From Candidatus Terrybacteria bacterium RIFCSPHIGHO2_01_FULL_48_17 (GTDB lineage: Bacteria; Patescibacteriota; Minisyncoccia; Terrybacterales; 2-01-FULL-58-14): DNA of 64,000 nt. The stretch is from NCBI GenBank assembly GCA_001822835.1, contig MHSS01000015.1, positions 2,113 to 66,112 of the forward strand. The letters are read 5' to 3'. Below the pieces are notes generated by a model. That model was not told the origin of the DNA and made no database searches. It worked only from the letters and a program-made list of their open reading frames with translations. Positions 1 through 64,000 of the stretch are shown in pieces; position 1 is the stretch's first letter; each line of letters opens with the position of its first letter. The position numbers and the translations under genes are program-made.

Positions 1-662
1 ATAAACCCTACAAAAAGCTCAAGCCCTAAAAACGGTATGGGGGCAATTACCGGGATTAAAGCACCGATCACAATCAACAGCACCTCGCCCGCAAAGATAT
101 TGCCGAACAACCGAAAGGAAAAGGATAAAATTTTTGCAAGTTCGCTTATGGCCTCGAGTAAGCCAACGAAAAACAAAATGGGGCTTTTGAATGAAATAAA
201 CTTCCCGATGTGGCGGAAAGCTCCCAGTGAAGTAATTCCCATAACGTGAGTTGCAACCACGGCAATAAGAGCAATTGCTAAGGTGTTATTTAGATCGCTG
301 AAAGCAGAACGCACCAAAGGAACCAGATGGCCGGCGTGCTCTATAGTGAGTGATCCAACACCCGGCAAAACTCCCATCCAGTTCGCCGTTATCACAAAAA
401 AGAAAATAGTAAGCACTAGTGGTGTAAATTTTTCTGATTTTGAACGATCTTGCGTAACGCTATCCATAAGCGACAAAAGGCCTTCAAAAACCATCTCTAC
501 CGCTGCCTGTCCTTTTTGCGGAACAAGGCGTAACATGCGGGAAAACGCAAATGCAAACCCGACCAACACAGCCATGGCCAGCCACGATGCCAGAAGCGTG
601 TTTGTTACAGGGAAAAAACCAAGATGACCGATGGTTTCAGTTGAAAGGGATATTTCGTGCAT
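1..662 (-). CDS. atpB: F0F1 ATP synthase subunit a, partial; the N-terminal part lies in the window and the gene runs off the window start
   Basis: The minus-strand frame opens with ATG at 662 (MHEISLSTETIGHLGFF...). It has multiple TM segments and the RLFGNIFAGE signature of subunit a. It is absent from the ORF track only because it has no in-window stop. Confidence 0.8.
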   Translation of the reverse strand, partial: MHEISLSTETIGHLGFFPVTNTLLASWLAMAVLVGFAFAFSRMLRLVPQKGQAAVEMVFEGLLSLMDSVTQDRSKSEKFTPLVLTIFFFVITANWMGVLPGVGSLTIEHAGHLVPLVRSAFSDLNNTLAIALIAVVATHVMGITSLGAFRHIGKFISFKSPILFFVGLLEAISELAKILSFSFRLFGNIFAGEVLLIVIGALIPVIAPIPFLGLELFVGF

Positions 663-664
663 AG

Positions 665-886
665 CTAAAGGAATTTTCGAACTTTATACCAAATAATTAC
701 TCCCGTCACAATAAGCGAGAAAAAAAGACCAACCAAAAGCAGCCACGGAGATGTACCAAGAACCCTGTCCAAGGCCCTCCCACCAAAAAGCAGCACGACA
801 ATAGGAATGGCGACTGAATATCCAAATTCCCATGCAAACCGTAGTGCAGGAAACATATTCTTGCCATTCTCTTTTTCTTGCAGCAT
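665..886 (-). CDS. AtpZ/AtpI-like small membrane protein upstream of atpB
   Basis: 73 aa with two predicted TM helices, directly upstream of atpB with a 2-nt gap. The ATG is confirmed at 886. Confidence 0.5.
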   Translation of the reverse strand: MLQEKENGKNMFPALRFAWEFGYSVAIPIVVLLFGGRALDRVLGTSPWLLLVGLFFSLIVTGVIIWYKVRKFL

Positions 887-924
887 ACTATATATAATCC
901 CTCTATAAGAATACCAAAAAACCT

Positions 925-1866
925 ATGACTGTCAAAGAAATACACGAACTTGCGATTGCCTTTGGCAAGAAAAACGACTTCCGGATGGAAGAGGAAATTG
1001 TGCGTGATTTAACGCGCAGGAAACAAAAATATGAAAAGCTTTCAGACGACGAAAAGGAACTTTATGACAAGGATCTGTTCGAAAACCCATATGCGGATAC
1101 AAGAATTCTTTACGATTCCGGCAAAGATGTAAAACGTGTACTCGCTGGTATTGATATTGAAACGGCCGAAGTTTTGTTGGCGGACCGCTTGGGAGGAATC
1201 GACTGCCTTATCCCCCACCATCCCGTTGGAAAGGCCTTAGCACGATTGGATGAGGTTATGCACTATCAGGCAGATATTCTTGAACAATACGGCGTACCTA
1301 TCGGGATTGCAGAATCGCTCTTGAAATTACGAATCTCCGAAGTTTCCAGAGGCCTTTCCCCGAGAAATCATGAGCGGGCGGTAGATGCTGCAAAGAAGCT
1401 CGACATGTCCCTGCAATGCGTACATACGCCAGCTGACAACATGGCAGCGCAATTTTTAAAACAAAAAGTTGAAAAAGCAAACCCTCGGTATGTATCGGAT
1501 CTTTTGGAGCTTTTACGCACAATACCGGAATACTGCGAGGCGATAAAACTCGGCATGGGGCCAATGCTTTTTGCTGGAGATGAAAACCGAAGATGTGGAA
1601 AAATTGCTTTTACAGAAATTACCGGAGGAACAGAAGGGTCAGCGGCAATTTATGAACGGCTTGCACATGCTGGCATCGGAACGATTATCGGTATGCACAT
1701 GTCGGAGAAACATAAGGAAAATGTCGAGGCCGCGCATATAAATGCCGTTGTTGCCGGACATATGTCAACCGACTCGATTGGTATGAATTTATTTTTGGAT
1801 GAACTTGAGAAGAAGGGAGTCGAAGTGATTGCATGTTCGGGGCTGATACGGGTATCACGAACTTGA
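925..1866 (+). CDS. Nif3-like dinuclear metal centre protein (GTP cyclohydrolase 1 type 2 family)
   Basis: 313 aa. It carries the GIDCLIPHHP motif and a C-terminal His cluster typical of the NIF3/YqfO family. Confidence 0.6.
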   Translation: MTVKEIHELAIAFGKKNDFRMEEEIVRDLTRRKQKYEKLSDDEKELYDKDLFENPYADTRILYDSGKDVKRVLAGIDIETAEVLLADRLGGIDCLIPHHPVGKALARLDEVMHYQADILEQYGVPIGIAESLLKLRISEVSRGLSPRNHERAVDAAKKLDMSLQCVHTPADNMAAQFLKQKVEKANPRYVSDLLELLRTIPEYCEAIKLGMGPMLFAGDENRRCGKIAFTEITGGTEGSAAIYERLAHAGIGTIIGMHMSEKHKENVEAAHINAVVAGHMSTDSIGMNLFLDELEKKGVEVIACSGLIRVSRT

Positions 1867-1902
1867 AGATTTAACAATTTAAAGTTCAAGAGTTCAATAG
1901 CG

Positions 1903-1926
1903 AAAAGCCCGCCGAAAGGCGGGCTA
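1903..1926. terminator. bidirectional rho-independent terminator between Nif3 (+) and the 77-aa gene (-)
   Basis: Hairpin agcccgcc-gaaa-ggcgggct flanked by A/T runs, between convergent genes. Confidence 0.6.
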
Positions 1927-1930
1927 AGTG

Positions 1931-2164
1931 TTAGTGTTCTTTATGAATCGTTGCGGCTATGGCAACATTGGGCTCCCGAAGAAAACGCTCGGCAAAATCT
2001 GCCTCTTTTCCCTGCGGGACATGTACAATAACATTCATGGAAACATACGAAGTAAAATCCTTTGCCTCGCATCCCAGCCGAGAAATCGTATTCAGGGCTT
2101 CGGCCTGCGTGATGCCCCGTTTAAAAACAACCCGAATTACTCCATCTTCAATGTGATAGGGCAT
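1931..2164 (-). CDS. hypothetical 77-aa protein
   Basis: ATG at 2164 is preceded by AGGTGAGG 5-6 nt upstream (a good SD). No family recognised. Confidence 0.5.
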   Translation of the reverse strand: MPYHIEDGVIRVVFKRGITQAEALNTISRLGCEAKDFTSYVSMNVIVHVPQGKEADFAERFLREPNVAIAATIHKEH

Positions 2165-2232
2165 TATGCCTCACCTATGGTTCTTTCAATTTTCTAGGCC
2201 CACCCTATCGCACCCAACCTTTTATGTCAAGA

Positions 2233-2814
2233 TTACGACTCATCTATACGGTTTTCTCCCTCAGCAACGGCTTCATATCGAATCTCTATATGCTGACCGT
2301 CATGAAGCTCTGTGGTTTCATATGTTTCAACTTGACGTCCATCAACAGTCATTATGATACGGTGCTTTTCATCTGCAACAGCGTCCAGAATTTGGCTTTG
2401 GTTAAATGGTTTTCCCCAAATCGTAAAAAAATCTCCCATAACAAATGTATGTCGAATGGGCGCCTCAAGATGAAGCGTTCCTACACCATCGTGCGTGTGG
2501 ATCGGATGCAAACACAATCCATTAACGCCGATATTTGACGGGATAGCAACCGACTCGCCATTAATAATAATGGATAAGCGTGGATGTTCGTGCATGGCAA
2601 GGGTCTGATGGTTCACACAACTTTCCGTTGCGGAGAATTCTGCTGATCCAGCGCTCAACCGAAACCACCAAACCCATCCGGCTATCCCTGCTGCCGCGAC
2701 AATAAGCGCAAGAATACCCCATGTGCGTGCCGTGCGGAAACGACGCGCGCGCCCAATGTTTTGTTTCCTTTGCTCACGACGCTCTTTGCGCAACGTCTTT
2801 TTGTCTTGCTCCAT
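2233..2814 (-). CDS. hypothetical membrane-anchored protein, His-rich (HPIHTHD)
   Basis: 193 aa with a basic N-terminus, one TM helix and His-rich motifs. ATG at 2814. Confidence 0.5.
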   Translation of the reverse strand: MEQDKKTLRKERREQRKQNIGRARRFRTARTWGILALIVAAAGIAGWVWWFRLSAGSAEFSATESCVNHQTLAMHEHPRLSIIINGESVAIPSNIGVNGLCLHPIHTHDGVGTLHLEAPIRHTFVMGDFFTIWGKPFNQSQILDAVADEKHRIIMTVDGRQVETYETTELHDGQHIEIRYEAVAEGENRIDES

Positions 2815-2904
2815 ATAAACTCTTTTTTATAATAATTTCGGTTACCTTGCAAGAAGAGCACCAAATTTAATGCCCTCTATGCAACAAGGGGGACAATAAT
2901 ATTA

Positions 2905-3174
2905 TCATCCTTCGGAAACGAATATTTTGAATTGCTCATAGGGTACGGCGCCGCAGATCCATTTATGGGTTCCGGTGTTGTAGAAAAACGGAACGCCGCC
3001 GCAATGGCCCTTATCGTACTCATCCATTTTTTTGGCATTTTCGGGATTATGCCATACCTCATATTTTTCAAATACCACATTAAGCTCTTGTTCTACCTTT
3101 TGGATAAGCGGCTTCATACGAATACAGTGAGGACACTCGCCACCATAAAATTCCAGTAATCGTTTATCGTCCAT
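2905..3174 (-). CDS. thioredoxin/glutaredoxin-like protein
   Basis: 89 aa with a CPHC redox motif inside a thioredoxin-fold pattern. Confidence 0.7.
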   Translation of the reverse strand: MDDKRLLEFYGGECPHCIRMKPLIQKVEQELNVVFEKYEVWHNPENAKKMDEYDKGHCGGVPFFYNTGTHKWICGAVPYEQFKIFVSEG

Positions 3175-3203
3175 AAATATTTTGTATGAAAGATATCTCC
3201 TAT

Positions 3204-3860
3204 TTATTTTTTCAATAGATATCCGACTCGACCAGGAAGACGCTCGAGCTTACCTGCCGCAACGAGCCGCGCGATAATACGAGTTACGGTTTCGCGCGCA
3301 AGTCCGACTTTTTGTGCAATTGCGTCATGCGTAAGATAAGGCAAGCGCACAGAACCATCCGATTGTTGGTTGGTTCCTACCCGAGTCAATTCCCTAAGAA
3401 CCTTACTTGCCGCATCGCCGGCTAGGGCATCAGCAAGCTTTTCTTCAGCATCACGCAACCGTTGTGCAACAAGTTTAAGCGTTCGCAAAGCGATCTCGGG
3501 ATGCTGGGCAAGAATTGCCTCAAGGTCCTTTCGGGAAACGATACATAATTTTGTGAGGCCTTCGGCCACAAAAAATCCAGGTGGGGGCTGTTCGGCAAGA
3601 TCAGCAAAAATTTCCCCTGGTCGAATCGTAGCAAGCGTTATGGTTCTCCCCTGTTCGGTAATTTTAAAATGAAGCGCCCCTTCTTCTACGAAAAACGCTC
3701 GGCCTTTTGCCGAAACAATCCCAAGATCGGGACGGCGGGGAAAAATCGATTCACCATCCCTGCAAATATGTTCAACCGCCAAATGCATCAATGCATCCAA
3801 CATGTCTTTGGGAGGATCTCGCAACAAAACTACAGAACGCACCACTTCAAGACGTACCAT
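3204..3860 (-). CDS. Crp/Fnr family transcriptional regulator
   Basis: 218 aa. The N-terminus has a cNMP-binding beta-roll pattern and the C-terminus an HTH (ETVTRIIARL). SD AAGGGA sits 4 nt before the ATG. Confidence 0.8.
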   Translation of the reverse strand: MVRLEVVRSVVLLRDPPKDMLDALMHLAVEHICRDGESIFPRRPDLGIVSAKGRAFFVEEGALHFKITEQGRTITLATIRPGEIFADLAEQPPPGFFVAEGLTKLCIVSRKDLEAILAQHPEIALRTLKLVAQRLRDAEEKLADALAGDAASKVLRELTRVGTNQQSDGSVRLPYLTHDAIAQKVGLARETVTRIIARLVAAGKLERLPGRVGYLLKK

Positions 3861-3906
3861 ATTTCCCTTATATCATAAACATCCTCGCCCGACAACTAAA
3901 ATGTTG

Positions 3907-4908
3907 TTACGTTTCTTTATTTGAAATATTGCGAAGGCGATCAAGTTGATTGGAAAATTTTTCAAGACCGCGCTCGGCATCGTCATACGCGCGTACCGCA
4001 TTACGTAAATGCCCGCCAGCGATCCGAAACCGTTCCCCAAACATGAGAAGCTCCTGGTCAAGGGCTTTTAGGCCCGCAAGAATTTCGCGCGCAGAAGAAG
4101 CAACCTGCATTCCTCGCAAACCAATTAAGATGGTTCGTAAATAAGCGAAAAAAGTGCCGGGGGACATGGGAATAATTGCGCGATCAAAAATCGCATCGGC
4201 AAGATCCGGAAGGGCAATAATCTCTGAATATACGCCTTCGGATGGAATATAGAGCATGGCAAAGTCCGCTGTACCCTCTTGAGGCACAATATATTTTTTC
4301 CTGATTGCCTCTGCGTGTTGCTTCACGACCTGCGTAAATTCCTTTTGCGCATGCTCGCGCGCTTCGGGAGACGAACGCTTCAGACGTTCATACGCTTCCA
4401 TGGGAAATTTTGAGTCGATAGGAATGAGTAATTCACCTGCACGAATCACAAAATCGACCCTTTCCCCGGACCGAAAAGTAAATTGCTTCTGCCAAAGGCC
4501 TGCTTCTTCACCCCCAGGCAGGTGCTGGGCTAAAATATTTTCAAGTAATTTTTCACCCAAAGCTCCACGGACGCGTGGCGGTTGCAAAATCTCCTGAAGT
4601 CGTGCAATATCTTTAGATTGTTCAAGCACTCGGCTTAACGCGGAACGCTGCTCAACCAATTGGTTTGAAACATCACGTATTACATCCTGGGTTGAAGAAT
4701 GCGATCGCTCGGTCATTTGTGCTAAATGCCCAATTCTTCGATCAAGCATCGCAACGGTCTCTGAAATACTTCGGGAAAGTTGTTCAACCTTTCCCTTAAG
4801 CTCTCCGTTCTCACCCTGTTGGCTCCGTCGCTTATCCCAAAGGATAAATGCGGCAACAACTATTGCTACCGCAAGAAAAAAAATAGCTAATGGAAAAACA
4901 AAAGACAT
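3907..4908 (-). CDS. rmuC: DNA recombination protein RmuC
   Basis: Conserved RmuC C-terminal domain. The chosen start, ATG at 4908 (MSFVFPLAIFF...), gives the N-terminal TM helix. The ORF-track TTG extension to 4965 overlaps the upstream gene. Confidence 0.75.
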   Translation of the reverse strand: MSFVFPLAIFFLAVAIVVAAFILWDKRRSQQGENGELKGKVEQLSRSISETVAMLDRRIGHLAQMTERSHSSTQDVIRDVSNQLVEQRSALSRVLEQSKDIARLQEILQPPRVRGALGEKLLENILAQHLPGGEEAGLWQKQFTFRSGERVDFVIRAGELLIPIDSKFPMEAYERLKRSSPEAREHAQKEFTQVVKQHAEAIRKKYIVPQEGTADFAMLYIPSEGVYSEIIALPDLADAIFDRAIIPMSPGTFFAYLRTILIGLRGMQVASSAREILAGLKALDQELLMFGERFRIAGGHLRNAVRAYDDAERGLEKFSNQLDRLRNISNKET

Positions 4909-4909
4909 T

Positions 4910-5125
4910 TTATTGATCAGTTCGTTGAAGACGCGGCAAAAGCTCCTCAAATCCCTGGCGGTCAAACCCTTGGCTCGGCAAAGAAGTTTCTGGCGGTATT
5001 TCCGCTGCCTTCTGAATCGCTTCTCGCGCCTGCAACAAAGACCACGCGATCATGCCCACGGCCAGAATCAGCGCGCCAATTGCGGCAAAAGACCAAATCC
5101 AATAAGGAATACGTTTGGTGTGCAT
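4910..5125 (-). CDS. hypothetical small membrane protein
   Basis: 71 aa with one TM helix. Its stop lies 1 nt before the rmuC start, inside the pilus operon. Confidence 0.4.
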   Translation of the reverse strand: MHTKRIPYWIWSFAAIGALILAVGMIAWSLLQAREAIQKAAEIPPETSLPSQGFDRQGFEELLPRLQRTDQ

Positions 5126-5133
5126 ACGAAATA

Positions 5134-5673
5134 CTACGGCCTTGATGCGCGAAATATCATAAATCCCGAAATGGTAAACTGCGGCAATTCATTCCGCTGT
5201 CCGCTCGATGAAACTCCTGATATGACAATTACGACGGGAAGGAGATCAAATTCGCGAAAGAGAGAAGTGATGCGTTCGCTTTCGGTTTGAGCCGTAATTT
5301 TAAACACCACATTTTCAAAACCAGGAGTGCCGGCTGCCGGATCAGAAAAAGTGATAACGGCATCTTGAAGCATTTGATTGGTTGTTTGTGTAACTTTTTG
5401 TTTTGCCGAATTAAACGATGTGAAATCGAGCACCGGTACGAGATCACGAACTTGTTCCGTATACGGAACAAGTTCTGCGGCATCCTGTTTTAACGATGCC
5501 AATAATCGAATTTGCGCTGTGGCCTCTTCTGTCTGTTGTCTTTTCGTTTGAATAGAAGTGAGTTTTTCCGGTAAGATGTTTCTTGCTGCAAGAATAACAA
5601 GACACGCAAAGAGAATTACTCCAAAACGAAGAGCCAAAAAAACAACTAGCTTGCTTTTGGGAAGTCGCCTCAT
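5134..5673 (-). CDS. PilO-like type IV pilus assembly protein
   Basis: Bitopic: TM, then coiled-coil, then a beta domain. It sits immediately downstream of pilM/pilN. Start placed at ATG 5673 (MRRLPK...); the track start at 5679 is TTG. Confidence 0.5.
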   Translation of the reverse strand: MRRLPKSKLVVFLALRFGVILFACLVILAARNILPEKLTSIQTKRQQTEEATAQIRLLASLKQDAAELVPYTEQVRDLVPVLDFTSFNSAKQKVTQTTNQMLQDAVITFSDPAAGTPGFENVVFKITAQTESERITSLFREFDLLPVVIVISGVSSSGQRNELPQFTISGFMIFRASRP

Positions 5674-5688
5674 AAACAAAACAGTGGC

Positions 5689-7191
5689 CTAAAAACAGGA
5701 AATAAACTGAAGGGCAAAATTAAATGGAATATTAGATGACGATATATTAAGTTTAGGAGATACTTTGGTCGTAAACAAAGCCGAGTCGTTGATGCGCTCG
5801 TGAATGGATAAATATGCTTCGTCGGTATCTGCAATGCCGGTGATTGAAACACGAGCATCTTGCTGAATTGTTAATTGCTGTAATTGTATGCCCTGGCCGA
5901 GTATCGCGTTTTCTATCCGCGGCAATATATCGGCAAAAGAACAACGAGTGTTTTGTTGAAATGCTTGTCGGGCTATAGCTACAGCACTATTAAACTCTTG
6001 CGCCTGCCCAACAAGCTCTGTAACTTCAGGATTTGTCTTTGCCTGAAGCGCGTCATTGGCCGCCTTTTCTTGAATTGTTACAATTGCAAACGTTGCGGCA
6101 AATATGATGGCACTCACCGCTACACCCAGCGCAATTGTATTTCCCGCAAACCTGATAAAAAATTCCGAGACACTTCGAGAATATGCTTCTTCGGTACGCA
6201 CGGACATAAGATTAACCAAATGATCCTGGCTTCGAGGTATAATTCCCCTCAACGAAGCCCCTCTAATGGCCGCTTTAGAAAGTTCGTGCTCTATGGTGGC
6301 AAAGCTTACGGTAATTCCCAACTGCTCAAGCTCTTGTATCGCCTTTATGGTTGCATCATCAATAAGGCCATCTATCAACATACGACGCGTTGCAATGTGT
6401 TTGGTATGATCTTCGATTTTTAAAAACCGGACAAGCGTAGTCAGCTCGCGCGCAATCATTGCCGCCCGCTCCTCTGGTGTCACTGAATCAATAATCACAT
6501 GATGCGGAAACCTCACTGCATCTCCCTCGATCGCTGCGGCAAGCACTGCATCGGAAAATAGATACGCGACAAAGCCCGGACGGGCAGGATCTTGGGTAAG
6601 CCCGCGGGCCACGGAAAGCATAAGCGGTTCCGCGGCAACCACCCGCAATCCCGCAGAGTGCGCTGCAACAAGATACGGCTCAACGTCTTGTTTCCGCGCT
6701 GCTATAACTACATATTCCTTCATGGCTTCCGTGCCCTCTTGTGTGTTGTGCGCGACCAATTGCCAGTCGATAAATGCTTCTTTTGGCGAAACAGGAAGCA
6801 TGCTCTCTGCCTCCAAACGAAGCATTGAATCAATATCCTCGTTTCGTGTACCAGGAGGAATCGTAACCGTTTTTGCAAAAAGCGGAAGGACGGGCAATGA
6901 GAGTACGACGCTATGAGTGGATAAGGGCATTGGTTTTGCTTTTGTGATTGCCTCTTTCAATGCCATTTCAACTGCTTTCGCATCGATAAGTTTACCGGAA
7001 GAGATGCTGCCAGGCGGCAAAGGTACAGCGCCCTCAGTAACTACTGCCGGTGGAAGATTGGGACCCTGGACAATAAGCTCTGCGACACGAACCCGCGCTT
7101 CTTCAATGGCCACACCGGCGATATGCTCGTGGCCTTGTACGGCCGTAATCAACGCATCAATATATGTTTTTCCAGGAAATCGGAATTTCAT
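5689..7191 (-). CDS. type IV pilus assembly protein PilM fused to PilN
   Basis: 500 aa. The N-terminal region has an actin-like ATPase fold pattern (PilM), followed by a TM helix and a PilN-like coiled-coil/periplasmic domain. Confidence 0.7.
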   Translation of the reverse strand: MKFRFPGKTYIDALITAVQGHEHIAGVAIEEARVRVAELIVQGPNLPPAVVTEGAVPLPPGSISSGKLIDAKAVEMALKEAITKAKPMPLSTHSVVLSLPVLPLFAKTVTIPPGTRNEDIDSMLRLEAESMLPVSPKEAFIDWQLVAHNTQEGTEAMKEYVVIAARKQDVEPYLVAAHSAGLRVVAAEPLMLSVARGLTQDPARPGFVAYLFSDAVLAAAIEGDAVRFPHHVIIDSVTPEERAAMIARELTTLVRFLKIEDHTKHIATRRMLIDGLIDDATIKAIQELEQLGITVSFATIEHELSKAAIRGASLRGIIPRSQDHLVNLMSVRTEEAYSRSVSEFFIRFAGNTIALGVAVSAIIFAATFAIVTIQEKAANDALQAKTNPEVTELVGQAQEFNSAVAIARQAFQQNTRCSFADILPRIENAILGQGIQLQQLTIQQDARVSITGIADTDEAYLSIHERINDSALFTTKVSPKLNISSSNIPFNFALQFISCF

Positions 7192-7215
7192 ATAGTATTG
7201 TATCCTTTCTCCATA

Positions 7216-9729
7216 TTAACGATTTCGTTCGCCAGGGACAAATGAAGGTTCTGGTTTTAGCGGTTCTGCAAGACGGGAACGGCGCAAAATTGCTTCCTCA
7301 ATTGCTGCGCGCGGATGGCCGAATCGCGTACGAGATAATTCCCGCAAAGAACGAATACGGTCCGCACTAAGTTGCATGGGTCTGGCTATACGGATATTAA
7401 AGGGACGCTCAACTCGTCCTGATACCAAAAGTCGCACATATGCATTGAAATTTTCGATGTTTACCAGATCATCTTCACCAAATACTGGAGCGAATTGTTT
7501 TACCAAAAATTCAGCATCTTTCGGGCCTATCCGAAACGACACCAAAGATCCGACATTTCCGAATACCGCCTCACGAATAGAATCGGAAAGTTGGGCAATA
7601 AACTGGTGTGCCAAAACCATATTGAGCCGATACTTTCGTGCCTCGGAAAGAATGGTTGCGATCGAATCGGTAGTAAAATTCTGGAACTCATCAATATAGA
7701 GATAGAAATCGCGACGCCCTTCTTCAGCGATATCCGCGCGTCCCATGGCAGCCATTTGCATCTTTGCGACCAAGATGAGTCCTAATAAGCTTGAATTCAC
7801 TTCCCCTACGCGTCCTTTTGAGAGATTCGCGATGAATATCTTACCCTGATCCATAAGATCCCGGAGATTAAATCCCGATCGCTGCTGCCCAATGATATTT
7901 CGCATCATCTCATTTTCAACAAAACGACCGACTTTTGATATCAAATAGCCAAGCATTTCTGATTTATGAAATTCGGTTGTTTTTGCCATTTCTTTTTCCC
8001 AGAAGGCCCGAACCATGGGGTCGGTTACCTTCGGCAACAATTGCCGCAAATATGCCTCATCTGTAAAAATACGAGGAATTTCAACGATAGTGCCTGGGTT
8101 TTCGCGATCCGCCATAAGTGTTAACATGGCATTTCGCATATTATGTTCAAACATCGGCCCAATAACTTCTGGGGGAAACAGCTTCATGAAAATCGCAATC
8201 ATTTCCTGAACGGCAAAATCCTTTTGTTCTGGACTAGACCATTCAAGCATATTTAGACCAACCGGTCTTTCCATATCTGCAGGATCAAAATAAACTACAT
8301 CTTCCGCGCGTTCTGACGGAACCATACCAAGCACCGCTTCTGCCAAATCGCCATGGGGATCTACTACCGCCACTCCGTTACCTGCAATGAGGTCTTGGGC
8401 AATGAGATTACGAAGAAATGTTGTTTTCCCTGTCCCGGTCTGCCCCACAACATATAAATGCCGGCGCCTATCTTCCGATGCCAGGCGCACCTTTGTCTCA
8501 ATGCCGCGGTATGTATTTATGCCAAGTTCAAGCCCCTGGGCCGGCAAATTTACCGGGGGGGCTGCTGGTTTTGCCTTCACAACTTTCACCTTTGGCGTTT
8601 CTAATGCCACGCTTGGAAAATGGAAAAGGGAGGTCAACTCTTCCGTGCTACATAAAAAAGAAGCGGCCGGATTGAACGTTCTAAATGAATAGCGGTAAAT
8701 AAGATCCCTTAATGCCCTATTTTTCGTGTTAAAAAACCGAACGGAATTAAGATGCGGTGTATGGTATTGGGAAAATGCGGCCTCCAGATCTTCAAGCATC
8801 TGATCCGCTCTCGCCTGATGGGGTGCCGAAGTAATGATACGAAGATTTGTTTCAAACATCGGCTTTGCGGCCTTTTGTTCCAGCGCCTTAACGATTTCCT
8901 GGATAAGAGGCGTGACTGGTTGAAAAGATTCTGCAAAATATGGCGTTGCGGCACGGCGCCGGGCTTCGGGCGTTCCTTCGCGCGGCTGTGGCATCATTTG
9001 ATAGGATTTCGCCGACGACTTTCCCCCGCGGAGCATTGCAGCCGCTTGCCCCCACAAGGATAATTCAAAACGCGCGCGCTCAAAAGAATGGCCCGCTTTT
9101 TGCATTTGCCGCGCGATACGACGCCCACGTGTTGCTTTGTTTTTCCCTGCGGGACGAATAATAAGCTGTATTGCAGCACCCTCCCCCTCTGCTTCAAGTT
9201 TCGACAATGCACCGGTGAGCGCTCGCAAAGGATCCGATTCCAGAATTTGATAGGTCTTCAACGGCAACGCCCAATCATGTTCGAACCGTGCGTTCGCGCC
9301 CGCGTGCGCCCCCTGTGGATGAAAAATATTATAATCACCAACACGTTCTACTTCGGCAGTCGGGTACACGGCATGAATTGCCTTTTCAACAGGGGCAACC
9401 CATCTATGAGGAGAAGCAACAAAAAATGCAAGTTCCTCTCCGACATTAGGCAATGCAATTTCAAGCGCAACGTAAGGTTGTCCGGTAAACCACGTATGCA
9501 TACCTTGCTCATGAATATGAAAGAGGGCTGCATACAACTGCTCCATAACCGCAATTTTTTCTCGCTCTTTTGCAACATCCTCCCGCTCAAAAACACGAGG
9601 CAAAGAAACCCGCAATAATTGGTAATTGAGTGAACGCTCTAAAACAAAGCGGCGATCCCAACGAGAGAACCACCAAAAAACTCCGCCTGCAAGCGCCACG
9701 ATGATAGACAATACGATAAAAGTTATCAT
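7216..9729 (-). CDS. membrane-anchored FtsK/HerA-superfamily P-loop ATPase, TraD/TraG/VirD4 coupling-protein-like
   Basis: 837 aa. N-terminal TM helix; Walker A GQTGTGKTT near residue 430; Walker B LYIDEFQNF (FtsK/T4CP-like DEF). The roughly 400-aa N-terminal domain has no obvious family. Confidence 0.55.
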   Translation of the reverse strand: MITFIVLSIIVALAGGVFWWFSRWDRRFVLERSLNYQLLRVSLPRVFEREDVAKEREKIAVMEQLYAALFHIHEQGMHTWFTGQPYVALEIALPNVGEELAFFVASPHRWVAPVEKAIHAVYPTAEVERVGDYNIFHPQGAHAGANARFEHDWALPLKTYQILESDPLRALTGALSKLEAEGEGAAIQLIIRPAGKNKATRGRRIARQMQKAGHSFERARFELSLWGQAAAMLRGGKSSAKSYQMMPQPREGTPEARRRAATPYFAESFQPVTPLIQEIVKALEQKAAKPMFETNLRIITSAPHQARADQMLEDLEAAFSQYHTPHLNSVRFFNTKNRALRDLIYRYSFRTFNPAASFLCSTEELTSLFHFPSVALETPKVKVVKAKPAAPPVNLPAQGLELGINTYRGIETKVRLASEDRRRHLYVVGQTGTGKTTFLRNLIAQDLIAGNGVAVVDPHGDLAEAVLGMVPSERAEDVVYFDPADMERPVGLNMLEWSSPEQKDFAVQEMIAIFMKLFPPEVIGPMFEHNMRNAMLTLMADRENPGTIVEIPRIFTDEAYLRQLLPKVTDPMVRAFWEKEMAKTTEFHKSEMLGYLISKVGRFVENEMMRNIIGQQRSGFNLRDLMDQGKIFIANLSKGRVGEVNSSLLGLILVAKMQMAAMGRADIAEEGRRDFYLYIDEFQNFTTDSIATILSEARKYRLNMVLAHQFIAQLSDSIREAVFGNVGSLVSFRIGPKDAEFLVKQFAPVFGEDDLVNIENFNAYVRLLVSGRVERPFNIRIARPMQLSADRIRSLRELSRTRFGHPRAAIEEAILRRSRLAEPLKPEPSFVPGERNR

Positions 9730-9744
9730 GAACGGAAAGGGCCC

Positions 9745-10167
9745 TTATTGACGGTGTAGCTTGCCGCGTTTTATAAGTTCATTAAAAAGCTTATCAACAA
9801 GAACATCGTGGAACGCGTCAAGGACGTATGCAGAATCGATGCTGCGGGCAAGCCGTATAGCTGGTTCAATGCCTTCAGTCAAAGCAATTTGCGCAAGCGC
9901 CACAACCTTCCGTGCGTCTGGCATAGCAGCAATATCGCGCGCATCCGGATGCACAAGAGCTCCTTGCACCGTTTGCTGCGGCATAACGGGTACCGTGGGA
10001 CGTATTCGATGCGACTCTTCCTGCACACGTTCGCGCAATCGTTCTTTTATCTCATCGTGGCGTTCGGGTCTCCCTATCGCCTCTCGATGTTCCCCAAGAA
10101 CTTCTTCCCATCTTGGATGTAAAACTTCCGGCCGCTCACTAGTAGCACGTGGATTTTCATTTGCCAT
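9745..10167 (-). CDS. hypothetical charged protein, first gene of the pilus/ATPase operon
   Basis: Start placed at ATG 10167 (MANENPRAT...), because TGGTATAAT lies 6 nt upstream. The track start at 10194 is TTG. Confidence 0.45.
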   Translation of the reverse strand: MANENPRATSERPEVLHPRWEEVLGEHREAIGRPERHDEIKERLRERVQEESHRIRPTVPVMPQQTVQGALVHPDARDIAAMPDARKVVALAQIALTEGIEPAIRLARSIDSAYVLDAFHDVLVDKLFNELIKRGKLHRQ

Positions 10168-10173
10168 TCTCTT

Positions 10174-10182
10174 ATTATACCA
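10174..10182 (-). promoter_or_regulatory. extended -10 (TGGTATAAT), 6 nt upstream of ATG 10167; leaderless-type promoter
   Basis: Read directly: CCGTGGTATAATAAGAGA-ATG on the minus strand. Confidence 0.5.
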
Positions 10183-10209
10183 CGGATAACCCAATCTTTC
10201 GCTGACTCA

Positions 10210-10218
10210 TGGTATAAT
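10210..10218 (+). promoter_or_regulatory. extended -10 (TGGTATAAT), 7 nt upstream of ATG 10226; leaderless-type promoter, divergent from the previous one
   Basis: Read directly: catGGTATAATaaagttaATGggaaaac. Confidence 0.5.
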
Positions 10219-10225
10219 AAAGTTA

Positions 10226-11779
10226 ATGGGAAAACATACGGTATGGGCGCTGTTGGGCATCATTATTATTGGTGCCATTTTCCGTTTGTTAAATCTCACC
10301 ACTACCCCACCCGGCCTTTGGCCGGATGAGGCCGTAAATGGGCTCAATGCCCTTGAGGCGTTGTCCCAAGGCGACTTTAAAGTATTTTATACCGACAATT
10401 TCGGGCGTGAGGGACTTTTTATTAACCTGCAGGCCTTTTCTATAAGCATTTTTGGCGCAACATCGTGGGCACTCCGCTTTGTGGCGGCTGTTATAGGCAT
10501 CTTTACAGTAGGTGCCCTTTTTTTTGTGGGACGAGAACTTTTCACAAAAACATATCATCCTCACATGACAGCCCTTGTGGCTTCCTTGTTGGGCGCCGTT
10601 TCGTTTTGGCATGTAAACTTTTCGCGAATCGGATTTCGCGCGATTCTTTTGCCGCTTTTTGCATCACTTGCGGTCTGGTGGATGATTTCCGCCATGCGCA
10701 ACCGTTCGCAAATAGCGTTTGCGGCATCTGGATTTATGTACGGAATTTCTCTTTCAACATATATCTCCGCCCGTTTTCTGCCTATTCTTGCGCTCGTGTG
10801 TTTTGTTTATGACCTGTGGCGGGAGCATAAAAACAAGAACGGAGCCCAATGGAAGTCCTTTGTCATTGTCTGGGGATGGTGTTTTATCGGGTTTTTTGTC
10901 GCGGCACTACCGCTTTTGGGATATTTTGCTTATCATCCGGCAGATTTTTTTGGGCGCGCAAATGATGTAGCCGTTTTTGCAGCAGCAGATCCTATCGCCG
11001 AATTTACGCGCTCACTCACAAAAACATTAGGCATGTTTCATGTGGCGGGTGACAATAATTTTCGACATAATCTTGGAGGATCGCCTCAGCTTGATTTATT
11101 GAGCGGTATTCTTTTCCTTACGGGCATCGCAGTTGCTCTATCGCTATTACTGCGCCTGCGAAACGCAAAGGGAAGAAGATTTTATATGGTGGTACTTTTT
11201 GTGTGGTTTGGCCTCATGCTCCTTCCGGGAATCCTTTCTCAAGAAGGCGTACCGCATGCTTTAAGAACACTTGGCGCGATTCCCCCGGTGATGTTAATTG
11301 CGGCACTGGGGTTTGGTTGGCTTGCAGAAAGAACGACGAAAATGTTGGGACGTCAGTGGTCACACATCGCATTAATGGGTTTACTGACTATCGTTTCTGT
11401 TATTAATTTTTACCAATATTTTTTTGTATGGGCCTCACATCCGGAAACACAAAAAGCGTTTCGGTATGATCTTACTGTTATGGCAAAGGTGCTGCGAGAA
11501 CAGCACATATATACTCAAAAAGTTGTTGTCATCAACCAGCCGGGCGCAACGGTTGAAAATTCTTTTATTGAGCTCGCTCCCATACGCTTTTTAGATTATG
11601 CGGATTCGACCATTATCTACAAAGAAAGCACACGGCTTGCGGAAATTATCCCTCAATTTGAAAAAACCATGCTCGTTCCACTCCAAGCAAATGATCAGGA
11701 ATTAGAAGCTTCACTGCGAGCGCTTTTCCCAACGGTAAAACGCAAAGAAACACAAGGAATAGAATACTTCTCACTATAA
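10226..11779 (+). CDS. glycosyltransferase family 39 (ArnT/PMT-like) membrane protein
   Basis: 517 aa with many TM helices and an N-terminal PGLWPDEA motif typical of GT-C/GT39 enzymes. Confidence 0.75.
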   Translation: MGKHTVWALLGIIIIGAIFRLLNLTTTPPGLWPDEAVNGLNALEALSQGDFKVFYTDNFGREGLFINLQAFSISIFGATSWALRFVAAVIGIFTVGALFFVGRELFTKTYHPHMTALVASLLGAVSFWHVNFSRIGFRAILLPLFASLAVWWMISAMRNRSQIAFAASGFMYGISLSTYISARFLPILALVCFVYDLWREHKNKNGAQWKSFVIVWGWCFIGFFVAALPLLGYFAYHPADFFGRANDVAVFAAADPIAEFTRSLTKTLGMFHVAGDNNFRHNLGGSPQLDLLSGILFLTGIAVALSLLLRLRNAKGRRFYMVVLFVWFGLMLLPGILSQEGVPHALRTLGAIPPVMLIAALGFGWLAERTTKMLGRQWSHIALMGLLTIVSVINFYQYFFVWASHPETQKAFRYDLTVMAKVLREQHIYTQKVVVINQPGATVENSFIELAPIRFLDYADSTIIYKESTRLAEIIPQFEKTMLVPLQANDQELEASLRALFPTVKRKETQGIEYFSL

Positions 11780-11788
11780 ACCTAAGAT

Positions 11789-13648
11789 ATGCTTTGGCGC
11801 TTTTTTAAACTCGACATGTTGCTTGCGGCATTTCTTTTAACGGTAATGGCCGTTTCGGCATTTAGTTCGTCCTGGGGGGATACGCTTACGTATGACGAGG
11901 ATGCTCATATTGGAGCAGCGGTTTCTTATATTACCCAAAAGGACATGCGCCTCAATCCCGAACATCCGCCACTTGTTAAGGATCTCGCGGCGCTCCCGCT
12001 TCTTTTTATTCCAAACCTTATTGTGCCGACTAATCACCCTTCGTGGATCGATGAAGTAAACGGGCAATGGAATTTTGGAAAGGCGTTTCTGTTCGAATCT
12101 GGAAATGATGCCGACCTTATCGTGCGATTAGCACGTATTATGCCGATGGTTTTGATGCTTTTGCTTGGCGCGGTTTTGTTCTGGGTGGTACGCGAAATAG
12201 GAGGAACGCTCTCCGGACTTTTTGCGCTTGCGCTTTTTGTTTTTTCACCAACTATTCTTGCACATGGGCGTTTGGTCACGACAGACGTTGCGGCGGCATT
12301 AGGGGCGTTTCTTGCAACCTATTTGCTCCTGCGGTACTTCGCAAAGCCAACATGGAAACGTCTTTTTGCTGCCGGAATTGCATTTGGGATTGCGGAGGCA
12401 TTAAAATTCTCACTTATTTTATTAATTCCCTACTTTGCCGTACTTGCTTTTGCGTGGTGGCTGTTTTCTTTCATATCTTTTAAAAAAGATGTGGCGAAAT
12501 CGTTGTGTATATTTTTAGGAGGAACGGTGCTTGTCGGCATCATTGGCTATATGGGTATCGTTTATCCCCTTTATATGTGGCATGTCTGGGATTATCCGCA
12601 GAGCAGACAAGTTGCAGATATCCGTGCAACGCTTGCCAATAATCCAAACCAAACACTCACTACAATTCCCGAACAAATGGCCCGTAACTTTTTGTTACGT
12701 CCCCTTGCCCAATACGCTTTTGGGATTACCATGGCCACACAGCGGGTGGCGGGCGGCAATACAACGTATTTTTTGAGAGAAGTTTCCGCAGAAGGACGAT
12801 GGTATTATTTCCCGATAGTGTTTGCTCTCAAAGAACCGACGGCAATGTTTGCTCTTGTATTACTTGCGCTTATGACGGGCCTTTATGCCTTCCGAATGGC
12901 AATATCCCGCTCTTTATCGGGATCGCAGGGTTTGAGGAACGCGATTTTAGAAATTGTGAAGTGGAAACGTAAACATTTCGTGCATATCGCGTTTCTTCTC
13001 TGGATTCTTTTTTATCTTGCCGTTTCAATCAAAGGCAATCTCAATATCGGCATACGGCATCTTATTCCTATTTATCCCTTTTTGTTTGCACTCACCGCAA
13101 TTGGGCTCGCGGTATGGCTTAAGCGCGAACGGCATGGTAAACCCGGAGGGTTTCGCACTATTCTCGAAAATACCAGGGGGCTTTTCGCCAGCGGAGCAAA
13201 AGGAGCTGTAGTCGCTGTTTTTTTCGGAATGCTTGCAGTTGGTACGATTCGCGCGTGGCCATACTATCTAACCCATTTTAATATCCTTGGGGGAGGATCC
13301 GAAAATGGATACGTCTACGTCGTTGACTCAAATCTTGATTGGGGTCAGGATCTTAAGCGTTTGGCCAACTTTGTTGAAGAAAACAACATAAAGAAAATTG
13401 CAATCGACTATTTTGGATTAGCACCCCCAGAATATTACATAAAGAATGCGGTAATAGAACATTGGTGGGCAGAAAGAGGACGGCCGTCGGGATGGTTTGC
13501 GGTTTCCGCGACCTTCCGACAGGGACAGTGCGCACGCCCTGGACAAAAATTCCAGGGTCTAACCAGACAATACTGTTTTCTCAACGCCTATACCCCTATA
13601 GCCGTCATTGGTCATTCAATATTTGTATATAATTTTTCGCCTCAATAA
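11789..13648 (+). CDS. glycosyltransferase family 39 / phospholipid-carrier-dependent glycosyltransferase, paralogue
   Basis: 619 aa polytopic membrane protein with YDEDAH near the N-terminus (GT-C DE motif), directly after the first GT39 gene. Confidence 0.7.
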   Translation: MLWRFFKLDMLLAAFLLTVMAVSAFSSSWGDTLTYDEDAHIGAAVSYITQKDMRLNPEHPPLVKDLAALPLLFIPNLIVPTNHPSWIDEVNGQWNFGKAFLFESGNDADLIVRLARIMPMVLMLLLGAVLFWVVREIGGTLSGLFALALFVFSPTILAHGRLVTTDVAAALGAFLATYLLLRYFAKPTWKRLFAAGIAFGIAEALKFSLILLIPYFAVLAFAWWLFSFISFKKDVAKSLCIFLGGTVLVGIIGYMGIVYPLYMWHVWDYPQSRQVADIRATLANNPNQTLTTIPEQMARNFLLRPLAQYAFGITMATQRVAGGNTTYFLREVSAEGRWYYFPIVFALKEPTAMFALVLLALMTGLYAFRMAISRSLSGSQGLRNAILEIVKWKRKHFVHIAFLLWILFYLAVSIKGNLNIGIRHLIPIYPFLFALTAIGLAVWLKRERHGKPGGFRTILENTRGLFASGAKGAVVAVFFGMLAVGTIRAWPYYLTHFNILGGGSENGYVYVVDSNLDWGQDLKRLANFVEENNIKKIAIDYFGLAPPEYYIKNAVIEHWWAERGRPSGWFAVSATFRQGQCARPGQKFQGLTRQYCFLNAYTPIAVIGHSIFVYNFSPQ

Positions 13649-13649
13649 A

Positions 13650-15383
13650 ATGGCTACGATTAATCGTTCCAAAGAGCAACTCCAAGAATTACAAAACGAT
13701 ATTGCGGCAAATATCCGGCTGCGAATCGCAATTATCGTTTCGTATGGAGTGCTATTTGGTTTATTGCATCTTTTGGCAGTGCGTCAAAGTCCAGTATCAT
13801 GGGCCGTTCTTGGGGCTGCGCTCGTTACGACATTTATTATTTGGCTGCTTTTTATTCGTTTTCCCATTTCTCCAGATCCAGAACGCCTTGCCGATGCCTA
13901 CTTCTGGTTCTTAATGGCCGATATGGTCGGAGTAACCATAGGATTGATGCTGGGAGGAGGATTTGGGATTAACGGAGTCCTTATACCGCTTATCTATGTT
14001 GTGCACGGTTCTCTTGTATTCCCAAGCGTAATCCAGCGCACCGTGGTATTTATTGTAGCCACGGGCTTGTATTTTGCGGCTTCGGCCGCTGAATTTGCAG
14101 GAATCGTCAAGGTTGACTATGTTTTTCCGTTTCTGGAGGATGCAGCAAAAGATCCAGGAATCTTCTTCACCAAGCTAGTCATTACCACCGTTGCCATCCC
14201 GATTTTGGGTTTTTACACGAATATCTATGCCAACCGGCTCCAGATAAGAAGAAAGGAGCTCTGGCGAGAACGGGATTACTTAGCAACAATTCTTGCAAAC
14301 CTTACCGCAGGAATCATTGTGTTAGGAGAAAACCAAAAAATCGTCTACACAAATGCCATCGCTGCCCGTCTGCTTGGCGAACCAAAAGAGATAAAAATCG
14401 GGGCTGATCTTTCAACTATCGGGCTGCTTTCGCGAGAACAAAAGTTACGGGAAGAATTTCTAGTACTTATTCAAAGCGTCTTAGATAAGAAAGAGTCGCG
14501 CTCAGCCACTCTCTCGATGGGGCCTCTCTTGGTTTCTGTTACCCCTATTCCCATTCCCCCGCCCACCATCACCGCATTGCGAACCATCCTTGTCTTGCAA
14601 GACGTAACGCGGGAAAAACTACTCGACGCGCTCAAATCCGATTTCGTTACCATTGCCGCCCACCAATTGCGCACACCCTTATCAACCTTGAAGTGGACCA
14701 TCAACGAGCTTCTGAACGAAAGTTTCGGGTCTGTCGCGGAAGAGCAGGCACAAGCGCTGCGCAATGCCTTCAGCACAACGGAAAACATGATTCATCTTCT
14801 AGGGGATCTACTTGAATCAGTACGTTTTGAGGAAGGAAAATTCGCATACGAATTCAAACCAATCGTCTTGGAGGATCTTGCCCAAAAAGTCATTGCGGAT
14901 ACCACATCGCTTGCAAAATCAAGAAGGGTAGAGCTTTCTCTCGCGCTCCCCACTCCCCCTCTTCCTCCAATCGTATGCGATCCTGAAAGAATTAATTTTG
15001 TGCTCACAACTTTTGTAGACAATGCAATCACCTATAACCACGAAGGGGGCAAGGTACAGGTTATCCTCGAAGCAAAGCCGGACGAAGTCATTGTCGAGGT
15101 GCAAGACAATGGCATTGGAATACCCCAACGAGAGCAAACGATGCTGTTTACCAAATTCTTTCGTGCTTCAAACGCCATCCGAACAGAAGCGACAGGATAC
15201 GGCCTTGGACTTTACATCGCACGCAATATCGTCGAAGGGCATGGAGGAAATATGTGGATGCGATCGGAAGAAGGGAAAGGGTCAACGTTTGGATTCAGCT
15301 TGCCGCTTAATCCGGAACGCCTCCCGAGAGGACCCCAAGAACTTATTGCAGCACGTTTACGCATACCGATGCGACCAAAATAA
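13650..15383 (+). CDS. sensor histidine kinase (multi-TM N-terminus, HisKA and HATPase_c domains)
   Basis: H-box HQLRTPL, N-box NAITYN and G-boxes DNGIGI/GYGLGL. ATG at 13650 is 1 nt after the upstream stop; the track start at 13608 overlaps the upstream gene. Confidence 0.8.
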   Translation: MATINRSKEQLQELQNDIAANIRLRIAIIVSYGVLFGLLHLLAVRQSPVSWAVLGAALVTTFIIWLLFIRFPISPDPERLADAYFWFLMADMVGVTIGLMLGGGFGINGVLIPLIYVVHGSLVFPSVIQRTVVFIVATGLYFAASAAEFAGIVKVDYVFPFLEDAAKDPGIFFTKLVITTVAIPILGFYTNIYANRLQIRRKELWRERDYLATILANLTAGIIVLGENQKIVYTNAIAARLLGEPKEIKIGADLSTIGLLSREQKLREEFLVLIQSVLDKKESRSATLSMGPLLVSVTPIPIPPPTITALRTILVLQDVTREKLLDALKSDFVTIAAHQLRTPLSTLKWTINELLNESFGSVAEEQAQALRNAFSTTENMIHLLGDLLESVRFEEGKFAYEFKPIVLEDLAQKVIADTTSLAKSRRVELSLALPTPPLPPIVCDPERINFVLTTFVDNAITYNHEGGKVQVILEAKPDEVIVEVQDNGIGIPQREQTMLFTKFFRASNAIRTEATGYGLGLYIARNIVEGHGGNMWMRSEEGKGSTFGFSLPLNPERLPRGPQELIAARLRIPMRPK

Positions 15384-15400
15384 TTACAGTTTCGTGAAAC

Positions 15401-15432
15401 AAAAATGCGGCCTTCCGGGGCCGCATTTTTTG
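15401..15432. terminator. bidirectional rho-independent terminator (histidine kinase / ftsQ, convergent)
   Basis: Hairpin atgcggcc-ttccgg-ggccgcat followed by a T6 run. Confidence 0.7.
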
Positions 15433-15457
15433 TTACACGATTTGCGCAGTTTCTCGT

Positions 15458-16300
15458 TTACTTATAAAATACTTTCCCTGGCGTGCGAACATCAATATAT
15501 TCCAAGGCAAGTCGCTCCTCCGGAGAAATTACCTGCGCCAATACTTCTCGCAGCGCCGATGCCTGTGCCGCAAGATCTCCTGCGGGATCAATAATCACGA
15601 ACCAACGTTGCGCGGTCTCCGCGCGAAATTCATGTTCACCTGCACGGATGATGCGTACCACAAGCACTCCAGCAATATTTTTTAATATATCTCGAACTTC
15701 AGATAACGCCCCAAGTTCTTCCTCGGAAAAAACCGATTCTCCAAGATGTGCATCCGCGCGTGTCGTATCAATAATACTTATCACCAATGCTCCTTCGGAT
15801 TTTGGCGCCTCGTCAAAAAGAACGCCATAACGATCTGCGGCAAAACATTGCTGGGTATCTATAGTGCCCTGCTCAAACTCCTTGCCCACACACCAAAGGG
15901 CAGCAAGTGTCCGCTCTTGTATATGAACGAAAAATCCAAAGGGCCGCAGAGTGTAACGAATGTTTACTTCTTGAAGGCGTGGAAATTCTTGCACTAACAC
16001 GGCGCGGATATCCGCGGGTCTCAAAAACACCATGCTCATTTGCGCAACGCCAAATCGTTTTCCAGAAAAATGATCGACGATAACCTGCTGCATAGCATCG
16101 GGCGAGACGCGGTCAGCGCCTTCAAACCGAACATGCTTAACATTCAAAAGACCCATTGGGCCAATAACATACCACACGCCACCAAAAAGAGCTATGATAA
16201 AAATGCCGCCAAGAATTATCCGAGGCGGTATTTTAAGTTTTTGCGGAAAGACGAAAGATTTGTTTTTTCTCCTTGCCTTACGATAACGGATAGTTCCCAT
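15458..16300 (-). CDS. ftsQ: cell division protein FtsQ (POTRA domain)
   Basis: 280 aa. Basic N-terminus, one TM helix, then POTRA-like and FtsQ beta domains. Confidence 0.6.
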   Translation of the reverse strand: MGTIRYRKARRKNKSFVFPQKLKIPPRIILGGIFIIALFGGVWYVIGPMGLLNVKHVRFEGADRVSPDAMQQVIVDHFSGKRFGVAQMSMVFLRPADIRAVLVQEFPRLQEVNIRYTLRPFGFFVHIQERTLAALWCVGKEFEQGTIDTQQCFAADRYGVLFDEAPKSEGALVISIIDTTRADAHLGESVFSEEELGALSEVRDILKNIAGVLVVRIIRAGEHEFRAETAQRWFVIIDPAGDLAAQASALREVLAQVISPEERLALEYIDVRTPGKVFYK

Positions 16301-16345
16301 ACAATATTAAAGGATAGGAATTAGGGAATAGAATACGCCCGGGGA

Positions 16346-17488
16346 TTAGATTAAAACGCGGGGAAGCAAAGGATTGATACGGCTTAACACTTCGTATGGG
16401 ATCGTTCCAAGTTTCTCGGCAAGCATATCTGCGGAAATCTCATCTTGTGCTTGTTCCCCAATAAGCACTGCCTCATCTCCCATTTTTGCAGCGGTAATCT
16501 GCGTGACATCTACCATGATCATATTCATACAAACCCGGCCTAATACCTTTGCGCGCAATCCTCGTATCAATACCTCGCCAGCGCGAGAAAGCGCACGATC
16601 ATATCCATCAAAATATCCCACAGGTAACACCGCAATGCGGCTATCGCGGTTTACTTTTTCGGAAAGCCCGTAGCCGACCGGTGTTCCCAAAGGCACATTT
16701 TTAACCTGTGCAATTCGTGTTTTCCAGGACAACACCGGCTTTAAGTGTAATTCCTTCCCATGAATTTCGGCAGCTTTTGCAACTTCAGGCGAAGGCCAAA
16801 TGCCATAAAGCGCGATGCCCACGCGCACCAAATCAAAATGAGTTTCTGGGTGTAAAAGCGCTGCGGCAGAGGCCGCCACATGCCGTATCAAGTTCGGGAA
16901 GCCAGTTTTTGCGCTCTCGTTTAGCGCACGCTTAAATTCCGAAAGCTGGGCGCGAAAATAAGAGCGGTCGTGGGTATCTTCAACATTTGCAAGGTGGGTC
17001 GCGATCCCCTCCGGCACAATCCACGAAGAAGTTCGCGCAGCGTTTAATATCTTTGAAACCTCTTCGGGCCACATTCCCTGTCGCGTAGTGCCGGTTTCAA
17101 CCTTTATATGAATTTTTGCCGGTTTTCGTTGCTCAAGGCCAGCTGCAGCAAGACCCAACATAGTATCGTGATCATAGACCACTTGACGCAAGCCCGCGCG
17201 TACAATATCTGCTAAGCGATCCTCCGGAGTCCAGCCCAACACCAATATGGGTGCGGCCACTCCTTTCTCGCGGAGCATTAATCCCTCATCAACCGAGTCA
17301 ACCCCGAACCACTCGGCTTCGTCAGCAAGGAGTTGTGCGACCTCCGATAATCCGTGACCGTAGGCATTTGCTTTAACTACCGCTAAAAAACGCGTTGATG
17401 GCGACAATAATTTTTTAAGCTCCCGGACATTATGCCGTAAAGCATCGCGGTCAATTTCTACCCATGTTCGATGTTGAGAGCTTGACAT
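16346..17488 (-). CDS. alr: alanine racemase
   Basis: 380 aa with AVVKANAYGHG, the PLP-lysine motif of alanine racemase. Confidence 0.85.
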   Translation of the reverse strand: MSSSQHRTWVEIDRDALRHNVRELKKLLSPSTRFLAVVKANAYGHGLSEVAQLLADEAEWFGVDSVDEGLMLREKGVAAPILVLGWTPEDRLADIVRAGLRQVVYDHDTMLGLAAAGLEQRKPAKIHIKVETGTTRQGMWPEEVSKILNAARTSSWIVPEGIATHLANVEDTHDRSYFRAQLSEFKRALNESAKTGFPNLIRHVAASAAALLHPETHFDLVRVGIALYGIWPSPEVAKAAEIHGKELHLKPVLSWKTRIAQVKNVPLGTPVGYGLSEKVNRDSRIAVLPVGYFDGYDRALSRAGEVLIRGLRAKVLGRVCMNMIMVDVTQITAAKMGDEAVLIGEQAQDEISADMLAEKLGTIPYEVLSRINPLLPRVLI

Positions 17489-17509
17489 AGAAATAAGGGT
17501 TTGTATAAT
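17482..17509 (+). promoter_or_regulatory. sigma70-type promoter (TTGACA-N16-TATAAT) for the small membrane protein gene; overlaps the alr start codon
   Basis: cTTGACAtagaaataagggtttgTATAATactg. A leader of about 30 nt follows, with SD aaaaggagagag. Confidence 0.6.
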
Positions 17510-17545
17510 ACTGTTAGTACGTTAACTCAAAAGGAGAGAGAAATA

Positions 17546-17860
17546 ATGGAGCTTACAATAGCGCTTGCAGCTGCGCTGGGATGGCTCGTAGGAACGGTAA
17601 CGGTTTCAGACCTGCTGTGGCACATTGCTTATGATGCTCTAGGAGCTAAACTCGGTCCAAAAGTTGGGTTTGAAACCAACGATCCCAGCAGAGTTTGTCC
17701 CCTGGAGGCAACGTGGGTTGGCAAGATGGCCCTCAATGCCTTCTGGCCCTTGGCTTTAACGGCTGCTATCTTTTTCCTCGCGATTATCTTCATTGGGGCA
17801 ATTGTGGGAACTATTATCATAATAATAACCACTCTTGCCAAGCGACATTCAACAAAGTAA
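17546..17860 (+). CDS. hypothetical small membrane protein
   Basis: Start at ATG 17546 is preceded by AAAGGAGAGAG. Two or three TM helices. Confidence 0.5.
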   Translation: MELTIALAAALGWLVGTVTVSDLLWHIAYDALGAKLGPKVGFETNDPSRVCPLEATWVGKMALNAFWPLALTAAIFFLAIIFIGAIVGTIIIIITTLAKRHSTK

Positions 17861-17864
17861 TTCG

Positions 17865-17888
17865 AAACGGTCTTCGGGCCGTTTTTAT
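17865..17888 (+). terminator. rho-independent terminator
   Basis: aaacgg-tcttcggg-ccgttttt. Additional hairpins follow at 17890-17935 and may terminate efp, which converges from the other side. Confidence 0.55.
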
Positions 17889-17928
17889 TCTGCCCGCTCA
17901 ACTTTTTGTTGAGCGAGGCTCGCCCGCC

Positions 17929-18504
17929 TCATGCGTGAGGCAAGGCGGCCCGCTCTACATATTCCCCGGTTTTGGTATTTACGCGTACCACGTCGCCCTG
18001 CTTGATGAAAAACGGGGTGTTTATCTTTAGGCCCGTCTCCACAAGCACTGTCTTTTTGCCACTGGTTGCGGTATCTCCCCTTTCCGACGGCGGCGCTTCA
18101 ACGACTTTAAGATCAACTTTTACAGGGAGTTCGATATTCATTATTTGATCATCGAATAGAAGTGCGGTAACTTCTATATTTGGCACGAGATAAAACCGAG
18201 CGTCGCTAATCTGGTTTTCTGATAACTCAAAACGGTTTTTGGGGTTATCGGATTCTGCAAACACAAACTTGCCTCGATTGCTATAAATAAACTGGGCAGG
18301 CATTTTAGTAAGTTCTGCCTCTTCAAAGCGGCCTGCCTGCTTAAAGGAGCGCGATACCGTTGCGCCAGTGCGAAGGTTTTTTATTTTCGCCTGCATCTGG
18401 CCGGTGGACTGCGCCTTTTTGATAAACTGCGTTTCCAAAACCACCCAGGGATCATCATCCATTTTAAATGTGGTGCCTACACGGAGGTCAAAGTTTGAAA
18501 GCAT
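17929..18504 (-). CDS. efp: elongation factor P
   Basis: Start at ATG 18504 (MLSNFDLRVG...). The EF-P family pattern is clear through to the C-terminal GEYVER. The upstream track extension is spurious. Confidence 0.85.
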   Translation of the reverse strand: MLSNFDLRVGTTFKMDDDPWVVLETQFIKKAQSTGQMQAKIKNLRTGATVSRSFKQAGRFEEAELTKMPAQFIYSNRGKFVFAESDNPKNRFELSENQISDARFYLVPNIEVTALLFDDQIMNIELPVKVDLKVVEAPPSERGDTATSGKKTVLVETGLKINTPFFIKQGDVVRVNTKTGEYVERAALPHA

Positions 18505-18590
18505 ATGAATGCATGCGAATAAACTTGTAAACCGCGTAATGATATGGTACGAAAAAAGTAGCTTTTTTACAAGAGAAAGGGTAGGTCTTG

Positions 18591-18803
18591 ATGGATTATG
18601 TCTTTTCGGGAATTGTGTTGTGGTTCTTTTTGGGGGCAATCGTTATTGGAACTAAAATCAGTATCGCGTATGCCGAACATCAAGCAGTAAAAGGAACGGG
18701 AATTATAAGTTATTTTATTTCCTCGCTTCTTCTTTTGGTGATCGCAAGTATGCTGTGGCCAATTTTCGCCTATCTTCGATGGAGATACAAAAAGAAATCG
18801 TAA
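18591..18803 (+). CDS. hypothetical small membrane protein
   Basis: About 70 aa with two TM helices and a weak SD. Divergent from efp. Confidence 0.3.
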   Translation: MDYVFSGIVLWFFLGAIVIGTKISIAYAEHQAVKGTGIISYFISSLLLLVIASMLWPIFAYLRWRYKKKS

Positions 18804-18846
18804 GAATGTCCATCCCATCGCAACCCGTCAAAGAGGCGGGTTTTTC

Positions 18847-20007
18847 TTATGCAGCCGCCTCTCTTTTGGTGTTTGCAAAATAGCGTTTGCGCGCTTCTTG
18901 CGGGAAAACTTCATCGTAGCTTCTTTCAAATGTTTCACGCATCAACGTCGAAAGTTCGCCGAATTTTGCCCTCCTCATTTCCGCAACCAAAGAGGCGAAC
19001 ATACTTAATGATCCGCGGGCTGCAGTCCAATCGCCATTTCGACCCCTTTCTGTCGTAAGGTCCCCCACCGAATCTAAATCGACTATGCGTGCATCAAGCG
19101 TGATATTATGTGGAGTAAGAAAATCATGATGCCAGCCATTTTCGTGCATATGTGCAACATTTTTGCCAAGCGTTTTTGCAAACCACAAAAAATAGTCGGG
19201 GTATGATAAGTGTATATCGCCCTTCTGTTGTACCATCTGGGACACCAGAGCTCTTGCATCATTTAAAAGTAGCTCTGGATTTTCGTGAGATTCAAGGTCT
19301 TGGATCCTCGTTTTCGTTCCAAAGGCGCGCATTTCAAGCACTGGCTGAAAGCTTGGGTCCAATAACCCTCGGTTTCGTACTTCTTCAAGCCCTACCCTTT
19401 TTTCATCCACGAGTAACTCTTCAAGTTTTATAATTCCAACGGTTCGAGAAGTTGAAATGCCGGCGCGCAAAAATGCCTCGCTTGTATCACGATCGTACAA
19501 GGCCAAATTATAATCGAGAAGCCCTCGCTTCCCCAAAGTATAATCCAATTCGCCCCCCGGTTGCGTCACATGTGCATTCTTGCTCCCAGAAAAGAAGCGA
19601 GGGAATTCAATGCTCCCGATTCCTTTGATATCAACATCACGGTATAAATTCCCCTGTGCATCCTGAAAAATAACGCGTCCCAAAAGCGTGGAGCGTCTGT
19701 GTTCTGGAGAAACCTCAAGAAGACATCTTCCCTCGCTGTCTTGTTTTAAACGACGGTGCAACTCCGTGGGAAACGACATTTCCGCAAACATTCCAAGCGG
19801 TGTCGACTTTCCCTCTTCGATCCGAAATGGGAGATTTGGGAAATCAGGATTAACCCAATCAACCGTGTTTTTGACTTCGGCAAACTGAACCAGGCGCTCA
19901 CGCCAGTGCTCGCTCGCATATTGTTCAAGCTCCCCGCCTTTTCCCGTTGGCAATTCTCGTTCCGGCACAATATAGGGTCTTCTACGATTATCGGGGTTCG
20001 ACCCCAA
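18847..20007 (-). CDS. hypothetical protein with protein-kinase-like / APH-fold motifs
   Basis: 386 aa. HHDFLTPHN resembles a catalytic loop and IVDLD a DFG-like metal-binding motif. TTG start at 20007, 7 nt after the upstream stop. Confidence 0.4.
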   Translation of the reverse strand: MGSNPDNRRRPYIVPERELPTGKGGELEQYASEHWRERLVQFAEVKNTVDWVNPDFPNLPFRIEEGKSTPLGMFAEMSFPTELHRRLKQDSEGRCLLEVSPEHRRSTLLGRVIFQDAQGNLYRDVDIKGIGSIEFPRFFSGSKNAHVTQPGGELDYTLGKRGLLDYNLALYDRDTSEAFLRAGISTSRTVGIIKLEELLVDEKRVGLEEVRNRGLLDPSFQPVLEMRAFGTKTRIQDLESHENPELLLNDARALVSQMVQQKGDIHLSYPDYFLWFAKTLGKNVAHMHENGWHHDFLTPHNITLDARIVDLDSVGDLTTERGRNGDWTAARGSLSMFASLVAEMRRAKFGELSTLMRETFERSYDEVFPQEARKRYFANTKREAAA

Positions 20008-20014
20008 TAGTAAA

Positions 20015-20725
20015 TTATTCGGGCTCGGTAAGAATTTCTAAAACATCCCCATCCTCAACGCCGTATTTTACCGCCCATTCTGAAAGATAAGCGCGGGAAC
20101 GTTCAGAAAATTTTCTGCCTCCCAACAACTCTTTTTCTTCCTCAATATATTGACGTATGCCCGACGTTACAATCTGTCGACGTTCATTGGGATCCAGCTT
20201 CTCAAGAATTGGGTGCATTTCCGGCCAATTTAATATTTCTGAAAATTTCTTGCGTTGTACCGATAAATCAAAAAATTGTTGTGCTGCGTGGCGAGACATC
20301 TTATCGAACTCTTCCCTGTCTTCCTGAGTGACAAACTCCCCGAATACACGATTAATTGGCACCGCCCGCTCTAAATGCCGACGCAACAACAGAAATTGAT
20401 CCGGGGAAAGGCCTTCGTGGAGGTCTTGAAGTTTTCTATACTCTTCAGGATCGCGCAGGCGCTGATATTCAGACATATGATACTCAAAATAATTGCGCGC
20501 AAAATCTGCAATTTCTCGCGACGTCAACTCGTCTTTTAATCCCCCCTTCAGCAACAACCGCTGCGCATACTCAAAATTGTTTTGCTGTACGGCCTCATTA
20601 AACTCCGCCGTTCGCTCTTCCATGAGTTTTCCCCACTCCGTTCCGGCATAGGACCGGTTAGATAATACATCCCACCTTGTATTGAAAGGTTTTCCTCCTT
20701 CAAGTTGCGGGCCGTGTTCGGGCAT
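20015..20725 (-). CDS. hypothetical acidic alpha-helical protein, co-operonic with the kinase-like gene
   Basis: 236 aa, no TM helix, no recognised family. ATG at 20725. Confidence 0.45.
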   Translation of the reverse strand: MPEHGPQLEGGKPFNTRWDVLSNRSYAGTEWGKLMEERTAEFNEAVQQNNFEYAQRLLLKGGLKDELTSREIADFARNYFEYHMSEYQRLRDPEEYRKLQDLHEGLSPDQFLLLRRHLERAVPINRVFGEFVTQEDREEFDKMSRHAAQQFFDLSVQRKKFSEILNWPEMHPILEKLDPNERRQIVTSGIRQYIEEEKELLGGRKFSERSRAYLSEWAVKYGVEDGDVLEILTEPE

Positions 20726-20774
20726 AGATTATCGTCGCAGCAGCTTACTATGGGGATCCGATCCCCATATTCGA

Positions 20775-22034
20775 TTACGAGATACGCTCAAAATTAACAT
20801 AGGGACGCAAGATATCAGGTACGACTATGGATCCATCGTTTTGCTGGTAATTCTCGATAATGGCGATAAGCATACGACCAATAGCAATCGCAGTTGCATT
20901 AAGCATGTGCACATAGTCGGTTTTGCCGGCTTTGTTTTTATATCGCACATTAATCCCTCGCGCCTGAAAATCTGTGGTATTTGAGGCCGAGTGCGTTTCG
21001 CGATACTCTCCCTTCCCGCCATTCTGCCCCGGAAGCCACGTTTCAATATCAAACTGGTGAGCATCGGTCCATCCCATATCGCCCGTGCATATCTCTACCA
21101 CGCGATACGAAAACCCAAGTCCCTGCACTAATCGTTCCTGCCATGCAACAAGACGCTCGAGTTCCTCTTCAGAATCTTCTGGCTTGGCGAAAACAAACAT
21201 TTCAAGCTTATCAAATTGATGCACGCGCAAAATCCCTTTTGTATCTTTTCCGTAAGAACCAGCTTCCCTGCGAAAACATGTTGAGAACCCAAGATACCGC
21301 TTGGGCAGCTCGCTTTCTTTCAGGATCTCTCCGCTATGCATAGGACCAATAGTGTGCTCTGCGCTCCCCGCAAGATAAAGATCATCTTTTTGCAGATAAT
21401 ACCGATCCTCTTCTTGATCCGCGGCAAGACGCCCCATGCCACGAAACATTTCCGGCTTTATCATGGAAAGTGCGATAACAGGCGTAAAACCCTCAGACAA
21501 CAGCAAATCCTGACCATAGCGAATAAGCGCAAATTCAAGAAGCGCTACTTCGTTTTTTAAAATGCCAAACCGCGTGCCAGCCACTTTTGCACCCCGTTCC
21601 ATATCAATAAGATCAAGATCTTCTGCGAGCGTAAGATAATTTTTTGGTTTAAACGAAAAATCTATTTTTTCTCCCCCCTCGCGCACCACTTTGTTGTCGC
21701 ATTCATCTTTCCCCTCAAGCATTGATACCAACGGAAGGTTGGGCAACTGTAAAAGCGTTTGCCCGAGCTTTTGCGAAAGATCTCGTTGTGTTGGTTCAAG
21801 ATTCTTAAGACGCACCTTAATATCTTCGGCATCTTTTTTCTTGTCATCGTCTCCCTCCGCAATATCCTTGCTTAATTGATTCAGCACCGCGCGCAAATCT
21901 TCAAGTTGTTTAAGTATCTGGCGATGTTCCGCATCAAGGGCAAGCAAAGCATCAATATCGACATCAGCACCTTTTCTGCGAAGGCCATCTTTCACAATAT
22001 TTGGGTTTTCCCGGATGAATTTTATGTCTAACAT
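20775..22034 (-). CDS. serS: serine--tRNA ligase
   Basis: 419 aa. N-terminal coiled-coil arm plus class II motifs (FRRE, GLGFSYR). Confidence 0.9.
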   Translation of the reverse strand: MLDIKFIRENPNIVKDGLRRKGADVDIDALLALDAEHRQILKQLEDLRAVLNQLSKDIAEGDDDKKKDAEDIKVRLKNLEPTQRDLSQKLGQTLLQLPNLPLVSMLEGKDECDNKVVREGGEKIDFSFKPKNYLTLAEDLDLIDMERGAKVAGTRFGILKNEVALLEFALIRYGQDLLLSEGFTPVIALSMIKPEMFRGMGRLAADQEEDRYYLQKDDLYLAGSAEHTIGPMHSGEILKESELPKRYLGFSTCFRREAGSYGKDTKGILRVHQFDKLEMFVFAKPEDSEEELERLVAWQERLVQGLGFSYRVVEICTGDMGWTDAHQFDIETWLPGQNGGKGEYRETHSASNTTDFQARGINVRYKNKAGKTDYVHMLNATAIAIGRMLIAIIENYQQNDGSIVVPDILRPYVNFERIS

Positions 22035-22091
22035 AAATACTACAAAATACGGATCTGTACGAATATACGAATAGGTTTTAACATATAACGA

Positions 22092-22697
22092 TCATTGGCG
22101 AAAATAGTTTTGAATTTCTGGCAAAAGGGCGGCAAGGGCTCGACGGCGATGGCTTAGCTTCGCATTTTCTTCTGGGGTAAGTTCCACCGCATATTTTTTA
22201 AGACCAGGAAGGTAAAAAATAGAACGGTAGGGATACCCTTTATCGCGCTGCGGGTGCGCTTCTTTAGTAATAATCCCCGGCAGCGATGCCTCATAAGACG
22301 CAACCTCGCCCCGTGGTGTCGCAAAAGTAACAACGGTACGAAATTGTGCCTGCCGTTTCCCTTCGGGCACATCGGACATTTGTTCAAGACAGTATTCAAT
22401 AAGTTCTTCGTCCCCAGCCGTATAGCCCGGCCAGCGGCGCGATTTAATGCCGGGTTCTCCTCCTAATGCTTTAATTTCCAGTCCCCCGTCATCTGCAACA
22501 GCAGGCATATTAAAATGCTGTGTATATATTTTTGCTTTCAGAATCGCATTTTCTTCAAATGTTTTTCCTGTTTCCTCGACTTCAGGGACGTCCCTAAAAT
22601 CGGACAGGGCAATAATTTCTAGGCCTTCCAACACGGAGAAGACAGTTTTCAAATCACGAAATTTTGCCGGGTTTGCTGTCGCAAGCAATAATTCCAT
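22092..22697 (-). CDS. rdgB: non-canonical purine NTP pyrophosphatase (RdgB/HAM1 family)
   Basis: 201 aa with a Ham1 family pattern (TANPAKF...). Confidence 0.8.
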   Translation of the reverse strand: MELLLATANPAKFRDLKTVFSVLEGLEIIALSDFRDVPEVEETGKTFEENAILKAKIYTQHFNMPAVADDGGLEIKALGGEPGIKSRRWPGYTAGDEELIEYCLEQMSDVPEGKRQAQFRTVVTFATPRGEVASYEASLPGIITKEAHPQRDKGYPYRSIFYLPGLKKYAVELTPEENAKLSHRRRALAALLPEIQNYFRQ

Positions 22698-22706
22698 TGC
22701 ATTATC

Positions 22707-22931
22707 TTATTTCAATAGATTCCATGGAAAACTGTCGCGAATGCAAGCGCCGCTCTTATCTGGATAAGAAGGACCGGTCGTTTTGCAAAAATAGCCATCA
22801 GGACACTCCCAACCACCTATGCCGCCGCAAATTGAACCCTCTGGCGCCCTCCCTGTACGAACGAGAATAAACAGGCCGACCAGGAGAAAAATAACCAACA
22901 ATACGATAAATATCAGAAGCTTTTTTGTCAT
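22707..22931 (-). CDS. hypothetical small secreted/membrane-anchored Cys-rich protein
   Basis: 74 aa. N-terminal TM/signal segment followed by a 4-Cys region (CGGIGGWECPDGYFC...C). It starts 9 nt after the lysS stop. Confidence 0.45.
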   Translation of the reverse strand: MTKKLLIFIVLLVIFLLVGLFILVRTGRAPEGSICGGIGGWECPDGYFCKTTGPSYPDKSGACIRDSFPWNLLK

Positions 22932-22940
22932 GCTTATTCT

Positions 22941-24419
22941 CTATCCCCTCTCCCCTGTTTTTGGTTTCATCGTCGGAAACAAAATTATCTCCCGCAAGCT
23001 CGGGGCGTCAGTTAACAACATCACCAAACGGTCAACGCCAATACCAAGACCTGCCGCTGGCGGCATGCCGTATTCCATGGTTTCCAAATATTCTTCGTCC
23101 AAACGTTGCGCTTCTTGGGAGCCGGCTTTGCGCGCTTTCTCTTGTTCTTCAAATCGCCTACGCTGCTCAATAGGATCATTGAGCTCGGAAAACGCGTTGA
23201 CAATTTCCATCCCGCCAACTACGAGCTGAAAACGGTCGGCAACCTCCCCTCCTACGCGTCGGGATCCCTCGCTCTGGCTCGGGACTTTTGCTTTTGCCAA
23301 AGGAGAAAGCTCAAGCGGATGCTCAATAATGAAAGTTGGATTCCATAAGTGTTCAAGGCATCGTTTTTTAAAAATTGCGTCGAGTTGTTCTTCACGCGTG
23401 GGTTGTTCTTGTATGTCGACACCCACCTGCTCCGCCTGTTTTGTGATTTCCGCATATGACGCATTTGCGATATCAAGGCGCGCATATTTTTTTAGTGCCG
23501 CAGCAAAAAGCAGTTTAGTGAATGGTCTCTTAGACACAATCTCCTTTCCACGAAATAAAATAGGTTTACCCCCCTTTGCTTTTTTTACAATGTTTTCAAA
23601 AATGCTTTCGACAAATTTCATAAGACCTTCGGCATCCTGATACGCCCAATAGGCCTCTAAAATAGTAAATTCGGGGTTATGCGTTGCATCCATTCCTTCG
23701 TTCCGGAAAGCTGTCCCGAGCTCAAATATCTTTTCAAACCCACCTACCAACAAACGCTTCAAATAAAGCTCTGGTGCAACACGAAGAAAAAGATCTAAAT
23801 TAAGGGCATTAAGATGGGTTTTGAAAGGTCTTGCCGATGCGCCACCAGGAATCGATTGTAGCATGGGTGTTGCAACTTCCATAAAACCCTTGTTCATAAA
23901 TTCCCGCCTCAACAGCTCAACGATATTTGCGCGCGCTACAAAACGTTGACGTACATCGTCGTTCACTAAAAGATCGAGCGCGCGGTTGCGATACCGCTCT
24001 TCAATATCTTTGAGCCCGTAAAAATGTGTTGGGGGCGGTACAAGCGCTTTTGCTAAAAGCCGACTTTCTTTCACCTCGAGTGTCTCTTCTCCCCTCTGTG
24101 TCTTAAAAGGAACGCCCTTTGTCCATATAAAATCCCCCGTCTCAAGCGTCTCTACGGCCTTGTTAAAGGCCGTCTCTCCCATTACGTCCCTACGAAGGAG
24201 TAGTTGCAGTTTTCCGGAAGCATCCACCACATCCATAAATACCGCGCCGCCATGCCCCCGTGTTGCCATAATTCGCCCAACAATTGAAATACTCTTTTTG
24301 CTCTTGGCTAAGGATAAAAAACGTTTATGAAGACCGCCAATCTCCACGCGCCTAACCGCCTTACCAGGATATGCGGCGTGTTTGCTGCGCAATAAACGAA
24401 GTTCTTCTTTCCGTTCCAT
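22941..24419 (-). CDS. lysS: lysine--tRNA ligase (class II)
   Basis: OB-fold anticodon-binding domain plus class II core (FRNEGMD...). Start chosen at MERKEEL (about 24419, +/-1 nt); the track N-terminal extension overlaps the MMPL gene. Confidence 0.85.
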   Translation of the reverse strand: MERKEELRLLRSKHAAYPGKAVRRVEIGGLHKRFLSLAKSKKSISIVGRIMATRGHGGAVFMDVVDASGKLQLLLRRDVMGETAFNKAVETLETGDFIWTKGVPFKTQRGEETLEVKESRLLAKALVPPPTHFYGLKDIEERYRNRALDLLVNDDVRQRFVARANIVELLRREFMNKGFMEVATPMLQSIPGGASARPFKTHLNALNLDLFLRVAPELYLKRLLVGGFEKIFELGTAFRNEGMDATHNPEFTILEAYWAYQDAEGLMKFVESIFENIVKKAKGGKPILFRGKEIVSKRPFTKLLFAAALKKYARLDIANASYAEITKQAEQVGVDIQEQPTREEQLDAIFKKRCLEHLWNPTFIIEHPLELSPLAKAKVPSQSEGSRRVGGEVADRFQLVVGGMEIVNAFSELNDPIEQRRRFEEQEKARKAGSQEAQRLDEEYLETMEYGMPPAAGLGIGVDRLVMLLTDAPSLREIILFPTMKPKTGERG

Positions 24420-24504
24420 CCTTTCAAGAATAGCGTATTTATGGGTAAAAATGAAGCGGCGAGCCGCTGAAGCCCGCATTCCCCCATGATACAAAAACTT
24501 GTTT

Positions 24505-26553
24505 TTAGGCAGGTTCTTTTGGTTGAGGATAACGAGCAAACAAACGCGCAAGCGCAGGCAATAGCACCAGGGCGGTTGCCGCTGCACCAGCAGTCATCAA
24601 CGCAATCAGAATACCAAGCTCCTTAATAGGAGGAAACGAGGAGAAAAGATACACCAGAAATGCAGCAATAGTGGCAATGGCATCAATAAGAATGGGTTTT
24701 CCGGTTGTTCTTCCGATTTCTGCAAAATCGTCGGGTGTGCATGCTTTTGTTTTCCGTGCGTGATCGAGGAAATGCAGACCAAAATCAAGCCCGATGCCAA
24801 CAGCGATGCCAGTAATTAATGCCGTCGCCATGGTCAATGATATGCCAAGCCACCCCATGGCGCCAAAAGTAAGGACAGTTGCAAGAATAAAGGGCAATGG
24901 CGCCAGCACTCCAAAGCGCAGGGCGCGAAAAGCAAAGATACAAACCAAAAGAGCGATTATCACTGATGCAATAATATTATTAACTTGTCCTCGTATCATG
25001 ACGTCATCTTGCTCGGCAGCAAGCGCCATATCTCCTGCCGTAGCAATTGTAATACCCGGAAGATGGGATTGGCCGGCCTTCAGAACCATTTCGCGAACAC
25101 TCCGGATAACATTGCTTTCGGTAGAACGAAGCCGAATGCGCAAAAGTGCGTAACGATACGATTCATCAAAGGGGTCGCCGAGTTTTTCCCATTGCGGAAT
25201 TACTATTCCGATATCGGGATTCGTTTGAAGGGCACCAACGTATTCCTGGAACGCAATGATCTCTTGCGGATCTGTAAAAATCCCCTCCGTTTTCCCATCA
25301 AGCAACACAACCATAGAAGCTGCCCCGCCAAAAGATGAACGCAAAATCTTATCGGCAGCCCGTGCCTCGTGATCGCTCGGAAAATAGGCAATGAGATCTG
25401 ATCCTACTTTAGGGGGTAAGCCAACAAGCACAAAAATGCTTACGGCTATTACCACGCCCGTCACTAAAATTGGATACGTGGAAGAAAAACGAGCAATGCT
25501 TGCGGCAAAAGCACCCAACGTTTTATCGATCGCAAGCTCGATTAAGCCCACGATTTTCCGTACCGTTCCTTGCTTTGGCGCCACCGGTCCAGTCCCAAAC
25601 ATCATCAATACCGCTGATCCTCCCCCTAAAGCAAAAAGTGCGGTTAAAACTGTCCCGATCGACGTGACAATCCCAAACGTCCGGATGGTGGTAATGGGAA
25701 AGGTCCCCAATGTTGCAAACCCAACTGCCGCAATAGCGCTTCCCCACAAAACCGGCCAAGCGCTTTGATGCAAAGCGGAAGTAAGTGCTTGGAGAGGATT
25801 TGCCCCTTCACGTCGCAAATCCTGGAAATGCACAAAAAGATATACAATATAGGGACCGCCGAAGGCAATGAGTATTAAGGGAGTAAGCATAAGGATCAAC
25901 GATACCCCAATTCCAAAGGCCCCGATACCGGCAAACATAAGCGCTACAACGGTAGCAAGCAGGAAAAATGCGCCAATCGCCAACATGATTTTCCTAAACG
26001 ACATCCAAAATACGAAAAACATTAGGCCGAATGAAAGCGGCAAAAGCAACATAAGGTCACGCGCGATACCATTTTGGATGTCATGCACTAATACTTCCCG
26101 ACCAGTCAGCAAAACTCTTCCTACTCCGACACTTTCTAGGGCACGCCGCATAGACGGGATCATAGCAAGAATTTCATCGCTCAAGGTTGCATCGATTTCC
26201 ATTGGAACCAATACTGCCCGATCATTGGCAGAAGGTTGACAATCCGTAAACCAAACTCCTGGATATTGTGCAAATGAAAACGCCTTTTCACAAATATCGA
26301 GAAAAGTGGTTCGTTCAATTGGGTTTTCGGATGTCACGACAAAGGCGATTGTCTCTCGCTTGCCCACGGCCCGTTCAATAAACGAAAAATCCTGGAGTAC
26401 GGAATTATCATTAGGAAGGTCGCGATCGATGGGAACGCGAGAAACATGAAGGGTTCCGACCGCGATAGCAATGGAACCGATAAGCAAAACGGCGAATCCC
26501 AAAAGCGCTGCAAAACGAAACCGCATTGCAAGAAATGTAAGTTGTGAGATCAT
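24505..26553 (-). CDS. MMPL/RND superfamily transporter
   Basis: 682 aa. Two 6-TM bundles separated by a large extracytoplasmic loop. SD GGGGAA sits 4 nt before the ATG. Confidence 0.7.
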   Translation of the reverse strand: MISQLTFLAMRFRFAALLGFAVLLIGSIAIAVGTLHVSRVPIDRDLPNDNSVLQDFSFIERAVGKRETIAFVVTSENPIERTTFLDICEKAFSFAQYPGVWFTDCQPSANDRAVLVPMEIDATLSDEILAMIPSMRRALESVGVGRVLLTGREVLVHDIQNGIARDLMLLLPLSFGLMFFVFWMSFRKIMLAIGAFFLLATVVALMFAGIGAFGIGVSLILMLTPLILIAFGGPYIVYLFVHFQDLRREGANPLQALTSALHQSAWPVLWGSAIAAVGFATLGTFPITTIRTFGIVTSIGTVLTALFALGGGSAVLMMFGTGPVAPKQGTVRKIVGLIELAIDKTLGAFAASIARFSSTYPILVTGVVIAVSIFVLVGLPPKVGSDLIAYFPSDHEARAADKILRSSFGGAASMVVLLDGKTEGIFTDPQEIIAFQEYVGALQTNPDIGIVIPQWEKLGDPFDESYRYALLRIRLRSTESNVIRSVREMVLKAGQSHLPGITIATAGDMALAAEQDDVMIRGQVNNIIASVIIALLVCIFAFRALRFGVLAPLPFILATVLTFGAMGWLGISLTMATALITGIAVGIGLDFGLHFLDHARKTKACTPDDFAEIGRTTGKPILIDAIATIAAFLVYLFSSFPPIKELGILIALMTAGAAATALVLLPALARLFARYPQPKEPA

Positions 26554-26616
26554 TCGTTCCCCATTTTAAGATTATTATGAACTTACTATACCACAAGACA
26601 AATCCTCCGATACTAC

Positions 26617-26642
26617 AAACCCCGCCGTAGGGCGGGGTTTTG
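26617..26642. terminator. rho-independent terminator downstream of greA
   Basis: aaaccccgcc-gtag-ggcggggtttt. Confidence 0.65.
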
Positions 26643-27107
26643 CTAGGTCACCGCGATTATTTTCCAGCGTACCTTACCGTCGGGAGCGGTTGCTTCAACC
26701 GTATCCCCAGGTTTATGTCCCAAGAGCACCTTTCCCAAAGGGGATTCATTTGAAATGCGCCCCTCTTCTGGCTGCGCCTCCTCGCCTCCCACAATCGTAA
26801 AGGTTTTGGGCTTATTTCGCGCCCCCTCTCGTTCAACGACCACGGTCGAGCCAATACCTATTGCACCTCCATTTTTTTGGGGCGAGATTATTTCTGCCTG
26901 TTCCACCATCGCCTCAAGCTCAACAATCCTACCTTCAATAAATGCTTGCTCTTCTTTCGCTTCCTGGTACTCCGCATTTTCCGAAAGATCGCCAAACGAT
27001 ATTGCGCGCTGTAATTTTTCAGTAAGCTCTTTCCTCCGATTTTTCTTGAGATCCAAAAGCTCCTCCTGGATTCGTTGGAGCCCTTCTTTGGTTACATAAT
27101 ACGGCAT
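26643..27107 (-). CDS. greA: transcription elongation factor GreA
   Basis: GreA N-terminal coiled-coil and C-terminal FKBP-like domain. Start chosen at MPYYVTKEG (27107); alternative in-frame ATGs are at 27128 and 27137. Confidence 0.8.
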   Translation of the reverse strand: MPYYVTKEGLQRIQEELLDLKKNRRKELTEKLQRAISFGDLSENAEYQEAKEEQAFIEGRIVELEAMVEQAEIISPQKNGGAIGIGSTVVVEREGARNKPKTFTIVGGEEAQPEEGRISNESPLGKVLLGHKPGDTVEATAPDGKVRWKIIAVT

Positions 27108-27371
27108 ACCCCGCGAGAAGCTCACCATCCGTTTCATGGCCGTAAAAACCAACGGGTTTTTACAACAAAGAGAAAGAATGGCCACTATTTTTATTAAACA
27201 ATAATAAGCATCGCCTGTGCTGCCCCACAATTTTCTAACGGGGCATAAGTATAAATAAAAGTCCCAATGTCACAATCTCCGCCTGCGCGGCCGAACTTTC
27301 GGCGGACAGGCAAATGACCAATGGGAACGTATACGATAGTGCTCTTTATTATTCACCATCGCGGCCTTATG

Positions 27372-28127
27372 TCAAGGCCGTATTATCCGCAGCCGCCTTC
27401 TCCGCCATTCGAATACTTTCTGGTGGTTGCCGGAAAGCAGGATCTTTGGAACTCGCCACATAATCCTTTTGTTTTTGGGATTAGGGAAAAATGCTTCCGG
27501 GCGAGTGTAATGTGGATATTCGCCCTGAACCAGATCGCGCCGTCGCGCGGACGGTCCAAGGCTACCCCGAACCGTACCACGCGCACGCGGTTCTGGTTCG
27601 GGGCGCCAGCCGAAAGAAAACGACTCCTCCTTTAAAGATTCCTTGTTTCCAAGAACTCCCGGCAGCAACCGGGCCACGGCATCAACGACTACCATAGCAG
27701 GAACCTCTCCACCTGTCAGCACATAGGGTCCAATAGAAATTTCTTCATCTGCAATGTACTTTCTCACACGCTCATCAACCCCTTCGTACCTACCGCAGAT
27801 TAATATTAAATGCGACAACGCCGCATAGCGTTTGGCCGTCTTTTGAGTAAATTGTTTCCCGCCTGCAGAGAATAAGACAATTTTTGTCTTCCTTTTTTTC
27901 CGCAATGCTTGTACAGCGCGAAAGATAGGATCGACTTTCATCACCATACCTGCCCCCCCACCATAGGGACGCGCATCAGTGACTCTGTGAACATCGTGAG
28001 CCCAACGGCGCAAATTATGAATGGAAATTGAAAGATGGCGCGCTTTTTGGGCGCGTTTAAGTATAGATTCGGCAAAATATGACCGAAATATGTCTGGGAA
28101 AATGGTAAGAATGTCAACGTAAAGCAT
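27372..28127 (-). CDS. trmD: tRNA (guanine37-N1)-methyltransferase TrmD, carrying a roughly 23-aa GC-rich insertion
   Basis: Start at ATG 28127 (MLYVDILTIFPDIF...). SPOUT-fold motifs are present. The insertion WRPEPEPRARGTVRGSLGPSARRRD lies before the conserved PHYTRPE. Confidence 0.85.
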   Translation of the reverse strand: MLYVDILTIFPDIFRSYFAESILKRAQKARHLSISIHNLRRWAHDVHRVTDARPYGGGAGMVMKVDPIFRAVQALRKKRKTKIVLFSAGGKQFTQKTAKRYAALSHLILICGRYEGVDERVRKYIADEEISIGPYVLTGGEVPAMVVVDAVARLLPGVLGNKESLKEESFSFGWRPEPEPRARGTVRGSLGPSARRRDLVQGEYPHYTRPEAFFPNPKNKRIMWRVPKILLSGNHQKVFEWRRRRLRIIRP

Positions 28128-28211
28128 CGCAAAAATCAATGCATAACCGAGAACCCCCCATTGTCGATTGGAAACGGGGGGTTCGCATCTGTGAGATATC
28201 GAGTGAAACAA

Positions 28212-28550
28212 TTAGGACTCTTTCAAATCTTCCACGACTTTAGCCATGTCTTCGGCTGAAGTTTGGGGCCTCTGCAAGCGGCGTCCTGCATACCCGCCTT
28301 CGGGTTCCTCAATTTTAAGATTAACCCGGGCGTGATGCCGTAACCCCACGATTCTCAACAGAGTACGTAAGGCCTTTGCAGTAGCACCGTGGCGACCGAT
28401 CACCTCACCCATATCCTCTGGATGGGTTTTAAGAGTAAGCAATACGCCCATCTCGTCAACTCTACGATCGACTTTTACATCTTCGGGGTGATCCACAATG
28501 GCCTTCACTACAAATTCCACGAAATCTTTATCGCTCGGAAGTGCAGCCAT
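28212..28550 (-). CDS. KH-domain RNA-binding protein (YlqC/UPF0109 family)
   Basis: 112 aa with a KH GXXG loop (IGRHGATAKAL). Its position between rpsP and trmD is conserved. Confidence 0.7.
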   Translation of the reverse strand: MAALPSDKDFVEFVVKAIVDHPEDVKVDRRVDEMGVLLTLKTHPEDMGEVIGRHGATAKALRTLLRIVGLRHHARVNLKIEEPEGGYAGRRLQRPQTSAEDMAKVVEDLKES

Positions 28551-28668
28551 AGAAATTACAGATATATCAGAAAAACAAGTGCAAGAGGAACAGCGCGACC
28601 TTTATTCAAGCACCACCATATTGTGGTGGATTACCGCAAAACATCCATCTGCTCCAGCACGTAATACC

Positions 28669-28697
28669 TATATAGCAAATAAAGAAAAATTTGTCAA
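28669..28697 (-). promoter_or_regulatory. sigma70-type promoter (TTGACA-N17-TATATA) inside the rpsP-KH spacer
   Basis: Minus strand: cTTGACAaatttttctttatttgcTATATAgg. Confidence 0.5.
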
Positions 28698-28729
28698 GCC
28701 CCAAAAAATTTAGAAAAAGGAGCCGCCCA

Positions 28730-29128
28730 TTAGGCATCCTTGTCAGATTCCTCGACTGAAACTGCAGCGCTTTCTCGCGGATTCTCATCGACAGCCGTAG
28801 CAACTGCTGTTTCTTCTTGTTGTGATTCTGCCGACTGCGCGCCTGGTACATCTTTTTTCGCCGCGATTGCGTGCACGGGGCGCTTTGGTCCTTCTACAAT
28901 ACCCGCTCGTACCAACAAATTCCAAACGGGACTCGAAACTTGCGCGCCTTCTTTTATGCGGCTTGTTATTCGCTCCTTATTAATCTCGAAGGTTTTTTTA
29001 AGAGGATTATACCAGCCAAATTTTTCTATGTATTTGCCTCGGACTGGTTTTGACCGCTTCGGAACCAGCACCACCCGGAAAGCAGGTTGGTGCCGACGTC
29101 CGAATCTCATAAATCGGATTGTAAGCAT
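28730..29128 (-). CDS. rpsP: 30S ribosomal protein S16 with an acidic C-terminal extension
   Basis: Start MLTIRFMRFGRRHQPAFRVV at 29128. TTGACA-N17-CACAAT ends 8 nt upstream, which fits a leaderless transcript. The track start at 29155 is upstream of that. Confidence 0.85.
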   Translation of the reverse strand: MLTIRFMRFGRRHQPAFRVVLVPKRSKPVRGKYIEKFGWYNPLKKTFEINKERITSRIKEGAQVSSPVWNLLVRAGIVEGPKRPVHAIAAKKDVPGAQSAESQQEETAVATAVDENPRESAAVSVEESDKDA

Positions 29129-29164
29129 CGCAGTACATTGTGAGGCAACATCCAAATACTGTCA

Positions 29165-29195
29165 ATATCAAGAAAAAGCCCGCCGTGTGGCGGGT
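29165..29195 (-). terminator. rho-independent terminator of ftsH
   Basis: Hairpin gcccgcc-gtgt-ggcgggt directly after the ftsH stop, followed by a U-run on the minus strand. Confidence 0.65.
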
Positions 29196-31036
29196 TAGGA
29201 TTGGATAAGTTCTCCGAGAATCCTTTGCAGGTCCTCCCCTTCAAGCGTTTCAACGTCAAGGAGTTCCTGAACAAGACGCTCAAGCGCTTTGCGATGTTTG
29301 TTTAAAACCTCTTCTGCCGTTTTCCTTCCCATATCAACCAACCGAAACACTTCATTATCGATCTGTTCGGCAATATGATCGGAATAATCGCGCTGTTCAG
29401 TAATTTCCTTTCCCAAAAATACCAATTCTTGGCGCCTTCCAAATGTACGCGGACCAAGTGCCTCGCTCATGCCAAAACGCGTTACCATTTGGCGTGCCAA
29501 GTTTGTTGCGCGCTCAAGGTCGTTTTGCGGTCCGGTGGTATGGCCATGTTGTTTTAACAGCAGTTCCTCGGCTACAAGCCCTCCCATCAGCGTTGCAATC
29601 ATATCCTCAAACTGAACTTTGGTATAAAGAGAGCGATCTTCCTCAGAAAGGAAACGGGTGAAGCCGCCGGCGCTGCCTCGCGAAACAATGGTTATCTTAA
29701 CGGGAGGATCGGCATAAGGTAACGCAAAGCCAACGAGTGCATGTCCTGCCTCATGATAAGCAATTATTTTACGCTCTTTTTCGCTTATCACCCTGCTCTT
29801 GCGCTCCGGGCCTGCAATAATTCGATCAATTGCCTCATTGAGTTCGGCCATCGTGATTTTCGGCTTGCCGCGGCGAGCTGTTAAAATTGCTGCTTCATTG
29901 ATAAGATTGGCTAAATCTGCTCCAGAAAAACCGGGTGTCTGTTTTGCAAGCTTCTCAAGATCGCAATCATCAGCAAAAGGTTTTCCTTTTGCGTGTACTA
30001 GAAGAATTGCGTATCGGCCTTTACTATCAGGACGGTCAACCGTGACCTGGCGGTCAAAACGCCCTGGCCGCAACAGTGCGGGGTCAAGAATATCCGGACG
30101 GTTTGTTGCCGCAATTACGATCACATTGGTTGACGTGTCGAAACCATCCATCTCGACAAGAAGCTGATTTAGTGTCTGTTCGCGCTCGTCGTGGCCTCCG
30201 CCAACTCCTGCGCCGCGATGGCGCCCGACCGCATCAATTTCATCGATGAAAACGATACAAGGTTGATTCTTTTTCGCTTGCGCAAAAAGATCCCGCACGC
30301 GCGATGCACCCACTCCCACAAACATTTCGACAAACTGTGATCCCGAAATTTCCCAAAACGGCACCGAGGCCTCGCCCGCCACGGCTTTAGCAAGAAGTGT
30401 TTTGCCGCATCCCGGCGGACCTACCAATAACACGCCTTTTGGAATACGGGCCCCGAGTAACTGGAATTTCTGTGGACTTCGGAGAAACTCAACCACTTCA
30501 GTAAGCTCTTCTTTTGCCTCGTCAACACCTGCAACGTCTTGGAAGGTAACAAAAGGTCGTTTGCCTATCAGCGAGCGTGCGCGGCTTTTGCCAAAATTGG
30601 TTGCCTGGCTGTTTCCACCCTGCGCGCCCCGCAAAACAAAAAAAAGAAAACCCATGATCAAAAGGATTGGCAAAAAGGTAAGAAGAACCTTAAACAATCC
30701 CGACCAAAAGGATCCTTTTTCACGGGCAAAATCATAAGCGATATTATTCTGCCTAAGATCCTTCTGCAACGTTTCCATTGCTTGAGCGTTTATCTCTGTT
30801 TTTGCCGGCTTATCTACAAGGGTGTATTCGGCAATAAACCAGGTAACGTTGCTCTCTTTCAAAATGACCGTAGAGGAAATCTCTTTTGCTTGGATTGCCT
30901 CGGCAAAACGCGAATAAGGCACTTCTTCGGGTTTAGGTTTTGAGCCACCCGAAAGAAGAGGTAATACAAAGAAATATACCAAGAGAATCAAGACGCCAAG
31001 AATGACAAACCTTGAGAACCTACCTCGCCGTCCCAT
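29195..31036 (-). CDS. ftsH: ATP-dependent zinc metalloprotease FtsH
   Basis: Start at 31036 has a perfect AGGAGG SD 6 nt upstream. Two TM helices, AAA+ Walker [12 protein letters not shown], and the HEAGHA zinc motif. Confidence 0.9.
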
Positions 31037-31109
31037 GGGGCACCTCCTGTTTGTATTTTCAAAAAACAAGTGGGTTTATCTTACCACAGGCATATAAAAA
31101 AGTAAACCC

Positions 31110-31145
31110 GCCACTAATATCGGACGGGTGATTTCCTAATACCCA
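31110..31145 (-). terminator. probable terminator downstream of rnc
   Basis: Minus strand: cacccgtc-cgatattagtg-gcgggt followed by ttacttttttat. Confidence 0.4.
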
Positions 31146-31154
31146 CATCAGCCC

Positions 31155-31844
31155 TTATTGCCACCGTTTTTTATGAAGTGCTTCCCGAGCCGCCTCTTGT
31201 TGAGCTTCTTGCTTAGAAAGGCCTTCGCCTTTTGCGATCAGCGTTTCCCCCAAATATACACCAACGCTAAAAGTTTTTGCATGGTCTGGGCCTCGCTCTG
31301 AAATCACCTTATAGGAAGGGGTGGTGCGCATTTTTTCCTGAGCCATTTCCTGAAATTGAGATTTTGGGTCACGGACGGATCCAGATACGAGGATGTCTTC
31401 AAGTTTTGGTAAAAGCGCTTTCCTTAGAAAATCTTTCACGGCATGAAATCCCTGATCAAGATATATTGCCCCCACAATTGCCTCACACGCATTTGCTAAA
31501 ATAACGTCGCGTGCACGACCCACATCCTTTGCTTCTCCCCGAGAAAGGCGGATGACGTCATTTACTTTTAGTTCATGAGCAACATGCGCTAATGTTTCTG
31601 CGCGTACCAGGGCGGCACGCAAATTGGTCAACTCGCCCTCTGGCTTTTCGGGGAAACGCTGGAACAAATATTCCGAGACCGCAAGCTCCAAAACCGCGTC
31701 GCCAAGAAACTCTAACCGTTCATTGTGCGGATATTTCCAACGGGGGTGTTCGTTTAAATACGAACGGTGGGTCAGGGCTTCCTCCAAGAGAACAGGATTT
31801 TTGAAAGAAACCCCGAGCCGCCGCTCAAAATCTGAGATATCCAT
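31155..31844 (-). CDS. rnc: ribonuclease III
   Basis: RNase III signature ERLEFLGDA plus a C-terminal dsRBD. Confidence 0.9.
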   Translation of the reverse strand: MDISDFERRLGVSFKNPVLLEEALTHRSYLNEHPRWKYPHNERLEFLGDAVLELAVSEYLFQRFPEKPEGELTNLRAALVRAETLAHVAHELKVNDVIRLSRGEAKDVGRARDVILANACEAIVGAIYLDQGFHAVKDFLRKALLPKLEDILVSGSVRDPKSQFQEMAQEKMRTTPSYKVISERGPDHAKTFSVGVYLGETLIAKGEGLSKQEAQQEAAREALHKKRWQ

Positions 31845-31945
31845 AGCATTCCTAATAAAAAAGTTTCTATTAGTTTCAATGCATTTCTACAAATTTCTCG
31901 TATTTCTGAAATGTATAGAAACGTGCTGCGCGAAATTTATGGAAA

Positions 31946-32422
31946 TTACTTGTCCTCTGTTTGCTCTTCTTCTTTTTTCTCTTTCACGTGTTCCTTCCCC
32001 GGTTCTCCAATTTCCCGGTAAATCGTTCCCAAAACGCCGTTTACAAAACGACCAGAAGATTCGCCACCAAAGTTTTTGGCAAGCTCAATTGCTTCATTAA
32101 TTGCGACTTTAGGAGGCACGGCCTCGCGATCTCCGAATAAAAGTTCGAAGATGCCGATACGTAGAACATTCCGATCTACCATCGCCACCTGCTCCACGGG
32201 CCATTCCGGGGCTGCCCGAGCAATAATCGAATCGAGCTTTTCCCGCTTTTTTAAAATACCCTTGACGAGATCCTGCGCAAAACCTTCGTCCTCAAGCCCT
32301 GGGGCAAATTCCGCATATGTTTTCTCAAGAAAATCGGACATCTGGGAATCTTCTTTTCCGTTGAAATCCCATGCGTATAATGCCTGCAAGGCAACAGAAC
32401 GGGCAAGGTGTCGAGAAGCCAT
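31946..32422 (-). CDS. nusB: transcription antitermination factor NusB
   Basis: 158 aa with a NusB family pattern and an acidic C-terminal tail. Confidence 0.8.
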
Positions 32423-32530
32423 GTTCCTTAAAAATTTTAATTATTCTAATTTCTAATTGCTCTAATGCTTAGATATTGGAAAATTTCAAACATTCGTTAA
32501 AAATTAGGTCAATTAGAGCAATTGGAGATT

Positions 32531-32827
32531 TTAAAGTTGTGGAGCTTTGTGCGCGGGCACTATTTCTTCTCCTTGGCGCGCCTGACTTTCTGCCTCTGCG
32601 CGAGCAGCTTGTTCTTTTTCCTTCTTTTTGCGCTCCTTTTTTGTAAGTTTCGCAAGCGTATCAATAACTTCTGTAGTGCCATAATATCCGCATCGCCCAC
32701 AGACGAAATGGGAGATTTTCATCGCTTTACAATGGTTACAAACCACAAGTTGCGGCGCCAAAAGCCTAATTTGGCTCCGGCGTCTATTCCTGCGGCCTTT
32801 CGTATGCCGTTGTCGTGCGGTGCTCAT
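32531..32827 (-). CDS. rpmF: 50S ribosomal protein L32 with a Lys/Glu-rich C-terminal extension
   Basis: N-terminal RRNRRRSQ...CxxC...CGRCGYY zinc-ribbon pattern of bL32. It is 98 aa against a typical length of about 57. Confidence 0.75.
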   Translation of the reverse strand: MSTARQRHTKGRRNRRRSQIRLLAPQLVVCNHCKAMKISHFVCGRCGYYGTTEVIDTLAKLTKKERKKKEKEQAARAEAESQARQGEEIVPAHKAPQL

Positions 32828-32860
32828 AAAGGGTACAAGATATAGGGTACAGGGTATAGA

Positions 32861-33511
32861 TTAGTTTTGCAAGCTTTTAAGAAAACTTCTCCGATGGATG
32901 GAACACGGACCGAGTTCTTGTAATCGCCGATAATGTAATCTCGTGCCATACCCTTTGTGTATATCAAAGCCGTACTGGGGAAAATGCTGGTGATGCCGTT
33001 CCATAAGCTTATCGCGATGCACCTTTGCAATAATAGAGGCGGCAGCGATAAGCGAAATCTGCTCGTCCCCCTTAATTACCGTACATTGCCGCAACTGGGA
33101 TGGCGCGTAAAGGGAGCCGTCAAGCAATATAATAGAGTTTAGTCCCGACGCAAGGTCGGGATCCCGACTTCTTTTTTGATAGTTTCGATTGGGGCGTCGG
33201 GAGGAATAGGAATTAGGGAACAATTTATGCAAAACGGCGGCAACAGCACGATTAAGAGCCCTTGTAATCCCTTGTTTATCTATGATTTTTGGGCCAACTG
33301 AAGCTACTGCCCATCGGAAACCCTCATTGCTTTTGATTGTGCAGGAGAGGATTTCGCGCTGCCTTGAAGAAAGACGCTTCGAGTCCTTCAAACGTCCTGA
33401 TCCCTGAACCCTCAATCCTGAACCCCGTTTTGCCGCCACTGCCGCAACTGTAACAGGACCGGCAAGCGGCCCACGCCCAGCTTCATCAATACCAACAATC
33501 CACTGCACCAT
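32861..33511 (-). CDS. rnhB: ribonuclease HII, carrying two GC-rich insertions
   Basis: GIDEAGRGPLAGPV and DSKRLS motifs. The insertions (RGSGLRVQGSG; NSYSSRRPNRNYQKRSRDPDLASGLNS) are encoded by palindromic GC-rich DNA. Confidence 0.85.
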   Translation of the reverse strand: MVQWIVGIDEAGRGPLAGPVTVAAVAAKRGSGLRVQGSGRLKDSKRLSSRQREILSCTIKSNEGFRWAVASVGPKIIDKQGITRALNRAVAAVLHKLFPNSYSSRRPNRNYQKRSRDPDLASGLNSIILLDGSLYAPSQLRQCTVIKGDEQISLIAAASIIAKVHRDKLMERHHQHFPQYGFDIHKGYGTRLHYRRLQELGPCSIHRRSFLKSLQN

Positions 33512-33553
33512 TGTTTTTAATATAGCAGAATTCCTCCCATAGGGAGGAAATAA

Positions 33554-33775
33554 CTACTTTCGGAATGCCCAGAGGCCTTCACGTATGCCTATTATAAGAA
33601 AAACTGTGCCACTCGCGCAAAGTCCAAGGCCTACCCCCGCAAATAGACCGCCCAACGACCATGACTCTTCAAAAATACTAGTGACGACAAGCCAAAAAGA
33701 AAGTACCCCGCCAGCCGCCCAACCAAGACCCCAAGCAATAAGAAGTATTGCCGTCGCGACCATCTCTCCTTTCAT
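33554..33775 (-). CDS. hypothetical small membrane protein
   Basis: 73 aa with two TM helices. SD AAGGGAGAAAG sits 5 nt before the ATG. Confidence 0.45.
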   Translation of the reverse strand: MKGEMVATAILLIAWGLGWAAGGVLSFWLVVTSIFEESWSLGGLFAGVGLGLCASGTVFLIIGIREGLWAFRK

Positions 33776-33847
33776 TTTCTTTCTCCCTTTTTGTGTTGTA
33801 TAAAGTCCTAAATTCCTTTATAGCACAAGTATTTTTAACTGTCAAGC

Positions 33848-33875
33848 TTGTCGAGACAGCTCAATGCCATACAAT
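33848..33875 (+). promoter_or_regulatory. promoter (TTGTCG-N16-TACAAT) ending 6 nt before the dnaE ATG at 33882; leaderless
   Basis: TACAATaaagttATG. The -10 lies inside the track N-terminal extension (33864). Confidence 0.45.
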
Positions 33876-33881
33876 AAAGTT

Positions 33882-36800
33882 ATGGCATCTCGATTCGTCC
33901 ATTTACACGTCCACTCGCACTACTCATTTCTGGACGGACTTGCAAAAATTGATCAACTCGTTGCGCGCGCAAAAGAACTTGGCATGGATGCGCTCGCGAT
34001 CACCGACCACGGCGGCCTTTGGGGCGCCGTTGAGTTTTATAAAAAAGCAAAAGCGCAGGGCATTAAACCAATTATTGGCGCGGAGTTGTATGTCGCTACA
34101 CGTTCGCGTTTTGATCGCGATCCGCAACTTGATACCAGACGCTTTCATCTTACAGTTCTTGCCAAAAACAATATCGGCTACCAAAACTTGGTGAAACTCG
34201 TTACCAAAAGCCAACTAGAAGGTTTTTATTTTAAGCCGCGCGTGGACAAAGAGCTTTTGCGCACCTACCACGAAGGGCTTATTGCTTTATCGGGGTGTCT
34301 GGGAGGAGAAATTCCCCGTGCCATTGAATCGGGCAATATGAAACATGCCAACAATCTGCTTACCGAGTATCTGGATATTTTCGGTCGAGACAATTTTTTT
34401 CTTGAGCTTGGCGCACACAACAACATTCCTCAACAGAAAAAGCTTAATACAAAATTGATAGAACTTGGGAAACAATATAATGTGCCGCTGGTGGCCACAA
34501 ACGACATACATTATGTTTCTGCAGACGATAAAGACGCGCACGAGGTTTTGCTTTCTGTGCAAACCGCTTCGCGTTTTGACGATGAGAGCCGTCTTTCTTT
34601 GAAAACCGACGATTTTTCTTTAAAGTCCGCGGAACAAATGGATGCGTCTTTCCCCAACATGCCCGAGGTATTGAAAGAGAGCGCAAAAATTGCAGAACAA
34701 TGTAATGTTACTTTGCCAATCGGCGCCATTCAGCTTCCAATGTTCCCTGTTCCCGAAGGATACACGCCTGATTCATATCTTAAAAAATTATGCGATGAGG
34801 GACTTACAAAACGCTATGATGCAAATTACCCTCCCCAAGCATTGGAGCGGCTCTCATACGAACTTTCAGTGATTGAAAAAACTGGTTTCGCATCCTACTT
34901 TTTAATCGTGCAAGATTTTGTCAGTTGGGCAAAAGGGCAAGGAATCGTAGTGGGACCAGGACGCGGATCTGCCGCCGGATCATTTGTTGCGTATGTATTG
35001 GGCATCACCAATATTGATCCCCTGCGCTACGAGCTTTTGTTTGAGAGATTCTTAAACCCCGCCCGGGTATCGATGCCTGATATTGATCTTGATTTTGCCG
35101 ATTGGCGCCGCGATGAGGTAATCCAATATCTGCGCCAAAAATATGGCGACGAACACGTTGCCCAAATTGGGACTTTTGGCACCATGGCTGCACGTGCCGT
35201 GGTGCGCGACGCAGGCCGGTCTCTTGGATTCCCTTATAGTTTTTGCGACCGCGTGGCAAAGCTTATCCCTTTTGGCATGACGCTTGAACAAGCACTTAAG
35301 GCCTCCCAAGAACTCAGTCAGGCCTATGAAAACGAAGCTGATGTTGCGCGCCTCGTCGATTCCGGACGAAAACTTGAAGGAGTGGCCCGGCATATTTCAA
35401 CGCATGCGTGTGGGGTCGTCATCTCCAAAGAGCCGCTCACAAAACTGGTTCCACTGCAACACCCATCCCAGTCAGAGGAACACGTCATTTCACAATATGA
35501 AATGCATTCCATCGAAGATCTCGGGCTTTTGAAAATAGATCTGTTGGGCCTTCGGAATCTTTCAATTATTGAAGAAACCATCGGCCGTATCAAAAATACC
35601 TATAGAGAAGAGGTGGACATTGAGCGCTTACCGCTTGATGACGCAAAAACATTTGAGCTATTGCGAACGGCAGACACCACGGGCGTATTTCAATTGGAAG
35701 GCGGGGGCATGCGTAGATATTTAAAGGAACTTGTGCCTACGGAACTGGAAGATATTATTGCGATGATTTCTCTTTATCGCCCAGGTCCTATGGAGTTTAT
35801 CCCCTCCTTCATCAAACGAAAGCACGGAAAAGAGAAAGTGGAATATCTAGATCATGCGCTCGAATCAATACTCAAAAAGACCCATGGCATCGCTGTCTAC
35901 CAAGAACAACTCATGGAAATTGCCAGGCAGCTTGCCGGATTTTCGCTTGCCGAGGCAGATATGCTCCGCAAAGCTGTTGGAAAGAAAATTAAATCGCTTC
36001 TTAATGAGCAACATGAAAAACTTGTTGCCGGAATGATGCGAAACAAGATCACGAAAAATACTGCAGAAAAAATTTGGGAATGGATAATACCGTTCGCGCG
36101 ATATGGTTTTAATCGATCACATGGTGCCTGTTACGCAATGATTGCATATCAAACCGCATGGCTGAAAGCGCATTATCCTTATGAATTTATGGCGTCGCTG
36201 CTTAACCGGGAATATGGCATGGGAACCGATCGGGTTGCGGTTCTTATTCAGGAAGCGCGAGCCCATGAGATTAAAATTTTACCGCCAGATGTGAATGCGT
36301 CACGGGAAGGATTTACAGTTGTATATAAAGAAACTAAAAATCCTGGCGCAATTCGTTTTGGCCTTACTGCGATAAAAAATCTTGGGCATAATGTGGTAAC
36401 AAAAATAATTACTGAACGAGACACGAACGGTGCATATACTTCGCTTGAAAATTTCATAAAACGGATTGCCGGACCGGAATTTACTAAAAAAGCATTGGAA
36501 AGTTTAACGTATGCCGGAGCGCTAGACCAATTTGCGGAACGCAAAGCAATCCTTGAAAGCACGGATCAGATTCTTTCATTCGGAAAAGAAAGCCATAGAA
36601 ACGCACAATCGGGCCAGGGAAGTTTGTTCGACGAAACATCGACAGGAGCGACATTGCGTTTGAAAGAAACGAAGCCGGCAAGCAAACAAGAACGGCTTCG
36701 GTGGGAAAAAGATCATCTTGGGCTTTGGGTTTCCGAACATCCGCTTCGTAGCTATGAACGGCTTCTGGCAACCATTACTAAGCCAATTGAGATTATGCGT

Positions 36801-37091
36801 GATGCGGCAACGGGAAGACAATTACGCATTGGGGGTGTAATCACAAAAATTAAAAAGATCCTCACAAAGAAAGGAGAGCCGATGCTTTTTGTGAATGTCG
36901 AAGATATGTCAGGAACCACTGAAGTCGTTGTTTTCCCGAGAGTTTTAGAAAATTATCCGACTGCCTTTAAAGAGAATGCAATTGTGTTGCTTGACGGTAC
37001 GGTATCAGAACGCAATGGCGAGATGGGGTTTATTTGTGAGAGGGCGGAGGAGATTGTGGAGAAGGCAGAGGAGATAGTGAGAAGGGTATAG
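33882..37091 (+). CDS. dnaE: DNA polymerase III subunit alpha
   Basis: PHP domain (FVHLHVHSHYSFLDG), polymerase core, and a C-terminal OB region. Start chosen at MASRFVHL (33882); the alternative ATG is at 33864. Confidence 0.9.
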   Translation: MASRFVHLHVHSHYSFLDGLAKIDQLVARAKELGMDALAITDHGGLWGAVEFYKKAKAQGIKPIIGAELYVATRSRFDRDPQLDTRRFHLTVLAKNNIGYQNLVKLVTKSQLEGFYFKPRVDKELLRTYHEGLIALSGCLGGEIPRAIESGNMKHANNLLTEYLDIFGRDNFFLELGAHNNIPQQKKLNTKLIELGKQYNVPLVATNDIHYVSADDKDAHEVLLSVQTASRFDDESRLSLKTDDFSLKSAEQMDASFPNMPEVLKESAKIAEQCNVTLPIGAIQLPMFPVPEGYTPDSYLKKLCDEGLTKRYDANYPPQALERLSYELSVIEKTGFASYFLIVQDFVSWAKGQGIVVGPGRGSAAGSFVAYVLGITNIDPLRYELLFERFLNPARVSMPDIDLDFADWRRDEVIQYLRQKYGDEHVAQIGTFGTMAARAVVRDAGRSLGFPYSFCDRVAKLIPFGMTLEQALKASQELSQAYENEADVARLVDSGRKLEGVARHISTHACGVVISKEPLTKLVPLQHPSQSEEHVISQYEMHSIEDLGLLKIDLLGLRNLSIIEETIGRIKNTYREEVDIERLPLDDAKTFELLRTADTTGVFQLEGGGMRRYLKELVPTELEDIIAMISLYRPGPMEFIPSFIKRKHGKEKVEYLDHALESILKKTHGIAVYQEQLMEIARQLAGFSLAEADMLRKAVGKKIKSLLNEQHEKLVAGMMRNKITKNTAEKIWEWIIPFARYGFNRSHGACYAMIAYQTAWLKAHYPYEFMASLLNREYGMGTDRVAVLIQEARAHEIKILPPDVNASREGFTVVYKETKNPGAIRFGLTAIKNLGHNVVTKIITERDTNGAYTSLENFIKRIAGPEFTKKALESLTYAGALDQFAERKAILESTDQILSFGKESHRNAQSGQGSLFDETSTGATLRLKETKPASKQERLRWEKDHLGLWVSEHPLRSYERLLATITKPIEIMRDAATGRQLRIGGVITKIKKILTKKGEPMLFVNVEDMSGTTEVVVFPRVLENYPTAFKENAIVLLDGTVSERNGEMGFICERAEEIVEKAEEIVRRV

Positions 37092-37317
37092 GGCGAGCGC
37101 AACGGCAGGCCTGCTCGCGTCTGCAAGGGATCCTTCCGTTCCTTAAGGCCGCTCGCAGCCCCGCCGCTTGCGCTCTTATGTTACCCTCAGCCTCTTTATA
37201 AAGATGGATGAGAAAAGAGGTAAGAAAGGAAGCCCATGATACGGGCTCTTATATTTTTGACAGAATAATACTAGCAAAGGTATTAGAGAACATTGAAAAG
37301 GAAAAAGGAGGATGGAT

Positions 37318-37545
37318 ATGTATGACTTAATGGGTTTTCCTGAGGAAAATCTACAGCACTCCAGGATGCGGTTTAAACCAAATCCTGAACCCGTCGAAAC
37401 AACTCCCTCCTGTGATCGAGGATCCTGTTCGGGAAGGGGTTATAATTTTTGTTCGGAACATAACACACATCTCTGCAACGGACATTTTGGCTGGCACGTA
37501 AGGATGTTCCACAAAGCGCCCGAATCAGTTCGAGTGCATGGTTAG
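37318..37545 (+). CDS. hypothetical small Cys/His-rich protein (possible zinc ribbon)
   Basis: Strong SD AAAGGAGGA 6 nt before ATG 37318. Motifs CxxxxC...CxxxxxxC...H. It has its own terminator. Confidence 0.4.
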   Translation: MYDLMGFPEENLQHSRMRFKPNPEPVETTPSCDRGSCSGRGYNFCSEHNTHLCNGHFGWHVRMFHKAPESVRVHG

Positions 37546-37571
37546 ACCCCAAAACGGGGTCTTTGTTTTTG
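37545..37571 (+). terminator. rho-independent terminator
   Basis: gacccc-aaaac-ggggtc followed by tttgttttt. Confidence 0.7.
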
Positions 37572-37596
37572 TGCAAACATGTTTTACAATAATCGT

Positions 37597-39348
37597 ATGG
37601 CAAAACAAGAAATAAAACTAGAAACGCTTCGGCATTCGACTGCCCATGTCATGGCAAAGGCAGCAAAGCGCCTCTTCCCTAAAACGGCACTGGGTATCGG
37701 GCCGGTTATTGAAGATGGATTTTACTATGATTTTGATACCAAAAAAGCGATCAGTTCCGACTCATTCCCCCTTATCGAGGAGGAAATGAGGCGCATTATT
37801 GCCGCACACGAACTTTTCAAAAAAGAATATCTCTCGATTTCTCAAGCGCTTGCGCTTTTTAAAAAACTAAAAGAACCCTACAAAATTGAGTTGATTCGCG
37901 ATCTTGCAAAAAAAGGAGCAAAAAAAGTAAGCATTTATCGCACCGGCACAGATTTCCTTGACCTTTGTGCCGGCCCCCATGTACGAAATACTGCCGACAT
38001 TCCTCATAACGCCTTCAAGCTTATAAAAGCCGCCGCAGCATATTGGCGAGGAGATGAAAAAAATCCGCAACTAAAGCGGATCTATGGAACTATTTTCTTT
38101 TCAAATGATAAACTTGCCGGAGAGCTCAACCGCCTGGAGGAAATTGAAAAACGAGATCACAAAAAATTAGGGCGCGATTTGGATTTATTCACGTTTTCGG
38201 AATTGATAGGCAGCGGATTGCCTCTGTGGACCCCCAAAGGCACGATAATAAGAACCTTGCTTGATGAATTTATCTGGAAATTACGTGAAACCCGCGGCTA
38301 CGAACGTGTTGAAGTTCCTCACATCACCAAAAAAGAGCTTTACGAAATAAGCGGTCATTGGGAAAAATTCAAAGATGAGCTTTTTAAAATTACCACTCGC
38401 GAAGGACATCTTTTTGCCATGAAACCGATGAACTGCCCGCATCACATCCAAATCTTCAAACGGCGCCCGTGGAGCTACCGAGAATTACCCCAACGATACG
38501 CAAATACCACAATGGTTTATAGGGACGAACAAACCGGGGAGCTTTCTGGTTTGTCTCGTGTACGCTGTATCACGCAAGATGATGCCCATGTTTTTTGCAG
38601 AAACGGACAGGCAAAAAAAGAAATGATGAATATCTGGGATATCATCGATACTTTCTATGGTGCTTTTGGTTTTGAGCTTACTATTCGCGTCTCGTTGCAC
38701 GACCCCAAAAAACAAAAACGATACCTTGGCGATAAAAAGACGTGGCGGTTAGCCGAAACCGAACTTATCGATCTTGCAAAAAGCCGAGGCGCGAGAGCGC
38801 CGCTTGCACGAGGCGAGGCAGCTTTTTATGGACCCAAAATCGATTTTTTAGCGAAAGATTCCCTTGGACGAAAATGGCAAGTAGCAACGATCCAGCTTGA
38901 TATGAATTTGCCGGAACGATTTGATATTACCTGCATTGACGAACAAGGAAAAACAGAGCGCCTCGTTATGATCCATGCTGCTATCATGGGTTCCATTGAA
39001 CGGTTTCTTTCAATACTCATCGAGCATTTTGCTGGCGATTTTCCCGTGTGGCTTGCTCCGGTGCAAGTACGAATAATCCCAGTATCCGAACGCCATAAAG
39101 ATTATGCCGAAACAGTCAGGACGTTGCTTTCTGAAAAAAACATTCGTGTTGAAGTGGCGTCCGGTGATACAACGATTGGAAAAGCGATACGTTCGGGGGA
39201 ACTCTCAAAAATTCCCTATCTTGCGGTAGTGGGTGATCGGGAAGCTGAGGCGAAAACCGTAAGCGTGAGAGAACGAAAACAAACAGAGTTGCGGAGTATG
39301 AGTCCGCGCGATCTTGCAGAAGTTATCCGCGCAAAACGCCCCTTTTAA
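37597..39348 (+). CDS. thrS: threonine--tRNA ligase lacking the N-terminal TGS domain
   Basis: Editing-domain HxxxH (RHSTAHV), class II catalytic core and the anticodon-binding domain. Start at 37597 is 6 nt after TACAAT (leaderless). The alternative ATG at 37579 would precede the predicted transcription start. Confidence 0.85.
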   Translation: MAKQEIKLETLRHSTAHVMAKAAKRLFPKTALGIGPVIEDGFYYDFDTKKAISSDSFPLIEEEMRRIIAAHELFKKEYLSISQALALFKKLKEPYKIELIRDLAKKGAKKVSIYRTGTDFLDLCAGPHVRNTADIPHNAFKLIKAAAAYWRGDEKNPQLKRIYGTIFFSNDKLAGELNRLEEIEKRDHKKLGRDLDLFTFSELIGSGLPLWTPKGTIIRTLLDEFIWKLRETRGYERVEVPHITKKELYEISGHWEKFKDELFKITTREGHLFAMKPMNCPHHIQIFKRRPWSYRELPQRYANTTMVYRDEQTGELSGLSRVRCITQDDAHVFCRNGQAKKEMMNIWDIIDTFYGAFGFELTIRVSLHDPKKQKRYLGDKKTWRLAETELIDLAKSRGARAPLARGEAAFYGPKIDFLAKDSLGRKWQVATIQLDMNLPERFDITCIDEQGKTERLVMIHAAIMGSIERFLSILIEHFAGDFPVWLAPVQVRIIPVSERHKDYAETVRTLLSEKNIRVEVASGDTTIGKAIRSGELSKIPYLAVVGDREAEAKTVSVRERKQTELRSMSPRDLAEVIRAKRPF

Positions 39349-39368
39349 CAGGGGCGGTGTGTTTAAAA

Positions 39369-39707
39369 TTAAGTTCTTTTCTGTCGGCAATAACAATAGT
39401 AGGTCTCGTCGTGAAAATGACATTTATCGTCAAGTGCGTAACGAATATGCGTCTGTATGGGGTCGCGAGCATTATCGGTATTGGTAAGTTCGCCGTCCCC
39501 CACCGCATTTTTTATCTGTTGGCATCCAAGCACTTCCCCCAAACGATCAAATAGCTTATTTTGAATTTTTTGTTCAAGAAAAAGCTCATCCTCTTCTGAA
39601 AGCGCTTCTCCGGAAAGCTCGGGGTCAAACCCTGCTTCTATGATCAGTTCCCTGATTATCTTTAGCGCAGTTTCTTCTACGGTTTCGACATCAAACGTTC
39701 GCATCAT
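39369..39707 (-). CDS. hypothetical acidic protein
   Basis: 112 aa. SD AAAGGAA 5 nt before ATG-ATG. The C-terminus carries HFHDETYYCYC. Confidence 0.45.
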   Translation of the reverse strand: MMRTFDVETVEETALKIIRELIIEAGFDPELSGEALSEEDELFLEQKIQNKLFDRLGEVLGCQQIKNAVGDGELTNTDNARDPIQTHIRYALDDKCHFHDETYYCYCRQKRT

Positions 39708-39739
39708 CCAATTCCTTTTGTGTAAAAACTACCTCTAGC

Positions 39740-40705
39740 ATGGCATCCAGGAAAACCCGCGTCAAATCGCCCGTCATTGTCATTGTAGGCCCTACCGCTT
39801 CCGGAAAAACGGACCTTGCACATAAACTCGCGAAAACACTGGGCGGCGATATCATTACTGCTGATTCGCGCCAGGTATACAAAGAAATGAATATTGGGAC
39901 GGCAAAGCCGCATACAACAGGGACCAGCAATCGGGGTTCAGGGATCAGAAAATGCCCGGAGATGCGGGGTGTGCAACATTATGGAATTGATCTTGTAAAA
40001 CCCAATCAATATTTTTCCGTCCAACAATGGAGAAAAATAGCTCTTCGCGCCATATCTGAAATTCAAAAACAGGGTCGAGTCCCGATTGTTGAAGGCGGGA
40101 CATGGCAATGGGTTTATGCATTGTTGTATAACTACACGATCCCAAAAGTACCTCCCCAAAAAGCGTTTCGCAAAAAACTGGAGGCGGAAATCAAAAAACG
40201 AGGCACTGGATATTTGATAAAAAAGGTGCTGCGAAGCGATCCTGATGCGACCGCATTTTTAGATCTAAAAAACCCTCGCCGTCTTATCCGGGCGCTTGAG
40301 GTAATGAAAGAGACAGGTAAGCCCTTTTCCCGACTACGCAAAACAGATGCTCCCCTTTTTAAAATACTAATTCTTGGATTAAATCCCGCTCCTCCCGCAC
40401 TAAAAAAGCGTCTCGCAAAACGTCTTGAGCAACAGTTCGCAGAAGGACTTAAACGTGAGGCAAGAAATCTCATTAGTAAATACGGTCGCAAGACCCCGGG
40501 AATGTCGGGTATTGGCTATCGTGAATGGCAACCATACTTTGAGGGTACAATAACGATCGATGAGGTGCGCGCCAATATCTTGCGCAATACGATAAAGCTT
40601 GCAAAAGTGCAACAACGAATGTTTCGAAAAATCAAAAAGGTAAAGTGGATACATGCTTACCAAGATGCAAAACGGGTCGTCACCCAAAAATTTGCAAGAT
40701 TATAA
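39740..40705 (+). CDS. miaA: tRNA dimethylallyltransferase MiaA, carrying a GC-rich insertion
   Basis: P-loop GPTASGKT and a DSRQVYKEMNIGTAKP motif. The insertion TTGTSNRGSGIRKCPEMRGV is encoded by cggggttcagggatcag. Confidence 0.8.
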   Translation: MASRKTRVKSPVIVIVGPTASGKTDLAHKLAKTLGGDIITADSRQVYKEMNIGTAKPHTTGTSNRGSGIRKCPEMRGVQHYGIDLVKPNQYFSVQQWRKIALRAISEIQKQGRVPIVEGGTWQWVYALLYNYTIPKVPPQKAFRKKLEAEIKKRGTGYLIKKVLRSDPDATAFLDLKNPRRLIRALEVMKETGKPFSRLRKTDAPLFKILILGLNPAPPALKKRLAKRLEQQFAEGLKREARNLISKYGRKTPGMSGIGYREWQPYFEGTITIDEVRANILRNTIKLAKVQQRMFRKIKKVKWIHAYQDAKRVVTQKFARL

Positions 40706-40829
40706 TCTATATCGCTTCCTTATTTTAAGATCCTGTGAAAACGTATTCTGAACACAAATGAAAATATTGACTATGTTTTCTTTTTGTGTTAAGGTTTAAG
40801 CGCCATAGTTCATTAGAAAAGGAGAATAC

Positions 40830-41741
40830 ATGGGACAATTTGAATGCTTTCGCGGCCGTCATTTTAGCGTATACGAACAAGGCATGAATGCCTCAATGCG
40901 TATGAAATGGCGTGATATCGCACCATGGGTTGTCGCACCCGAGTACGATAGCAGCAGTTATATTGTGGAAGAAGGTTGCGGCACTGGAGGGCTTCTTTTG
41001 CGTCTTGGTATACGTTTTGCCACCACCCCAGTAATAGGCCGCGATATTTCTTCACATTTCGCCCAAACAAGCGCGGAGGCGGTCTCTGGCCTGGCAAACA
41101 CCGCTGTCATACAAGAAAATATTCTGAAACCTAGATTTGCTTCCGGTTCAGTAGGCACCAAAATATTTTCATCGGTATGGCATGAACTGTATTCCTATAA
41201 TGGATATCGTGAAGACGTGCTCGATATGGTGCTGGAACAAACATATCGTGAGCTTATACCCGGAGGGCGTATCATCATTCGTGACGGCGTAAAACCCAAA
41301 AATCAGCACGTCGCGATGTGGCTCTCCCCTAAATCATATGGGAACCTGCCGTCGGCTCGCGAAATGTTCATGCGCTTCGTGCGCGATTTTCAAGCAGTAC
41401 GACCGGTACCATACGGGCATCTGCAAACAAACGACTACCAACTTTTTGCGGTACTTGGCAGCGAAAATGCCTACGAGTTTCTCATGAAAAAGGACTATCT
41501 TGAAAACTGGGAAGGCGAAATAAAAGAAGTATTTGGGGTATGGACGCCACAGGAATTTGAGCAACGTCTTATTTCTCATGGCTTCAGGCCGTTATGCATC
41601 AAACCCTTCAGAAACCGCTGGATCGTTGAACATCGTCTCAAGCCGGTAACCAAACTATATCGTTTCGGCAAAAAGGGAGAACTCATTACAATCCCCTTCC
41701 CATACACAAACATATTGGTCGTTGGCGAAAAATCAAAATAA
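40830..41741 (+). CDS. class I SAM-dependent methyltransferase
   Basis: Motif I VEEGCGTGG. SD AAAGGAGAA 5 nt before the ATG. Confidence 0.6.
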   Translation: MGQFECFRGRHFSVYEQGMNASMRMKWRDIAPWVVAPEYDSSSYIVEEGCGTGGLLLRLGIRFATTPVIGRDISSHFAQTSAEAVSGLANTAVIQENILKPRFASGSVGTKIFSSVWHELYSYNGYREDVLDMVLEQTYRELIPGGRIIIRDGVKPKNQHVAMWLSPKSYGNLPSAREMFMRFVRDFQAVRPVPYGHLQTNDYQLFAVLGSENAYEFLMKKDYLENWEGEIKEVFGVWTPQEFEQRLISHGFRPLCIKPFRNRWIVEHRLKPVTKLYRFGKKGELITIPFPYTNILVVGEKSK

Positions 41742-41768
41742 AACACCGCACGCTTGTGCGGTGTATTG
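41742..41768. terminator. bidirectional terminator (methyltransferase / nadK, convergent)
   Basis: acaccgcac-gctt-gtgcggtgt, with a U-run on the minus-strand side. Confidence 0.6.
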
Positions 41769-41769
41769 C

Positions 41770-42594
41770 TTAATCCTCGCGCGGAGGGCCGATTATCTTA
41801 TCCACCAATCGCTGGGTGAATCCGGTTCGGTAACGGGAATCTTTCAGATACAGGATAGATGCCTTCTGCCGCGAAACAGTAACGCTTACAGACGAAATAA
41901 TTCCCCCATTTTTACCATCATACAGGAGATGGACTGGTCGTTTCGCCTGACTCCGGTTCTTCACTTCAATTCTTGAGTCCGCGGGATAGACCACGGCGTC
42001 TAGCAATGAGCGAAACGTCCATGCCCGTTGTGCGACAAAAGGAACGATGATAAGAGCTGCCACACCCGGATGTACAATTGGCCCGCCGGCACTTTGCGCA
42101 TAAGCCGTGCTACCTTGGGGCGAAGACACAATGATGCCGTCCCCGGAAAACTTATTAATAACTTCACCATCAATCAAAACATCAAGGTGGGCTGATTGTG
42201 GCGTTGCGCGTTGTACCAAAATCTCATTGAAGGCGTAAACACATCGCTCGCGCCCTGCTATATCCTTGGCGACGACGCGTAGTAAGCGATAGGTCTGCGT
42301 GCGAAAGTGTTCCCCCGACTCCTGAAGCATCTTAATTGACTGTGGCGGATCTATGTATGGATTCATGAAAAAGCCGACGTCACCGAAATTAAAACCAACG
42401 AACGGCTTACGCAAGTGCTGATATTGCGCAACTACCGAAAGCATCGTCCCATCGCCACCGATTATAACGATTACATCAGCGTCTTGGGGGGATGAAACGA
42501 AGAGGGTGGCCGCATGTTTCCGGAGGCCGTCCGCATATACTTGTGCCTCTAGATTATCAGGACGCGCAAGAATCGCGATCTTTTTGGGTTCCAC
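41770..42594 (-). CDS. nadK: NAD kinase
   Basis: GGDGT motif. Start chosen at GTG 42594, preceded by AAGGGAGGGG. The track TTG extension to 42702 is spurious. Confidence 0.8.
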   Translation of the reverse strand: MEPKKIAILARPDNLEAQVYADGLRKHAATLFVSSPQDADVIVIIGGDGTMLSVVAQYQHLRKPFVGFNFGDVGFFMNPYIDPPQSIKMLQESGEHFRTQTYRLLRVVAKDIAGRERCVYAFNEILVQRATPQSAHLDVLIDGEVINKFSGDGIIVSSPQGSTAYAQSAGGPIVHPGVAALIIVPFVAQRAWTFRSLLDAVVYPADSRIEVKNRSQAKRPVHLLYDGKNGGIISSVSVTVSRQKASILYLKDSRYRTGFTQRLVDKIIGPPRED

Positions 42595-42739
42595 TTTCCC
42601 CTCCCTTCTCAAAGAACTAGATATTTTGGTAATAAAATTATAACGCAAATTGTCCAATATGTAAAGGCGGGGCCTTGTAAAAAGATACGGGTAGTGATAC
42701 AATCATTGCAGATCTTTGAGAGAAGAAAGGGCTGCTACG

Positions 42740-43318
42740 ATGATATACCCACCGCAGGAAGAGCTTCGGCACCGATCGGCACTTATTATCGTTGATGTAC
42801 AAAATGATTTCTGTCCCGGCGGAAACCTAGCGGTTCCAGACGGCGACGCTGTTGTTTCTAAAATTAACAACGCAATAACTTATTTTGACATCGTTGTTGC
42901 GAGCCAGGATTGGCACCCCCAAGATCATTGCTCTTTTGACACGCAGGGCGGAAAATGGCCTGAACACTGTATTGCCGGAACTTCGGGAGCAAACCTTCAT
43001 GCTGTCCTCGACACCGCGCGGATCACCCATATTGTCCGCAAAGCATACAAGAAAGATCAGGATGCTTACTCTGCGTTTGATGGAACGGGGCTTGCGGAAA
43101 TGCTGCGAGCGCTCGGGATAACCGAGGTCTTTGTTTGTGGATTGGCTTTAGATTATTGCGTTAAAGCTACTGCGCTTGACGCACGAAAAGCAGGTTTTAA
43201 TACATGGTATATTTTAAATGCATGCCGAGGAGTCGCTAAAAACACCAGCGAACAAGCAGAACGAGAAATGCAAGGTGTTGGCATTAAACCAGAATTCGTC
43301 AGAGGTCCGGTGTCCTAG
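42740..43318 (+). CDS. pncA: nicotinamidase/pyrazinamidase (isochorismatase family)
   Basis: Start at ATG 42740 with an SD. Asp (IIVDVQNDF) and Cys (CGLALDYCV) catalytic motifs. Confidence 0.8.
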   Translation: MIYPPQEELRHRSALIIVDVQNDFCPGGNLAVPDGDAVVSKINNAITYFDIVVASQDWHPQDHCSFDTQGGKWPEHCIAGTSGANLHAVLDTARITHIVRKAYKKDQDAYSAFDGTGLAEMLRALGITEVFVCGLALDYCVKATALDARKAGFNTWYILNACRGVAKNTSEQAEREMQGVGIKPEFVRGPVS

Positions 43319-43360
43319 CCGGACCCTTACTTTTTATAAAGAGAGTGATATAGTTTGTCT

Positions 43361-43963
43361 ATGCAAAAATATATTGCACTTTTTGGTGGCGCCTTTGATC
43401 CACCGCATCTCGGGCATCTTACAGCTATTCGCCAAATTTTTGATGCAAAAAGATTCGACGGGGTTTGGGTCGTACCAAGCGGAATGCGACCCGACAAACA
43501 ATCACATGCATCACCCCAAGATCGCCTCGCGATGACCCGCTTACTTGTGAAGCATGGGTTTGACACACATGAACCGGTATTTGTCAAAACGCACCTCGTA
43601 GACGCTCCCGACTCTTATCCATTTACCATACAAGAACTTGAATATCTTAAAACCCAACATCCCAATACGGCATTTACTGTTGCGATCGGATCGGACCAAG
43701 CACAAGCGCTTCACCAATGGCACAATCCAGAAAAATTATGCGCGCTTGCCGATATCCTCGTTATTGTAAGGGATGGACGGCCTACAACTATTTCATTCCC
43801 CTGTAATACCACAATACTTGACCCCAAAGATAATATATGGTTAAATATATCAAGTACGGAATTACGGTGGCGTATAGCGCACGAGAAGCCGATTTTCGGG
43901 CTTACGCTGCTGCCCATTGCCGAGTTCATTGATAACAAAAAACTCTATACAAAGGAGGCCTGA
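43361..43963 (+). CDS. nadD: nicotinate-nucleotide adenylyltransferase
   Basis: GGAFDPPHLGH (H/TxGH) nucleotidyltransferase motif. Confidence 0.8.
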   Translation: MQKYIALFGGAFDPPHLGHLTAIRQIFDAKRFDGVWVVPSGMRPDKQSHASPQDRLAMTRLLVKHGFDTHEPVFVKTHLVDAPDSYPFTIQELEYLKTQHPNTAFTVAIGSDQAQALHQWHNPEKLCALADILVIVRDGRPTTISFPCNTTILDPKDNIWLNISSTELRWRIAHEKPIFGLTLLPIAEFIDNKKLYTKEA

Positions 43964-43964
43964 G

Positions 43965-45209
43965 ATGCCTATTGTGCCGCGACTTCTTGATGTCGACTTT
44001 TATAAGCTGACGATGGCACAGGTTGCCTGGAAATGTTTTCGAAGTTTCCCCGTAACGTATGGTTTTACCAACCGCACCAAAGACGTAGCGCTCTCCGCAC
44101 ATATTAATCAAGAACGGCTCCAAGATGAGTTTGCGTACGTGCGGGGAAGAGCCCATTTTTCTAACGAGGAACTCAACTGGCTGCGGAGGAATCCTATCTT
44201 TTCCGAAGATTTCATACGGTTTCTTGGACGCCATATCGAACACGAACGATATCCGCTTGACTTGCCGCCGGTTCAAGCAATAACAGAGAGGAACACGTTA
44301 ACCATCAAGACAACCGGCGATTGGCCCCAAACCATCTTATGGGAAACAATTGTGTTGTCGATTGTGAACGAGCTTTATTATCGAGATCTTATCACCACAC
44401 AACGTCTTTCCCAACGTCGCTTATGGCGTGAGGGAGAACGGCGACTTCTGGAAAAAATCGCAACGCTCAAGAGACATCCTGAAGTAAAATTTGTTGAGTT
44501 TGGCACTCGGCGCCGCTTTTCTAGAAAATGGCAAAAACGTGTCCTTGAAATTCTGCTTGCCGAAATTCCCGATCAGGTACTCGGTACTTCAAACGTACTG
44601 CTTGCAAAAGAGTTTGAAATTAAACCCATCGGAACGCATGCACACGAAATGTTCATGATACTCTATGGATATTTCCGATCGCTCAACGATGCCGTACCCG
44701 TATTGTCTGCCCATCAAACGGTGTTAAAAACCTGGTGGGAAGAATATGGCGAATCGCTATCCCTTGCACTCACAGATACATTCGGCACCGAATTTTTTCT
44801 TGACAACTTTACGCCCGACCAAGCGTGGCAATGGCGCGGTATGCGCCAAGATTCCGGAGACCCTATCGAAATTGGTGAAAAAATTGTCTCTTTTTACCAA
44901 AAGCAAGGGATTAGTCCTAAAGAAAAACTTCTGCTCTTCAGCGATGGCCTCACGCTCCCGAAAATAATCGAGCTTTCCAATCGATTTTCAGATAGAATTC
45001 AGGTTTCATTCGGCTGGGGCACCAATCTTACCAATGACCTTGGCCCTGCACCCTTATCGCTTGTTATGAAAGCAACTGAGGCGTGCGGAGTTCCCACAGT
45101 GAAACTCTCCGACAATCCTGCTAAAGCTACGGGACCGGCGGACGAAATTGAACGCGTAAAGCGAGAGGTCGGCTACAAAGACCGACCCGCACAAGCAATT
45201 GTGTACTAA
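43965..45209 (+). CDS. pncB: nicotinate phosphoribosyltransferase
   Basis: Start at ATG 43965 with SD AAGGAGG 6 nt upstream, overlapping the nadD stop (TGAGATG). NAPRTase N-terminal pattern DFYKLTM. Confidence 0.85.
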   Translation: MPIVPRLLDVDFYKLTMAQVAWKCFRSFPVTYGFTNRTKDVALSAHINQERLQDEFAYVRGRAHFSNEELNWLRRNPIFSEDFIRFLGRHIEHERYPLDLPPVQAITERNTLTIKTTGDWPQTILWETIVLSIVNELYYRDLITTQRLSQRRLWREGERRLLEKIATLKRHPEVKFVEFGTRRRFSRKWQKRVLEILLAEIPDQVLGTSNVLLAKEFEIKPIGTHAHEMFMILYGYFRSLNDAVPVLSAHQTVLKTWWEEYGESLSLALTDTFGTEFFLDNFTPDQAWQWRGMRQDSGDPIEIGEKIVSFYQKQGISPKEKLLLFSDGLTLPKIIELSNRFSDRIQVSFGWGTNLTNDLGPAPLSLVMKATEACGVPTVKLSDNPAKATGPADEIERVKREVGYKDRPAQAIVY

Positions 45210-45218
45210 TAATATAAA

Positions 45219-45250
45219 TAGCGCGGCTTATGCCGCGCATTTTGTTTTTA
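45219..45250 (+). terminator. rho-independent terminator after pncB
   Basis: gcgcggc-ttat-gccgcgc followed by attttgttttt. Confidence 0.7.
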
Positions 45251-45775
45251 CAGAAGATCTAGAAAATCAAGTGCCAAATAGCCGGATCCCACGTCACTAA
45301 GCTGCCCCGCGCGAAGGTGGTTTCGGAAATCGTCAAGAGACATCAAGACGACATCAATAAATTCGCTATCATCGGGAGATGGTTCTTGAATTTGCGTGCA
45401 ATTTTCAACGACAAACACGTGCCGCTGCATATCAGAATAAGCGCTATGTACGACTTTGGGCACTACATAACGCACATTGCCAGCATAGCCGGTCTCTTCA
45501 AGGAGCTCCCGTTCTATTGCCTCTTGCGGCGACTCGTTTAGATTTTTCCATCCGGCAGGAAGCTCAAGAAGCACCTTTTGGGGACCAGGACGGAATTGCC
45601 TCGTTAAAATTACCTTTCGATCGGGAGTGAGCGCCAAGGCAACAACAACCTCGCCCTCTTTGGCGATTTCGTAATCTTTCTCCTCAGCGTTGGGCATAAG
45701 GAACCAAACCCGATCTATTTTGCGGAACCTACCGCGGAATGCCGGCTCTTCACGCAATTTCGGCCAGGGATCCAT
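45248..45775 (-). CDS. NUDIX hydrolase (ADP-ribose / NADH pyrophosphatase-like)
   Basis: Nudix box REL(L)EETG. Start at 45775 is preceded by AAGGAGAG. Confidence 0.75.
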   Translation of the reverse strand: MDPWPKLREEPAFRGRFRKIDRVWFLMPNAEEKDYEIAKEGEVVVALALTPDRKVILTRQFRPGPQKVLLELPAGWKNLNESPQEAIERELLEETGYAGNVRYVVPKVVHSAYSDMQRHVFVVENCTQIQEPSPDDSEFIDVVLMSLDDFRNHLRAGQLSDVGSGYLALDFLDLL

Positions 45776-45842
45776 ATTTTCTCTCCTTTTCATATTCGTA
45801 AGAACTGTAAAAACAATAGCACAGAAATTCAATAGACGCAAT

Positions 45843-47498
45843 CTAAGAAAAACGGGCTGCGATCGGCATACGCCGACCTGAACCAAAGGCCTTTGTCGTA
45901 ATTTTAAGACCGGGCGCTGCTTGACGACGCTTAAATTCCATCATGTCTACGGTTCTTATGATTCGGTTAACCAAAGTGCGATCATGTCCTCCATCAATAA
46001 TTTCTTGAGCACTTTTTCGTTCCTCTACATATGCGTGTAATATCGGATCCAAGACATCATAAGGAGGTAACGAATCGGTATCTTTCTGGTTAGGCCTTAG
46101 CTCTGCCGAAGGAGGTTTCATGAGAACGCGCTTGGGAATAATCTCATTTTTACGATTGATAAACCGCGCAAGCTCATAGACAAGGGTCTTTGGGAGATCC
46201 GAAATAATACCAAGCCCTGCTGCCATATCGCCGTATAAGGTTGCATATCCCATAGCAAGCTCGGACTTATTCCCCGTGCCGAGCACGATCCGTTTTTGTC
46301 TGTTGGCAATCGCCATCAAAATCATCCCGCGAATGCGCGACTGAATATTTTCTTCAGTAACGGTCGGTGGATCCGACCATCCAATAGTAGAATCCAGCAT
46401 CTTACGATACGCCTCAAATCCCTCTTTAATGGGAATTGTAAAAAAATCGATGCCGAGGTTCCTTGAAAGGGTTTCGGCATCTTCAATGCTCTCACGGGAA
46501 GAAAACGGAGAAGGCATTGCAACTGCAAGCACGTCTTTTGCGCCAAGCGCTTTGGCCGCAAGTACGGCAACAAGCGAAGAGTCAATACCTCCCGAAAGTC
46601 CCAAAACCGCACCCCCACGGAATCCATTGACCTTGCCAACATAATCGCGCAATCCGAGTACCAAAGCATTCTCTACCTCTTCTGTTTTGTCAACATCAGT
46701 GGGAAAACTTGCAGCAGTTTGTTGATGAAGATCAACAATGAGCATATCTTCTTGATATGCTTTTGCAAGAGCAGTACACGATCCATCTTGGGCAACCGCA
46801 AAACTTCGACCGTCAAAAATCAGCTCGTCGTTACCCCCCACTTGGTTGCTATAAAAAATAGGCACCTTCAACCGTTGTGCGAGATCGGACACAAGACGGA
46901 ACCTCATTTCTGCTTTTCCCCACCAATATGGTGAGCCATTAATAACTACCAGTGCATCAAAATGACCCTTCTCAAAATGCTGAAATGGATCGAAACTATA
47001 TTGTTTCCTCCCACCAACACCCGCATCTTCAACACCGTTCCAGATATCTTCGCAAATAACTACGCCGATCCTTTTTTCCCCAATACTCACTGGGCTTTGT
47101 GGTTTGGTATACGGTTCAAAATACCGATACTCATCAAAAACATCATAAGTAGGAAGCAGCGCCTTACGTCTCGTTTCTTGAAGGAGCCCGTTCTGTAAAA
47201 CCGCAGCAGAATTGAAAAGGGGCTTACCTACTTTTTCTTCATTACGCTCCGCAAAACCCACTACAAGAGGCACCCGTCCCACAGCCCCGGCCATACGATT
47301 CAACGCTTCTAATTGTTGCGCGATAAGATCTTCACGCTCGAGCAAGTCACGCGGAGGATAGCCAAACAGCGCAAGTTCCGTAGAAACAACTAAATCCACA
47401 TGTTTGTTGCATGCATTACGGTATCCCCGTAGTATCTTCTCGGCATTGCCAGCAATATCGCCGATAATAAAGTTGTGCTGCAAAAGCGCTATTTTCAT
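45843..47498 (-). CDS. nadE: glutamine-dependent NAD+ synthetase
   Basis: N-terminal CN-hydrolase domain and C-terminal NAD synthase domain (SGGIDSS PP-loop). The ATG overlaps the upstream stop (ATGA). Confidence 0.9.
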   Translation of the reverse strand: MKIALLQHNFIIGDIAGNAEKILRGYRNACNKHVDLVVSTELALFGYPPRDLLEREDLIAQQLEALNRMAGAVGRVPLVVGFAERNEEKVGKPLFNSAAVLQNGLLQETRRKALLPTYDVFDEYRYFEPYTKPQSPVSIGEKRIGVVICEDIWNGVEDAGVGGRKQYSFDPFQHFEKGHFDALVVINGSPYWWGKAEMRFRLVSDLAQRLKVPIFYSNQVGGNDELIFDGRSFAVAQDGSCTALAKAYQEDMLIVDLHQQTAASFPTDVDKTEEVENALVLGLRDYVGKVNGFRGGAVLGLSGGIDSSLVAVLAAKALGAKDVLAVAMPSPFSSRESIEDAETLSRNLGIDFFTIPIKEGFEAYRKMLDSTIGWSDPPTVTEENIQSRIRGMILMAIANRQKRIVLGTGNKSELAMGYATLYGDMAAGLGIISDLPKTLVYELARFINRKNEIIPKRVLMKPPSAELRPNQKDTDSLPPYDVLDPILHAYVEERKSAQEIIDGGHDRTLVNRIIRTVDMMEFKRRQAAPGLKITTKAFGSGRRMPIAARFS

Positions 47499-48070
47499 TT
47501 ATCTTGATGCGGAGGTTCGCAAATGAGCGGGTCCTGAATCTTTTTTGCAATCGAGCTAATAGAAATAAGCAATAAGAAAATTCCTGCGATGCCAAATTCC
47601 CCTCCCCCAAAAGGCAAGAGAGCAAGAAGTCCGCTCGCCCCGAGGGTTGCCAGCAAAGAAGTTAAAAGAACAGAACTACACGCCGCACAACCAACACCTA
47701 AAATGCCTGCGATCAGTCCGCCTATACCGGTTGCCGTCCCGCCTCCCACAAAAACGGTCCTGCGTTGCTTAAGATAATATAAGAACATTGCAACATTCAT
47801 TCCAAACAGTAAAGCAACAAGCACCGTGATTGCTGCTGAAAAAAGCGAAAAATTGGTCTGGATGGAGCCCAAAAGCGAAACAAGAAATCCTATTTTAGTC
47901 CCCACCGCAATGCGATTAGAGAATACTACTTGAGCAATAAGACGAAGGTTAGGAAGATATACGGCAAGCATAAAAAACACCGCCGCGATACCTAAAACAG
48001 CAAGCGCCAAAAGCTTGCTGCCAAAAACGAGTTTTAGTGCTGGAATAATAAATACTGTGGGGCCGCGCAT
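47495..48070 (-). CDS. hypothetical polytopic membrane protein with an intramembrane CAAC motif
   Basis: About five TM helices, with GVGCAACSS inside a TM segment. Translationally coupled to dsbA upstream and nadE downstream. Start chosen at ATG 48070; the track start is TTG 48100. Confidence 0.45.
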   Translation of the reverse strand: MRGPTVFIIPALKLVFGSKLLALAVLGIAAVFFMLAVYLPNLRLIAQVVFSNRIAVGTKIGFLVSLLGSIQTNFSLFSAAITVLVALLFGMNVAMFLYYLKQRRTVFVGGGTATGIGGLIAGILGVGCAACSSVLLTSLLATLGASGLLALLPFGGGEFGIAGIFLLLISISSIAKKIQDPLICEPPHQDK

Positions 48071-48074
48071 AATC

Positions 48075-48794
48075 TCATTTCTCCCGGAGAGCAAGCTCAA
48101 TGATCGCTTTCAGCGAAGCATAGGGCTGCGCACCCGAAATGGGAAACATCTTGCCATTCGAGGCCATAACAAGAGTATAGGGAGTTCCGTCTCCTCCGGC
48201 ACTTAAGGCCTCGGCCAGATCTTCTGCAACACGCGAAGCATATTTGCCGCTTTCAAGGCATTGTATAAATGCATCCCGGTTAAGACCAATATCTTGAGCA
48301 ATTTGAGGAAGCTGTGCTAAGTCAAGTCCGTCGTTAGAAGGCGTCACTTCAAGGAGGCGATTAATATAGGCCCAAAATGCATCGTTCCCGCCAAGCTCAT
48401 CGGCGCATTCGCTTGCCTCTGCCTCTTTGGGGGCCTTGGAGTGGAGCGAGGTAAGTGGGAAGTGCCTGTATACCCATCGGGCCTTACCGGCATATTCGCC
48501 AAGCGCCCGTTGCAATGTCTGATGAAAACGCTTACAGAAAGGACACTCCAAATCAGAATATTCAATCACAGAAACCGTCGCACGAGCATCCCCTTTAATA
48601 TGATCTTTCGAAACGTCAATTGGCCGGATTCGAATTTCTCCCCCATCGCCTTGAATTTCTTCTCTTTGATCTAATGCCGCCATTTCCTCCTGTAAAAATG
48701 ATCCGCCGCTGAAATAAAAAGCCGCGGCGACAAGAGCGCCGGCGATAACAATGGATCCGGGAATAAAATAGGCATTGATAGTTTTTAAAAACAT
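48075..48794 (-). CDS. DsbA-family thiol:disulfide oxidoreductase, membrane-anchored
   Basis: CPFC active site in a thioredoxin fold with an N-terminal TM helix. Start at ATG 48794. Confidence 0.7.
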   Translation of the reverse strand: MFLKTINAYFIPGSIVIAGALVAAAFYFSGGSFLQEEMAALDQREEIQGDGGEIRIRPIDVSKDHIKGDARATVSVIEYSDLECPFCKRFHQTLQRALGEYAGKARWVYRHFPLTSLHSKAPKEAEASECADELGGNDAFWAYINRLLEVTPSNDGLDLAQLPQIAQDIGLNRDAFIQCLESGKYASRVAEDLAEALSAGGDGTPYTLVMASNGKMFPISGAQPYASLKAIIELALREK

Positions 48795-48854
48795 AAAATA
48801 GTGCCGCAATGTAATATTTCTATTTGTACCATATACGACCTCAAGCAGCAAATA

Positions 48855-48882
48855 TAAAAAACCGCCGCAGAGGCGGTTTTTA
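48855..48882. terminator. rho-independent terminator
   Basis: aaaaaccgcc-gcaga-ggcggttttt. Confidence 0.7.
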
Positions 48883-48914
48883 TAATCAAAATTAGATCAC
48901 CAACCTATTCTTTC

Positions 48915-49478
48915 CTATTCAAGCTGCACCGAACCTTCAGCTCGGGTACCGCCTTTCATGAACACCTGATAGCGTGCTTGTATTTGATTTCCCAAAATGG
49001 TCCCGTTTACCTCCAAGCGGTCAATCCCCGGCGCTTCAACGCTCGGTGCATTCATGGTAAATTCTCCAGAAGGTTTAATGGATATAGTAAAGTCCCCAAA
49101 AAGGTCGTCGTGGTCAGAGAAATAAAGTTCTGCCGGGCCATATGTGCCAGCAAAGGTTTTGGGATCCGGATCAACTAAACCAAAAACCATCCCTCCCACA
49201 TCTACTGTAAACGAAGCGGCTCCATCAGGATTAACAATGATATTAGCCGAGATACCGCCTTTGGTGCTAAAAGTAGTATTTGTCCACGTTCCCTGCCGTT
49301 CTCCCGCAAAACTTGAGAATTGGTCATATCCTACCGCGGGTTGCAATAGAGGAGCTTCACTGGCGGGCTCTTGTTTTTTCGAGGAGCCGCCCCCACCCGC
49401 TAAAATGATGACCAAAATAAGAAGCGCCCCAGCGGCTATCGTAAAATACAATAAATTCTTTTTTGAGAAGTATTTCAT
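48915..49478 (-). CDS. hypothetical secreted/membrane-anchored protein
   Basis: 187 aa with an N-terminal TM/signal segment and a Gly-rich linker. TATAATAAAGATAT lies immediately upstream of the ATG. Confidence 0.5.
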   Translation of the reverse strand: MKYFSKKNLLYFTIAAGALLILVIILAGGGGSSKKQEPASEAPLLQPAVGYDQFSSFAGERQGTWTNTTFSTKGGISANIIVNPDGAASFTVDVGGMVFGLVDPDPKTFAGTYGPAELYFSDHDDLFGDFTISIKPSGEFTMNAPSVEAPGIDRLEVNGTILGNQIQARYQVFMKGGTRAEGSVQLE

Positions 49479-49525
49479 ATATCTTTATTATATCGTAACA
49501 AGAAAAGGAAAGAAAGCTGTAAAGG

Positions 49526-49900
49526 TTAACTGGCAAGTTTATCTTTAATTTTTTGTACCACATCGTCAAGCTCCCAATCGCTTTTTACAAGATAGTCAGC
49601 CACACCGTATTCCGCTGCTTGGGCAATATTTTCAACGTCATCCAAATTGGTAAGTAATACCACGCGAGCGTTTTTCCCCCAATCATGCTCGCGCAACTTC
49701 TTAAGCATTGCCAAACCATCCATTTGGGGCATAAGGATATCAAGCAATATCAAATCCGGTTTATTTTTAATTGCAGCCCGCAAACCTTCAAAACCATTCT
49801 CCGCGCGCAATGCCTCATATCCCTCCTTTTCGAGCCGCATGATAAGCGACTGGGCGATTAGATCTTCGTCCTCAACAATAAGAATTTTTTGCTCTGGCAT
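49526..49900 (-). CDS. stand-alone response regulator receiver (REC) domain
   Basis: 124 aa with the DD...D(phospho-acceptor)...T...K pattern (LIVEDE, LLDILMP). Confidence 0.85.
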   Translation of the reverse strand: MPEQKILIVEDEDLIAQSLIMRLEKEGYEALRAENGFEGLRAAIKNKPDLILLDILMPQMDGLAMLKKLREHDWGKNARVVLLTNLDDVENIAQAAEYGVADYLVKSDWELDDVVQKIKDKLAS

Positions 49901-50025
49901 AAGGTAAAGGTATAGAAAACAAAACGTATAGTCATTATAACACAGAAGCCCTAGTCAACACCATCTCATAAAGAAATGCTTTTCTGATTTCACAACCATT
50001 GTTGAGCCGGGTTTCTCAATGCGCC

Positions 50026-50958
50026 TTAACGCTCACCATCCAATCCATATAATCTAATAATAAGCTCTTCAACAGGAACTATCTTATAGCCGTCTTGCAA
50101 ATGGAAACGCGCCGCATCTTCAAACGCGGAAAGGTCGCTAGAACTCAAGTTATGAAACACCCATATTGCACCCGGGGCAGTATGTTTTGTGATACGCCCA
50201 AGAACGCCTTCCTTGCTGCTGCCACTGCGCCAACCTGTTGTGTCGCCAAAATCAGGGTATCCTTGAATAGAAATTTTCCCAAGCGTTCCAGCAAGGGTAG
50301 TGATGCGTTCGCCTCCCGCGTACTGGGGTTTTCGGAAAAGAAAGGGCGTAAAACCCGTTACGTCGCGAAAAATCCTATCTGTTTCTTCAATTTCGTAGCG
50401 TGCACGCTCGTCTGAAACATCTGCGAGATTGAGATGCGTTAACGTATGGTTTGCAATACTGTGCCCATCCCGAACGATACGCTGTGTTAGTTCCGGGTTT
50501 TCTACTACCCAGCAACCGGTAAGGAAAAAAGTAAGTGGGATTTTATAGTACGCGGCAATATCAAGAAGTTCGGTAATTCCATATGATCCGCCAGTACCCG
50601 TATCAATAGTAAACGCAACGGCACGAATATCGGGGCTTCCCTTCTCAAGTTCAAATGAGAGAGAAATAGTATCTTTAACTTTTTCTGTACGCTTTTCCAA
50701 AACAGCAATGTTATCGGCAAGATCGCTTCGCTTTTGCTGAATTTCTTCAGGAACAGAAATGTTGCTGCAAGGATTATTTGGTTCAGGAACTTCCGTAAGA
50801 AACGGGATATTAAGCGGCTCGGGAAGCGCCGATTCTTCGGTTTCCGATCGGACAGCTTGGCCCGATTCATCATGGGTATCAAAAGAAAAGGGGGCTCCCA
50901 TGAAAACCGCAAGCCCAAAAATGAAAAGCGCAGCAAGCAAAAGAAAAACGTATTTCAT
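50026..50958 (-). CDS. polysaccharide deacetylase family protein (CE4/NodB homology)
   Basis: N-terminal TM helix. CE4 motifs including HTLTHLNL. Start at ATG 50958. Confidence 0.65.
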   Translation of the reverse strand: MKYVFLLLAALFIFGLAVFMGAPFSFDTHDESGQAVRSETEESALPEPLNIPFLTEVPEPNNPCSNISVPEEIQQKRSDLADNIAVLEKRTEKVKDTISLSFELEKGSPDIRAVAFTIDTGTGGSYGITELLDIAAYYKIPLTFFLTGCWVVENPELTQRIVRDGHSIANHTLTHLNLADVSDERARYEIEETDRIFRDVTGFTPFLFRKPQYAGGERITTLAGTLGKISIQGYPDFGDTTGWRSGSSKEGVLGRITKHTAPGAIWVFHNLSSSDLSAFEDAARFHLQDGYKIVPVEELIIRLYGLDGER

Positions 50959-51183
50959 AATTCGCTTGTCGTCATACCACAAAAAATTCCGCCTTCAGGA
51001 CGGAAGTTATTGAAAGTAATGCATACACTTATTGTTCGGACTCGACTGAATGTGTGCGCTGCCATTGTTCCTCTATTTCTTCTTCTCCGCCCGTTTCTTG
51101 CCGTGCAACAAGCTCCCGTTCCTTTTCAATTATTTGACCGAATTCCCGTCGCATAATTTTTATTATATCATGCCCCCAAGACC

Positions 51184-51212
51184 TTGACAAAAGAAACGAG
51201 TACTAGTATACT
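51184..51212 (+). promoter_or_regulatory. sigma70-type promoter TTGACA-N17-TATACT
   Basis: ccTTGACAaaagaaacgagtactagTATACTg, about 38 nt upstream of ATG 51251. Confidence 0.6.
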
Positions 51213-51250
51213 GCTTCTGATCTTTGAAATACGAACGGAGTAGAACACTG

Positions 51251-52666
51251 ATGCTCATCCTCGCAATCTTTGCTGTCTTAGTGGCGCTTGCCGCAGGACT
51301 TATCGTAAAGCTTGCGCTCGATTTTTTTAAAGTCCCCCTTGAAATCACATGGCTTGAATTTGCAGTAGCTTCATTCGTTATTGCGCTTGTGATCGTTCCA
51401 CTCACCACATGGGCGGGATGGACTATCGCCAAAAACAATAACCTTAGCTTTAACGAATACTGGAATGGCTATGAGCTGCGCGCTGACTGGGAACGCATTC
51501 CTTGCAGTCGCGATGGACCATGTGCCCGCGAGTACGATTGCGATCCCTGGATTCACATCCATACAGAAACCTATACCGATTCGGATGGTAACACGCATAC
51601 GCGAACCTATCCGCATACGCACTATCACTCATGCCCATATACCACCGAGGAATGGACCTTCGGCATTGATACGACCCTTGGATACTACACGATCGCAGAC
51701 CACTGGCTACCCACAGATCCAGATAGGCACCGTTGGCGCTTCAGTGTAAGCGTACCAAGCAAGTTGCCTTCGGGTATTCCCGAATTTTGGCAAGCTGCCA
51801 AAGCGCGTATTGATGCGGGAATACCAGGACCGGTTACGAAACGCATGAAATACGATAATTACATCCTTGCTTCCGACCAAACGATTCTTAAACAGTATAG
51901 CGATAAAATTGAATCGTATCGGAACGAGAAGTTATTGCCCGATGTTACGCATAACATTCGTGACTTTTACTACGCAGACAAGGTGCATTTTATTGGATAC
52001 GCGCCGACAGATCCTAGCGTCTGGCAAAATGCCCTTATGCGGTTAAACGCGGCGCTGGGCACGGAACTTCAAGGCGACCTGCATTTGGTAATTGCACAAC
52101 ATTCTACAATCAATCGCGGGCCCGATGCATACATAACGGCGCTCAAAGCATACTGGGCAAACTCTAAAATGTTTGGCGATGATGCCCTGAGCAAGAATGC
52201 AATTATTGTGGTAGTAGGCACGCAAGATGGAACAACGGTCGCGTGGGCGCGAGCACTCACCGGCATGCCTCTTGGCAATGAAACAATGCTGGTTGCGATA
52301 AAAAATAATCTTAAGGGGGTTCCCTTAACCCCAGAAAGCGTTATCGGAACAACAGAAGGCGAATTTTATACCAAGGAAGACCAAGAGGGCAACAAGAAAA
52401 CAAGGGTTCGCGGACGCCACGGCGATGGAGTGCTCGAACGGATATTGTGGGGATTGAGTGAGTCCGCAACGAAGTTTGAACGAGTTTCGATGACCGGAAC
52501 CGATGCCGATGATATAGGAGGAGGATTCCTCTATCTTGAGAGCGAAATTGAACCAACGTTCTGGCAAAAATTCTGGATCGTATTTGTCTGCTTCTGGCTT
52601 GCGGTTCCGGTATGGGGCGCTTTTGCGCTCATCGGACAACGCTATATCCACGGAAACCGATACTGA
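51251..52666 (+). CDS. hypothetical His-rich membrane protein (DUF2207-like topology)
   Basis: Two N-terminal TM helices, a large exported domain containing HIHTETYTDSDGNTHTRTYPHTHYH, and a C-terminal TM helix. It is paired with a downstream LemA-like gene. Confidence 0.5.
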   Translation: MLILAIFAVLVALAAGLIVKLALDFFKVPLEITWLEFAVASFVIALVIVPLTTWAGWTIAKNNNLSFNEYWNGYELRADWERIPCSRDGPCAREYDCDPWIHIHTETYTDSDGNTHTRTYPHTHYHSCPYTTEEWTFGIDTTLGYYTIADHWLPTDPDRHRWRFSVSVPSKLPSGIPEFWQAAKARIDAGIPGPVTKRMKYDNYILASDQTILKQYSDKIESYRNEKLLPDVTHNIRDFYYADKVHFIGYAPTDPSVWQNALMRLNAALGTELQGDLHLVIAQHSTINRGPDAYITALKAYWANSKMFGDDALSKNAIIVVVGTQDGTTVAWARALTGMPLGNETMLVAIKNNLKGVPLTPESVIGTTEGEFYTKEDQEGNKKTRVRGRHGDGVLERILWGLSESATKFERVSMTGTDADDIGGGFLYLESEIEPTFWQKFWIVFVCFWLAVPVWGAFALIGQRYIHGNRY

Positions 52667-52702
52667 ATCTAGAAAAAAGAAAAGGAGGAGGAACAGAAAA
52701 CC

Positions 52703-53356
52703 ATGAGTAACGGAATAAAAATAGGGCTTCTTGTCCTTGGTGCCGTACTGCTTTTTATCCTAGTCGGAGGATTCTCCTGCTATTCCTGGGTCAACGGCCT
52801 GCGCAACGACGGCATCACGAAAGAACGGGCGCTGTCTGCGCAATATCTTGACAACCAAAACCACCTTTCTGCCTTCATTTCCGGTTTCCATGAGCAAGTG
52901 GGCCTTGCAGAGGCCCAAAGCGACAAGGTCAACACTATCCTTGAGGACGCGGTAAAGGGCCGATACGAAGGACAGGGAGGCGGCTACACGGTCGACTCAC
53001 CCTTCTTCAATGCGATTTTTGAGGCGTACCCCGAGGCAAGCTTGGAGCAGCTCTTGGAAAACTGGGGCAAGATCCAGGATTACGTGGTGGCCCAGCGCGA
53101 AGGGTACCGGAATGTGCAAAGCAAGCTCTTGGACATGATCCGCGAATACGACACATGGCGCGAAACCGGTTTGGTGAAAAGCGCGATGGTGCGGAAGCTT
53201 GGGTTCCCGAGTTCCCGACTTGAGGCGCGCATCGGAGATACCGTAGTTACCGGAGAAGCGGCGCGCGAAAAGATGTTACAGATCGTGCTCACGAAGGCAG
53301 CGAAAGACGCCTATGAAAGTGGCGAAATGGAACCGCTCCAAGTTCCACAACGATAA
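52703..53356 (+). CDS. LemA family protein
   Basis: Strong SD AAAAGGAGGAGG. N-terminal TM helix. LemA-like segments (YSWVNGLRN...; REYDTWRETG...GFPS). Confidence 0.5.
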   Translation: MSNGIKIGLLVLGAVLLFILVGGFSCYSWVNGLRNDGITKERALSAQYLDNQNHLSAFISGFHEQVGLAEAQSDKVNTILEDAVKGRYEGQGGGYTVDSPFFNAIFEAYPEASLEQLLENWGKIQDYVVAQREGYRNVQSKLLDMIREYDTWRETGLVKSAMVRKLGFPSSRLEARIGDTVVTGEAAREKMLQIVLTKAAKDAYESGEMEPLQVPQR

Positions 53357-53362
53357 AAGTAA

Positions 53363-53393
53363 AACACCGGCCCAAAAGGTCGGTGGTTTTTTA
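53363..53393. terminator. bidirectional terminator between the LemA-like gene and tRNA-Asp
   Basis: caccggccc-aaaa-ggtcggtg followed by tttttt. Confidence 0.6.
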
Positions 53394-53394
53394 T

Positions 53395-53472
53395 TGGCGC
53401 GGGTGACCGGATTTGAACCGGCGATCTCCTCCGTGACAGGGAGGCGTGTTAACCGGGCTACACCACACCCGC
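53395..53472 (-). tRNA. tRNA-Asp (GTC), CCA encoded
   Basis: Cloverleaf folded by hand: acceptor GCGGGTG/CACCCGC, D stem GTGT/ACAC, anticodon stem CCTCC/GGAGG, anticodon loop CTGTCAC, T loop TTCAAAT. Total 78 nt. Confidence 0.85.
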
Positions 53473-53513
53473 ACTATAATTACTGTAAAGTGTAAAACGA
53501 AAAGTGACAAGTG

Positions 53514-53960
53514 TTATAAAATGCGCTTGATTACTACAAGGTCCCTACGCAAAAGCCATTCAACAGCCGATGCGTCTTCAACCCTACCCCGCCCTTTTGG
53601 GTGCCACTTTGCATGAATGATTTTGCCTTCCCCGATATACATGGCAACATGACCAATACCCTCCGGAAACATAGGGCTGTAGCGTCCCTGTGTACCATGG
53701 AAGAAAAGAAGGTCGCCCAGCTCTAATCTCTTAAGTTTTTTGGGTACGCGACGACCCATGCCCGCCATCTTCAATGAGGGCCGTGGCAGATCAATGCCGA
53801 TTTTTCGGTAGACAAACTTGATAAAACTTGAGCAGTCGAATCGACTCGGGGCATGAGAAATTTTTGCACCATAGTAATAAGGACGGCCAAGATAACGTTT
53901 TGCTGAACGCACAAGCCGTTGGCGCAATTCTTCTTTTGTTTTTCGTTTCAAAGTGCTCAT
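53514..53960 (-). CDS. NlpC/P60 (C40) family cell-wall peptidase
   Basis: Catalytic Cys in DCSSF and His in GHVAMYIG. Start at ATG 53960 is preceded by AAGGAAGG. Confidence 0.7.
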   Translation of the reverse strand: MSTLKRKTKEELRQRLVRSAKRYLGRPYYYGAKISHAPSRFDCSSFIKFVYRKIGIDLPRPSLKMAGMGRRVPKKLKRLELGDLLFFHGTQGRYSPMFPEGIGHVAMYIGEGKIIHAKWHPKGRGRVEDASAVEWLLRRDLVVIKRIL

Positions 53961-54109
53961 ATTTCCTTCCTTTTCCAAAGCAAAAAACCAGCGCGGTTTA
54001 AATCTTTTCCAGCGAGTCCTCGACGCAAGTTTTCATCGGTCTGGCGGTGGGATCATTAACGCACATATCTATGAAGGCGTGAAAACTTGCGGCGCAGGAC
54101 GAGCGATTA

Positions 54110-54180
54110 TGCCTGGGGAGGGAATCGAACCCTCGTACTACGCTTATGAGACGTATGCTCTTCCATTGAGCTACCCAGGC
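54110..54180 (-). tRNA. tRNA-Met (CAT), elongator type (or tRNA-Ile2 if lysidinylated); no CCA encoded
   Basis: Acceptor GCCTGGG/CCCAGGC with a G1-C72 pair, anticodon loop CTCATAA, T arm GAGGG-TTCGATT-CCCTC. Total 71 nt. Confidence 0.8.
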
Positions 54181-54181
54181 G

Positions 54182-54919
54182 TTATATCTTTTTACACACC
54201 ACCATAAGATTTGTTACAGAACCGTCCGGGAAATCCCCTGCGGAAGGATCCCAACAAACCAACCCGCTTTTTTTAAAAAGATTCATCAGTTTTACCACGG
54301 GGGCAAAGCTCACATCATCAACTGCGCGGCTAAATACCGATGGGAATTGTTGGGCAGACCAAACTACCCCCCGAAGCGCGACGCGATACATTACGGTGCG
54401 CTGGAACCAATAAACGATATTTTGAAAAGCGCATAGTTGCAAAACTTGAAAGCCCTCACGGATAAAAATCTGATGGAGAGCACGCGGATCATAGCGTCGG
54501 TGATGCCCTACAAATTCATCCCATGGTGACCAATACGCCATGTGCGCCGGCACCGAACAAATAAAATAACCATTTGGCTTCAATATTCTTTTAATGTCGC
54601 GTATTGTCGCAACATCATCTTTTATATGCTCCAACACCTCAAAAGCTCCGACGAGATCGAAATTTTCGTCAGGAAACGGCAACGGATGCTGCGCGTCATG
54701 TACGACGGTTAAAGCCCCACGCTGTGCCAAGCGCCGAGCTGCATTTTCACTGGTATCCAAAAAGATGGTTCCTGAAAAAGGTAATTTAGGCCGGATGCCA
54801 GCGCCTATTTCAAGGCGTAATTGTCCTTCGCGAATATATCCTTCTAAGAGCTGCCACGCTGGCCATTGCGATGGCTCGGCAACGGCGGATACCGTATTCC
54901 AATATTGATCGTACTCCAT
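54182..54919 (-). CDS. class I SAM-dependent methyltransferase (type 11-like)
   Basis: LEIGAGIRP motif I. Pattern of the Methyltransf_11/23 families. Confidence 0.65.
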   Translation of the reverse strand: MEYDQYWNTVSAVAEPSQWPAWQLLEGYIREGQLRLEIGAGIRPKLPFSGTIFLDTSENAARRLAQRGALTVVHDAQHPLPFPDENFDLVGAFEVLEHIKDDVATIRDIKRILKPNGYFICSVPAHMAYWSPWDEFVGHHRRYDPRALHQIFIREGFQVLQLCAFQNIVYWFQRTVMYRVALRGVVWSAQQFPSVFSRAVDDVSFAPVVKLMNLFKKSGLVCWDPSAGDFPDGSVTNLMVVCKKI

Positions 54920-55028
54920 GAAAACAAGCTTGCTTACTTATTACGCACGGGGCGGGGAATTACTATAACATCCTACGAGCAGAGCGAGTAGATGCCGTTA
55001 TGAGCATTCTGAACGGAGTGAAGGACTT

Positions 55029-55300
55029 CCTCATGGTAGCCCCTCGTCGCTACGTTCTCCCTCGCGTAACTCGGGACTTCCCCTTCGCTACGCTCAGGAC
55101 TTCGCTACGCTCAGCTTCGGTCGCTCGGGACGCTGAATTTGGCAACCGCGCTACGCGCGGGATTGGTGCCCCCTCGTCACTACGTTCCTCGGGACATTCA
55201 ATTCGGCAGCCCCTCGACAAACTCGGGACACTGAAATTTTCAGGTAGCCCCTCGCTTCGCTCGGGACACTCAAAATTGCAGCCACGCTTCGCATGGGCAA
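55029..55300. repeat. degenerate tandem direct repeats (about 38-41-bp units; core gcccctcg...ctcgggacact(g/c)aaa(a/t)tt)
   Basis: gcccctcg recurs at 55035, 55164, 55205 and 55243. ctcgggac recurs at 55066, 55119, 55184, 55218 and 55256. Confidence 0.6.
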
Positions 55301-55308
55301 TTTTGGTG

Positions 55309-55378
55309 TTGCGGGGGCGGGAATCGAACCCGCTTAGTTGGCTTATGAGACCAACAAGATACCAACCTGCCCCCCGCG
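55309..55378 (-). tRNA. initiator tRNA-fMet (CAT); C1:A72 mismatch; no CCA encoded
   Basis: 5' CGCGGGG and 3' CCCCGCA-A, as in E. coli tRNA-fMet. Anticodon loop CTCATAA, T arm GCGGG-TTCGATT-CCCGC. My hand fold of the D arm is short, so the 5' coordinate may be off by a few nt. Confidence 0.7.
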
Positions 55379-55442
55379 ATGAAAAAGCACCCCCAGGATG
55401 CCTTGATACTATAGCGGAAAAGTCCGGACTATTCAAGCGGAA

Positions 55443-56015
55443 CTATTCCTGTATTATCTGCATTTCCTTAAGGAACGTTTCGTAGTTTAAAATGGCCTGT
55501 TTGGCTTCGTATTCGGAAAGGTAAAATTGAGGATCGTGCACGATGGTATTACGTGTTTTGTGAGCCGCTTGCAATTGCTCTAAAGATGACAGCTGGGCCG
55601 GCTTAATGTTGCCCAGACGCTCCCCCATGGTTTCTCCTAAATGTCCCATGCGGCGCAAAATTGTGTCGCAAAGCTTATCTGCTTCGATAACCGCTAGTTT
55701 CCATTCAGCTTCCGAGCCCTTTTCTAAACGATTCTTGATGCGGGACCAATGTTTAGCAAGACGCGTTGGCTCAACCGGTGCCGTCCGCATGGCTTCACCC
55801 AAGCGCTCCAAGGGACTTGCCCCCATAAGTTTGGAGATACGAAAACTCAAATACACGATCGCGACAAACGCAAGTAAGGAAACAACGCCTGATGTGATTT
55901 TCAACGCCAAGAGTAATTGCGCCGGAAGGGCCTGGCCAAAGACAGGAACCAACGCGCCATTGCCCTTTTTGATAAGGAGGGCGACCTGATTTAAAAGTTC
56001 TAATACAATATCCAT
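55443..56015 (-). CDS. hypothetical membrane protein, occupying the usual gatB position after gatA
   Basis: 190 aa with one TM helix and an alpha-helical C-terminal domain. ATG at 56015 is 10 nt after the gatA stop. Confidence 0.45.
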   Translation of the reverse strand: MDIVLELLNQVALLIKKGNGALVPVFGQALPAQLLLALKITSGVVSLLAFVAIVYLSFRISKLMGASPLERLGEAMRTAPVEPTRLAKHWSRIKNRLEKGSEAEWKLAVIEADKLCDTILRRMGHLGETMGERLGNIKPAQLSSLEQLQAAHKTRNTIVHDPQFYLSEYEAKQAILNYETFLKEMQIIQE

Positions 56016-56025
56016 AAACAATTCA

Positions 56026-57465
56026 TCACGACTGTTCTATGAAATGTCCGACCCCGAAAAGCACTTCCTCGGAAAAGGCCTTGCCCATAAGCTGCACCCC
56101 TACCGGAAGGCCGCCAACGCTTCCCGCAGGAATTGAAAGGGCGGGAATACCGGCAAGATTTGCAGAAACAGTATAGATATCTGCCAGATACATCGAAAGT
56201 GGATCTTCAGTACGTTCCCCAAAACGAAACGGCAAGACAGGGGAAGTCGGGGTTAAGATAACATCGACATCACGAAAGGCCCTTTCAAAATCTTCAGTAA
56301 TACGAACGCGAATCTTTTGTGCTTTAAGATAGAATGCATCGTAGTAGCCGGCAGATAATGCAAATGTTCCAAGCATAATACGCCGTTGCACTTCGTTGCC
56401 GAAATATTTTCTACGCGTTTCAAAATATATCTCCCAGAAATCTTTTGGGGATTCATTCCGTGCAATAGATGCCCCGTATCGTATTCCGTCAAAACGCGCA
56501 AGGTTTGCCGATACTTCCGAAGGCATTACCAAATAATATGCCGCAAGTCCCGCGGGTGCGTGGGGTAACGATACGTCTTTAATTCGAGCGCCCTTTTGTT
56601 TTAACGCCTCTATCCGATTATCGAGTATCGCGCGTACTTTATCATCAAGGCCCTGACCAAAATACTCTTTTGGTAAGCCCACCCGAATATCCGAAAGGTC
56701 TTGCAATGATGCGTTATCCTGGAAAGAAAATCCCGCATGCGGATGCGTAGTGGCATCCCGCGGATCGTGACCTGCGATAATAGAAAAAAGGAGTGAAGCA
56801 TCTGCAACAGTTTTGGTCATCGGCCCTATTTGGTCAAGCGAGGAAGCCATCGCGATAAGACCGGAACGCGACACTCTGCCGTAGGTTGGTTTAAGACCAA
56901 CAATCCCGCAAAATGAAGCTGGCTGTCGGATTGATCCCCCGGTATCGGAACCAAGGGCTGCCAGACAAAAATGCGCAGCAACCGCAGCTGCCGATCCGCC
57001 GGATGATCCTCCAGGAACGCACGATACGTCGTGGGGATTATGCGTTGGGCCGAAAGCCGAATGTTCTGTTGAAGATCCCATAGCAAACTCGTCCAGATTT
57101 GTTTTTCCCAAAAAGATGGCGCCAGAAAGGTTAAGTTTTTCGATCACGGTGGCGTCATAGCTTGCAACATAGGGTTCAAGAATTTTTGATCCGGCGGTAC
57201 AGCGCTTTCCAGAAATAAGGATATTATCTTTTATCGCAAGCGGAATCCCATCAAGCATGCTTTTGGGGACCCCTGCCTGTAATCGTTCGTCCGCAAGGTC
57301 GGCTTGTTTGCGCGCATCTTCCTGAAAGACATCAAGGTATGCGTGGATTTCACCATCGCTGCGAGAGCTTTCGGAAAAACATGCTTCAACGATATCGCGA
57401 GAGGTAAATGTTCCTTCGCGTAAGCCCCGTGCTGCTTCTAAAAGCGTAAGGGTATTAAGCTCCAT
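56026..57465 (-). CDS. gatA: Asp-tRNA(Asn)/Glu-tRNA(Gln) amidotransferase subunit A
   Basis: Amidase signature GGSSGGSAAAVAA with the Ser-cisSer-Lys triad pattern. Confidence 0.9.
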   Translation of the reverse strand: MELNTLTLLEAARGLREGTFTSRDIVEACFSESSRSDGEIHAYLDVFQEDARKQADLADERLQAGVPKSMLDGIPLAIKDNILISGKRCTAGSKILEPYVASYDATVIEKLNLSGAIFLGKTNLDEFAMGSSTEHSAFGPTHNPHDVSCVPGGSSGGSAAAVAAHFCLAALGSDTGGSIRQPASFCGIVGLKPTYGRVSRSGLIAMASSLDQIGPMTKTVADASLLFSIIAGHDPRDATTHPHAGFSFQDNASLQDLSDIRVGLPKEYFGQGLDDKVRAILDNRIEALKQKGARIKDVSLPHAPAGLAAYYLVMPSEVSANLARFDGIRYGASIARNESPKDFWEIYFETRRKYFGNEVQRRIMLGTFALSAGYYDAFYLKAQKIRVRITEDFERAFRDVDVILTPTSPVLPFRFGERTEDPLSMYLADIYTVSANLAGIPALSIPAGSVGGLPVGVQLMGKAFSEEVLFGVGHFIEQS

Positions 57466-57480
57466 AATTTAAAATCCCTT

Positions 57481-57777
57481 CTACTCAATTACTCGTGGAA
57501 CGACAACAAAGTCGTTTTGAGTTTTAGGTGCTTGCTCCTCAAGCAATTCCTTTTTTATATTCGCAAGAGCTGCATCTTTCGAAATATCTTTCCGTGCTTG
57601 ATTCTCAAGGCCAGTTGCATGCGCAATTGCATCAACCTCTGTCGTATCATAACGATCCAGCTCCTTGATATATTCAAGGATGGCCGAAAGCTCCTTCGAG
57701 AACTTCCCGATATCGTTATCATTAAGCCCTACGTGGGCAAGGTGCGCTATATGACGCACGGTTTTGTCATCAATCAT
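57481..57777 (-). CDS. gatC: Asp-tRNA(Asn)/Glu-tRNA(Gln) amidotransferase subunit C
   Basis: 98 aa with a GatC pattern (VRHIAHLAHVGLNDND...). Confidence 0.85.
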   Translation of the reverse strand: MIDDKTVRHIAHLAHVGLNDNDIGKFSKELSAILEYIKELDRYDTTEVDAIAHATGLENQARKDISKDAALANIKKELLEEQAPKTQNDFVVVPRVIE

Positions 57778-57904
57778 ACCCCGTTAGAAATCTGCCCGTA
57801 ACGCAAAGCAGATCGTAATAAGATTTCGATAGTGAGAATGCCTCCGTTGCCGTCGCTCATAAAAATTTTGAGAAAATTTTTGCTAAGGATTTCTAACGGG
57901 GCAT
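57778..57904 (-). promoter_or_regulatory. gatC 5' leader with a perfect 14-bp long-range inverted repeat; the proximal arm covers the ribosome-binding region
   Basis: ccccgttagaaatc at 57780-57793 and gatttctaacgggg at 57889-57902. Confidence 0.45.
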
Positions 57905-57942
57905 AGTTCCATCGTTTAGCGTATAGCGGATAGGAGATTGCG

Positions 57943-60021
57943 TCAACGCCCTTTCACGCGCCGCAAGAATTCCCCCTCGTCAATAATTTCTATACCAAGT
58001 TTTGTGGCCTTTTCGTGTTTTTCACCAGGATCTTTCCCCGCAACGACGAAAGAGGTTTTAGGGCTTACGACCGTTGTTACGGTCGCGCCATGTTCGCGCG
58101 CGCTTTGCTGCGCCTCGTCCCGCGTCATGGTTTTAAGTTCTCCGGTAAATATAACAGTGGTACCCGAAAGCGATTGTTTTTTATCTTGGATTTTTGGCGC
58201 GATTGCCCGCACGCCAACCCGCTGTAGTTTCCTAAGCAATGTTCGATTCTGCGCACTTTCAAACCACAAAGCGATCGAGCGCGCAACGGTAGGACCGATA
58301 TCGGGAATTTGCTGAAGATCCTTCTCCCCCGCAGCGGAAAGATTCTCTATGGTTTTAAAACGTTGCGCAAGAATACGGGCAGTTTCATCTCCAACATGCA
58401 AAATGCCCAGCGCTTTAATAAGTCGTTCAAACGGCACTTTCTTTTTTGCTTGAAGTGCCGCAGCAAGTTTATTTGCCGAAATTTCCGCAAATCCTTCCAC
58501 TTGCAAAAAACCATCTTTGCTTAAAGTAAAAAAATCGGCGGCATCTTTTATAAATCCCCCGTCGATAAGCTTATCCACGGTTTCGGGCCCCAACCCCTCG
58601 ATATCAAATGCGCCCTTTGAAACAAAGTAGTAAAAATGTTCACGCCGAAGCGCTGGACATTTTTTGTTTTGACACCGGATGAATACGCCGTCGCGGACCG
58701 TGGGTGAACCGCACTCCGGACATCGCCGAGGCGTTGCTTTAGCCCGCGCAGCTTTTGGCCGAAGAGACGGCAAAACACGCACCACTTGTGGAATGACATC
58801 ACCGGCCCTGCCGACAATCACAGTATCGCCCTCGCGGATATCGAGTTTTTTAAGCTGATCAAAATTATGAAGTGTCGCATGTGTAACCGTCACTCCGCCA
58901 ATAGATACGGGGCGCAATTTGGCCACAGGAGTTAAAACGCCGGTACGTCCTACAAAAATATTAATTTTCTCAACAACGGTTTCTGCCTCGCGCAATTCAA
59001 ACTTATATGCAATCGCTCCCCGCGGAGCTTTTCCTACCACACCAAGGCGGCGGAACGCGCTATTATCATTTATCAAAACGACGATGCCATCAATCTCGTA
59101 AGGCAGGCCGTCGCGATTCTTTTCCCACGAATTGCGGAAGGAAACAACATCATGCGGGTTTTTGGCGAAACGGTTGTGGGTATTGGTTTTAAAACCAAGC
59201 GCACGAAGGAGGGCATGCGTTTCCTCGTGCGTCTTTTGACCAAGATCGGTTACTAAATCGTAGGCGAACGAATCAAGATTCCGGGATGCGGCTACCTTTG
59301 GATCAAGCTGACGGATTGATCCTGCAGCAATATTGCGGGGATTAGCATATAGGGACTGGCTGTGCTTTTTTTGTTCCCGATTGATTGCCGCAAATTCTTT
59401 CTTCCCTAAAAAAACTTCACCGCGAACTTCAAGATGCCGAGGAAATCCCTTTCGTAACTGCTTGGCAAGTTGATGAAAGCCCTCTTTTGCCAAATCCACT
59501 GCTACCTCTTTTGATGTACGCAGGCCTAACGGGATCGCTTCAATTGTTTTAAGGTTATGCGTTACATCTTCTCCAACAACACCATCGCCCCGTGTAGAGC
59601 CCACAGAAAACAAACCGTTGTTATATTCAAGCGAAACGGCGAGGCCGTCTATTTTTAGCTCAAGAAAAAAACCCTCGCGCAAGACCTCTGGAACAAGTTT
59701 TGAAATGCGTTCTACCCAAGAAAAAAAATCGCCTTCAGAGAACACGTCGTTGAATGAAAGCATGGGTACCGCATGCCGGACTTTGGTAAACTCTGCCCGC
59801 GCTTTGCCGCCTATGCGTTGGGTTGGAGAGTCGGACGTAACAAATTCGGGAAATTGATATTCAAGCTGCTCAAGTTCTTTTTTGAGCGAATCGAGTGCCG
59901 CATCGGAAATCTCTTGTTGATCCAGAACATGGTACAAGTACCGATGGCGATTGATCTCTTTTTTGAGATTCTCGATCCTCTCTCGTACCCTCTGTTTTGT
60001 GAGTTTTTTCCCCATATCCAT
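57943..60021 (-). CDS. ligA: NAD-dependent DNA ligase
   Basis: KxDG adenylation motif (LKIDGLAV), OB fold, 4-Cys zinc finger, HhH motifs and a C-terminal BRCT domain. TGTTATAATAAACG lies immediately upstream of the ATG. Confidence 0.9.
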   Translation of the reverse strand: MDMGKKLTKQRVRERIENLKKEINRHRYLYHVLDQQEISDAALDSLKKELEQLEYQFPEFVTSDSPTQRIGGKARAEFTKVRHAVPMLSFNDVFSEGDFFSWVERISKLVPEVLREGFFLELKIDGLAVSLEYNNGLFSVGSTRGDGVVGEDVTHNLKTIEAIPLGLRTSKEVAVDLAKEGFHQLAKQLRKGFPRHLEVRGEVFLGKKEFAAINREQKKHSQSLYANPRNIAAGSIRQLDPKVAASRNLDSFAYDLVTDLGQKTHEETHALLRALGFKTNTHNRFAKNPHDVVSFRNSWEKNRDGLPYEIDGIVVLINDNSAFRRLGVVGKAPRGAIAYKFELREAETVVEKINIFVGRTGVLTPVAKLRPVSIGGVTVTHATLHNFDQLKKLDIREGDTVIVGRAGDVIPQVVRVLPSLRPKAARAKATPRRCPECGSPTVRDGVFIRCQNKKCPALRREHFYYFVSKGAFDIEGLGPETVDKLIDGGFIKDAADFFTLSKDGFLQVEGFAEISANKLAAALQAKKKVPFERLIKALGILHVGDETARILAQRFKTIENLSAAGEKDLQQIPDIGPTVARSIALWFESAQNRTLLRKLQRVGVRAIAPKIQDKKQSLSGTTVIFTGELKTMTRDEAQQSAREHGATVTTVVSPKTSFVVAGKDPGEKHEKATKLGIEIIDEGEFLRRVKGR

Positions 60022-60091
60022 CGTTTATTATAACAAAAAGGGGTGCTTCCCCCTATTCCTACCCCTTTACCCGCTCTGCCCTATTTTTATC

Positions 60092-60493
60092 TTAATAGCT
60101 TACCTCAAAAGCCCTGCGCACTCCGCGAAATTCGCCAAACGCCCTGATGCATAACACCCTATTGCCGCATGCCGTAGGAATTGGTCCGGGAAACAAAGGG
60201 CTTGCGGGATCTAAAACCTCAAATTCTGACCATGCAACAGCCCCATTGGAAAGTGCAAATTCTGTTGTTATCCGATCTCCTGAAAGCTCACCGATTCTTC
60301 GAATACGAAACAGCGCATTTTCCATTGCCGCATCAGCCGCTATGATGGCTGTTGAAGAATCGGCGACATCGGTTGCGATACGGAAACGTCCTGTCATTAA
60401 AATAGATGCCGCCAGCGCAGCAAGAACAACTACGCCGACTACGATAACGGCAAGAAGCAATACAATGCCTTGTTGTGTTGAGCGCACAATCAT
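60092..60493 (-). CDS. PilX-like pilus assembly protein (PilX N-terminal domain)
   Basis: N-terminus RSTQQGIVLLLAVIVVGVVVLAALAA matches the PilX_N pattern. Confidence 0.5.
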   Translation of the reverse strand: MIVRSTQQGIVLLLAVIVVGVVVLAALAASILMTGRFRIATDVADSSTAIIAADAAMENALFRIRRIGELSGDRITTEFALSNGAVAWSEFEVLDPASPLFPGPIPTACGNRVLCIRAFGEFRGVRRAFEVSY

Positions 60494-60498
60494 AATAC

Positions 60499-61122
60499 CT
60501 AATCACATCCGTCTCTTATCTGCCGAAGCGAAACGGTTGTCTGGAGTAACAGGGGTTGCACACCAACGGCCTGCCGGGGGCTTGTCTCAAGCCCAAGGGT
60601 TACGCGCGGCTGCCTATTATCGCTATCGCCACATCCGAACGCAGATGCCTGAAATCGATTAACCTGTACAACTGTAGCGTCGCCTGCGAGGTCAAGAAAC
60701 CATGTTCGAATAGGGAACGAAGATCCGTTCGCCCGACGCTCCTGGAGGCGCCGGGTACCGCCATCGTAGTGATACCTCACAAGGCAATCAGTCGGATCAG
60801 AGGCGCTGCAACCGGAAAAGCCAAACGCATCATCAAGCATCGGCTGCTCATCCATTATTATAAAATCCTGTGGTGTATTGTCAGCCATGGCTTCGATATC
60901 GGAAACTCTTATGGCGCGCGTCATTTCATCCATGGCGTAACGGGCATTATCCACGACGAGCGATTCCACAAACGCTTGCCGCTGGATACGAAGCACACCG
61001 ACAAAAAGCGCAGACAAGCCGACGACAGCCGTCACAAAAATACCCATGCTGACAATAACCTCGATGAGGGAAAAACCGAGTTTCGGATTTCGGGTTTCGG
61101 ATTTCGGGTTTTTGAATATCAT
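60499..61122 (-). CDS. prepilin-type N-terminal cleavage/methylation domain protein (minor pilin/pseudopilin)
   Basis: 16-aa leader MIFKNPKSETRNPKLG followed by FSLIEVIVSMGIF. Its ATG overlaps the upstream stop (ATGA at 61119-61122). Confidence 0.65.
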   Translation of the reverse strand: MIFKNPKSETRNPKLGFSLIEVIVSMGIFVTAVVGLSALFVGVLRIQRQAFVESLVVDNARYAMDEMTRAIRVSDIEAMADNTPQDFIIMDEQPMLDDAFGFSGCSASDPTDCLVRYHYDGGTRRLQERRANGSSFPIRTWFLDLAGDATVVQVNRFQASAFGCGDSDNRQPRVTLGLETSPRQAVGVQPLLLQTTVSLRQIRDGCD

Positions 61123-61712
61123 GGCGTTGTTCCAAACCAATTCCATAATACGTCTTCGGCAACGACCTCCCGCTCGTTGCCTGGGCAGGATGCCAAACCA
61201 GATGAACACCACGTTACTATCGACTCCACCCGAAAAGAAATACTGTCGTTGGGAGGAGGTGGGGTTGAAATCCGGATTCTCCTACGAAAAGGGGTGTCGA
61301 TTCCGGAAGAATATTGATAAAATCTATTTCCATCAATCTCAAGAGCCGGATTAGAGCCCGGCGCAAGAAGATTGGGATTATCATACTGGGCACGATAATC
61401 GCCGTCGCATAATCTGTCTCGCCATGATTGAGGTGGGCTAGGTGCGCAATTTGCGCCATTATCATTATCCCTGCTTCCGGCCGCGGTTCGCAGCCAATTT
61501 GAATCGCGCATGCTGCGTACAATCTCAATCCCCTCCTGCGCTAAATTTGCTGCAACAAGTTCCTGCCGTCCAAGGCGTGCGGTTTTTAACGAATTTGCTG
61601 CAAGGGTCCAAACCGCAATTCCTGCCATCGCAAAGATGGCTAACGCAATAATTACTTCAATAATAGAAAAGCCAGCTGGTATCGTTTTCTTGCTACACAT
61701 ACTAAAAGTCAT
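61119..61712 (-). CDS. prepilin-type N-terminal cleavage/methylation domain protein
   Basis: ...KKTIPAG|FSIIEVIIALAIF. Start chosen at ATG 61712; alternatives are 61700 and GTG 61730. Cys pairs in the C-terminal region. Confidence 0.65.
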   Translation of the reverse strand: MTFSMCSKKTIPAGFSIIEVIIALAIFAMAGIAVWTLAANSLKTARLGRQELVAANLAQEGIEIVRSMRDSNWLRTAAGSRDNDNGANCAPSPPQSWRDRLCDGDYRAQYDNPNLLAPGSNPALEIDGNRFYQYSSGIDTPFRRRIRISTPPPPNDSISFRVESIVTWCSSGLASCPGNEREVVAEDVLWNWFGTTP

Positions 61713-61755
61713 CTCAAAAACCCCGTTCACCTTGCTGCGCTAAGCCCCAGTACTA

Positions 61756-61868
61756 CGAAATACGAATCGGTACGAATATACGAATACCTTATTGTTTCCG
61801 TTTTGTTCCTCATTCGTATATTCGTAAAATGTTCGTACTTCGTAGTATTCTTTGTACTTCGTAGTGTG
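61756..61868. repeat. imperfect roughly 45-bp inverted repeat built from TTCGTA/TACGAA iterons, between a pilin gene's stop and the pilin operon start
   Basis: Left arm ctacgaaatacgaatcggtacgaatatacgaata, a loop, then right arm cattcgtatattcgtaaaatgttcgtacttcgtag... Confidence 0.6.
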
Positions 61869-62516
61869 CTATTCTTCAATAAATACAGCCCCCACTGCAT
61901 TCACCAATACCGTGCGACTTGCTGCCCCACGCACCAACGAAATACGAACCGCGGGAAGAACAGTGCTGCCCGCAGTTTTGCAATTTGAGCCGCGCGACCC
62001 AATGCCTGTCGTTTCATCATACAAAAACGTATTGGGGTTAGGGGGGCAGAAAAAAAATGTGAGAGTATCCGCGTTGGTTATGGTGCTTGGCGGAGAACCA
62101 AGATCGCACAAAGGCATAGAACACTCAAAAATTTGGGCGTTTTGTGCTCTAACCTCGCTGCGGAAAGTGCGCGAGTCAACGAATTCGCCCGCGGTCTCGC
62201 TATAGGTCATGTCATTATCCAAATCGGCAAAAAGCGTCGTTTGGGTATTAGCGCCGCCGCCCGGATCATCGGAAACAACAACTCCATACCCAAAGGGCAC
62301 GACCCCTTGAATTTCTGCGGAGCTTGCGGCAAGCGCCTGGGCTTTACGAATATCCAATGTCAAAAGCTGCGCCTCCCTGCGTACTGCTTGTTCTTCCCGC
62401 CCCCTGCGCAATGTTACGCTCACTACCCCCATAAGGATCGTGGCGATTGCGATAACAACGATAATTTCGATCATTGAAAATCCTGCTCGATGACCGCCGG
62501 AAAACAATCGCCGCAT
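61869..62516 (-). CDS. prepilin-type N-terminal cleavage/methylation domain protein (GspH/FimT-like)
   Basis: ...HRAG|FSMIEIIVVIAIATIL. Start chosen at ATG 62516; alternatives are 62540 and GTG 62561. Confidence 0.6.
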   Translation of the reverse strand: MRRLFSGGHRAGFSMIEIIVVIAIATILMGVVSVTLRRGREEQAVRREAQLLTLDIRKAQALAASSAEIQGVVPFGYGVVVSDDPGGGANTQTTLFADLDNDMTYSETAGEFVDSRTFRSEVRAQNAQIFECSMPLCDLGSPPSTITNADTLTFFFCPPNPNTFLYDETTGIGSRGSNCKTAGSTVLPAVRISLVRGAASRTVLVNAVGAVFIEE

Positions 62517-62526
62517 AAAAAAAGAG

Positions 62527-62916
62527 CTAGTTTTTTGCATATCGAAAAAGAATGGAATCACCGCGGCTGACTAATTGGTATTGAAGGGGACCGGCTACCC
62601 AAACGTTATTGAGCCATACGGCCCAGCTTTGTACTCCTCCAATCCTAAGCCCCGAAGCATCCATGGCAGGCGATAAATCAAAAGAAATACGTCCGGTCTT
62701 GGCAGAAGCGCGAAGCACATGCAAAATAGTGGTTCCGGCAAGGACGGGTCCCTCAAATACCCGCACGGTACCATTGCCAAAATCAATGGTTACACGGGCG
62801 TTATTCCGTCCCAAAATAGTTTCTCGTGTACCAATTGGAGGTCCGAAAACGCTGAGGAAAAAAGCAAAGGCCGTTGCCAAAACCAAAGCAAGTATTAAAA
62901 AATCCCTACGTACCAT
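62527..62916 (-). CDS. hypothetical exported protein inside the pilin cluster
   Basis: N-terminal TM/signal segment (MVRRDFLILALVLATAFAFFL), then a beta-rich domain. Start chosen at ATG 62916. Confidence 0.4.
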   Translation of the reverse strand: MVRRDFLILALVLATAFAFFLSVFGPPIGTRETILGRNNARVTIDFGNGTVRVFEGPVLAGTTILHVLRASAKTGRISFDLSPAMDASGLRIGGVQSWAVWLNNVWVAGPLQYQLVSRGDSILFRYAKN

Positions 62917-63001
62917 AGTGTTAGTGTACCAATTTAGACCTTCCCTGCCCATCTATCAAAAACCTTTTGTCCGGCAGGCATACAGCGCTCGCTTAAACTT
63001 G

Positions 63002-63814
63002 TTAGTTGCTAAAAAGGAAAAAGGCAAGAAGATTACGGAGCCATATTTCGGGGACAAAGTACATCACAACCGGCGGGATGATAAGAAAAGGGCCGAAGGG
63101 AATCGTTTGTTTAAGCGTTTTGGCACGCAGCATCACCAGCGCGAGCCCAACGAACGCACCTAATATAAACGAAAACGCAAGAGAAAAAAGAATCAAGGGA
63201 TACCCCACAAGCGCCCCAAGCGCCACGGCAAGCTTCACATCCCCCCATCCCATCCATGCGCCGCGCGATACCATGGCAAATACGGCCAAAAATACGACCG
63301 CAAGCAAAATACCAAGGCCGGCTTGAGAAAACGCCGGAGGCAATAATCTTTGCTCAATTACGTCAAATGCGCGCAGTGCCACAAGACCCGTAGCTCCCAC
63401 TACTGCCGTAATCCATGCGCTATCGGGAATAATATAAAAACGAAAATCGGCAAAAAATGCGAGTGCCAAACCAGAAAATGATATGAGAACAAAAAATAAT
63501 AGTGTAAACTCTCCAGCTCCTGATGAATCACTAATTATTTGCCACGCAGAAAAACCAAATAATAACCCAAGACCTAATTCTTCAAAAAGATGACGTTGGG
63601 GAATTAAGACACGGCATTGGCTGCATTTTCCCAAAAGCCAAAGCCATGAAAAAATGGGAACAAGTTCCCACCATAAAAGCTTTTTCCCGCATGCGGGGCA
63701 ATGGGAACGACCAGTAAGCGGGCCGTGATTCACGGCCCGCTCCGAAACGACGTCAAGAAAGCTTGCTATGGCTGCTCCATACACAAAAGCGAATAACGAA
63801 ACGAGTTCCTGCAT
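63002..63814 (-). CDS. pilD: prepilin peptidase (A24 family)
   Basis: N-terminal CPACGKKL...CSQCRV zinc motif, a polytopic membrane domain, and a catalytic Asp motif MGWGDVKL. Confidence 0.85.
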   Translation of the reverse strand: MQELVSLFAFVYGAAIASFLDVVSERAVNHGPLTGRSHCPACGKKLLWWELVPIFSWLWLLGKCSQCRVLIPQRHLFEELGLGLLFGFSAWQIISDSSGAGEFTLLFFVLISFSGLALAFFADFRFYIIPDSAWITAVVGATGLVALRAFDVIEQRLLPPAFSQAGLGILLAVVFLAVFAMVSRGAWMGWGDVKLAVALGALVGYPLILFSLAFSFILGAFVGLALVMLRAKTLKQTIPFGPFLIIPPVVMYFVPEIWLRNLLAFFLFSN

Positions 63815-63829
63815 GAGTTCTTTGCGCGT

Positions 63830-64000
63830 TTATGGAGTTTGCACAAAACAAAGCACTCCCGTTACACCGCAATCAATGCTACTTGTGCCGCCATCGGTAA
63901 AGCTACAGAGTCCCAAATCGCGTTCTGCATCACCCACCTCAAGCGTAAGCGCCATGACATAAGCAACATTATCCCCATCGTGAGGACAATCTGCACCAGC
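63830..64000 (-). CDS. partial 3' end of a gene running off the window; Cys-rich C-terminus, possibly a pilin
   Basis: An open minus-strand frame from the window edge to TAA at 63830 (…CPHDGDNVAYVMALTLEVGDAERDLGLCSFTDGGTSSIDCGVTGVLCFVQTP), directly upstream of pilD. The frame is assumed and was not verified. Confidence 0.25.
   Translation of the reverse strand, partial: AGADCPHDGDNVAYVMALTLEVGDAERDLGLCSFTDGGTSSIDCGVTGVLCFVQTP

Follow-up and report, generated by a model that had tools for sequence, protein, structure and literature searches.

A Patescibacterial coupling-protein homologue beside type IV pilus genes and rmuC: probable joining of two separately conserved modules

Whether type IV pilus assembly genes, an FtsK/VirD4-type ATPase and the recombination protein RmuC cooperate in DNA uptake and processing was the question raised by a cluster of six genes in a genome of Candidatus Terrybacteria (Patescibacteria/CPR). 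A reading of the sequence alone had placed these genes in one operon and had proposed that they travel together. Their identities, promoter-like elements and gene order in relatives were used here to answer it.

Arrangement of the cluster and promoter-like elements

The cluster lies on the minus strand at 3907-10167 of the window, i.e. the whole analysed stretch of 64,000 nt. All six ORFs were found at the places given by the sequence-only reading, and the gaps of 15, 24, 9 (or 15), 8 and 1 nt agree with its range of 1-25 nt. The proposed module A is composed of the gene of a 140-aa protein (9745-10167, minus strand, ATG at 10167; publicly annotated as A2806_03310 with equal product length) and the ATPase gene (7216-9729, minus strand, 837 aa). 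The proposed module B is composed of the gene of a PilM-PilN fusion, pilMN (5689-7191, minus strand, 500 aa), a pilO-like gene (5134-5679, minus strand, 181 aa from TTG, or 179 aa from ATG at 5673), the gene of a small membrane protein between the pilO-like gene and rmuC (4910-5125, minus strand, 71 aa) and rmuC (3907-4908, minus strand, 333 aa, equal to the public product length). By a Kyte-Doolittle hydropathy scan with a 19-residue window, one transmembrane-type hydrophobic segment each was detected in the ATPase, the PilM-PilN fusion, RmuC and the PilO-like and 71-aa proteins; the soluble 140-aa protein showed no such segment. Closeness of these five single-pass products at the membrane is possible.

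Same-strand gaps across the window have a median of 33 nt and are at most 25 nt in 43% of cases, and tight packing of six genes is not special in such a gene-dense window. Five consecutive gaps of at most 24 nt are tighter than the window average (about 0.4^5, roughly 1%, if the gaps are independent). Beyond rmuC, the same-strand run takes in genes for a Crp-like regulator, a thioredoxin-like protein and a protein of 193 aa. Between the modules, a consensus scan gave no terminator-like site that stands out from background, so that read-through of the six genes as one transcript is likely in the window's lineage. GC content is flat (0.45-0.49), and the flanks are occupied by housekeeping genes (PMT_2 glycosyltransferases, histidine kinase, alanine racemase and SerRS), with the synteny upstream of the cluster being kept in relatives with 58-81% identity.

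The leaderless promoter proposed ahead of the group was confirmed as a conserved element: the extended -10 element TGGTATAAT (10174-10182, minus strand) stands 6 nt before the ATG (10167) of the 140-aa gene and is found at three sites in the window, where 0.38 would be expected, and a (TG)nTAnAAT-like element is kept 5-8 nt before the ATG in five relatives (58-81% ATPase identity), where its flanks are not kept. TGGTATAAT is regarded as the probable leaderless-type promoter of module A. A mirror copy of this element at 10210-10218 (plus strand) stands ahead of the divergent PMT_2 gene, which it would serve. The -10-like hexamer TACAAT (7197-7202, minus strand) is located 5 nt before the pilMN ATG, within the 24-nt gap; such elements within 16 nt of the start are present in only 5 of 60 window genes. 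It is a possible, weak internal promoter of module B, with a conservation in relatives that is not clear.

The ATPase and its upstream partner

The assignment of the 837-aa protein to the FtsK/T4CP superfamily was upheld by Pfam profiles, with scores above the cut-offs for TrwB_AAD_bind (37.6 bits, cut-off 20.5), T4SS-DNA_transf (31.7, cut-off 20.1), TraG-D_C (23.9, cut-off 22) and DUF87. The FtsK_SpoIIIE part of that expectation did not stand, this profile being below threshold, and the TraD/VirD4 equivalog cut-offs of NCBIfam were missed by a wide margin. CedD and CedB, ATPases of archaeal DNA import, were matched weakly in NCBIfam, far under their cut-offs as well. The nucleotide-binding domain is of the FtsK/HerA superfamily with intact Walker A (GQTGTGKTT) and Walker B (YLYIDEFQNF) motifs, whose key residues are invariant in 50 homologues. 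The architecture consists of one N-terminal transmembrane helix, a DUF8128 domain (about residues 30-400) and a P-loop motor (about 410-790), and the model has seven helices in the stretch from Walker A to Walker B (residues 500-613), a candidate for the all-alpha domain that is inserted in the nucleotide-binding domain of T4CPs such as TrwB. Structure prediction of the N-terminal part gave a fold resembling the VirB4 N-terminal domain, and thus a VirB4-type N-terminal domain followed by an ATPase domain is predicted for this protein. Affiliation with VirB4/CagE was not found in the profile searches (no AAA_10 match in Pfam; TIGR00929 at 24.7 bits versus a cut-off of 643), and a true plasmid VirB4 was matched by BLASTP at E=0.025 only. 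A true VirB4 among mobile-element genes, which would have spoken against the sequence-only reading, is thus not what the locus holds, as the AAA_10 match is missing and the flanks are housekeeping. Judged by its profile scores, the ATPase is classed as a coupling-protein relative of the VirD4/TrwB type.

The family is large (more than 3,360 homologues found) and about 50% identical over very many CPR genomes, and a relative is encoded in 595 of 600 candidate stretches from a species-level genome collection. Plasmids of Bacillus, Streptomyces and archaea likewise carry full-length homologues, as do Bacillus phage G and phrog_5156 (8e-74). Those of the Bacillus and Embleya plasmids adjoin Replic_Relax, VirB4 (AAA_10), TcpE and PrgI, and the nearest relatives outside CPR are coupling proteins of the export side, encoded next to relaxase-like genes.

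The conserved neighbour of the ATPase is a small upstream ORF, two BLAST clusters of which cover 41 of the 70 assessable loci. Directly upstream of the ATPase, homologues of the 140-aa protein, with its C-terminal motif Y-x-LD-x-[FL]HD-x-L, are encoded in 24 of these 70 loci and in each of the five close relatives for which there is upstream sequence; another, unrelated small-protein family fills the slot in 17 other loci. No relatives of the 140-aa protein were found in Pfam, NCBIfam or PDB.

Pilus-type proteins, RmuC and gene order in relatives

The gene identities claimed earlier were backed by Pfam for RmuC, PilM and the T4CP-type ATPase; PilN is weak and the PilO-like protein is without a Pfam match. 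The N-terminal half of the fusion matched PilM_2 (PF11104; residues 26-185, 9.3e-12, 45 bits, cut-off 27), the fusion also matched TIGR01175 (1.8e-17), and its profile matched the solved PilM structures of M. xanthus, Thermus and P. aeruginosa at 5e-14 to 2e-12, the Thermus one carrying the deposit name 'competence protein'. The PilN match (PF05137, 0.0043, 17.5 bits) is under the cut-off of 22.8, and the topology, with an actin-like PilM domain, a transmembrane segment at about residues 353-371 and then a PilN-like part of about 130 aa, fits PilN. For the PilO-like protein, the best PDB match of a five-sequence profile was M. xanthus PilO (3jc8_Oa) at E=0.033 only; its single transmembrane segment and its place after pilMN fit PilO, and such a partner is kept in L105, L088, L089 and L107, so that the name PilO-like is used mainly on gene order and topology. 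The 71-aa protein has no Pfam match and a predicted transmembrane segment at residues 13-31 (hydropathy scan), with homologues in L105 (54%) and in L088 and L089 (30%) and a 99-aa ORF in the same slot in L107. RmuC matched PF02646 at 3.8e-50 (171 bits, cut-off 26) over 270 of 291 profile positions, with an N-terminal transmembrane helix, a coiled-coil region, the RmuC domain and the D...IDSK residues in its translation. From published knowledge of the family, we take it to be a putative PD-(D/E)XK nuclease. The pilin and prepilin peptidase genes are 52 kb away from the pilMN block.

Gene order was compared in close relatives, taken by ATPase identity, and in 80 species-level Patescibacteria loci. 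The ATPase-pilMN junction is kept in three sampled lineages, namely the window, L081 (81% ATPase identity) and L090 (89%), and pilMN evolves fast, with 55% identity in L090. No pilMN follows the ATPase in L086 (71%), L087 (64%), L082/L083 (61%) or L084/L085 (58%). Among the 80 loci, a true PilM within 10 kb of the ATPase was found in 3, PilM or PilB in 4 and rmuC in 5, each about chance; four of the five rmuC cases belong to one lineage, in which rmuC is upstream of the ATPase with housekeeping genes between. The other neighbours are housekeeping genes as well (DnaX, CysRS, TyrRS, GtrA and CorA). The claim that pil genes, ATPase and RmuC travel together was therefore not sustained. What stood of the synteny expectation is the pilMN-pilO-small protein-rmuC block: five contigs keep it, at identities as low as 43% for RmuC and 37% for PilMN, including L105 and L107 (the latter with a 4-nt start/stop overlap) and L088 and L089, where 23S_rRNA_IVP and other genes, not the ATPase, precede it. 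ATPase contigs and pilMN-rmuC contigs share samples (L086/L105, L082/L107 and L084/L089). Elsewhere in Patescibacteria, rmuC adjoins UvrC/UvrA in L106 and, with RecA and PolX not far off, an AddA-like helicase-nuclease in L108, and its neighbours in L004 and L011-L013 are housekeeping genes. The synteny past rmuC, from thioredoxin onward to ATP synthase, is also present in L106, which is without pilMN.

Interpretation and comparison with known systems

The best explanation of the cluster, at fair confidence, is that two modules, each conserved in its own right, were joined recently in this lineage; they may be co-transcribed but would not be a dedicated three-part machine. With the ATPase-pil/rmuC synteny lost in relatives, the arrangement would largely be the kind of neighbourhood that a compact genome ordinarily shows. 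Module A would supply an orphan coupling-protein homologue of very many Patescibacteria from its own conserved leaderless-type promoter. The ATPase would be anchored in the membrane by its one helix and work as a VirD4/TrwB-type motor, presumably as a hexamer. The VirB4 N-terminal domain docks onto VirB3/VirB8-type membrane partners, and the predicted VirB4-like cytoplasmic N-domain would likewise dock on membrane partners. The ATPase most likely recruits a substrate (DNA or protein) and energises its transfer at a membrane machine, for which the Patescibacterial T4SS-like apparatus encoded elsewhere is the obvious candidate. In module B, the products of pilMN, the pilO-like gene and the 71-aa gene may form an inner-membrane alignment subcomplex of a type IV pilus, and the membrane-anchored RmuC is presumably co-transcribed with these pilus genes in one clade. 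A link of pilus and RmuC to DNA uptake, with RmuC processing pilus-captured DNA, is possible.

A single machine, in which DNA caught by the pilus would be driven through the membrane by the ATPase and trimmed or recombined by RmuC, is rather unlikely, even with the tight packing, the probable single transcript, the membrane anchors of PilMN, ATPase and RmuC, the T4CP fold typical of DNA-handling motors and the weak CedD/CedB matches. In the same direction point the place of rmuC in the streptococcal ComX late-competence regulon (PMC5069739, PMC6560143) and T4P-dependent Ced import as a precedent for T4SS-type import, as far as it is cited in PMC12102498. However, the linkage is missing at 58-71% identity and in about 95% of the 80 species-level genomes, the nearest non-CPR ATPase relatives are export-side, and no ComEC, DprA, ComFC or channel protein was found in the cluster by profile scans; ComEC, DprA and ComFC were also without matches among the other scanned window proteins. 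ComEC-dependent transformation has been demonstrated in Patescibacteria (PMC10633639), so that T4CP-based uptake is not needed to explain competence, and a t4cp homologue was reported to be non-essential in S. epibionticum (PMC12102498). The proposed DNA uptake and processing by one pilus-ATPase-RmuC machine was thus not favoured.

It is doubtful that module B alone is a DNA-uptake unit in this clade, with pilus alignment proteins and RmuC functionally coupled so that RmuC acts at the membrane on DNA delivered by the pilus, and with the ATPase as a bystander. The block in five contigs with its 4-nt overlap in L107, the competence-induced streptococcal rmuC (PMC5069739, PMC6560143) and the deposit name of Thermus PilM argue for it, whereas the other contexts of rmuC (UvrC/UvrA, AddA-like helicase-nuclease or housekeeping genes) argue against it, and the block may reflect inherited gene order, as the post-rmuC synteny is shared by the pilMN-less L106. 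RmuC is not known to have a role in competence in any organism. The full-length plasmid and phage homologues would be accounted for if the locus were left over from an integrated conjugative element or phage, with the ATPase as a mobile-element coupling protein and the adjacent genes as cargo; this is highly improbable given the housekeeping flanks with their kept upstream synteny, the flat GC, the conservation of the family over CPR genomes and the failure to find relaxase, integrase, VirB4 or VirB6 among the scanned window proteins. Equally improbable is an anti-phage defence system of a HerA-like ATPase and a nuclease (RmuC): the matches span only shared P-loop or RmuC domains, the two genes are unlinked in relatives, and the ATPase is widely kept in housekeeping contexts, unlike defence islands.

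The VirD4/TrwB T4CPs (R388 TrwB, Legionella DotL and H. pylori Cag-beta) usually have two transmembrane helices, whereas the window ATPase has one; unlike TrwB, it also carries DUF8128 as an additional cytoplasmic domain, about 370 aa long, and its gene is chromosomal in a housekeeping context, with no relaxase, VirB4, VirB6 or other T4SS genes near the cluster, such neighbours being found only for plasmid homologues. It differs from VirB4 (R388 TrwK) in having no AAA_10/CagE-type Pfam match and no VirB3, VirB6 or VirB8 near, and the plasmids with its homologues encode a separate true VirB4 alongside. The Bacillus 'DUF87 domain-containing protein' and the Embleya T4CP are homologous over the full length (23-32% identity, coverage up to 93%; N-domain alone at E=1e-11 and 2e-5), but their genes adjoin Replic_Relax, VirB4, TcpE, PrgI and NlpC/P60, none of which adjoins the window gene. 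By description, the ATPase fits the orphan T4CP homologues of Patescibacteria (Quinonero-Coronel et al. 2025, PMC12102498), which are VirD4-type matches at about two copies per genome (5,713 homologues in 2,918 genomes), almost never near virB4 (148 only), without a relaxase and possibly exapted; the VirB4-like N-domain and the small upstream partner are not described there. Compared with PilM-PilN-PilO of M. xanthus, Thermus and P. aeruginosa, the canonical order of PilM, transmembrane segment plus PilN-like part and PilO-like protein is kept, but PilM and PilN are fused in a 500-aa chain, PilB, PilT and PilC do not adjoin, the PilN and PilO assignments are under family thresholds, and rmuC comes next. 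The streptococcal rmuC shares its regulation with com pilus genes (PMC5069739, PMC6560143), whereas the relation in the window is gene adjacency in one CPR clade and not a regulon. Like E. coli rmuC and streptococcal rmuC/ccs50, the window gene encodes a protein with a strong PF02646 match, an N-terminal transmembrane helix and a coiled coil.

Gene organisation and promoters of the cluster

Six consecutive ORFs were found on the minus strand at 3907-10167, encoding in order a 140-aa protein (9745-10167), an 837-aa ATPase (7216-9729, locus tag A2806_03305), a 500-aa PilM-PilN protein (PilMN) with a PilM_2 match (5689-7191), a 181-aa PilO-like protein (5134-5679), a 71-aa protein (4910-5125) and the 333-aa RmuC with a PF02646 match (3907-4908). 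The first and the last ORF had the same starts as the public products, and the six locus tags were identified by exact look-up as A2806_03310 to A2806_03285 in a Candidatus Terrybacteria MAG. The gaps between the ORFs were 15, 24, 9, 8 and 1 nt, respectively. The six minus-strand genes and the tight spacing described in the sequence-only reading were confirmed by these measurements, and its gene names were mostly borne out by Pfam and NCBIfam matches, with no family match in either database for the 181-aa, 71-aa and 140-aa proteins. One transmembrane-type hydrophobic segment was detected by hydropathy scan in each of five of the six products. Close packing is normal for the window, where same-strand gaps had a median of 33 nt and 43% of them were 25 nt or shorter, and the same-strand run extended past rmuC into a gene for a Crp-like regulator and then more genes.

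The promoter motif proposed earlier, TGGTATAAT, was indeed located at 10174-10182 on the minus strand, 6 nt ahead of the ATG of the 140-aa gene, and a mirror TGGTATAAT was located at 10210-10218 on the plus strand, 7 nt ahead of the divergent PMT_2 gene, the pair lying within 10168-10225. In an alignment of six relatives, a (TG)nTAnAAT element was kept 5-8 nt before the small-gene ATG amid unconserved surroundings, which supports a leaderless-type promoter for the small gene and the ATPase gene. The TACAAT found 5 nt ahead of the pilMN ATG could be an internal promoter, but it is not clearly conserved, and no conserved promoter upstream of pilMN was found in the alignment across relatives. Consensus promoter and terminator scans gave background levels; since no terminator-like site rose above background between the cluster genes, read-through is likely.

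Elements resembling -10 boxes also immediately preceded three further gene starts (48915-49478, 57943-60021 and 24505-26553), and a Shine-Dalgarno-like motif preceded only 11 of the 60 window genes; in this genome, the first genes of operons may often have leaderless starts. One more TGGTATAAT, the third, fell at 29006-29014 within an ORF whose translation reads as ribosomal protein S16.

Family assignment of the DUF8128 ATPase

The ATPase scored past the Pfam cut-offs of TrwB_AAD_bind, T4SS-DNA_transf, DUF87 and TraG-D_C, and the Walker motifs attributed to it were confirmed, with no variation among 50 homologues. A word-index search returned more than 3,360 homologues; the best 120 of them all carried PF26449 (DUF8128) before the T4CP-type domains, and the named ones among these 120 were all from Patescibacteria. 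A relative was encoded in 595 of 600 candidate stretches of a species-level genome collection. A single TM helix was placed at the extreme N-terminus by hydropathy scan, with no hydrophobic segment later in the chain, so both ATPase domains should be cytoplasmic.

Homologues on Bacillus and Streptomyces-group plasmids were found by tblastn at 23-32% identity and up to 93% query coverage, and the N-domain alone matched the plasmid homologues at E=1e-11 and 2e-5. The plasmid genes adjoin those for Replic_Relax (relaxase-like), a separate true VirB4 (AAA_10, TraC), TcpE, PrgI and NlpC/P60, and the window ATPase showed no sequence resemblance to the plasmid true VirB4 (E=0.025). The family is thus placed with the second ATPase, of coupling-protein type, in conjugation systems of monoderms, yet with an N-domain predicted to be VirB4-like. 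Thousands of VirD4-type T4CP homologues have been described in Patescibacteria, nearly all distant from virB4 and without a relaxase, and the role of this orphan coupling-protein homologue is an acknowledged open question (PMC12102498). The window ATPase fits the published picture and is a further, better-described member of this known, functionally open family.

The gene A2806_03305 was annotated at 443 aa in the NCBI record and at 837 aa in the present ORF and the JGI/ENA calls, and the N-terminal DUF8128 half is probably absent from the NCBI version. A full-length DUF8128 ATPase homologue was also found in a jumbo phage, as gp156 of Bacillus phage G (JN638751.1 91000-93093), and the phage homologues correspond to phrog_5156, a PHROG family with no assigned function (8e-74; 765/824 profile positions). 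Records with the ATPase otherwise had Patescibacteria labels; several MAGs that carry it (at loci L001, L017, L024, L025, L038 and others) were labelled 'uncultured Gammaproteobacteria' or 'Methylomirabilota', probably through mislabelling or contamination of the bins. Two of the plasmids (NZ_CP032854.1 and NZ_CP108778.1) were 'non-mobilizable' according to MOB-suite and contained what seems to be a full set of monoderm conjugation genes (DUF8128 coupling-type ATPase, Replic_Relax, VirB4, TcpE or PrgI, cell-wall hydrolase), and their mobility may be under-called.

Conservation of gene neighbourhoods in relatives

ORFs were called in 80 species-level Patescibacteria loci around ATPase homologues and the neighbours were clustered. 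The only strongly position-conserved neighbour was a small same-strand ORF directly upstream, which belonged to the 140-aa family in 24 and to a ~177-aa family in 17 of the 70 assessable loci. Homology between the two families was not detectable (hhalign probability 0.2%), no Pfam or PDB relatives of the 140-aa family were found, and neither family was found beside the plasmid ATPase homologues. Both families were soluble, low in complexity towards the N-terminus and helical towards the C-terminus, and occurred in different Patescibacteria lineages. Other recurrent neighbours were DnaX, CysRS, TyrRS, GtrA, CorA and a 211-aa hypothetical protein. Upstream synteny was intact in all close relatives (L081-L087, L090) whose contig had upstream sequence: a pair of glycosyltransferase-like genes, at least one of them PMT_2, led into the small gene and then the ATPase gene.

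Downstream, pilMN followed the ATPase gene only in L090 and L081 (ATPase identity 89% and 81%, respectively), and the next gene was an unrelated fragment in L086 (71%), NUDIX in L087 (64%), Band_7 and others in L082/L083 (61%) and an alpha/beta hydrolase in L084/L085 (58%). Pfam-verified PilM was encoded within 10 kb of the ATPase in 3 of the 80 loci, with a pilus cluster adjoining only at L074, and PilB in 2; any pilus gene (PilM or PilB) was near in 4, against a rough chance expectation of ~5 of 80 that assumes 2-3 pilus loci per ~0.9-Mb genome. The PilM count keeps only the three Pfam-verified genes; 'PilM-like' neighbours in 8 of the 80 loci were rejected, as the iterated local HMM built from PilMN had drifted to DnaK and MreB. 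For rmuC the figure was 5 of 80, four of them being one Staskawiczbacteria lineage in which rmuC lay five genes upstream of the ATPase with L21, a methyltransferase and others between. The interpretation in the sequence-only reading is partly supported: its gene identities stood, and the components belong to known families, but the conserved adjacency of pil genes, ATPase and rmuC that it supposed failed the synteny test which it had itself proposed. That adjacency is young and not conserved.

The 500-aa protein matched PilM_2 at 9.3e-12 (residues 26-185) and PilN weakly (431-478), and a profile of its homologues matched solved PilM structures at 5e-14; the 181-aa family profile had PilO as its top PDB match, but at E=0.033, and RmuC matched PF02646 at 3.8e-50. 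Contigs reached via PilMN and RmuC homologues had the order pilMN, pilO-like, small protein, rmuC. In L105 (RmuC 85%) the block ran on into the Crp and thioredoxin genes that also follow it in the window; in L088 (RmuC 55%) and L089 it was preceded by 23S_rRNA_IVP-type and other ORFs, with no ATPase; and in L107 (RmuC 43%, PilMN 37%) rmuC began with a 4-nt overlap. Elsewhere in Patescibacteria, rmuC stood in a repair context, not a pilus one, directly after UvrC/UvrA (L106, 8001-8966) or after an AddA-like helicase-nuclease close to RecA and PolX (L108, 8001-9146), and deeper synteny downstream of rmuC was also found without pilMN. A metagenome scan with RmuC was uninformative, giving solely distant (26-33%) non-CPR relatives with PilM near none. 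Only 4 PilMN homologues were returned by the word-index search, for which the family is therefore too divergent.

Evolution is much faster in the pilus alignment proteins than in the proteins encoded around them, as seen in L090, L081 and L105 against the window: PilMN had 55% identity where the ATPase had 89%, and the PilO-like and 71-aa proteins had 51% and 54%, respectively, where RmuC had 85%. At 61869-63814 (-), ~52 kb away from pilMN-pilO, lay genes for a prepilin-type protein (N_methyl motif) and a prepilin peptidase (A24). The scanned window proteins included neither PilB nor PilT nor PilC, so the pilus genes look dispersed in the genome.

Probable two-module organisation and alternative readings

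The cluster best fits two modules whose adjacency is recent in this lineage. Module A would consist of the Patescibacterial orphan coupling-protein homologue and its small partner. Judging from homology and fold, the ATPase should be a membrane-anchored hexameric motor. Through its VirB4-like N-domain it would attach to a membrane complex, for which the most plausible candidate is the T4SS-like apparatus that Patescibacteria have at other loci and that S. epibionticum cannot do without (PMC10633639, PMC12857230). Module B would consist of a pilus alignment subcomplex and RmuC. Handling of pilus-captured DNA by RmuC is conceivable because rmuC belongs to the streptococcal ComX regulon (PMC5069739, PMC6560143); the repair-gene neighbours of rmuC elsewhere in CPR and the downstream synteny without pilMN call for caution on such a role, and that module B alone is an uptake-linked unit is unlikely.

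The Patescibacteria-wide orphan coupling-protein homologue has a predicted VirB4-like N-terminal domain, its own leaderless-type promoter and, in most loci examined, a small upstream partner; the docking domain and the candidate partner are concrete experimental handles on it in tractable Saccharibacteria. A VirB4-like N-domain on a VirD4-type ATPase may also bear on VirB4/VirD4 divergence, and the one-clade pilMN-pilO-rmuC block, together with the place of rmuC in the streptococcal competence regulon, gives a modest lead on what RmuC does.

An integrated three-part DNA-uptake machine of pilus genes, ATPase and RmuC, as the sequence-only reading proposed, is distinctly unlikely and mostly dissolves, because the underlying adjacency is young and unconserved and a ComEC route is already demonstrated in Patescibacteria: transformation of Saccharibacteria depends on ComEC (PMC10633639), which removes the need for a new import route. 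A mobile-element remnant is extremely improbable and was rejected, since the flanks are housekeeping genes, GC is flat and the upstream synteny is conserved. A defence system was rejected as hardly credible, all of its support being PADLOC matches limited to shared domains. As a long shot, the orphan coupling-protein motor may have been recruited in this Terrybacteria lineage to work with RmuC and the pilus alignment complex in ComEC-independent dsDNA import, with the N-domain seated on PilM/PilN and RmuC processing the DNA; the logic of such a route would be comparable to that of the archaeal Ced or H. pylori ComB systems.

Follow-up and report, generated by a model that had tools for sequence, protein, structure and literature searches.

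In genomes of GeneMarkS-2 group C, a Pribnow box located 6-8 nt from the start of a gene is accepted as marking leaderless transcription, and 25-50% of their operons are predicted to be leaderless (PMC6028130). Across 4769 bacteria, GeneMarkS-2 predicted the leaderless mechanism for 1028 (~22%). High-GC Actinobacteria have a degenerate TANNNT -10, and mycobacterial leaderless starts also use GTG. The classic leaderless mRNA of E. coli is the phage lambda cI mRNA from PRM, whose 5' end is the A of the AUG and whose translation needs no Shine-Dalgarno (SD) sequence. Extended -10 promoters (TGn or TRTGn) of the sigma-70/sigma-A type, found in E. coli and Gram-positives, carry a TG one base upstream of the hexamer and have a weak or absent -35. 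In group B genomes (Bacteroidetes), A/T-rich sequence replaces the SD just before the start codon, and this motif is found upstream of both first and internal genes, inside leadered mRNAs (PMC6028130).

We analyzed a 64,000-nt stretch of DNA, here called the window, from Candidatus Terrybacteria bacterium RIFCSPHIGHO2_01_FULL_48_17 (CPR/Patescibacteria), in which -10-like boxes recur shortly before ATG start codons. These (TGn)TAYAAT-N5-8-ATG arrangements are most probably sigma-A promoters that start transcription at the ATG or about 1-3 nt before it, yielding leaderless mRNAs. In sequence layout, the leaderless-type signature in Terrybacteria matches the group C architecture known from Mycobacterium tuberculosis, M. 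smegmatis, Corynebacterium glutamicum, Streptomyces coelicolor and Deinococcus deserti: a Pribnow-type -10 lies 6-8 nt before the start codon (in group C that of the first gene of an operon, and here perhaps likewise), an SD is absent, and such genes coexist with SD-led genes. It differs from group C in lineage. Moreover, the -10 is near-consensus TATAAT, often with TGn or TRTGn, an A-rich stretch directly follows the box in the window, and only ATG starts give a peak. The arrangement resembles extended -10 promoters in the position of the TG and the weak or absent -35, but in the present case a further constraint ties the promoter to the start codon, at a distance of 5-9 nt. With lambda cI it would share a start at the A of the AUG and SD-independent translation; whereas cI is an isolated regulatory example in a genome where SD-led genes dominate, the layout described here is recurrent and includes the housekeeping genes dnaE, thrS, ligA and rnhB.

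In the focal spacer (10168-10225), two TGGTATAAT boxes point in opposite directions, one 6 nt and the other 7 nt from its ATG. Its features are as follows.

10210..10218, plus strand: extended -10 box TGGTATAAT of the GT39 (PMT_2) gene, 7 nt before the ATG
10226..10228, plus strand: ATG of the GT39 gene (517 aa), with the same start in public annotation; transcription would start at this position or 1 nt before it
10174..10182, minus strand: extended -10 box TGGTATAAT of the 140-aa gene, 6 nt before the ATG
10165..10167, minus strand: ATG of the 140-aa hypothetical protein, first gene of a 140-aa protein / VirD4-like ATPase / pilM cluster

Both boxes are retained in relatives. Single-protein scans of genome and metagenome contigs found no close GT39 relatives, and the relatives used (L083-L085) were obtained by protein searches and contig look-ups. 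The GT39 box is kept as TGGTATAAT in L083 and L084 (gap 8) and as TGCTACTAT in L085 (gap 7), and that of the 140-aa gene as TGGTATAAT in L083 (gap 7) and TGGTAAAAT in L085 (gap 8). L083 and L085, which keep a box at both sites, have GT39 proteins of 66% and 41% identity, respectively. The sequence between the boxes is 27 nt long in both the window and L083 and is unrelated; that of L085 is longer, again with no resemblance. Among 24 public contigs of this organism, the 10 loci retrieved all cross the focal spacer with 99.97-100% identity, so that they carry no 5'-end or polymorphism information, and none of the 10 showed a transcript-like contig end at the spacer. An Rfam search of the window at the gathering threshold gave three tRNAs only, and hence the boxes are not explained by any known RNA element. 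We propose that the focal spacer would act as a compact bidirectional promoter pair, one promoter serving the GT39 glycosyltransferase and the other the cluster of the 140-aa protein, the VirD4-like ATPase and pilM.

The earlier note had quoted eight strings with a box 5-8 nt before an ATG, and all of them were recovered at the right coordinates and strands. Its claim that this layout recurs at many genes was borne out by a gap profile, in which the distance from a -10-like hexamer (TANNNT with at least 5/6 matches to TATAAT) to the first or second ATG was recorded for ORFs of at least 80 aa, with gaps 12-35 as background. At gaps 5-8 the window has 13 such hexamers versus 2.7 expected (Poisson P = 5e-6), with a peak of seven matches at gap 6 and three at gap 7. 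The composite TAYAAT-N5..8-ATG occurs 13 times in the window, against 4.2 +/- 2.0 (maximum 10) in 300 dinucleotide shuffles. TAYAAT alone is not over-represented, with 66 copies on both strands versus ~88 expected by our own estimate from base composition, which makes the signal positional. GTG and TTG starts gave no box peak in the gap profile of the window and the other loci; there is one orthologous GTG case despite this ATG-only peak, rnhB of L001. The AAA run after the box, also claimed in the note, is partly real: TAYAATAA is in excess (14 versus 4.4 expected; 0/100 shuffles reach 14), and 7 of these 14 copies are promoter-ATG cases.

For comparison we used 25 other CPR loci and 47 Bacteroidota loci from among the matches listed in a ThrS-alignment scan of genome contigs; no Terrybacteria were among these matches. 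The CPR loci, among the matches listed, peak at gaps 6-7 (51 at gaps 5-8 versus 17.7 expected, P = 8e-11), and the Bacteroidota loci, likewise among the matches listed, have a marginal excess and no sharp peak (41 versus 29.7, P = 0.03). About 10-13 of the ~44 transcription-unit heads in the window, roughly 23-30%, have the box-ATG layout, and 13/15 candidates in the window stand at such heads. For ORFs of at least 250 aa across loci, a small sample, raw match rates were similar, 6/38 at operon-internal starts and 30/174 at heads. When ORFs down to 150 aa were admitted, spurious ORFs confounded the comparison, and this version was dropped. An artefact in which the in-frame TAA inside TATAAT sets the 'first ATG' would, by frame reasoning, favour gaps 2, 5, 8 and 11 and was rejected because the peak is at 6-7.

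Beyond the focal spacer, the following genes in the window carry a box.

60027..60035, minus strand: extended -10 TGTTATAAT of ligA, 5 nt before ATG 60021 and 11 nt before ATG 60015
33848..33884, plus strand: promoter and start of dnaE, TTGTCG-N16-TACAAT-AAAGTT-ATG, NCBI start 33882, 1069 aa
37544..37599, plus strand: thrS, with a terminator hairpin (37544-37562), TACAAT (37585-37590), 6 nt and ATG 37597; annotated as 583 aa
33509..33524, minus strand: rnhB (RNase HII), TATATT-N7-ATG after a hairpin
43346..43363, plus strand: cytidylyltransferase-like (nadD-type) gene, TGATATAGT-N6-ATG
51152..51190, minus strand: 41-aa acidic ORF, TTGTCA-N17-(TGa)TATAAT-N7-ATG, called by several public pipelines, not by NCBI
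49476..49492, minus strand: gene of a 187-aa membrane or secreted protein, TATAAT-N8-ATG, without TGn
62914..62931, minus strand: 129-aa gene, TGGTACACT-N6-ATG, a weaker hexamer (4/6 matches) with TGn present
29126..29165, minus strand: rpsP, TTGACA-N17-CACAAT-N8-ATG, just after a terminator (29194-29179)
7189..7202, minus strand: pilM, TACAAT-N5-ATG in a 24-nt intra-operon spacer, doubtful
24477..24491, minus strand: lysS, TATCAT-N6-ATG, 25 nt after the upstream stop and without TGn, doubtful

Pfam confirmed GT39 (PMT_2), LigA, DnaE, PilM and S16 and gave no match for the 140-aa protein or for the 187-aa 'secreted' protein. Overall, boxes are kept across relatives of 41-72% identity inside otherwise scrambled spacers. 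The dnaE box is TACAAT-AAAGAT-ATG in L001, and dnaE of other CPR loci has TGnTAnnnT at gaps 6-9 (L014, L021, L022, L028, L004). The thrS box appears as TACAAT-N6-ATG in L001 and as TATAAT-N7-ATG in L002, and the orthologous rnhB site of L001 reads TACAAT-N6-GTG. Back to back with the promoter of the 41-aa ORF is a second one, TTGACA-N17-TATACT, which is of the leadered type and belongs to the gene that starts at 51251. Several cases had been missing from the earlier note, namely rnhB, the nadD-like gene, the 41-aa ORF and the 129-aa gene, together with the weaker lysS, crp-like and rdgB-like ones.

Two of the listed examples stood as strings and are doubtful as cases. For rpsP the perfect TTGACA-N17 is present, but the -10 is CACAAT and the layout is not conserved in L001; we see the gene, with some uncertainty, as a plausible case that would have a leader of 0-2 nt. 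The pilMN string is likewise present, but only 24 nt separate ATG 7191 from the stop of the preceding gene, and the box is without TGn and unconserved, pilM of L083 and L084 having TACAAG plus AGGA 4 nt before the ATG. The cases pilM, rpsP and lysS are unconserved or intra-operon and without TGn, which we counted against the leaderless reading.

The genome would use two initiation modes, as had been claimed, and genes with classical SD sites are indeed present: AGGAGGT at ftsH, AGGAGG at pncB and at 52703, and AGGAG at the methyltransferase gene at 40830. Two contrast sites illustrate this mode.

31034..31048, minus strand: ftsH, AGGAGGT 5 nt before the ATG (SD mode; ftsH of L001 also has GGAGG)
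17482..17548, plus strand: consensus TTGACA-N16-TATAAT followed by a ~30-nt leader with AAGGAG and ATG 17546

No SD was detected by the SD scan at the starts 10167, 10226, 33882, 37597, 43361, 49478, 51154, 60021 and 62916; pilM, with AGGA 11 nt upstream in the window, is the exception. The start calls that the earlier note had based on the motif (dnaE 33882, thrS 37597 and the 140-aa gene at 10167) agree with NCBI, with ThrS residues R12/H13/S14 and with homologue N-termini. Public annotation independently places the starts of thrS (583 aa), dnaE (NCBI, 1069 aa), GT39 (517 aa), the 140-aa gene, S16 (132 aa) and RNase HII (216 aa) at the positions given here.

These starts bear on a reading in which the promoters are real but ribosomes initiate at an in-frame codon further downstream, the annotated N-terminus being a 5' leader. 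Some annotations leave room for such a shift, in that dnaE is given either 1069 or 1075 aa by different gene callers, thrS of L002 is also called differently, and the ligA start is ambiguous between two ATGs 6 nt apart, NCBI having taken the second, two codons later (690 aa; 692 aa in other sources). For thrS, however, a downstream start is excluded by the invariant R12/H13/S14, which precede the next ATG (codon 19). In relatives, conservation of GT39 and of the 140-aa protein begins with the first residues, as seen in the MGKH shared by GT39 of the window and L083 and in the aligned MANENPR, MAKEHAQ and MAEKPR of the 140-aa proteins. Candidate starts up to 120 nt from the first were also scanned for an SD; none was flagged for thrS and dnaE, and none was seen in the 60 nt before their next candidate starts. 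Since this reading in addition leaves the gap-specific enrichment at ATG unexplained, we consider it very unlikely.

The nature of the box is further indicated by promoter-type features. The claim that the box often has an extended TG holds, with TGn in 4/8 of the earlier examples. TGn precedes 32/65 of the gap 5-8 boxes, compared with 0/41 in Bacteroidota. TGNTAYAAT occurs nine times in the window versus 3.5 expected, and six sites are promoter-consistent with an extended -10. Of 85 aligned boxes, 66% have T at -3 and 61% have G at -2, and T/G is also preferred at -5/-4 (TRTGn). There is little sign of a -35 element, the mean best TTGACA match being 2.75/6 versus 2.4-2.5 at shifted control positions, and on reading of the sequence the focal pair (10168-10225) has no -35 match. 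Support for a -35 is weak because a generic TTGACA-N16-18-TATAAT scan of the window was not enriched over shuffles (20 versus 29, 32 versus 27, 30 versus 27), only top scores being informative. TGn/TRTGn is a promoter feature, not a ribosome-binding feature.

The position of the start codon fits a transcription start. In gap-6 cases the base preceding the ATG is a pyrimidine in 29/36 and G in 1/36, which is the pattern predicted for a +1 at the A of the ATG and agrees with the start-site rule Y(-1)R(+1). The box-to-ATG peak of 6-7 nt equals the canonical distance from -10 to +1, transcription starting 7 bp downstream of the -10 (PMC12641261). Only 22 nt lie between a terminator hairpin and the thrS -10, and 13 nt between another and the rpsP -35, which leaves no room for a leader, and the divergent focal ATGs, just 58 nt apart, were counted in the same way. 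At ligA, a G+C-rich hairpin and T-run directly upstream of the box were read from the sequence.

These features weigh against leadered mRNAs made from promoters further upstream, with the A/T-rich TATAAT(AAA) block serving as a non-SD ribosome-binding or unstructured enhancer region in the style of group B. In favour of this alternative, the block is A/U-rich, TAYAATAA is over-represented, and some matches lie in very short intra-operon spacers (pilM, lysS). In Parcubacteria the anti-SD motif was detected in only 48% (PMC9297842), so that non-SD initiation must exist in this group. An RNA-level role is nevertheless hard to reconcile with TGn or TRTGn exactly one base upstream of the hexamer, the sharp gap 6-7 peak, the pyrimidine before the ATG, the lack of a peak for GTG or TTG starts and the terminators directly upstream of thrS and rpsP. 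TGn-bearing matches also concentrate at transcription-unit heads (17/30 versus 1/6 at operon-internal starts for ORFs of at least 250 aa, a small sample). Group B shares the A/T-rich sequence before the start codon, but the Bacteroidota control loci lack both the sharp peak and TGn, whereas the features in the window are promoter- and transcription-start-like. We therefore judge a purely ribosome-binding role of the block to be quite improbable.

Chance TATAAT-like hexamers in A/T-rich regions near start codons are scarcely credible as the source of the signal, because, although TAYAAT itself is not over-represented, generic promoter scans stay at shuffle level and a few listed boxes (29110, 10565, 45379) are probably chance, both the window and the other CPR loci show positional enrichment, the composite count exceeds all 300 shuffles and boxes are conserved within scrambled spacers.

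The leaderless reading agrees with the computational tests of gap, TGn, ATG-only peak, pyrimidine, terminators and conservation. Counting against it are the generic two-hexamer scan, which stayed at shuffle level, and the similar raw match rates of operon-internal starts and heads. From the observed layout, its enrichment, the promoter-type features and the conservation we infer the position of the transcription start and the mode of translation. The boxes would be promoters for the housekeeping sigma-A (sigma-70-type), most of them extended -10 promoters that have a slight -35 or none, from which RNA polymerase would start at the A of the ATG or about 1-3 nt upstream. Where the gap is 7-9 nt, the mRNA may have a leader of 1-3 bases instead of none. 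The resulting mRNAs would have no SD and no usable 5' leader, and translation would follow the leaderless route, with ribosomes binding the 5'-terminal AUG. Other genes would be expressed from leadered transcripts with AGGAGG-type SD sites.

The mechanism itself is textbook and was predicted for 1028/4769 bacteria; the finding thus extends a known kind to a new lineage and does not describe a new system. Our literature search found no report linking leaderless mRNAs with CPR, Patescibacteria, Parcubacteria or Saccharibacteria. The 25-locus CPR sample (among the matches listed) includes loci labelled as Saccharibacteria, Paceibacterota/Parcubacteria, Yanofskybacteria, Doudnabacteria and Peribacteria. 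Of the long genes that stand at the head of a transcription unit in this sample, ~17% carry the signature, and dnaE and thrS have the same box-ATG layout in several CPR classes. That leaderless initiation is a major lineage-wide mode across CPR/Patescibacteria, and not a quirk of one genome, is an evenly balanced possibility.

In practical terms, the motif fixes disputed start codons, such as those of dnaE (1069 or 1075 aa), GT39 of L083 and thrS of L002, and TRTGnTAYAAT with no -35 offers a usable promoter model for the mostly uncultivated CPR genomes. If true, a lineage-wide leaderless mode would fit the reduced translation apparatus of CPR, with an anti-SD motif detected in just 48% of Parcubacteria, bS21 often missing and bS1 shortened (PMC9297842), and would partly answer how Parcubacteria that lack the anti-SD begin translation. 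A large leaderless share would give a concrete, testable explanation of how initiation proceeds with the pared-down ribosomes of CPR.

The 58-nt spacer (10168-10225) separating the divergent GT39 gene and the gene for a 140-aa hypothetical protein carries a -10-like hexamer (box) for each gene:

GT39 gene, plus strand: box TGGTATAAT, 7 nt before the ATG
140-aa gene, minus strand: box TGGTATAAT, 6 nt before the ATG

The two boxes lie 27 nt apart, and no recognisable -35 element was found at either. Two relatives provided syntenic loci for comparison. In L083/L084 (66% GT39 identity) both TGGTATAAT boxes are intact, with ATG distances of 8 and 7 nt, and the stretch between them is 27 nt as in the window, with unrelated sequence. 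L085, from another Terrybacteria MAG (41% identity), has TGGTAAAAT-N8-ATG and TGCTACTAT-N7-ATG. The gene caller placed the L083 GT39 start downstream of the one adjacent to the box; the conserved MGKH N-terminus adjoins the box there, indicating the same GT39 start as in the window. Both boxes and their distances to the ATGs can thus be regarded as phylogenetically footprinted.

An earlier note had described (TGn)TA(T/C)AATAAA shortly before the ATG of eight genes and read them as leaderless; all eight quoted promoter-ATG strings are present at the given positions and strands. The TAYAAT hexamer is not over-represented as such in the window (both strands together hold 66 copies, where base composition would predict about 88 by our own estimate), and its unusual feature is position, not frequency. 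The search against shuffled controls that the note had proposed, run here on the window, showed the motif to be enriched before ATG: TAYAAT-N5..8-ATG occurs 13 times, compared with 4.2 +/- 2.0 (maximum 10) in 300 dinucleotide-preserving shuffles. TGNTAYAAT occurs 9 times (3.5 expected) and TAYAATAA 14 times (4.4 expected; 14 was reached by no shuffle). The claimed AAA run after the box is partly borne out; half of the 14 sites are promoter-ATG cases.

A start-agnostic profile of the gap, i.e., the distance between hexamer and start codon, was built on all six-frame ORFs of 80 aa or longer, taking their first or second ATG and TANNNT hexamers with at least 5/6 matches to TATAAT. Maxima were found at gap 6 (7 matches) and gap 7 (3 matches), with 13 matches at gaps 5-8 against 2.7 expected from background gaps 12-35 (P = 5e-6). 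GTG and TTG starts gave no peak in this profile. An in-frame TAA within TATAAT, by defining the first ATG, would favour gaps 2, 5 and 8, not 6-7, and was rejected as the source.

The window genome, a metagenomic assembly from the Parcubacteria group of CPR/Patescibacteria, has 45-50% G+C throughout the window, where Rfam matches are limited to three tRNAs. Pfam backs the identities of GT39 (PMT_2), LigA, DnaE, PilM, S16, RNase HII, FtsH, NAPRTase (pncB) and the methyltransferase. By exact-sequence look-up, starts equal the public annotation for GT39 (517 aa), S16 (132 aa), the 187-aa gene, PilM (500 aa), RNase HII (216 aa) and the 140-aa gene, the last as first proposed. The proposed dnaE start is also that of NCBI (1069 aa), whose ligA start is two codons later. 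ThrS (583 aa) is encoded at 37597-39348 and matches the ThrS of Candidatus Terrybacteria bacterium RIFCSPHIGHO2_01_FULL_48_17 with 100% identity along its entire length. In 30 aligned ThrS sequences R12, H13 and S14 never vary, so the next ATG (codon 19) is ruled out and the proposed start at 37597 stands. Two apparent gaps contain ORFs: 32423-32860 a 98-aa L32-like ORF (start 32827, minus), where the relative L002 has rpmF, and 37092-37596, between dnaE and thrS, a 77-aa Cys/His-rich ORF (start 37312, plus).

In the relatives L001 (72% ThrS identity) and L002 (66%), the rpsP-ftsH-rnc-nusB-rnhB-dnaE-thrS-miaA block keeps its synteny. At thrS, TACAAT-aatcgt-ATG in the window corresponds to TACAAT-gagagc-ATG in L001 and TATAAT-N7-ATG in L002, where the caller's start is about 11 codons too far upstream. 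The dnaE site reads TACAAT-AAAGTT-ATG in the window and TACAAT-AAAGAT-ATG in L001, and the rnhB site TATATT-N7-ATG and TACAAT-N6-GTG, respectively. The ftsH Shine-Dalgarno (SD) sequence is kept in both genomes compared. Among the eight listed genes, pilM and rpsP are doubtful: at pilM L083/L084 has TACAAG and AGGA 4 nt from the ATG, and the rpsP layout was not found in L001. In the same block, a ~200-nt island (31800-32000, minus; about 4200-4400 in L001) is 95-100% identical between window and L001, against only ~70-80% for its flanking genes, and is not shared by L002. It covers the nusB 3' end, the nusB-rnc spacer and the first ~45 nt of rnc, and the spacer RNA has two predicted hairpins (-21.1 kcal/mol, z = -2.7). 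The island could represent a structured leader of rnc (RNase III autoregulation) or have arisen by recent recombination.

Terminators constrain the transcripts of two genes. The thrS -10 lies 22 nt past the end of a hairpin (37544-37562) that a T-run follows, and the rpsP -35 lies 13 nt past the end of another (29194-29179); transcripts must therefore start within the few bases ahead of the ATG. When window, relatives and other CPR loci were pooled, TGn preceded 32/65 boxes at gaps 5-8. Across 85 aligned boxes the TGn positions hold T in 66% and G in 61%, with a TRTG tendency, which is the extended -10 motif; matches to the -35 hardly exceed those of shifted controls. In gap-6 cases a pyrimidine immediately precedes the ATG in 29/36 and G in 1/36. 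With the A of the ATG as +1, this would be the Y(-1)R(+1) context expected of a start site. Across bacteria, transcription normally starts 7 bp downstream of the -10 (PMC12641261). For ORFs of at least 250 aa, a small set, the raw box rate was similar within 30 nt after a same-strand stop (6/38) and at transcription-unit heads (30/174), with TGn in 1/6 and 17/30 of these matches, respectively. The operon-internal boxes, including those of pilM and lysS, are regarded as doubtful.

With curated starts, about 44 of the 67 genes count as heads, defined by a divergent neighbour or by 40 nt or more of upstream space; 13 of the 44 carry the signature by relaxed criteria (about 10 by strict ones). Additional box-ATG genes, leadered promoters and SD sites are:

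33511, rnhB: missed earlier
43361, nadD-like gene: missed earlier
62916, 129-aa gene: missed earlier
51154, minus, start of a 41-aa highly acidic ORF: TTGTCA-N17-TGATATAAT-N7-ATG, missed earlier
24479, lysS: weaker candidate
3860, Crp-family regulator: TGATATAAG, weaker candidate
22697, rdgB-like gene: TAAGAT, weaker candidate
17482-17548: leadered promoter TTGACA-N16-TATAAT, AAGGAG in the leader
49934-49942: leadered promoter TGTTATAAT, leader about 27 nt
51184-51212, plus, 471-aa gene: TTGACA-N17-TATACT, leader about 33 nt with GGAG
ftsH (AGGAGGT), pncB, 52703 and 40830: strong SD sites

The promoters at 51154 and 51184-51212 are near-consensus and back to back (51152-51253), with -35 hexamer positions common to both. 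SD sites are clearly still in use, and the proposed coexistence of two initiation modes holds, with SD-led genes (ftsH, pncB, 52703, 40830) beside box-ATG genes. Several heads (e.g., 925, 17488, 39740) lack both an SD and a gap 5-8 box. Some divergent pairs are only 32-38 nt apart (spacers 39708-39739, 887-924, 42703-42739), so their promoters must lie inside neighbouring coding sequence. Separately, the 15-mer ATTCGTATATTCGTA has three exact copies (22058-22072, minus; 61771-61785, minus; 61812-61826, plus) and belongs to a ~40-nt element, ATTCGTATATTCGTAM-N5-6-CGTAYTTYGYAGTAYT. The element is a candidate operator or promoter module: it immediately precedes serS, forms a divergent pair in the spacer 61731-61868, and in L083 precedes efp (gene start 12079, minus).

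The layout was also profiled in one-genome-per-species contigs from a ThrS-alignment scan, a mixed set among the matches listed. The CPR sample comprised 25 CPR-labelled loci (368 kb; the CPR-labelled subset of L003-L028, L035, L037, L055, L073, L080 and L082), with labels including Paceibacterota/Parcubacteria, Saccharibacteria, Yanofskybacteria, Doudnabacteria, Peribacteria, Falkowbacteria and Kaiserbacteria; 47 Bacteroidota loci (768 kb) among the same matches served as contrast. The CPR loci gave 28 matches at gap 6 and 15 at gap 7, against 4.4 per gap in the background (P = 8e-11), and the layout occurs at dnaE and thrS in several CPR classes. Gap 9 forms a second class (17 matches against about 4.4), mostly with TGn, that would give 2-3 nt leaders. 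Saccharibacteria-labelled L035 and L080 are especially rich in TGnTATAAT-N6-ATG (5 per ~21 kb). The Bacteroidota loci, in contrast, showed a marginal excess (41 vs 29.7 expected, P = 0.03), no sharp gap peak and TGn at 0/41 boxes.

In box spacing and in its coexistence with RBS-led genes, the window layout matches group C of GeneMarkS-2, a class of bacteria in which leaderless transcription is frequent and a Pribnow box lies 6-8 nt before the start of operon-first genes (PMC6028130); the mechanism is therefore already known. Group C holds 1028/4769 bacteria, mainly Actinobacteria and Deinococcus-Thermus, with 25-50% of operons predicted leaderless, and predictions were compared with dRNA-seq for M. 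tuberculosis and D. deserti (PMC6028130). The literature searched contained no paper tying leaderless mRNAs to CPR, Patescibacteria, Parcubacteria or Saccharibacteria. Only 48% of Parcubacteria yielded an anti-SD motif, and in CPR bS21 is often absent and bS1 shortened (Tsurumaki et al., 2022, PMC9297842). The recurrent box-ATG layout is confirmed. Gap peak, TGn, pyrimidine before the ATG, terminators and conservation support the leaderless reading of these genes as strongly as sequence analysis allows, and as such it is supported but unproven. The result for the window itself is modest; its possible generalisation, that the layout extends to CPR as a whole, would be somewhat more interesting.

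Follow-up and report, generated by a model that had tools for sequence, protein, structure and literature searches.

The window and the inserts in its genes

The window, i.e., the whole stretch of 64 kb analysed here, comes from a Patescibacteria/CPR bacterium of Parcubacteria type and has a GC content of 47%. Among its approximately 60 ORFs are trmD, rnhB and miaA, which had been named as such in an earlier note on this DNA and are confirmed by Pfam, with ordinary housekeeping genes (again by Pfam) as their neighbours; parts of a type IV pilus are encoded in the window as well. For the DnaE protein, identity to the species representatives of the genome collection reaches 56% at most. The same population, with identity at or near 100%, is found in four or more public metagenome assemblies (three are at 100%; L165, at 99.975%, differs by 3 mismatches and 1 gap), and it occurs in JGI 3300002502 and in ENA ERZ4903072, ERZ28563625 and ERZ27254851. 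In L164, the trmD hairpin has a scaffold gap at its edge, which was considered as a strain variant and was rejected, being treated as an assembly artefact. The Pfam search of the ORFs gives no transposase, Y1_Tnp or RAYT-like gene in the window, and the Rfam matches above the gathering score are three tRNAs only, with none at the trmD hairpin. Over the window as a whole, zero-loop palindromes are in no general excess, no peptide cassette of 7 aa or more is repeated among the proteins, and the ORFs contain 4 perfect hairpins versus 1.2 expected, two of the four being probably non-coding.

It was claimed in the earlier note that the three enzymes carry extra segments encoded by GC-rich palindromic DNA (65-70% GC) with the same cores at all the sites. 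The sequences that it quoted are all present at the positions given for them, and the extra segments are real, both when compared with the solved structures of TrmD, RnhB and MiaA and when compared with 27-50 Parcubacteria orthologues. The features are collected in Table 1, with the addition of an insert in lysS.

Table 1. Genes, inserts, repeats and hairpins in the window
Feature	Position	Strand	Description
lysS insert (family B)	23257-23288	-	9 aa KVPSQSEGS, codons 23262-23288; opposite coding orientation; absent from the earlier note
trmD	27372-28130	-	Pfam PF01746; insert in the interdomain linker, directly before EYPHYTRP
trmD in-frame insert	27522-27608	-	87 nt, 29 codons: WRPEPEPRARGTVRGSLGPSARRRDLVQG; boundaries from PDB alignment
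rnhB	32861-33511	-	Pfam
rnhB site 2 (family B)	33141-33170	-	+ strand GTCCCGAC-GCAAG-GTCGGGA/TCCCGAC (arm, loop, arm, arm)
rnhB site 1 (family A)	33397-33427	-	two tandem non-palindromic copies CGGGGTTCAGG-ATTGA-GGGTTCAGGGATCAG; encodes RGSGLRVQGSG
miaA	39740-40705	+	Pfam
miaA copy of family A	39932-39948	+	CGGGGTTCAGGGATCAG, within a 13-aa insert at 39911-39949
Degenerate repeat array	55030-55300	+	intergenic, adjoins tRNA-Met; core CTCGGGAC
serS hairpin	20749-20769		6 nt 3' of the serS stop codon
dnaE hairpin	37084-37186		post-dnaE hairpin

The trmD insert is one long imperfect palindrome with 37-41 bp over a paired span of 27521-27605, and the boundaries of the insert and of the hairpin agree within 3 nt. 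In the protein, residues 174-202 of TrmD (29 aa) stand opposite two residues of 8byh (net +27 aa), immediately before the catalytic motif EYPHYTRP. The insert has a GC content of 71%, as compared with 48% in the remainder of the gene. Its sense RNA folds with -67.1 kcal/mol (z = -6.09 relative to dinucleotide shuffles) and with 5 G.U pairs, the antisense RNA with -55.3 kcal/mol, and as DNA the value of z is -2.9; once GC is corrected for, no 100-nt stretch of the window is more structured than this one. The arms are nested GGTTCRGGG/CCCYGAACC, with nested copies of one 9-mer occurring in both orientations (CCCCGAACC, AGAACC, GGTTCGGGG, CCTTGGACC, GGTTCAGGG). The outer 3' arm overlaps conserved Gly-Glu codons, and RPEP in the insert is the reverse-complement reading of TVQGE. 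The peptide is rich in Arg, Gly and Pro, with 7 Arg in its 29 residues, and the AF2 model (38 homologues) assigns residues 163-211 a pLDDT of less than 50 and no secondary structure, a prediction that fits a flexible, disordered interdomain linker. The hairpin was also considered as an intrinsic terminator or a known Rfam RNA and rejected as either, the scan giving no terminator-like site at 27521-27608, the sequence after the hairpin (AAUAUCCACAU) containing no T/U run and Rfam giving no match. No direct repeat was seen to flank the insert (TTCGGCTGG ... AATATCC), so that it lacks this mark of a MITE. Moreover, the element has a single copy in the window, and in 1.6 Mb of sequence from relatives its only counterpart is the orthologue in the metagenome contig L081.

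The high GC content holds for the trmD insert and for the 29-nt core of rnhB site 2, but not for rnhB site 1 (55%), the miaA insert (54%) or the whole insert at rnhB site 2 (49%). Palindromicity and folding likewise hold for trmD and weakly for rnhB site 2 (z = -2.0), but not for rnhB site 1 (z = +0.3) or miaA (z = -1.2), and the lysS insert has no significant fold either (z = -1.3). Relative to the E. coli proteins, RnhB is longer by 5 aa at site 1 and by approximately 24 aa at site 2, where the repeat encodes SRDPDLASGL, and LysRS is longer by 9 aa than LysU; MiaA has 13 aa more than the solved structure, after IGTAK. The palindrome GTCGGGATCCCGAC reported at rnhB site 2 is indeed perfect and is located at 33155-33168. 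In the orthologues from syntenic loci (27-50 Parcubacteria), the insert sites of rnhB and miaA are hypervariable sites of their proteins, and many of the orthologues carry unrelated palindromes at rnhB site 2.

With regard to kinship among the inserts, two families can be distinguished. In family A, the 15-17-mer common to rnhB and miaA is, as had been stated, an exact match in different reading frames: the 17-mer, which is not palindromic, is read RGSGIR in miaA and VQGSG in the second copy of rnhB. The local alignment of rnhB site 1 with miaA scores 31 versus 12.9 +/- 2.1 for the null, and CGGGGTTCAGGGATCAG with at most 3 mismatches has 3 matches versus 0.09 expected. In family B, the lysS insert aligns with rnhB site 2 over approximately 30 nt (GTCGGGATCCCTCGCTCTGGC-TCGGGACT versus GTCGGGATCC--CGACCTTGCGTCGGGACT) with a score of 27, as compared with 12.6 +/- 1.95 for the null, where none of 300 shuffles scored above 20, and the two are read from opposite strands, as SRDPDLASGL in rnhB and KVPSQSEGSRR in lysS. 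The lysS insert also resembles the intergenic array at tRNA-Met (score 28 versus 16.4 +/- 2.4 for the null, p of about 0.007), the core of which occurs 7 times versus 0.95 expected. From this weak link in sequence, the array may be a non-coding reservoir of family B.

It is noted that the blind window-wide nhmmer searches with each insert gave only weak matches (E of 0.15-5), so the links within families A and B rest on comparisons restricted to the insert segments, and since these links emerged after inspection of the inserts, the p-values given for them depend on this prior selection. The 15-mer of family A is not significant in a blind search, with approximately 3.8 exact 15-mer pairs expected in 64 kb and the nhmmer E being 0.15.

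By contrast, the claim that common cores unite all the sites fails, a single family being ruled out by pairwise alignment versus shuffles and by k-mer ranking: the trmD insert aligns with the other inserts and with the serS and dnaE hairpins at chance level (p of 0.05-0.9) and has no demonstrable kinship to the other inserts. The intergenic sites at 20751 and 37092, regarded before as copies, are real hairpins but are unrelated in sequence. The 8-mer GGTTCAGG occurs 7 times versus 1.2 expected, ranking approximately 5th-8th of 24,000 8-mers, with two of the copies arising from a local tandem duplication; an over-representation of ATGACGTCAT was dropped as double counting. Thus, the 64 kb contain one copy of the trmD element, three copies of family A in two genes, and family B in two genes plus the weakly similar array. 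The single-copy state of the trmD hairpin, together with the lack of a transposase in the 64 kb and of target-site duplications, speaks against mobility in the window, and the presence of only 2-3 copies each of families A and B speaks against an element model.

The trmD linker in relatives

Among the relatives of the TrmD protein, P0001 has 98% identity and P0011 has 57%, while at the DNA level the closest informative relative is a single contig, L081, in which TrmD is approximately 69% identical and contains a homologous insert of equal length. The comparison with L081 gives a DNA identity of 82.8% (77/93) within the insert and of 65% outside it, and of the third codon positions, 23/31 (74%) agree in the insert versus 84/216 (approximately 40%) outside (Fisher p = 3e-4). 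The excess identity at the third positions implies that the extra conservation is at the DNA level. This, together with the reading of the same DNA in different frames and strands in families A and B, supports the earlier proposal that the inserts are DNA-level elements rather than conserved peptides. Note also that 77% of the residues of the insert are kept in L081 and that the TrmD of P0011 keeps part of the peptide (GWRPEP..GTVQGE), in a shorter RPEP..TVQGE version, so a constraint at the protein level is possible in the TrmD insert.

The aligned segment (110 nt) folds with 41 pairs, of which 31 are unchanged in L081, 5 are kept by one-sided wobble and 5 are broken, with no compensatory double change among them. 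The paired positions have changed less than the unpaired ones (10/82 versus 9/28, p = 0.02). Taken together, the excess conservation relative to L081 is not clear evidence of a selected structure.

There are also close relatives in which an unrelated sequence takes the place of the insert or in which there is none. In the sister clade of P0002, P0003, P0006 and P0008, the trmD genes are 83% identical in DNA and their linker inserts are completely unrelated; three of the four inserts form a hairpin of their own, and two of these genes are nearly identical over the first 360 nt. As near-identical trmD genes contain unrelated inserts, the TrmD linker is a site of rapid turnover of hairpin DNA. 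The linker is hypervariable, with a length that ranges from 0 to approximately 45 aa in the alignment of the Parcubacteria orthologues.

Hairpin inserts across Parcubacteria

Eight genes were compared in up to 81 Parcubacteria loci, collected via the synteny around dnaE. A lineage-specific insert was defined as one of at least 5 aa with a column occupancy below 0.3 (n = 142) and a hairpin as one with zMFE < -2. With these definitions, 44 of the 142 inserts (31%) are hairpins, as compared with 9.2% of 426 length-matched conserved segments of the same genes (Mann-Whitney p = 2e-7). The compared loci are related and were collapsed into clusters, the events thus being not fully independent; after the related copies are collapsed, 37 of 119 clusters are hairpins, in 6 genes and 26 genomes (Fisher p = 1.7e-8). 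Over the phylum, the hairpin inserts do not favour the sense strand, the G.U pairs amounting to 22/533 in the sense and 50/558 in the antisense folds.

In 1175 long ORFs (1.29 Mb), perfect hairpins were counted at minimum stem lengths of 9, 10, 12 and 14 bp, which gave 173, 97, 41 and 21, respectively, versus 54, 16, 1.4 and 0.1 expected from codon shuffles, where the ORFs were defined from stop to stop and so a few of the 'intragenic' hairpins may be terminators. In the E. coli control (172 kb of ORFs), the corresponding numbers are 8, 2, 1 and 0 versus 4.9, 1.2, 0.05 and 0 expected. Perfect stems of 17-23 bp are present within rnhB and thrS of the relatives.

Some individual cases stand out. 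In L026 (Staskawiczbacteria), GGTGGGGTGTCCGACACCCCACC is present in frame in rpsP, rnhB and thrS. The 4-kb contig of L119 contains GGGACAGATTTGAAATCTGTCCC five times and in two frames, with the readings RDRFEICP in trmD and GTDFKSVP twice in another gene. The rnhB of L012 has gained a whole hairpin of 42 nt cleanly relative to L008 and L016, with no direct repeat seen around the insertion. A hairpin shared by L012 and L016 differs by two compensated changes in its arms and by zero uncompensated ones. Both orientations of the hairpin CCCGCC-GAAGC..GCGAAG-GCGGG are found among its occurrences in rnhB, thrS and a third ORF, which come from different genomes. Hairpins that are the same in all else can have their loop flipped from one genome to another. 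Of 22 strong hairpins, 12 have one arm that falls for the most part beyond the low-occupancy columns.

Origin of the inserts

We propose, with a probability of about one half, that the inserts are DNA-level insertions, self-complementary or repeated, which are tolerated in protein loops, and that they were dispersed in a manner similar to that of REP elements or Rickettsia palindromic elements (RPEs), with local duplication and decay following the dispersal. In the model, short self-complementary or repeated DNA would land in frame in surface loops and linkers and be translated through, with the resulting peptides being presumably neutral. The elements would arise and spread as REP, RPE or MITE-like non-autonomous repeats do, the hairpin-forming DNA being copied to new sites presumably via single-stranded hairpin intermediates, which would be handled by an enzyme acting in trans and encoded outside the window. 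Once inserted, the copies would grow or decay in place through tandem or inverted duplication, of which the tandem of rnhB and the nested arms of trmD would be examples, and the trmD copy may in the past have been a member of a multi-copy family. The elements would persist because only the copies that keep the frame in tolerant, disordered loops survive.

The best of the alternatives, which we nevertheless regard as rather unlikely, is a local mutational origin without mobility, where template switching (snap-back synthesis, with inverted duplication of neighbouring codons) makes the hairpins, correction from arm to arm keeps them perfect, slippage makes the tandems, and the likeness across genes is convergent or due to chance. 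Several features of the hairpins speak for such an origin. The trmD insert is built from a 9-mer nested in both orientations, its outer 3' arm runs into the conserved Gly-Glu codons, and RPEP mirrors TVQGE, with the shorter version of the pair in P0011; in the relatives, the hairpins of L012 and L016 have only compensated changes, the loops are flipped and one arm of more than half of the strong hairpins lies mostly in the better-occupied columns. By contrast, snap-back synthesis at each site does not account for identical palindromes of 23-25 nt in at least three unrelated genes of one genome (L026, L119), for the gain of both arms at once in L012, or for the non-trivial DNA common to rnhB site 2 and lysS and to rnhB site 1 and miaA.

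Another alternative is selection on the trmD hairpin as a structure of the mRNA, whether for cleavage by RNase III, for pausing of the ribosome where the domains of the knotted TrmD meet or for regulation inside the operon, with the peptide being a by-product. This we consider improbable. It is consistent with the better folding of the sense strand with its 5 G.U pairs, with the conserved synonymous sites in the insert, with the slower change of the paired positions and the retention of 5 of the 10 changed pairs by wobble in L081, and with the location of an RNase III gene 3.5 kb from trmD. If the structure were selected, however, one would not expect compensatory double changes to be lacking and the other 5 changed pairs to be broken in L081, nor an unrelated insert or none in close relatives; the absence of a terminator-like tail and of an Rfam match and the absence of sense-strand bias in the hairpin inserts of the phylum also argue against it.

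Ordinary loop evolution at the protein level, where an Arg-rich linker is selected for tRNA binding (the interdomain linker contacts tRNA in solved TrmD complexes), the codons for Arg, Gly, Pro and Ala account for the GC content, and hairpin and common k-mers are incidental, is in keeping with the Arg content of the insert, with the retention of the peptide in L081 and partly in P0011 and with the blind insignificance of the 15-mer, but we think it has little chance of being correct, since composition alone does not yield a z of -6.1 relative to dinucleotide shuffles, selection on the protein leaves the excess conservation at the third positions unexplained, the linkers of near-identical trmD genes contain unrelated sequences, and genes differ in the frame and strand in which they read one and the same DNA.

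Returning to the dispersal of DNA-level elements, we compare the inserts with systems known from elsewhere. In-frame 'selfish' palindromes have so far been known from Rickettsia, a few other symbionts and some mitochondria. The likeness to RPEs (Ogata et al. 2000), which are approximately 105-146 bp (PMC3184786), had been suggested in the earlier note and survives in part. As with RPEs, palindromic DNA lies in frame in essential genes of a bacterium with a reduced genome, is translated, occupies tolerant surface regions and is repeated at the DNA level, and every insert keeps the frame into the conserved C-terminal parts. By contrast, RPEs have units of 100-150 bp and form families of tens of similar copies per genome, whereas the inserts here are 17-87 nt (87 for trmD, approximately 30 for family B and 17 for family A), have 1-3 copies in 64 kb and make up no single family; moreover, two of the four original sites are non-palindromic and the lineage, Patescibacteria, is unrelated. 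REP/BIME elements (with RAYT, Y1 HUH) are similar in being GC-rich imperfect palindromes of 20-40 nt, in genome-specific families and both orientations, with terminator-like stems such as the CCCGCC..GGCGGG of the relatives, but they are extragenic by definition, while the elements here, except for the array at tRNA-Met, are inside ORFs.

Fungal mitochondria have GC-cluster or double-hairpin elements. The mitochondrial genes of Nematomorpha contain coding palindromes (PMC6649704). Perfect or near-perfect inverted repeats in translated genes, with the arms changing in concert as in L012 and L016, are common to these two systems and to the inserts; the two are organellar, however, and in Nematomorpha the arms encode conserved regions rather than the extra material in variable loops found here. 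The motifs of 8-12 nt known as DUS in Neisseria, USS in Haemophilus and HIP1 in cyanobacteria come mostly from substitution and not from insertion. They share with the present elements the genome-specific short motifs in tolerant regions of genes and the preferred frames, and the density in L119 (five per 4 kb) is of a similar order, but the window contains no dense motif.

The literature searches gave no description of palindromic repeats lying in frame in genes of CPR, Patescibacteria or Parcubacteria. We put forward, tentatively and with somewhat less than even confidence, that Parcubacteria (CPR) possess an undescribed class of palindromic elements of 20-50 nt, occasionally to approximately 90 nt, which would form genome-specific families, lie in frame in the loops of essential genes, have arms that change in concert and make up about one third of the lineage-specific insertions in conserved proteins; the trmD insert, the rnhB/lysS pair and the rnhB/miaA pair would be older, partly decayed members. 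If such a class is real, much of the variation in protein length in the phylum would be written by a process at the DNA level and not by selection on peptides, and a mechanistic source would be at hand for many unexplained insertions in CPR proteins. Annotators and structure predictors would be warned that such loops are not conserved functional peptides. The elements could also serve as natural markers for strain typing and as a handle on the hairpin-processing enzymes that CPR lack or possess. If the behaviour in CPR is the same as in the known cases, the tolerance of hairpins in essential genes would recur among small genomes that are poor in repair. Finally, we note that the hosts here are genes for tRNA modification, replication and an aminoacyl-tRNA synthetase, and that the elements are far shorter than those of the known cases.

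The trmD insert site in other assemblies and in relatives

It is noted that L164 (ANAN16-1 scaffold_3173), another assembly of the same population as the window, is 100% identical to the window apart from the edge of the trmD hairpin, and that precisely at this edge a scaffold gap of 10 N together with 33 aberrant bases is present. The trmD hairpin may break assemblies, or it may conceal strain variation. For the two sister-clade TrmD proteins P0002 and P0006, the trmD genes, on contigs L158 and L159, are nearly identical over the first ~360 nt, past which the identity is only ~85% and the linker inserts are unrelated. Such a pattern would fit either a mosaic produced by recombination or an assembly that is chimeric.

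The miaA split and dense palindrome copies in other genomes

The Wildermuthbacteria orthologue of miaA is recovered by tblastn as two segments in different frames, with the break falling precisely at the miaA insert site. Possible causes are a frameshift, an error in sequencing or a programmed event. On a metagenome contig (L119), GGGACAGATTTGAAATCTGTCCC occurs five times in 4 kb, with three of the five copies lying deep within ORFs and two reading frames being used; DNA uptake sequences reach a similar density.

Palindromes, hairpins and repeats in the window

The ORF that contains the 28-nt perfect palindrome GAACTTGTTCCGTATACGGAACAAGTTC, with an RNA-fold z of -6.0, gave no match in a Pfam search and adjoins a PilM-like gene. 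The prepilin peptidase gene also has an internal hairpin, with a perfect stem of 12 bp and a z of -4.0, in the segment coding for ERAVNHGPLTGRS. At the end of dnaE, the sequence coding for the C-terminal tail has a final tandem repeat (unit 21 nt, 2.5 copies) followed by a GC-rich hairpin of ~100 nt (-52 kcal/mol, z -3.85) that overlaps the dnaE stop codon. This hairpin has no sequence relationship to the trmD hairpin, and a Cys/His-rich ORF of 75 aa lies 3' of it.

The palindromic 8-mer AAGGCCTT is present seven times against 1.65 expected, a count reached in 0 of 100 shuffles. The two copies of a 36-nt intergenic repeat, which is rich in TACGAATA, share 92% identity and may be a common regulatory or promoter-region element; window 61751-61850 ranks second by structure among the 100-nt stretches of the window. 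In E. coli, rmuC mutants show more inversion at short inverted repeats. By analogy, the RmuC-family gene of the window could be relevant to palindrome handling in the source genome.

Positions of the features, in window coordinates unless a locus is named
Feature	Position	Strand
Gap and aberrant bases	L164:3720-3762 (= window 27609-27625)	
miaA orthologue	L045:19671-20595	
Copies of GGGACAGATTTGAAATCTGTCCC	L119:214-4021	
RmuC-family gene	3907-4965	-
ORF with GAACTTGTTCCGTATACGGAACAAGTTC	5134-5679	-
Palindrome GAACTTGTTCCGTATACGGAACAAGTTC	5448-5475	
36-nt repeat	22038-22073, 61751-61786	
dnaE tandem repeat	37034-37085	
Post-dnaE hairpin	37084-37186	
75-aa ORF	37318-37545	
Prepilin peptidase gene	63002-63814	-
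Its hairpin	63717-63741	
8-mer AAGGCCTT	477, 1231, 20408, 28369, 31218, 45886, 56075
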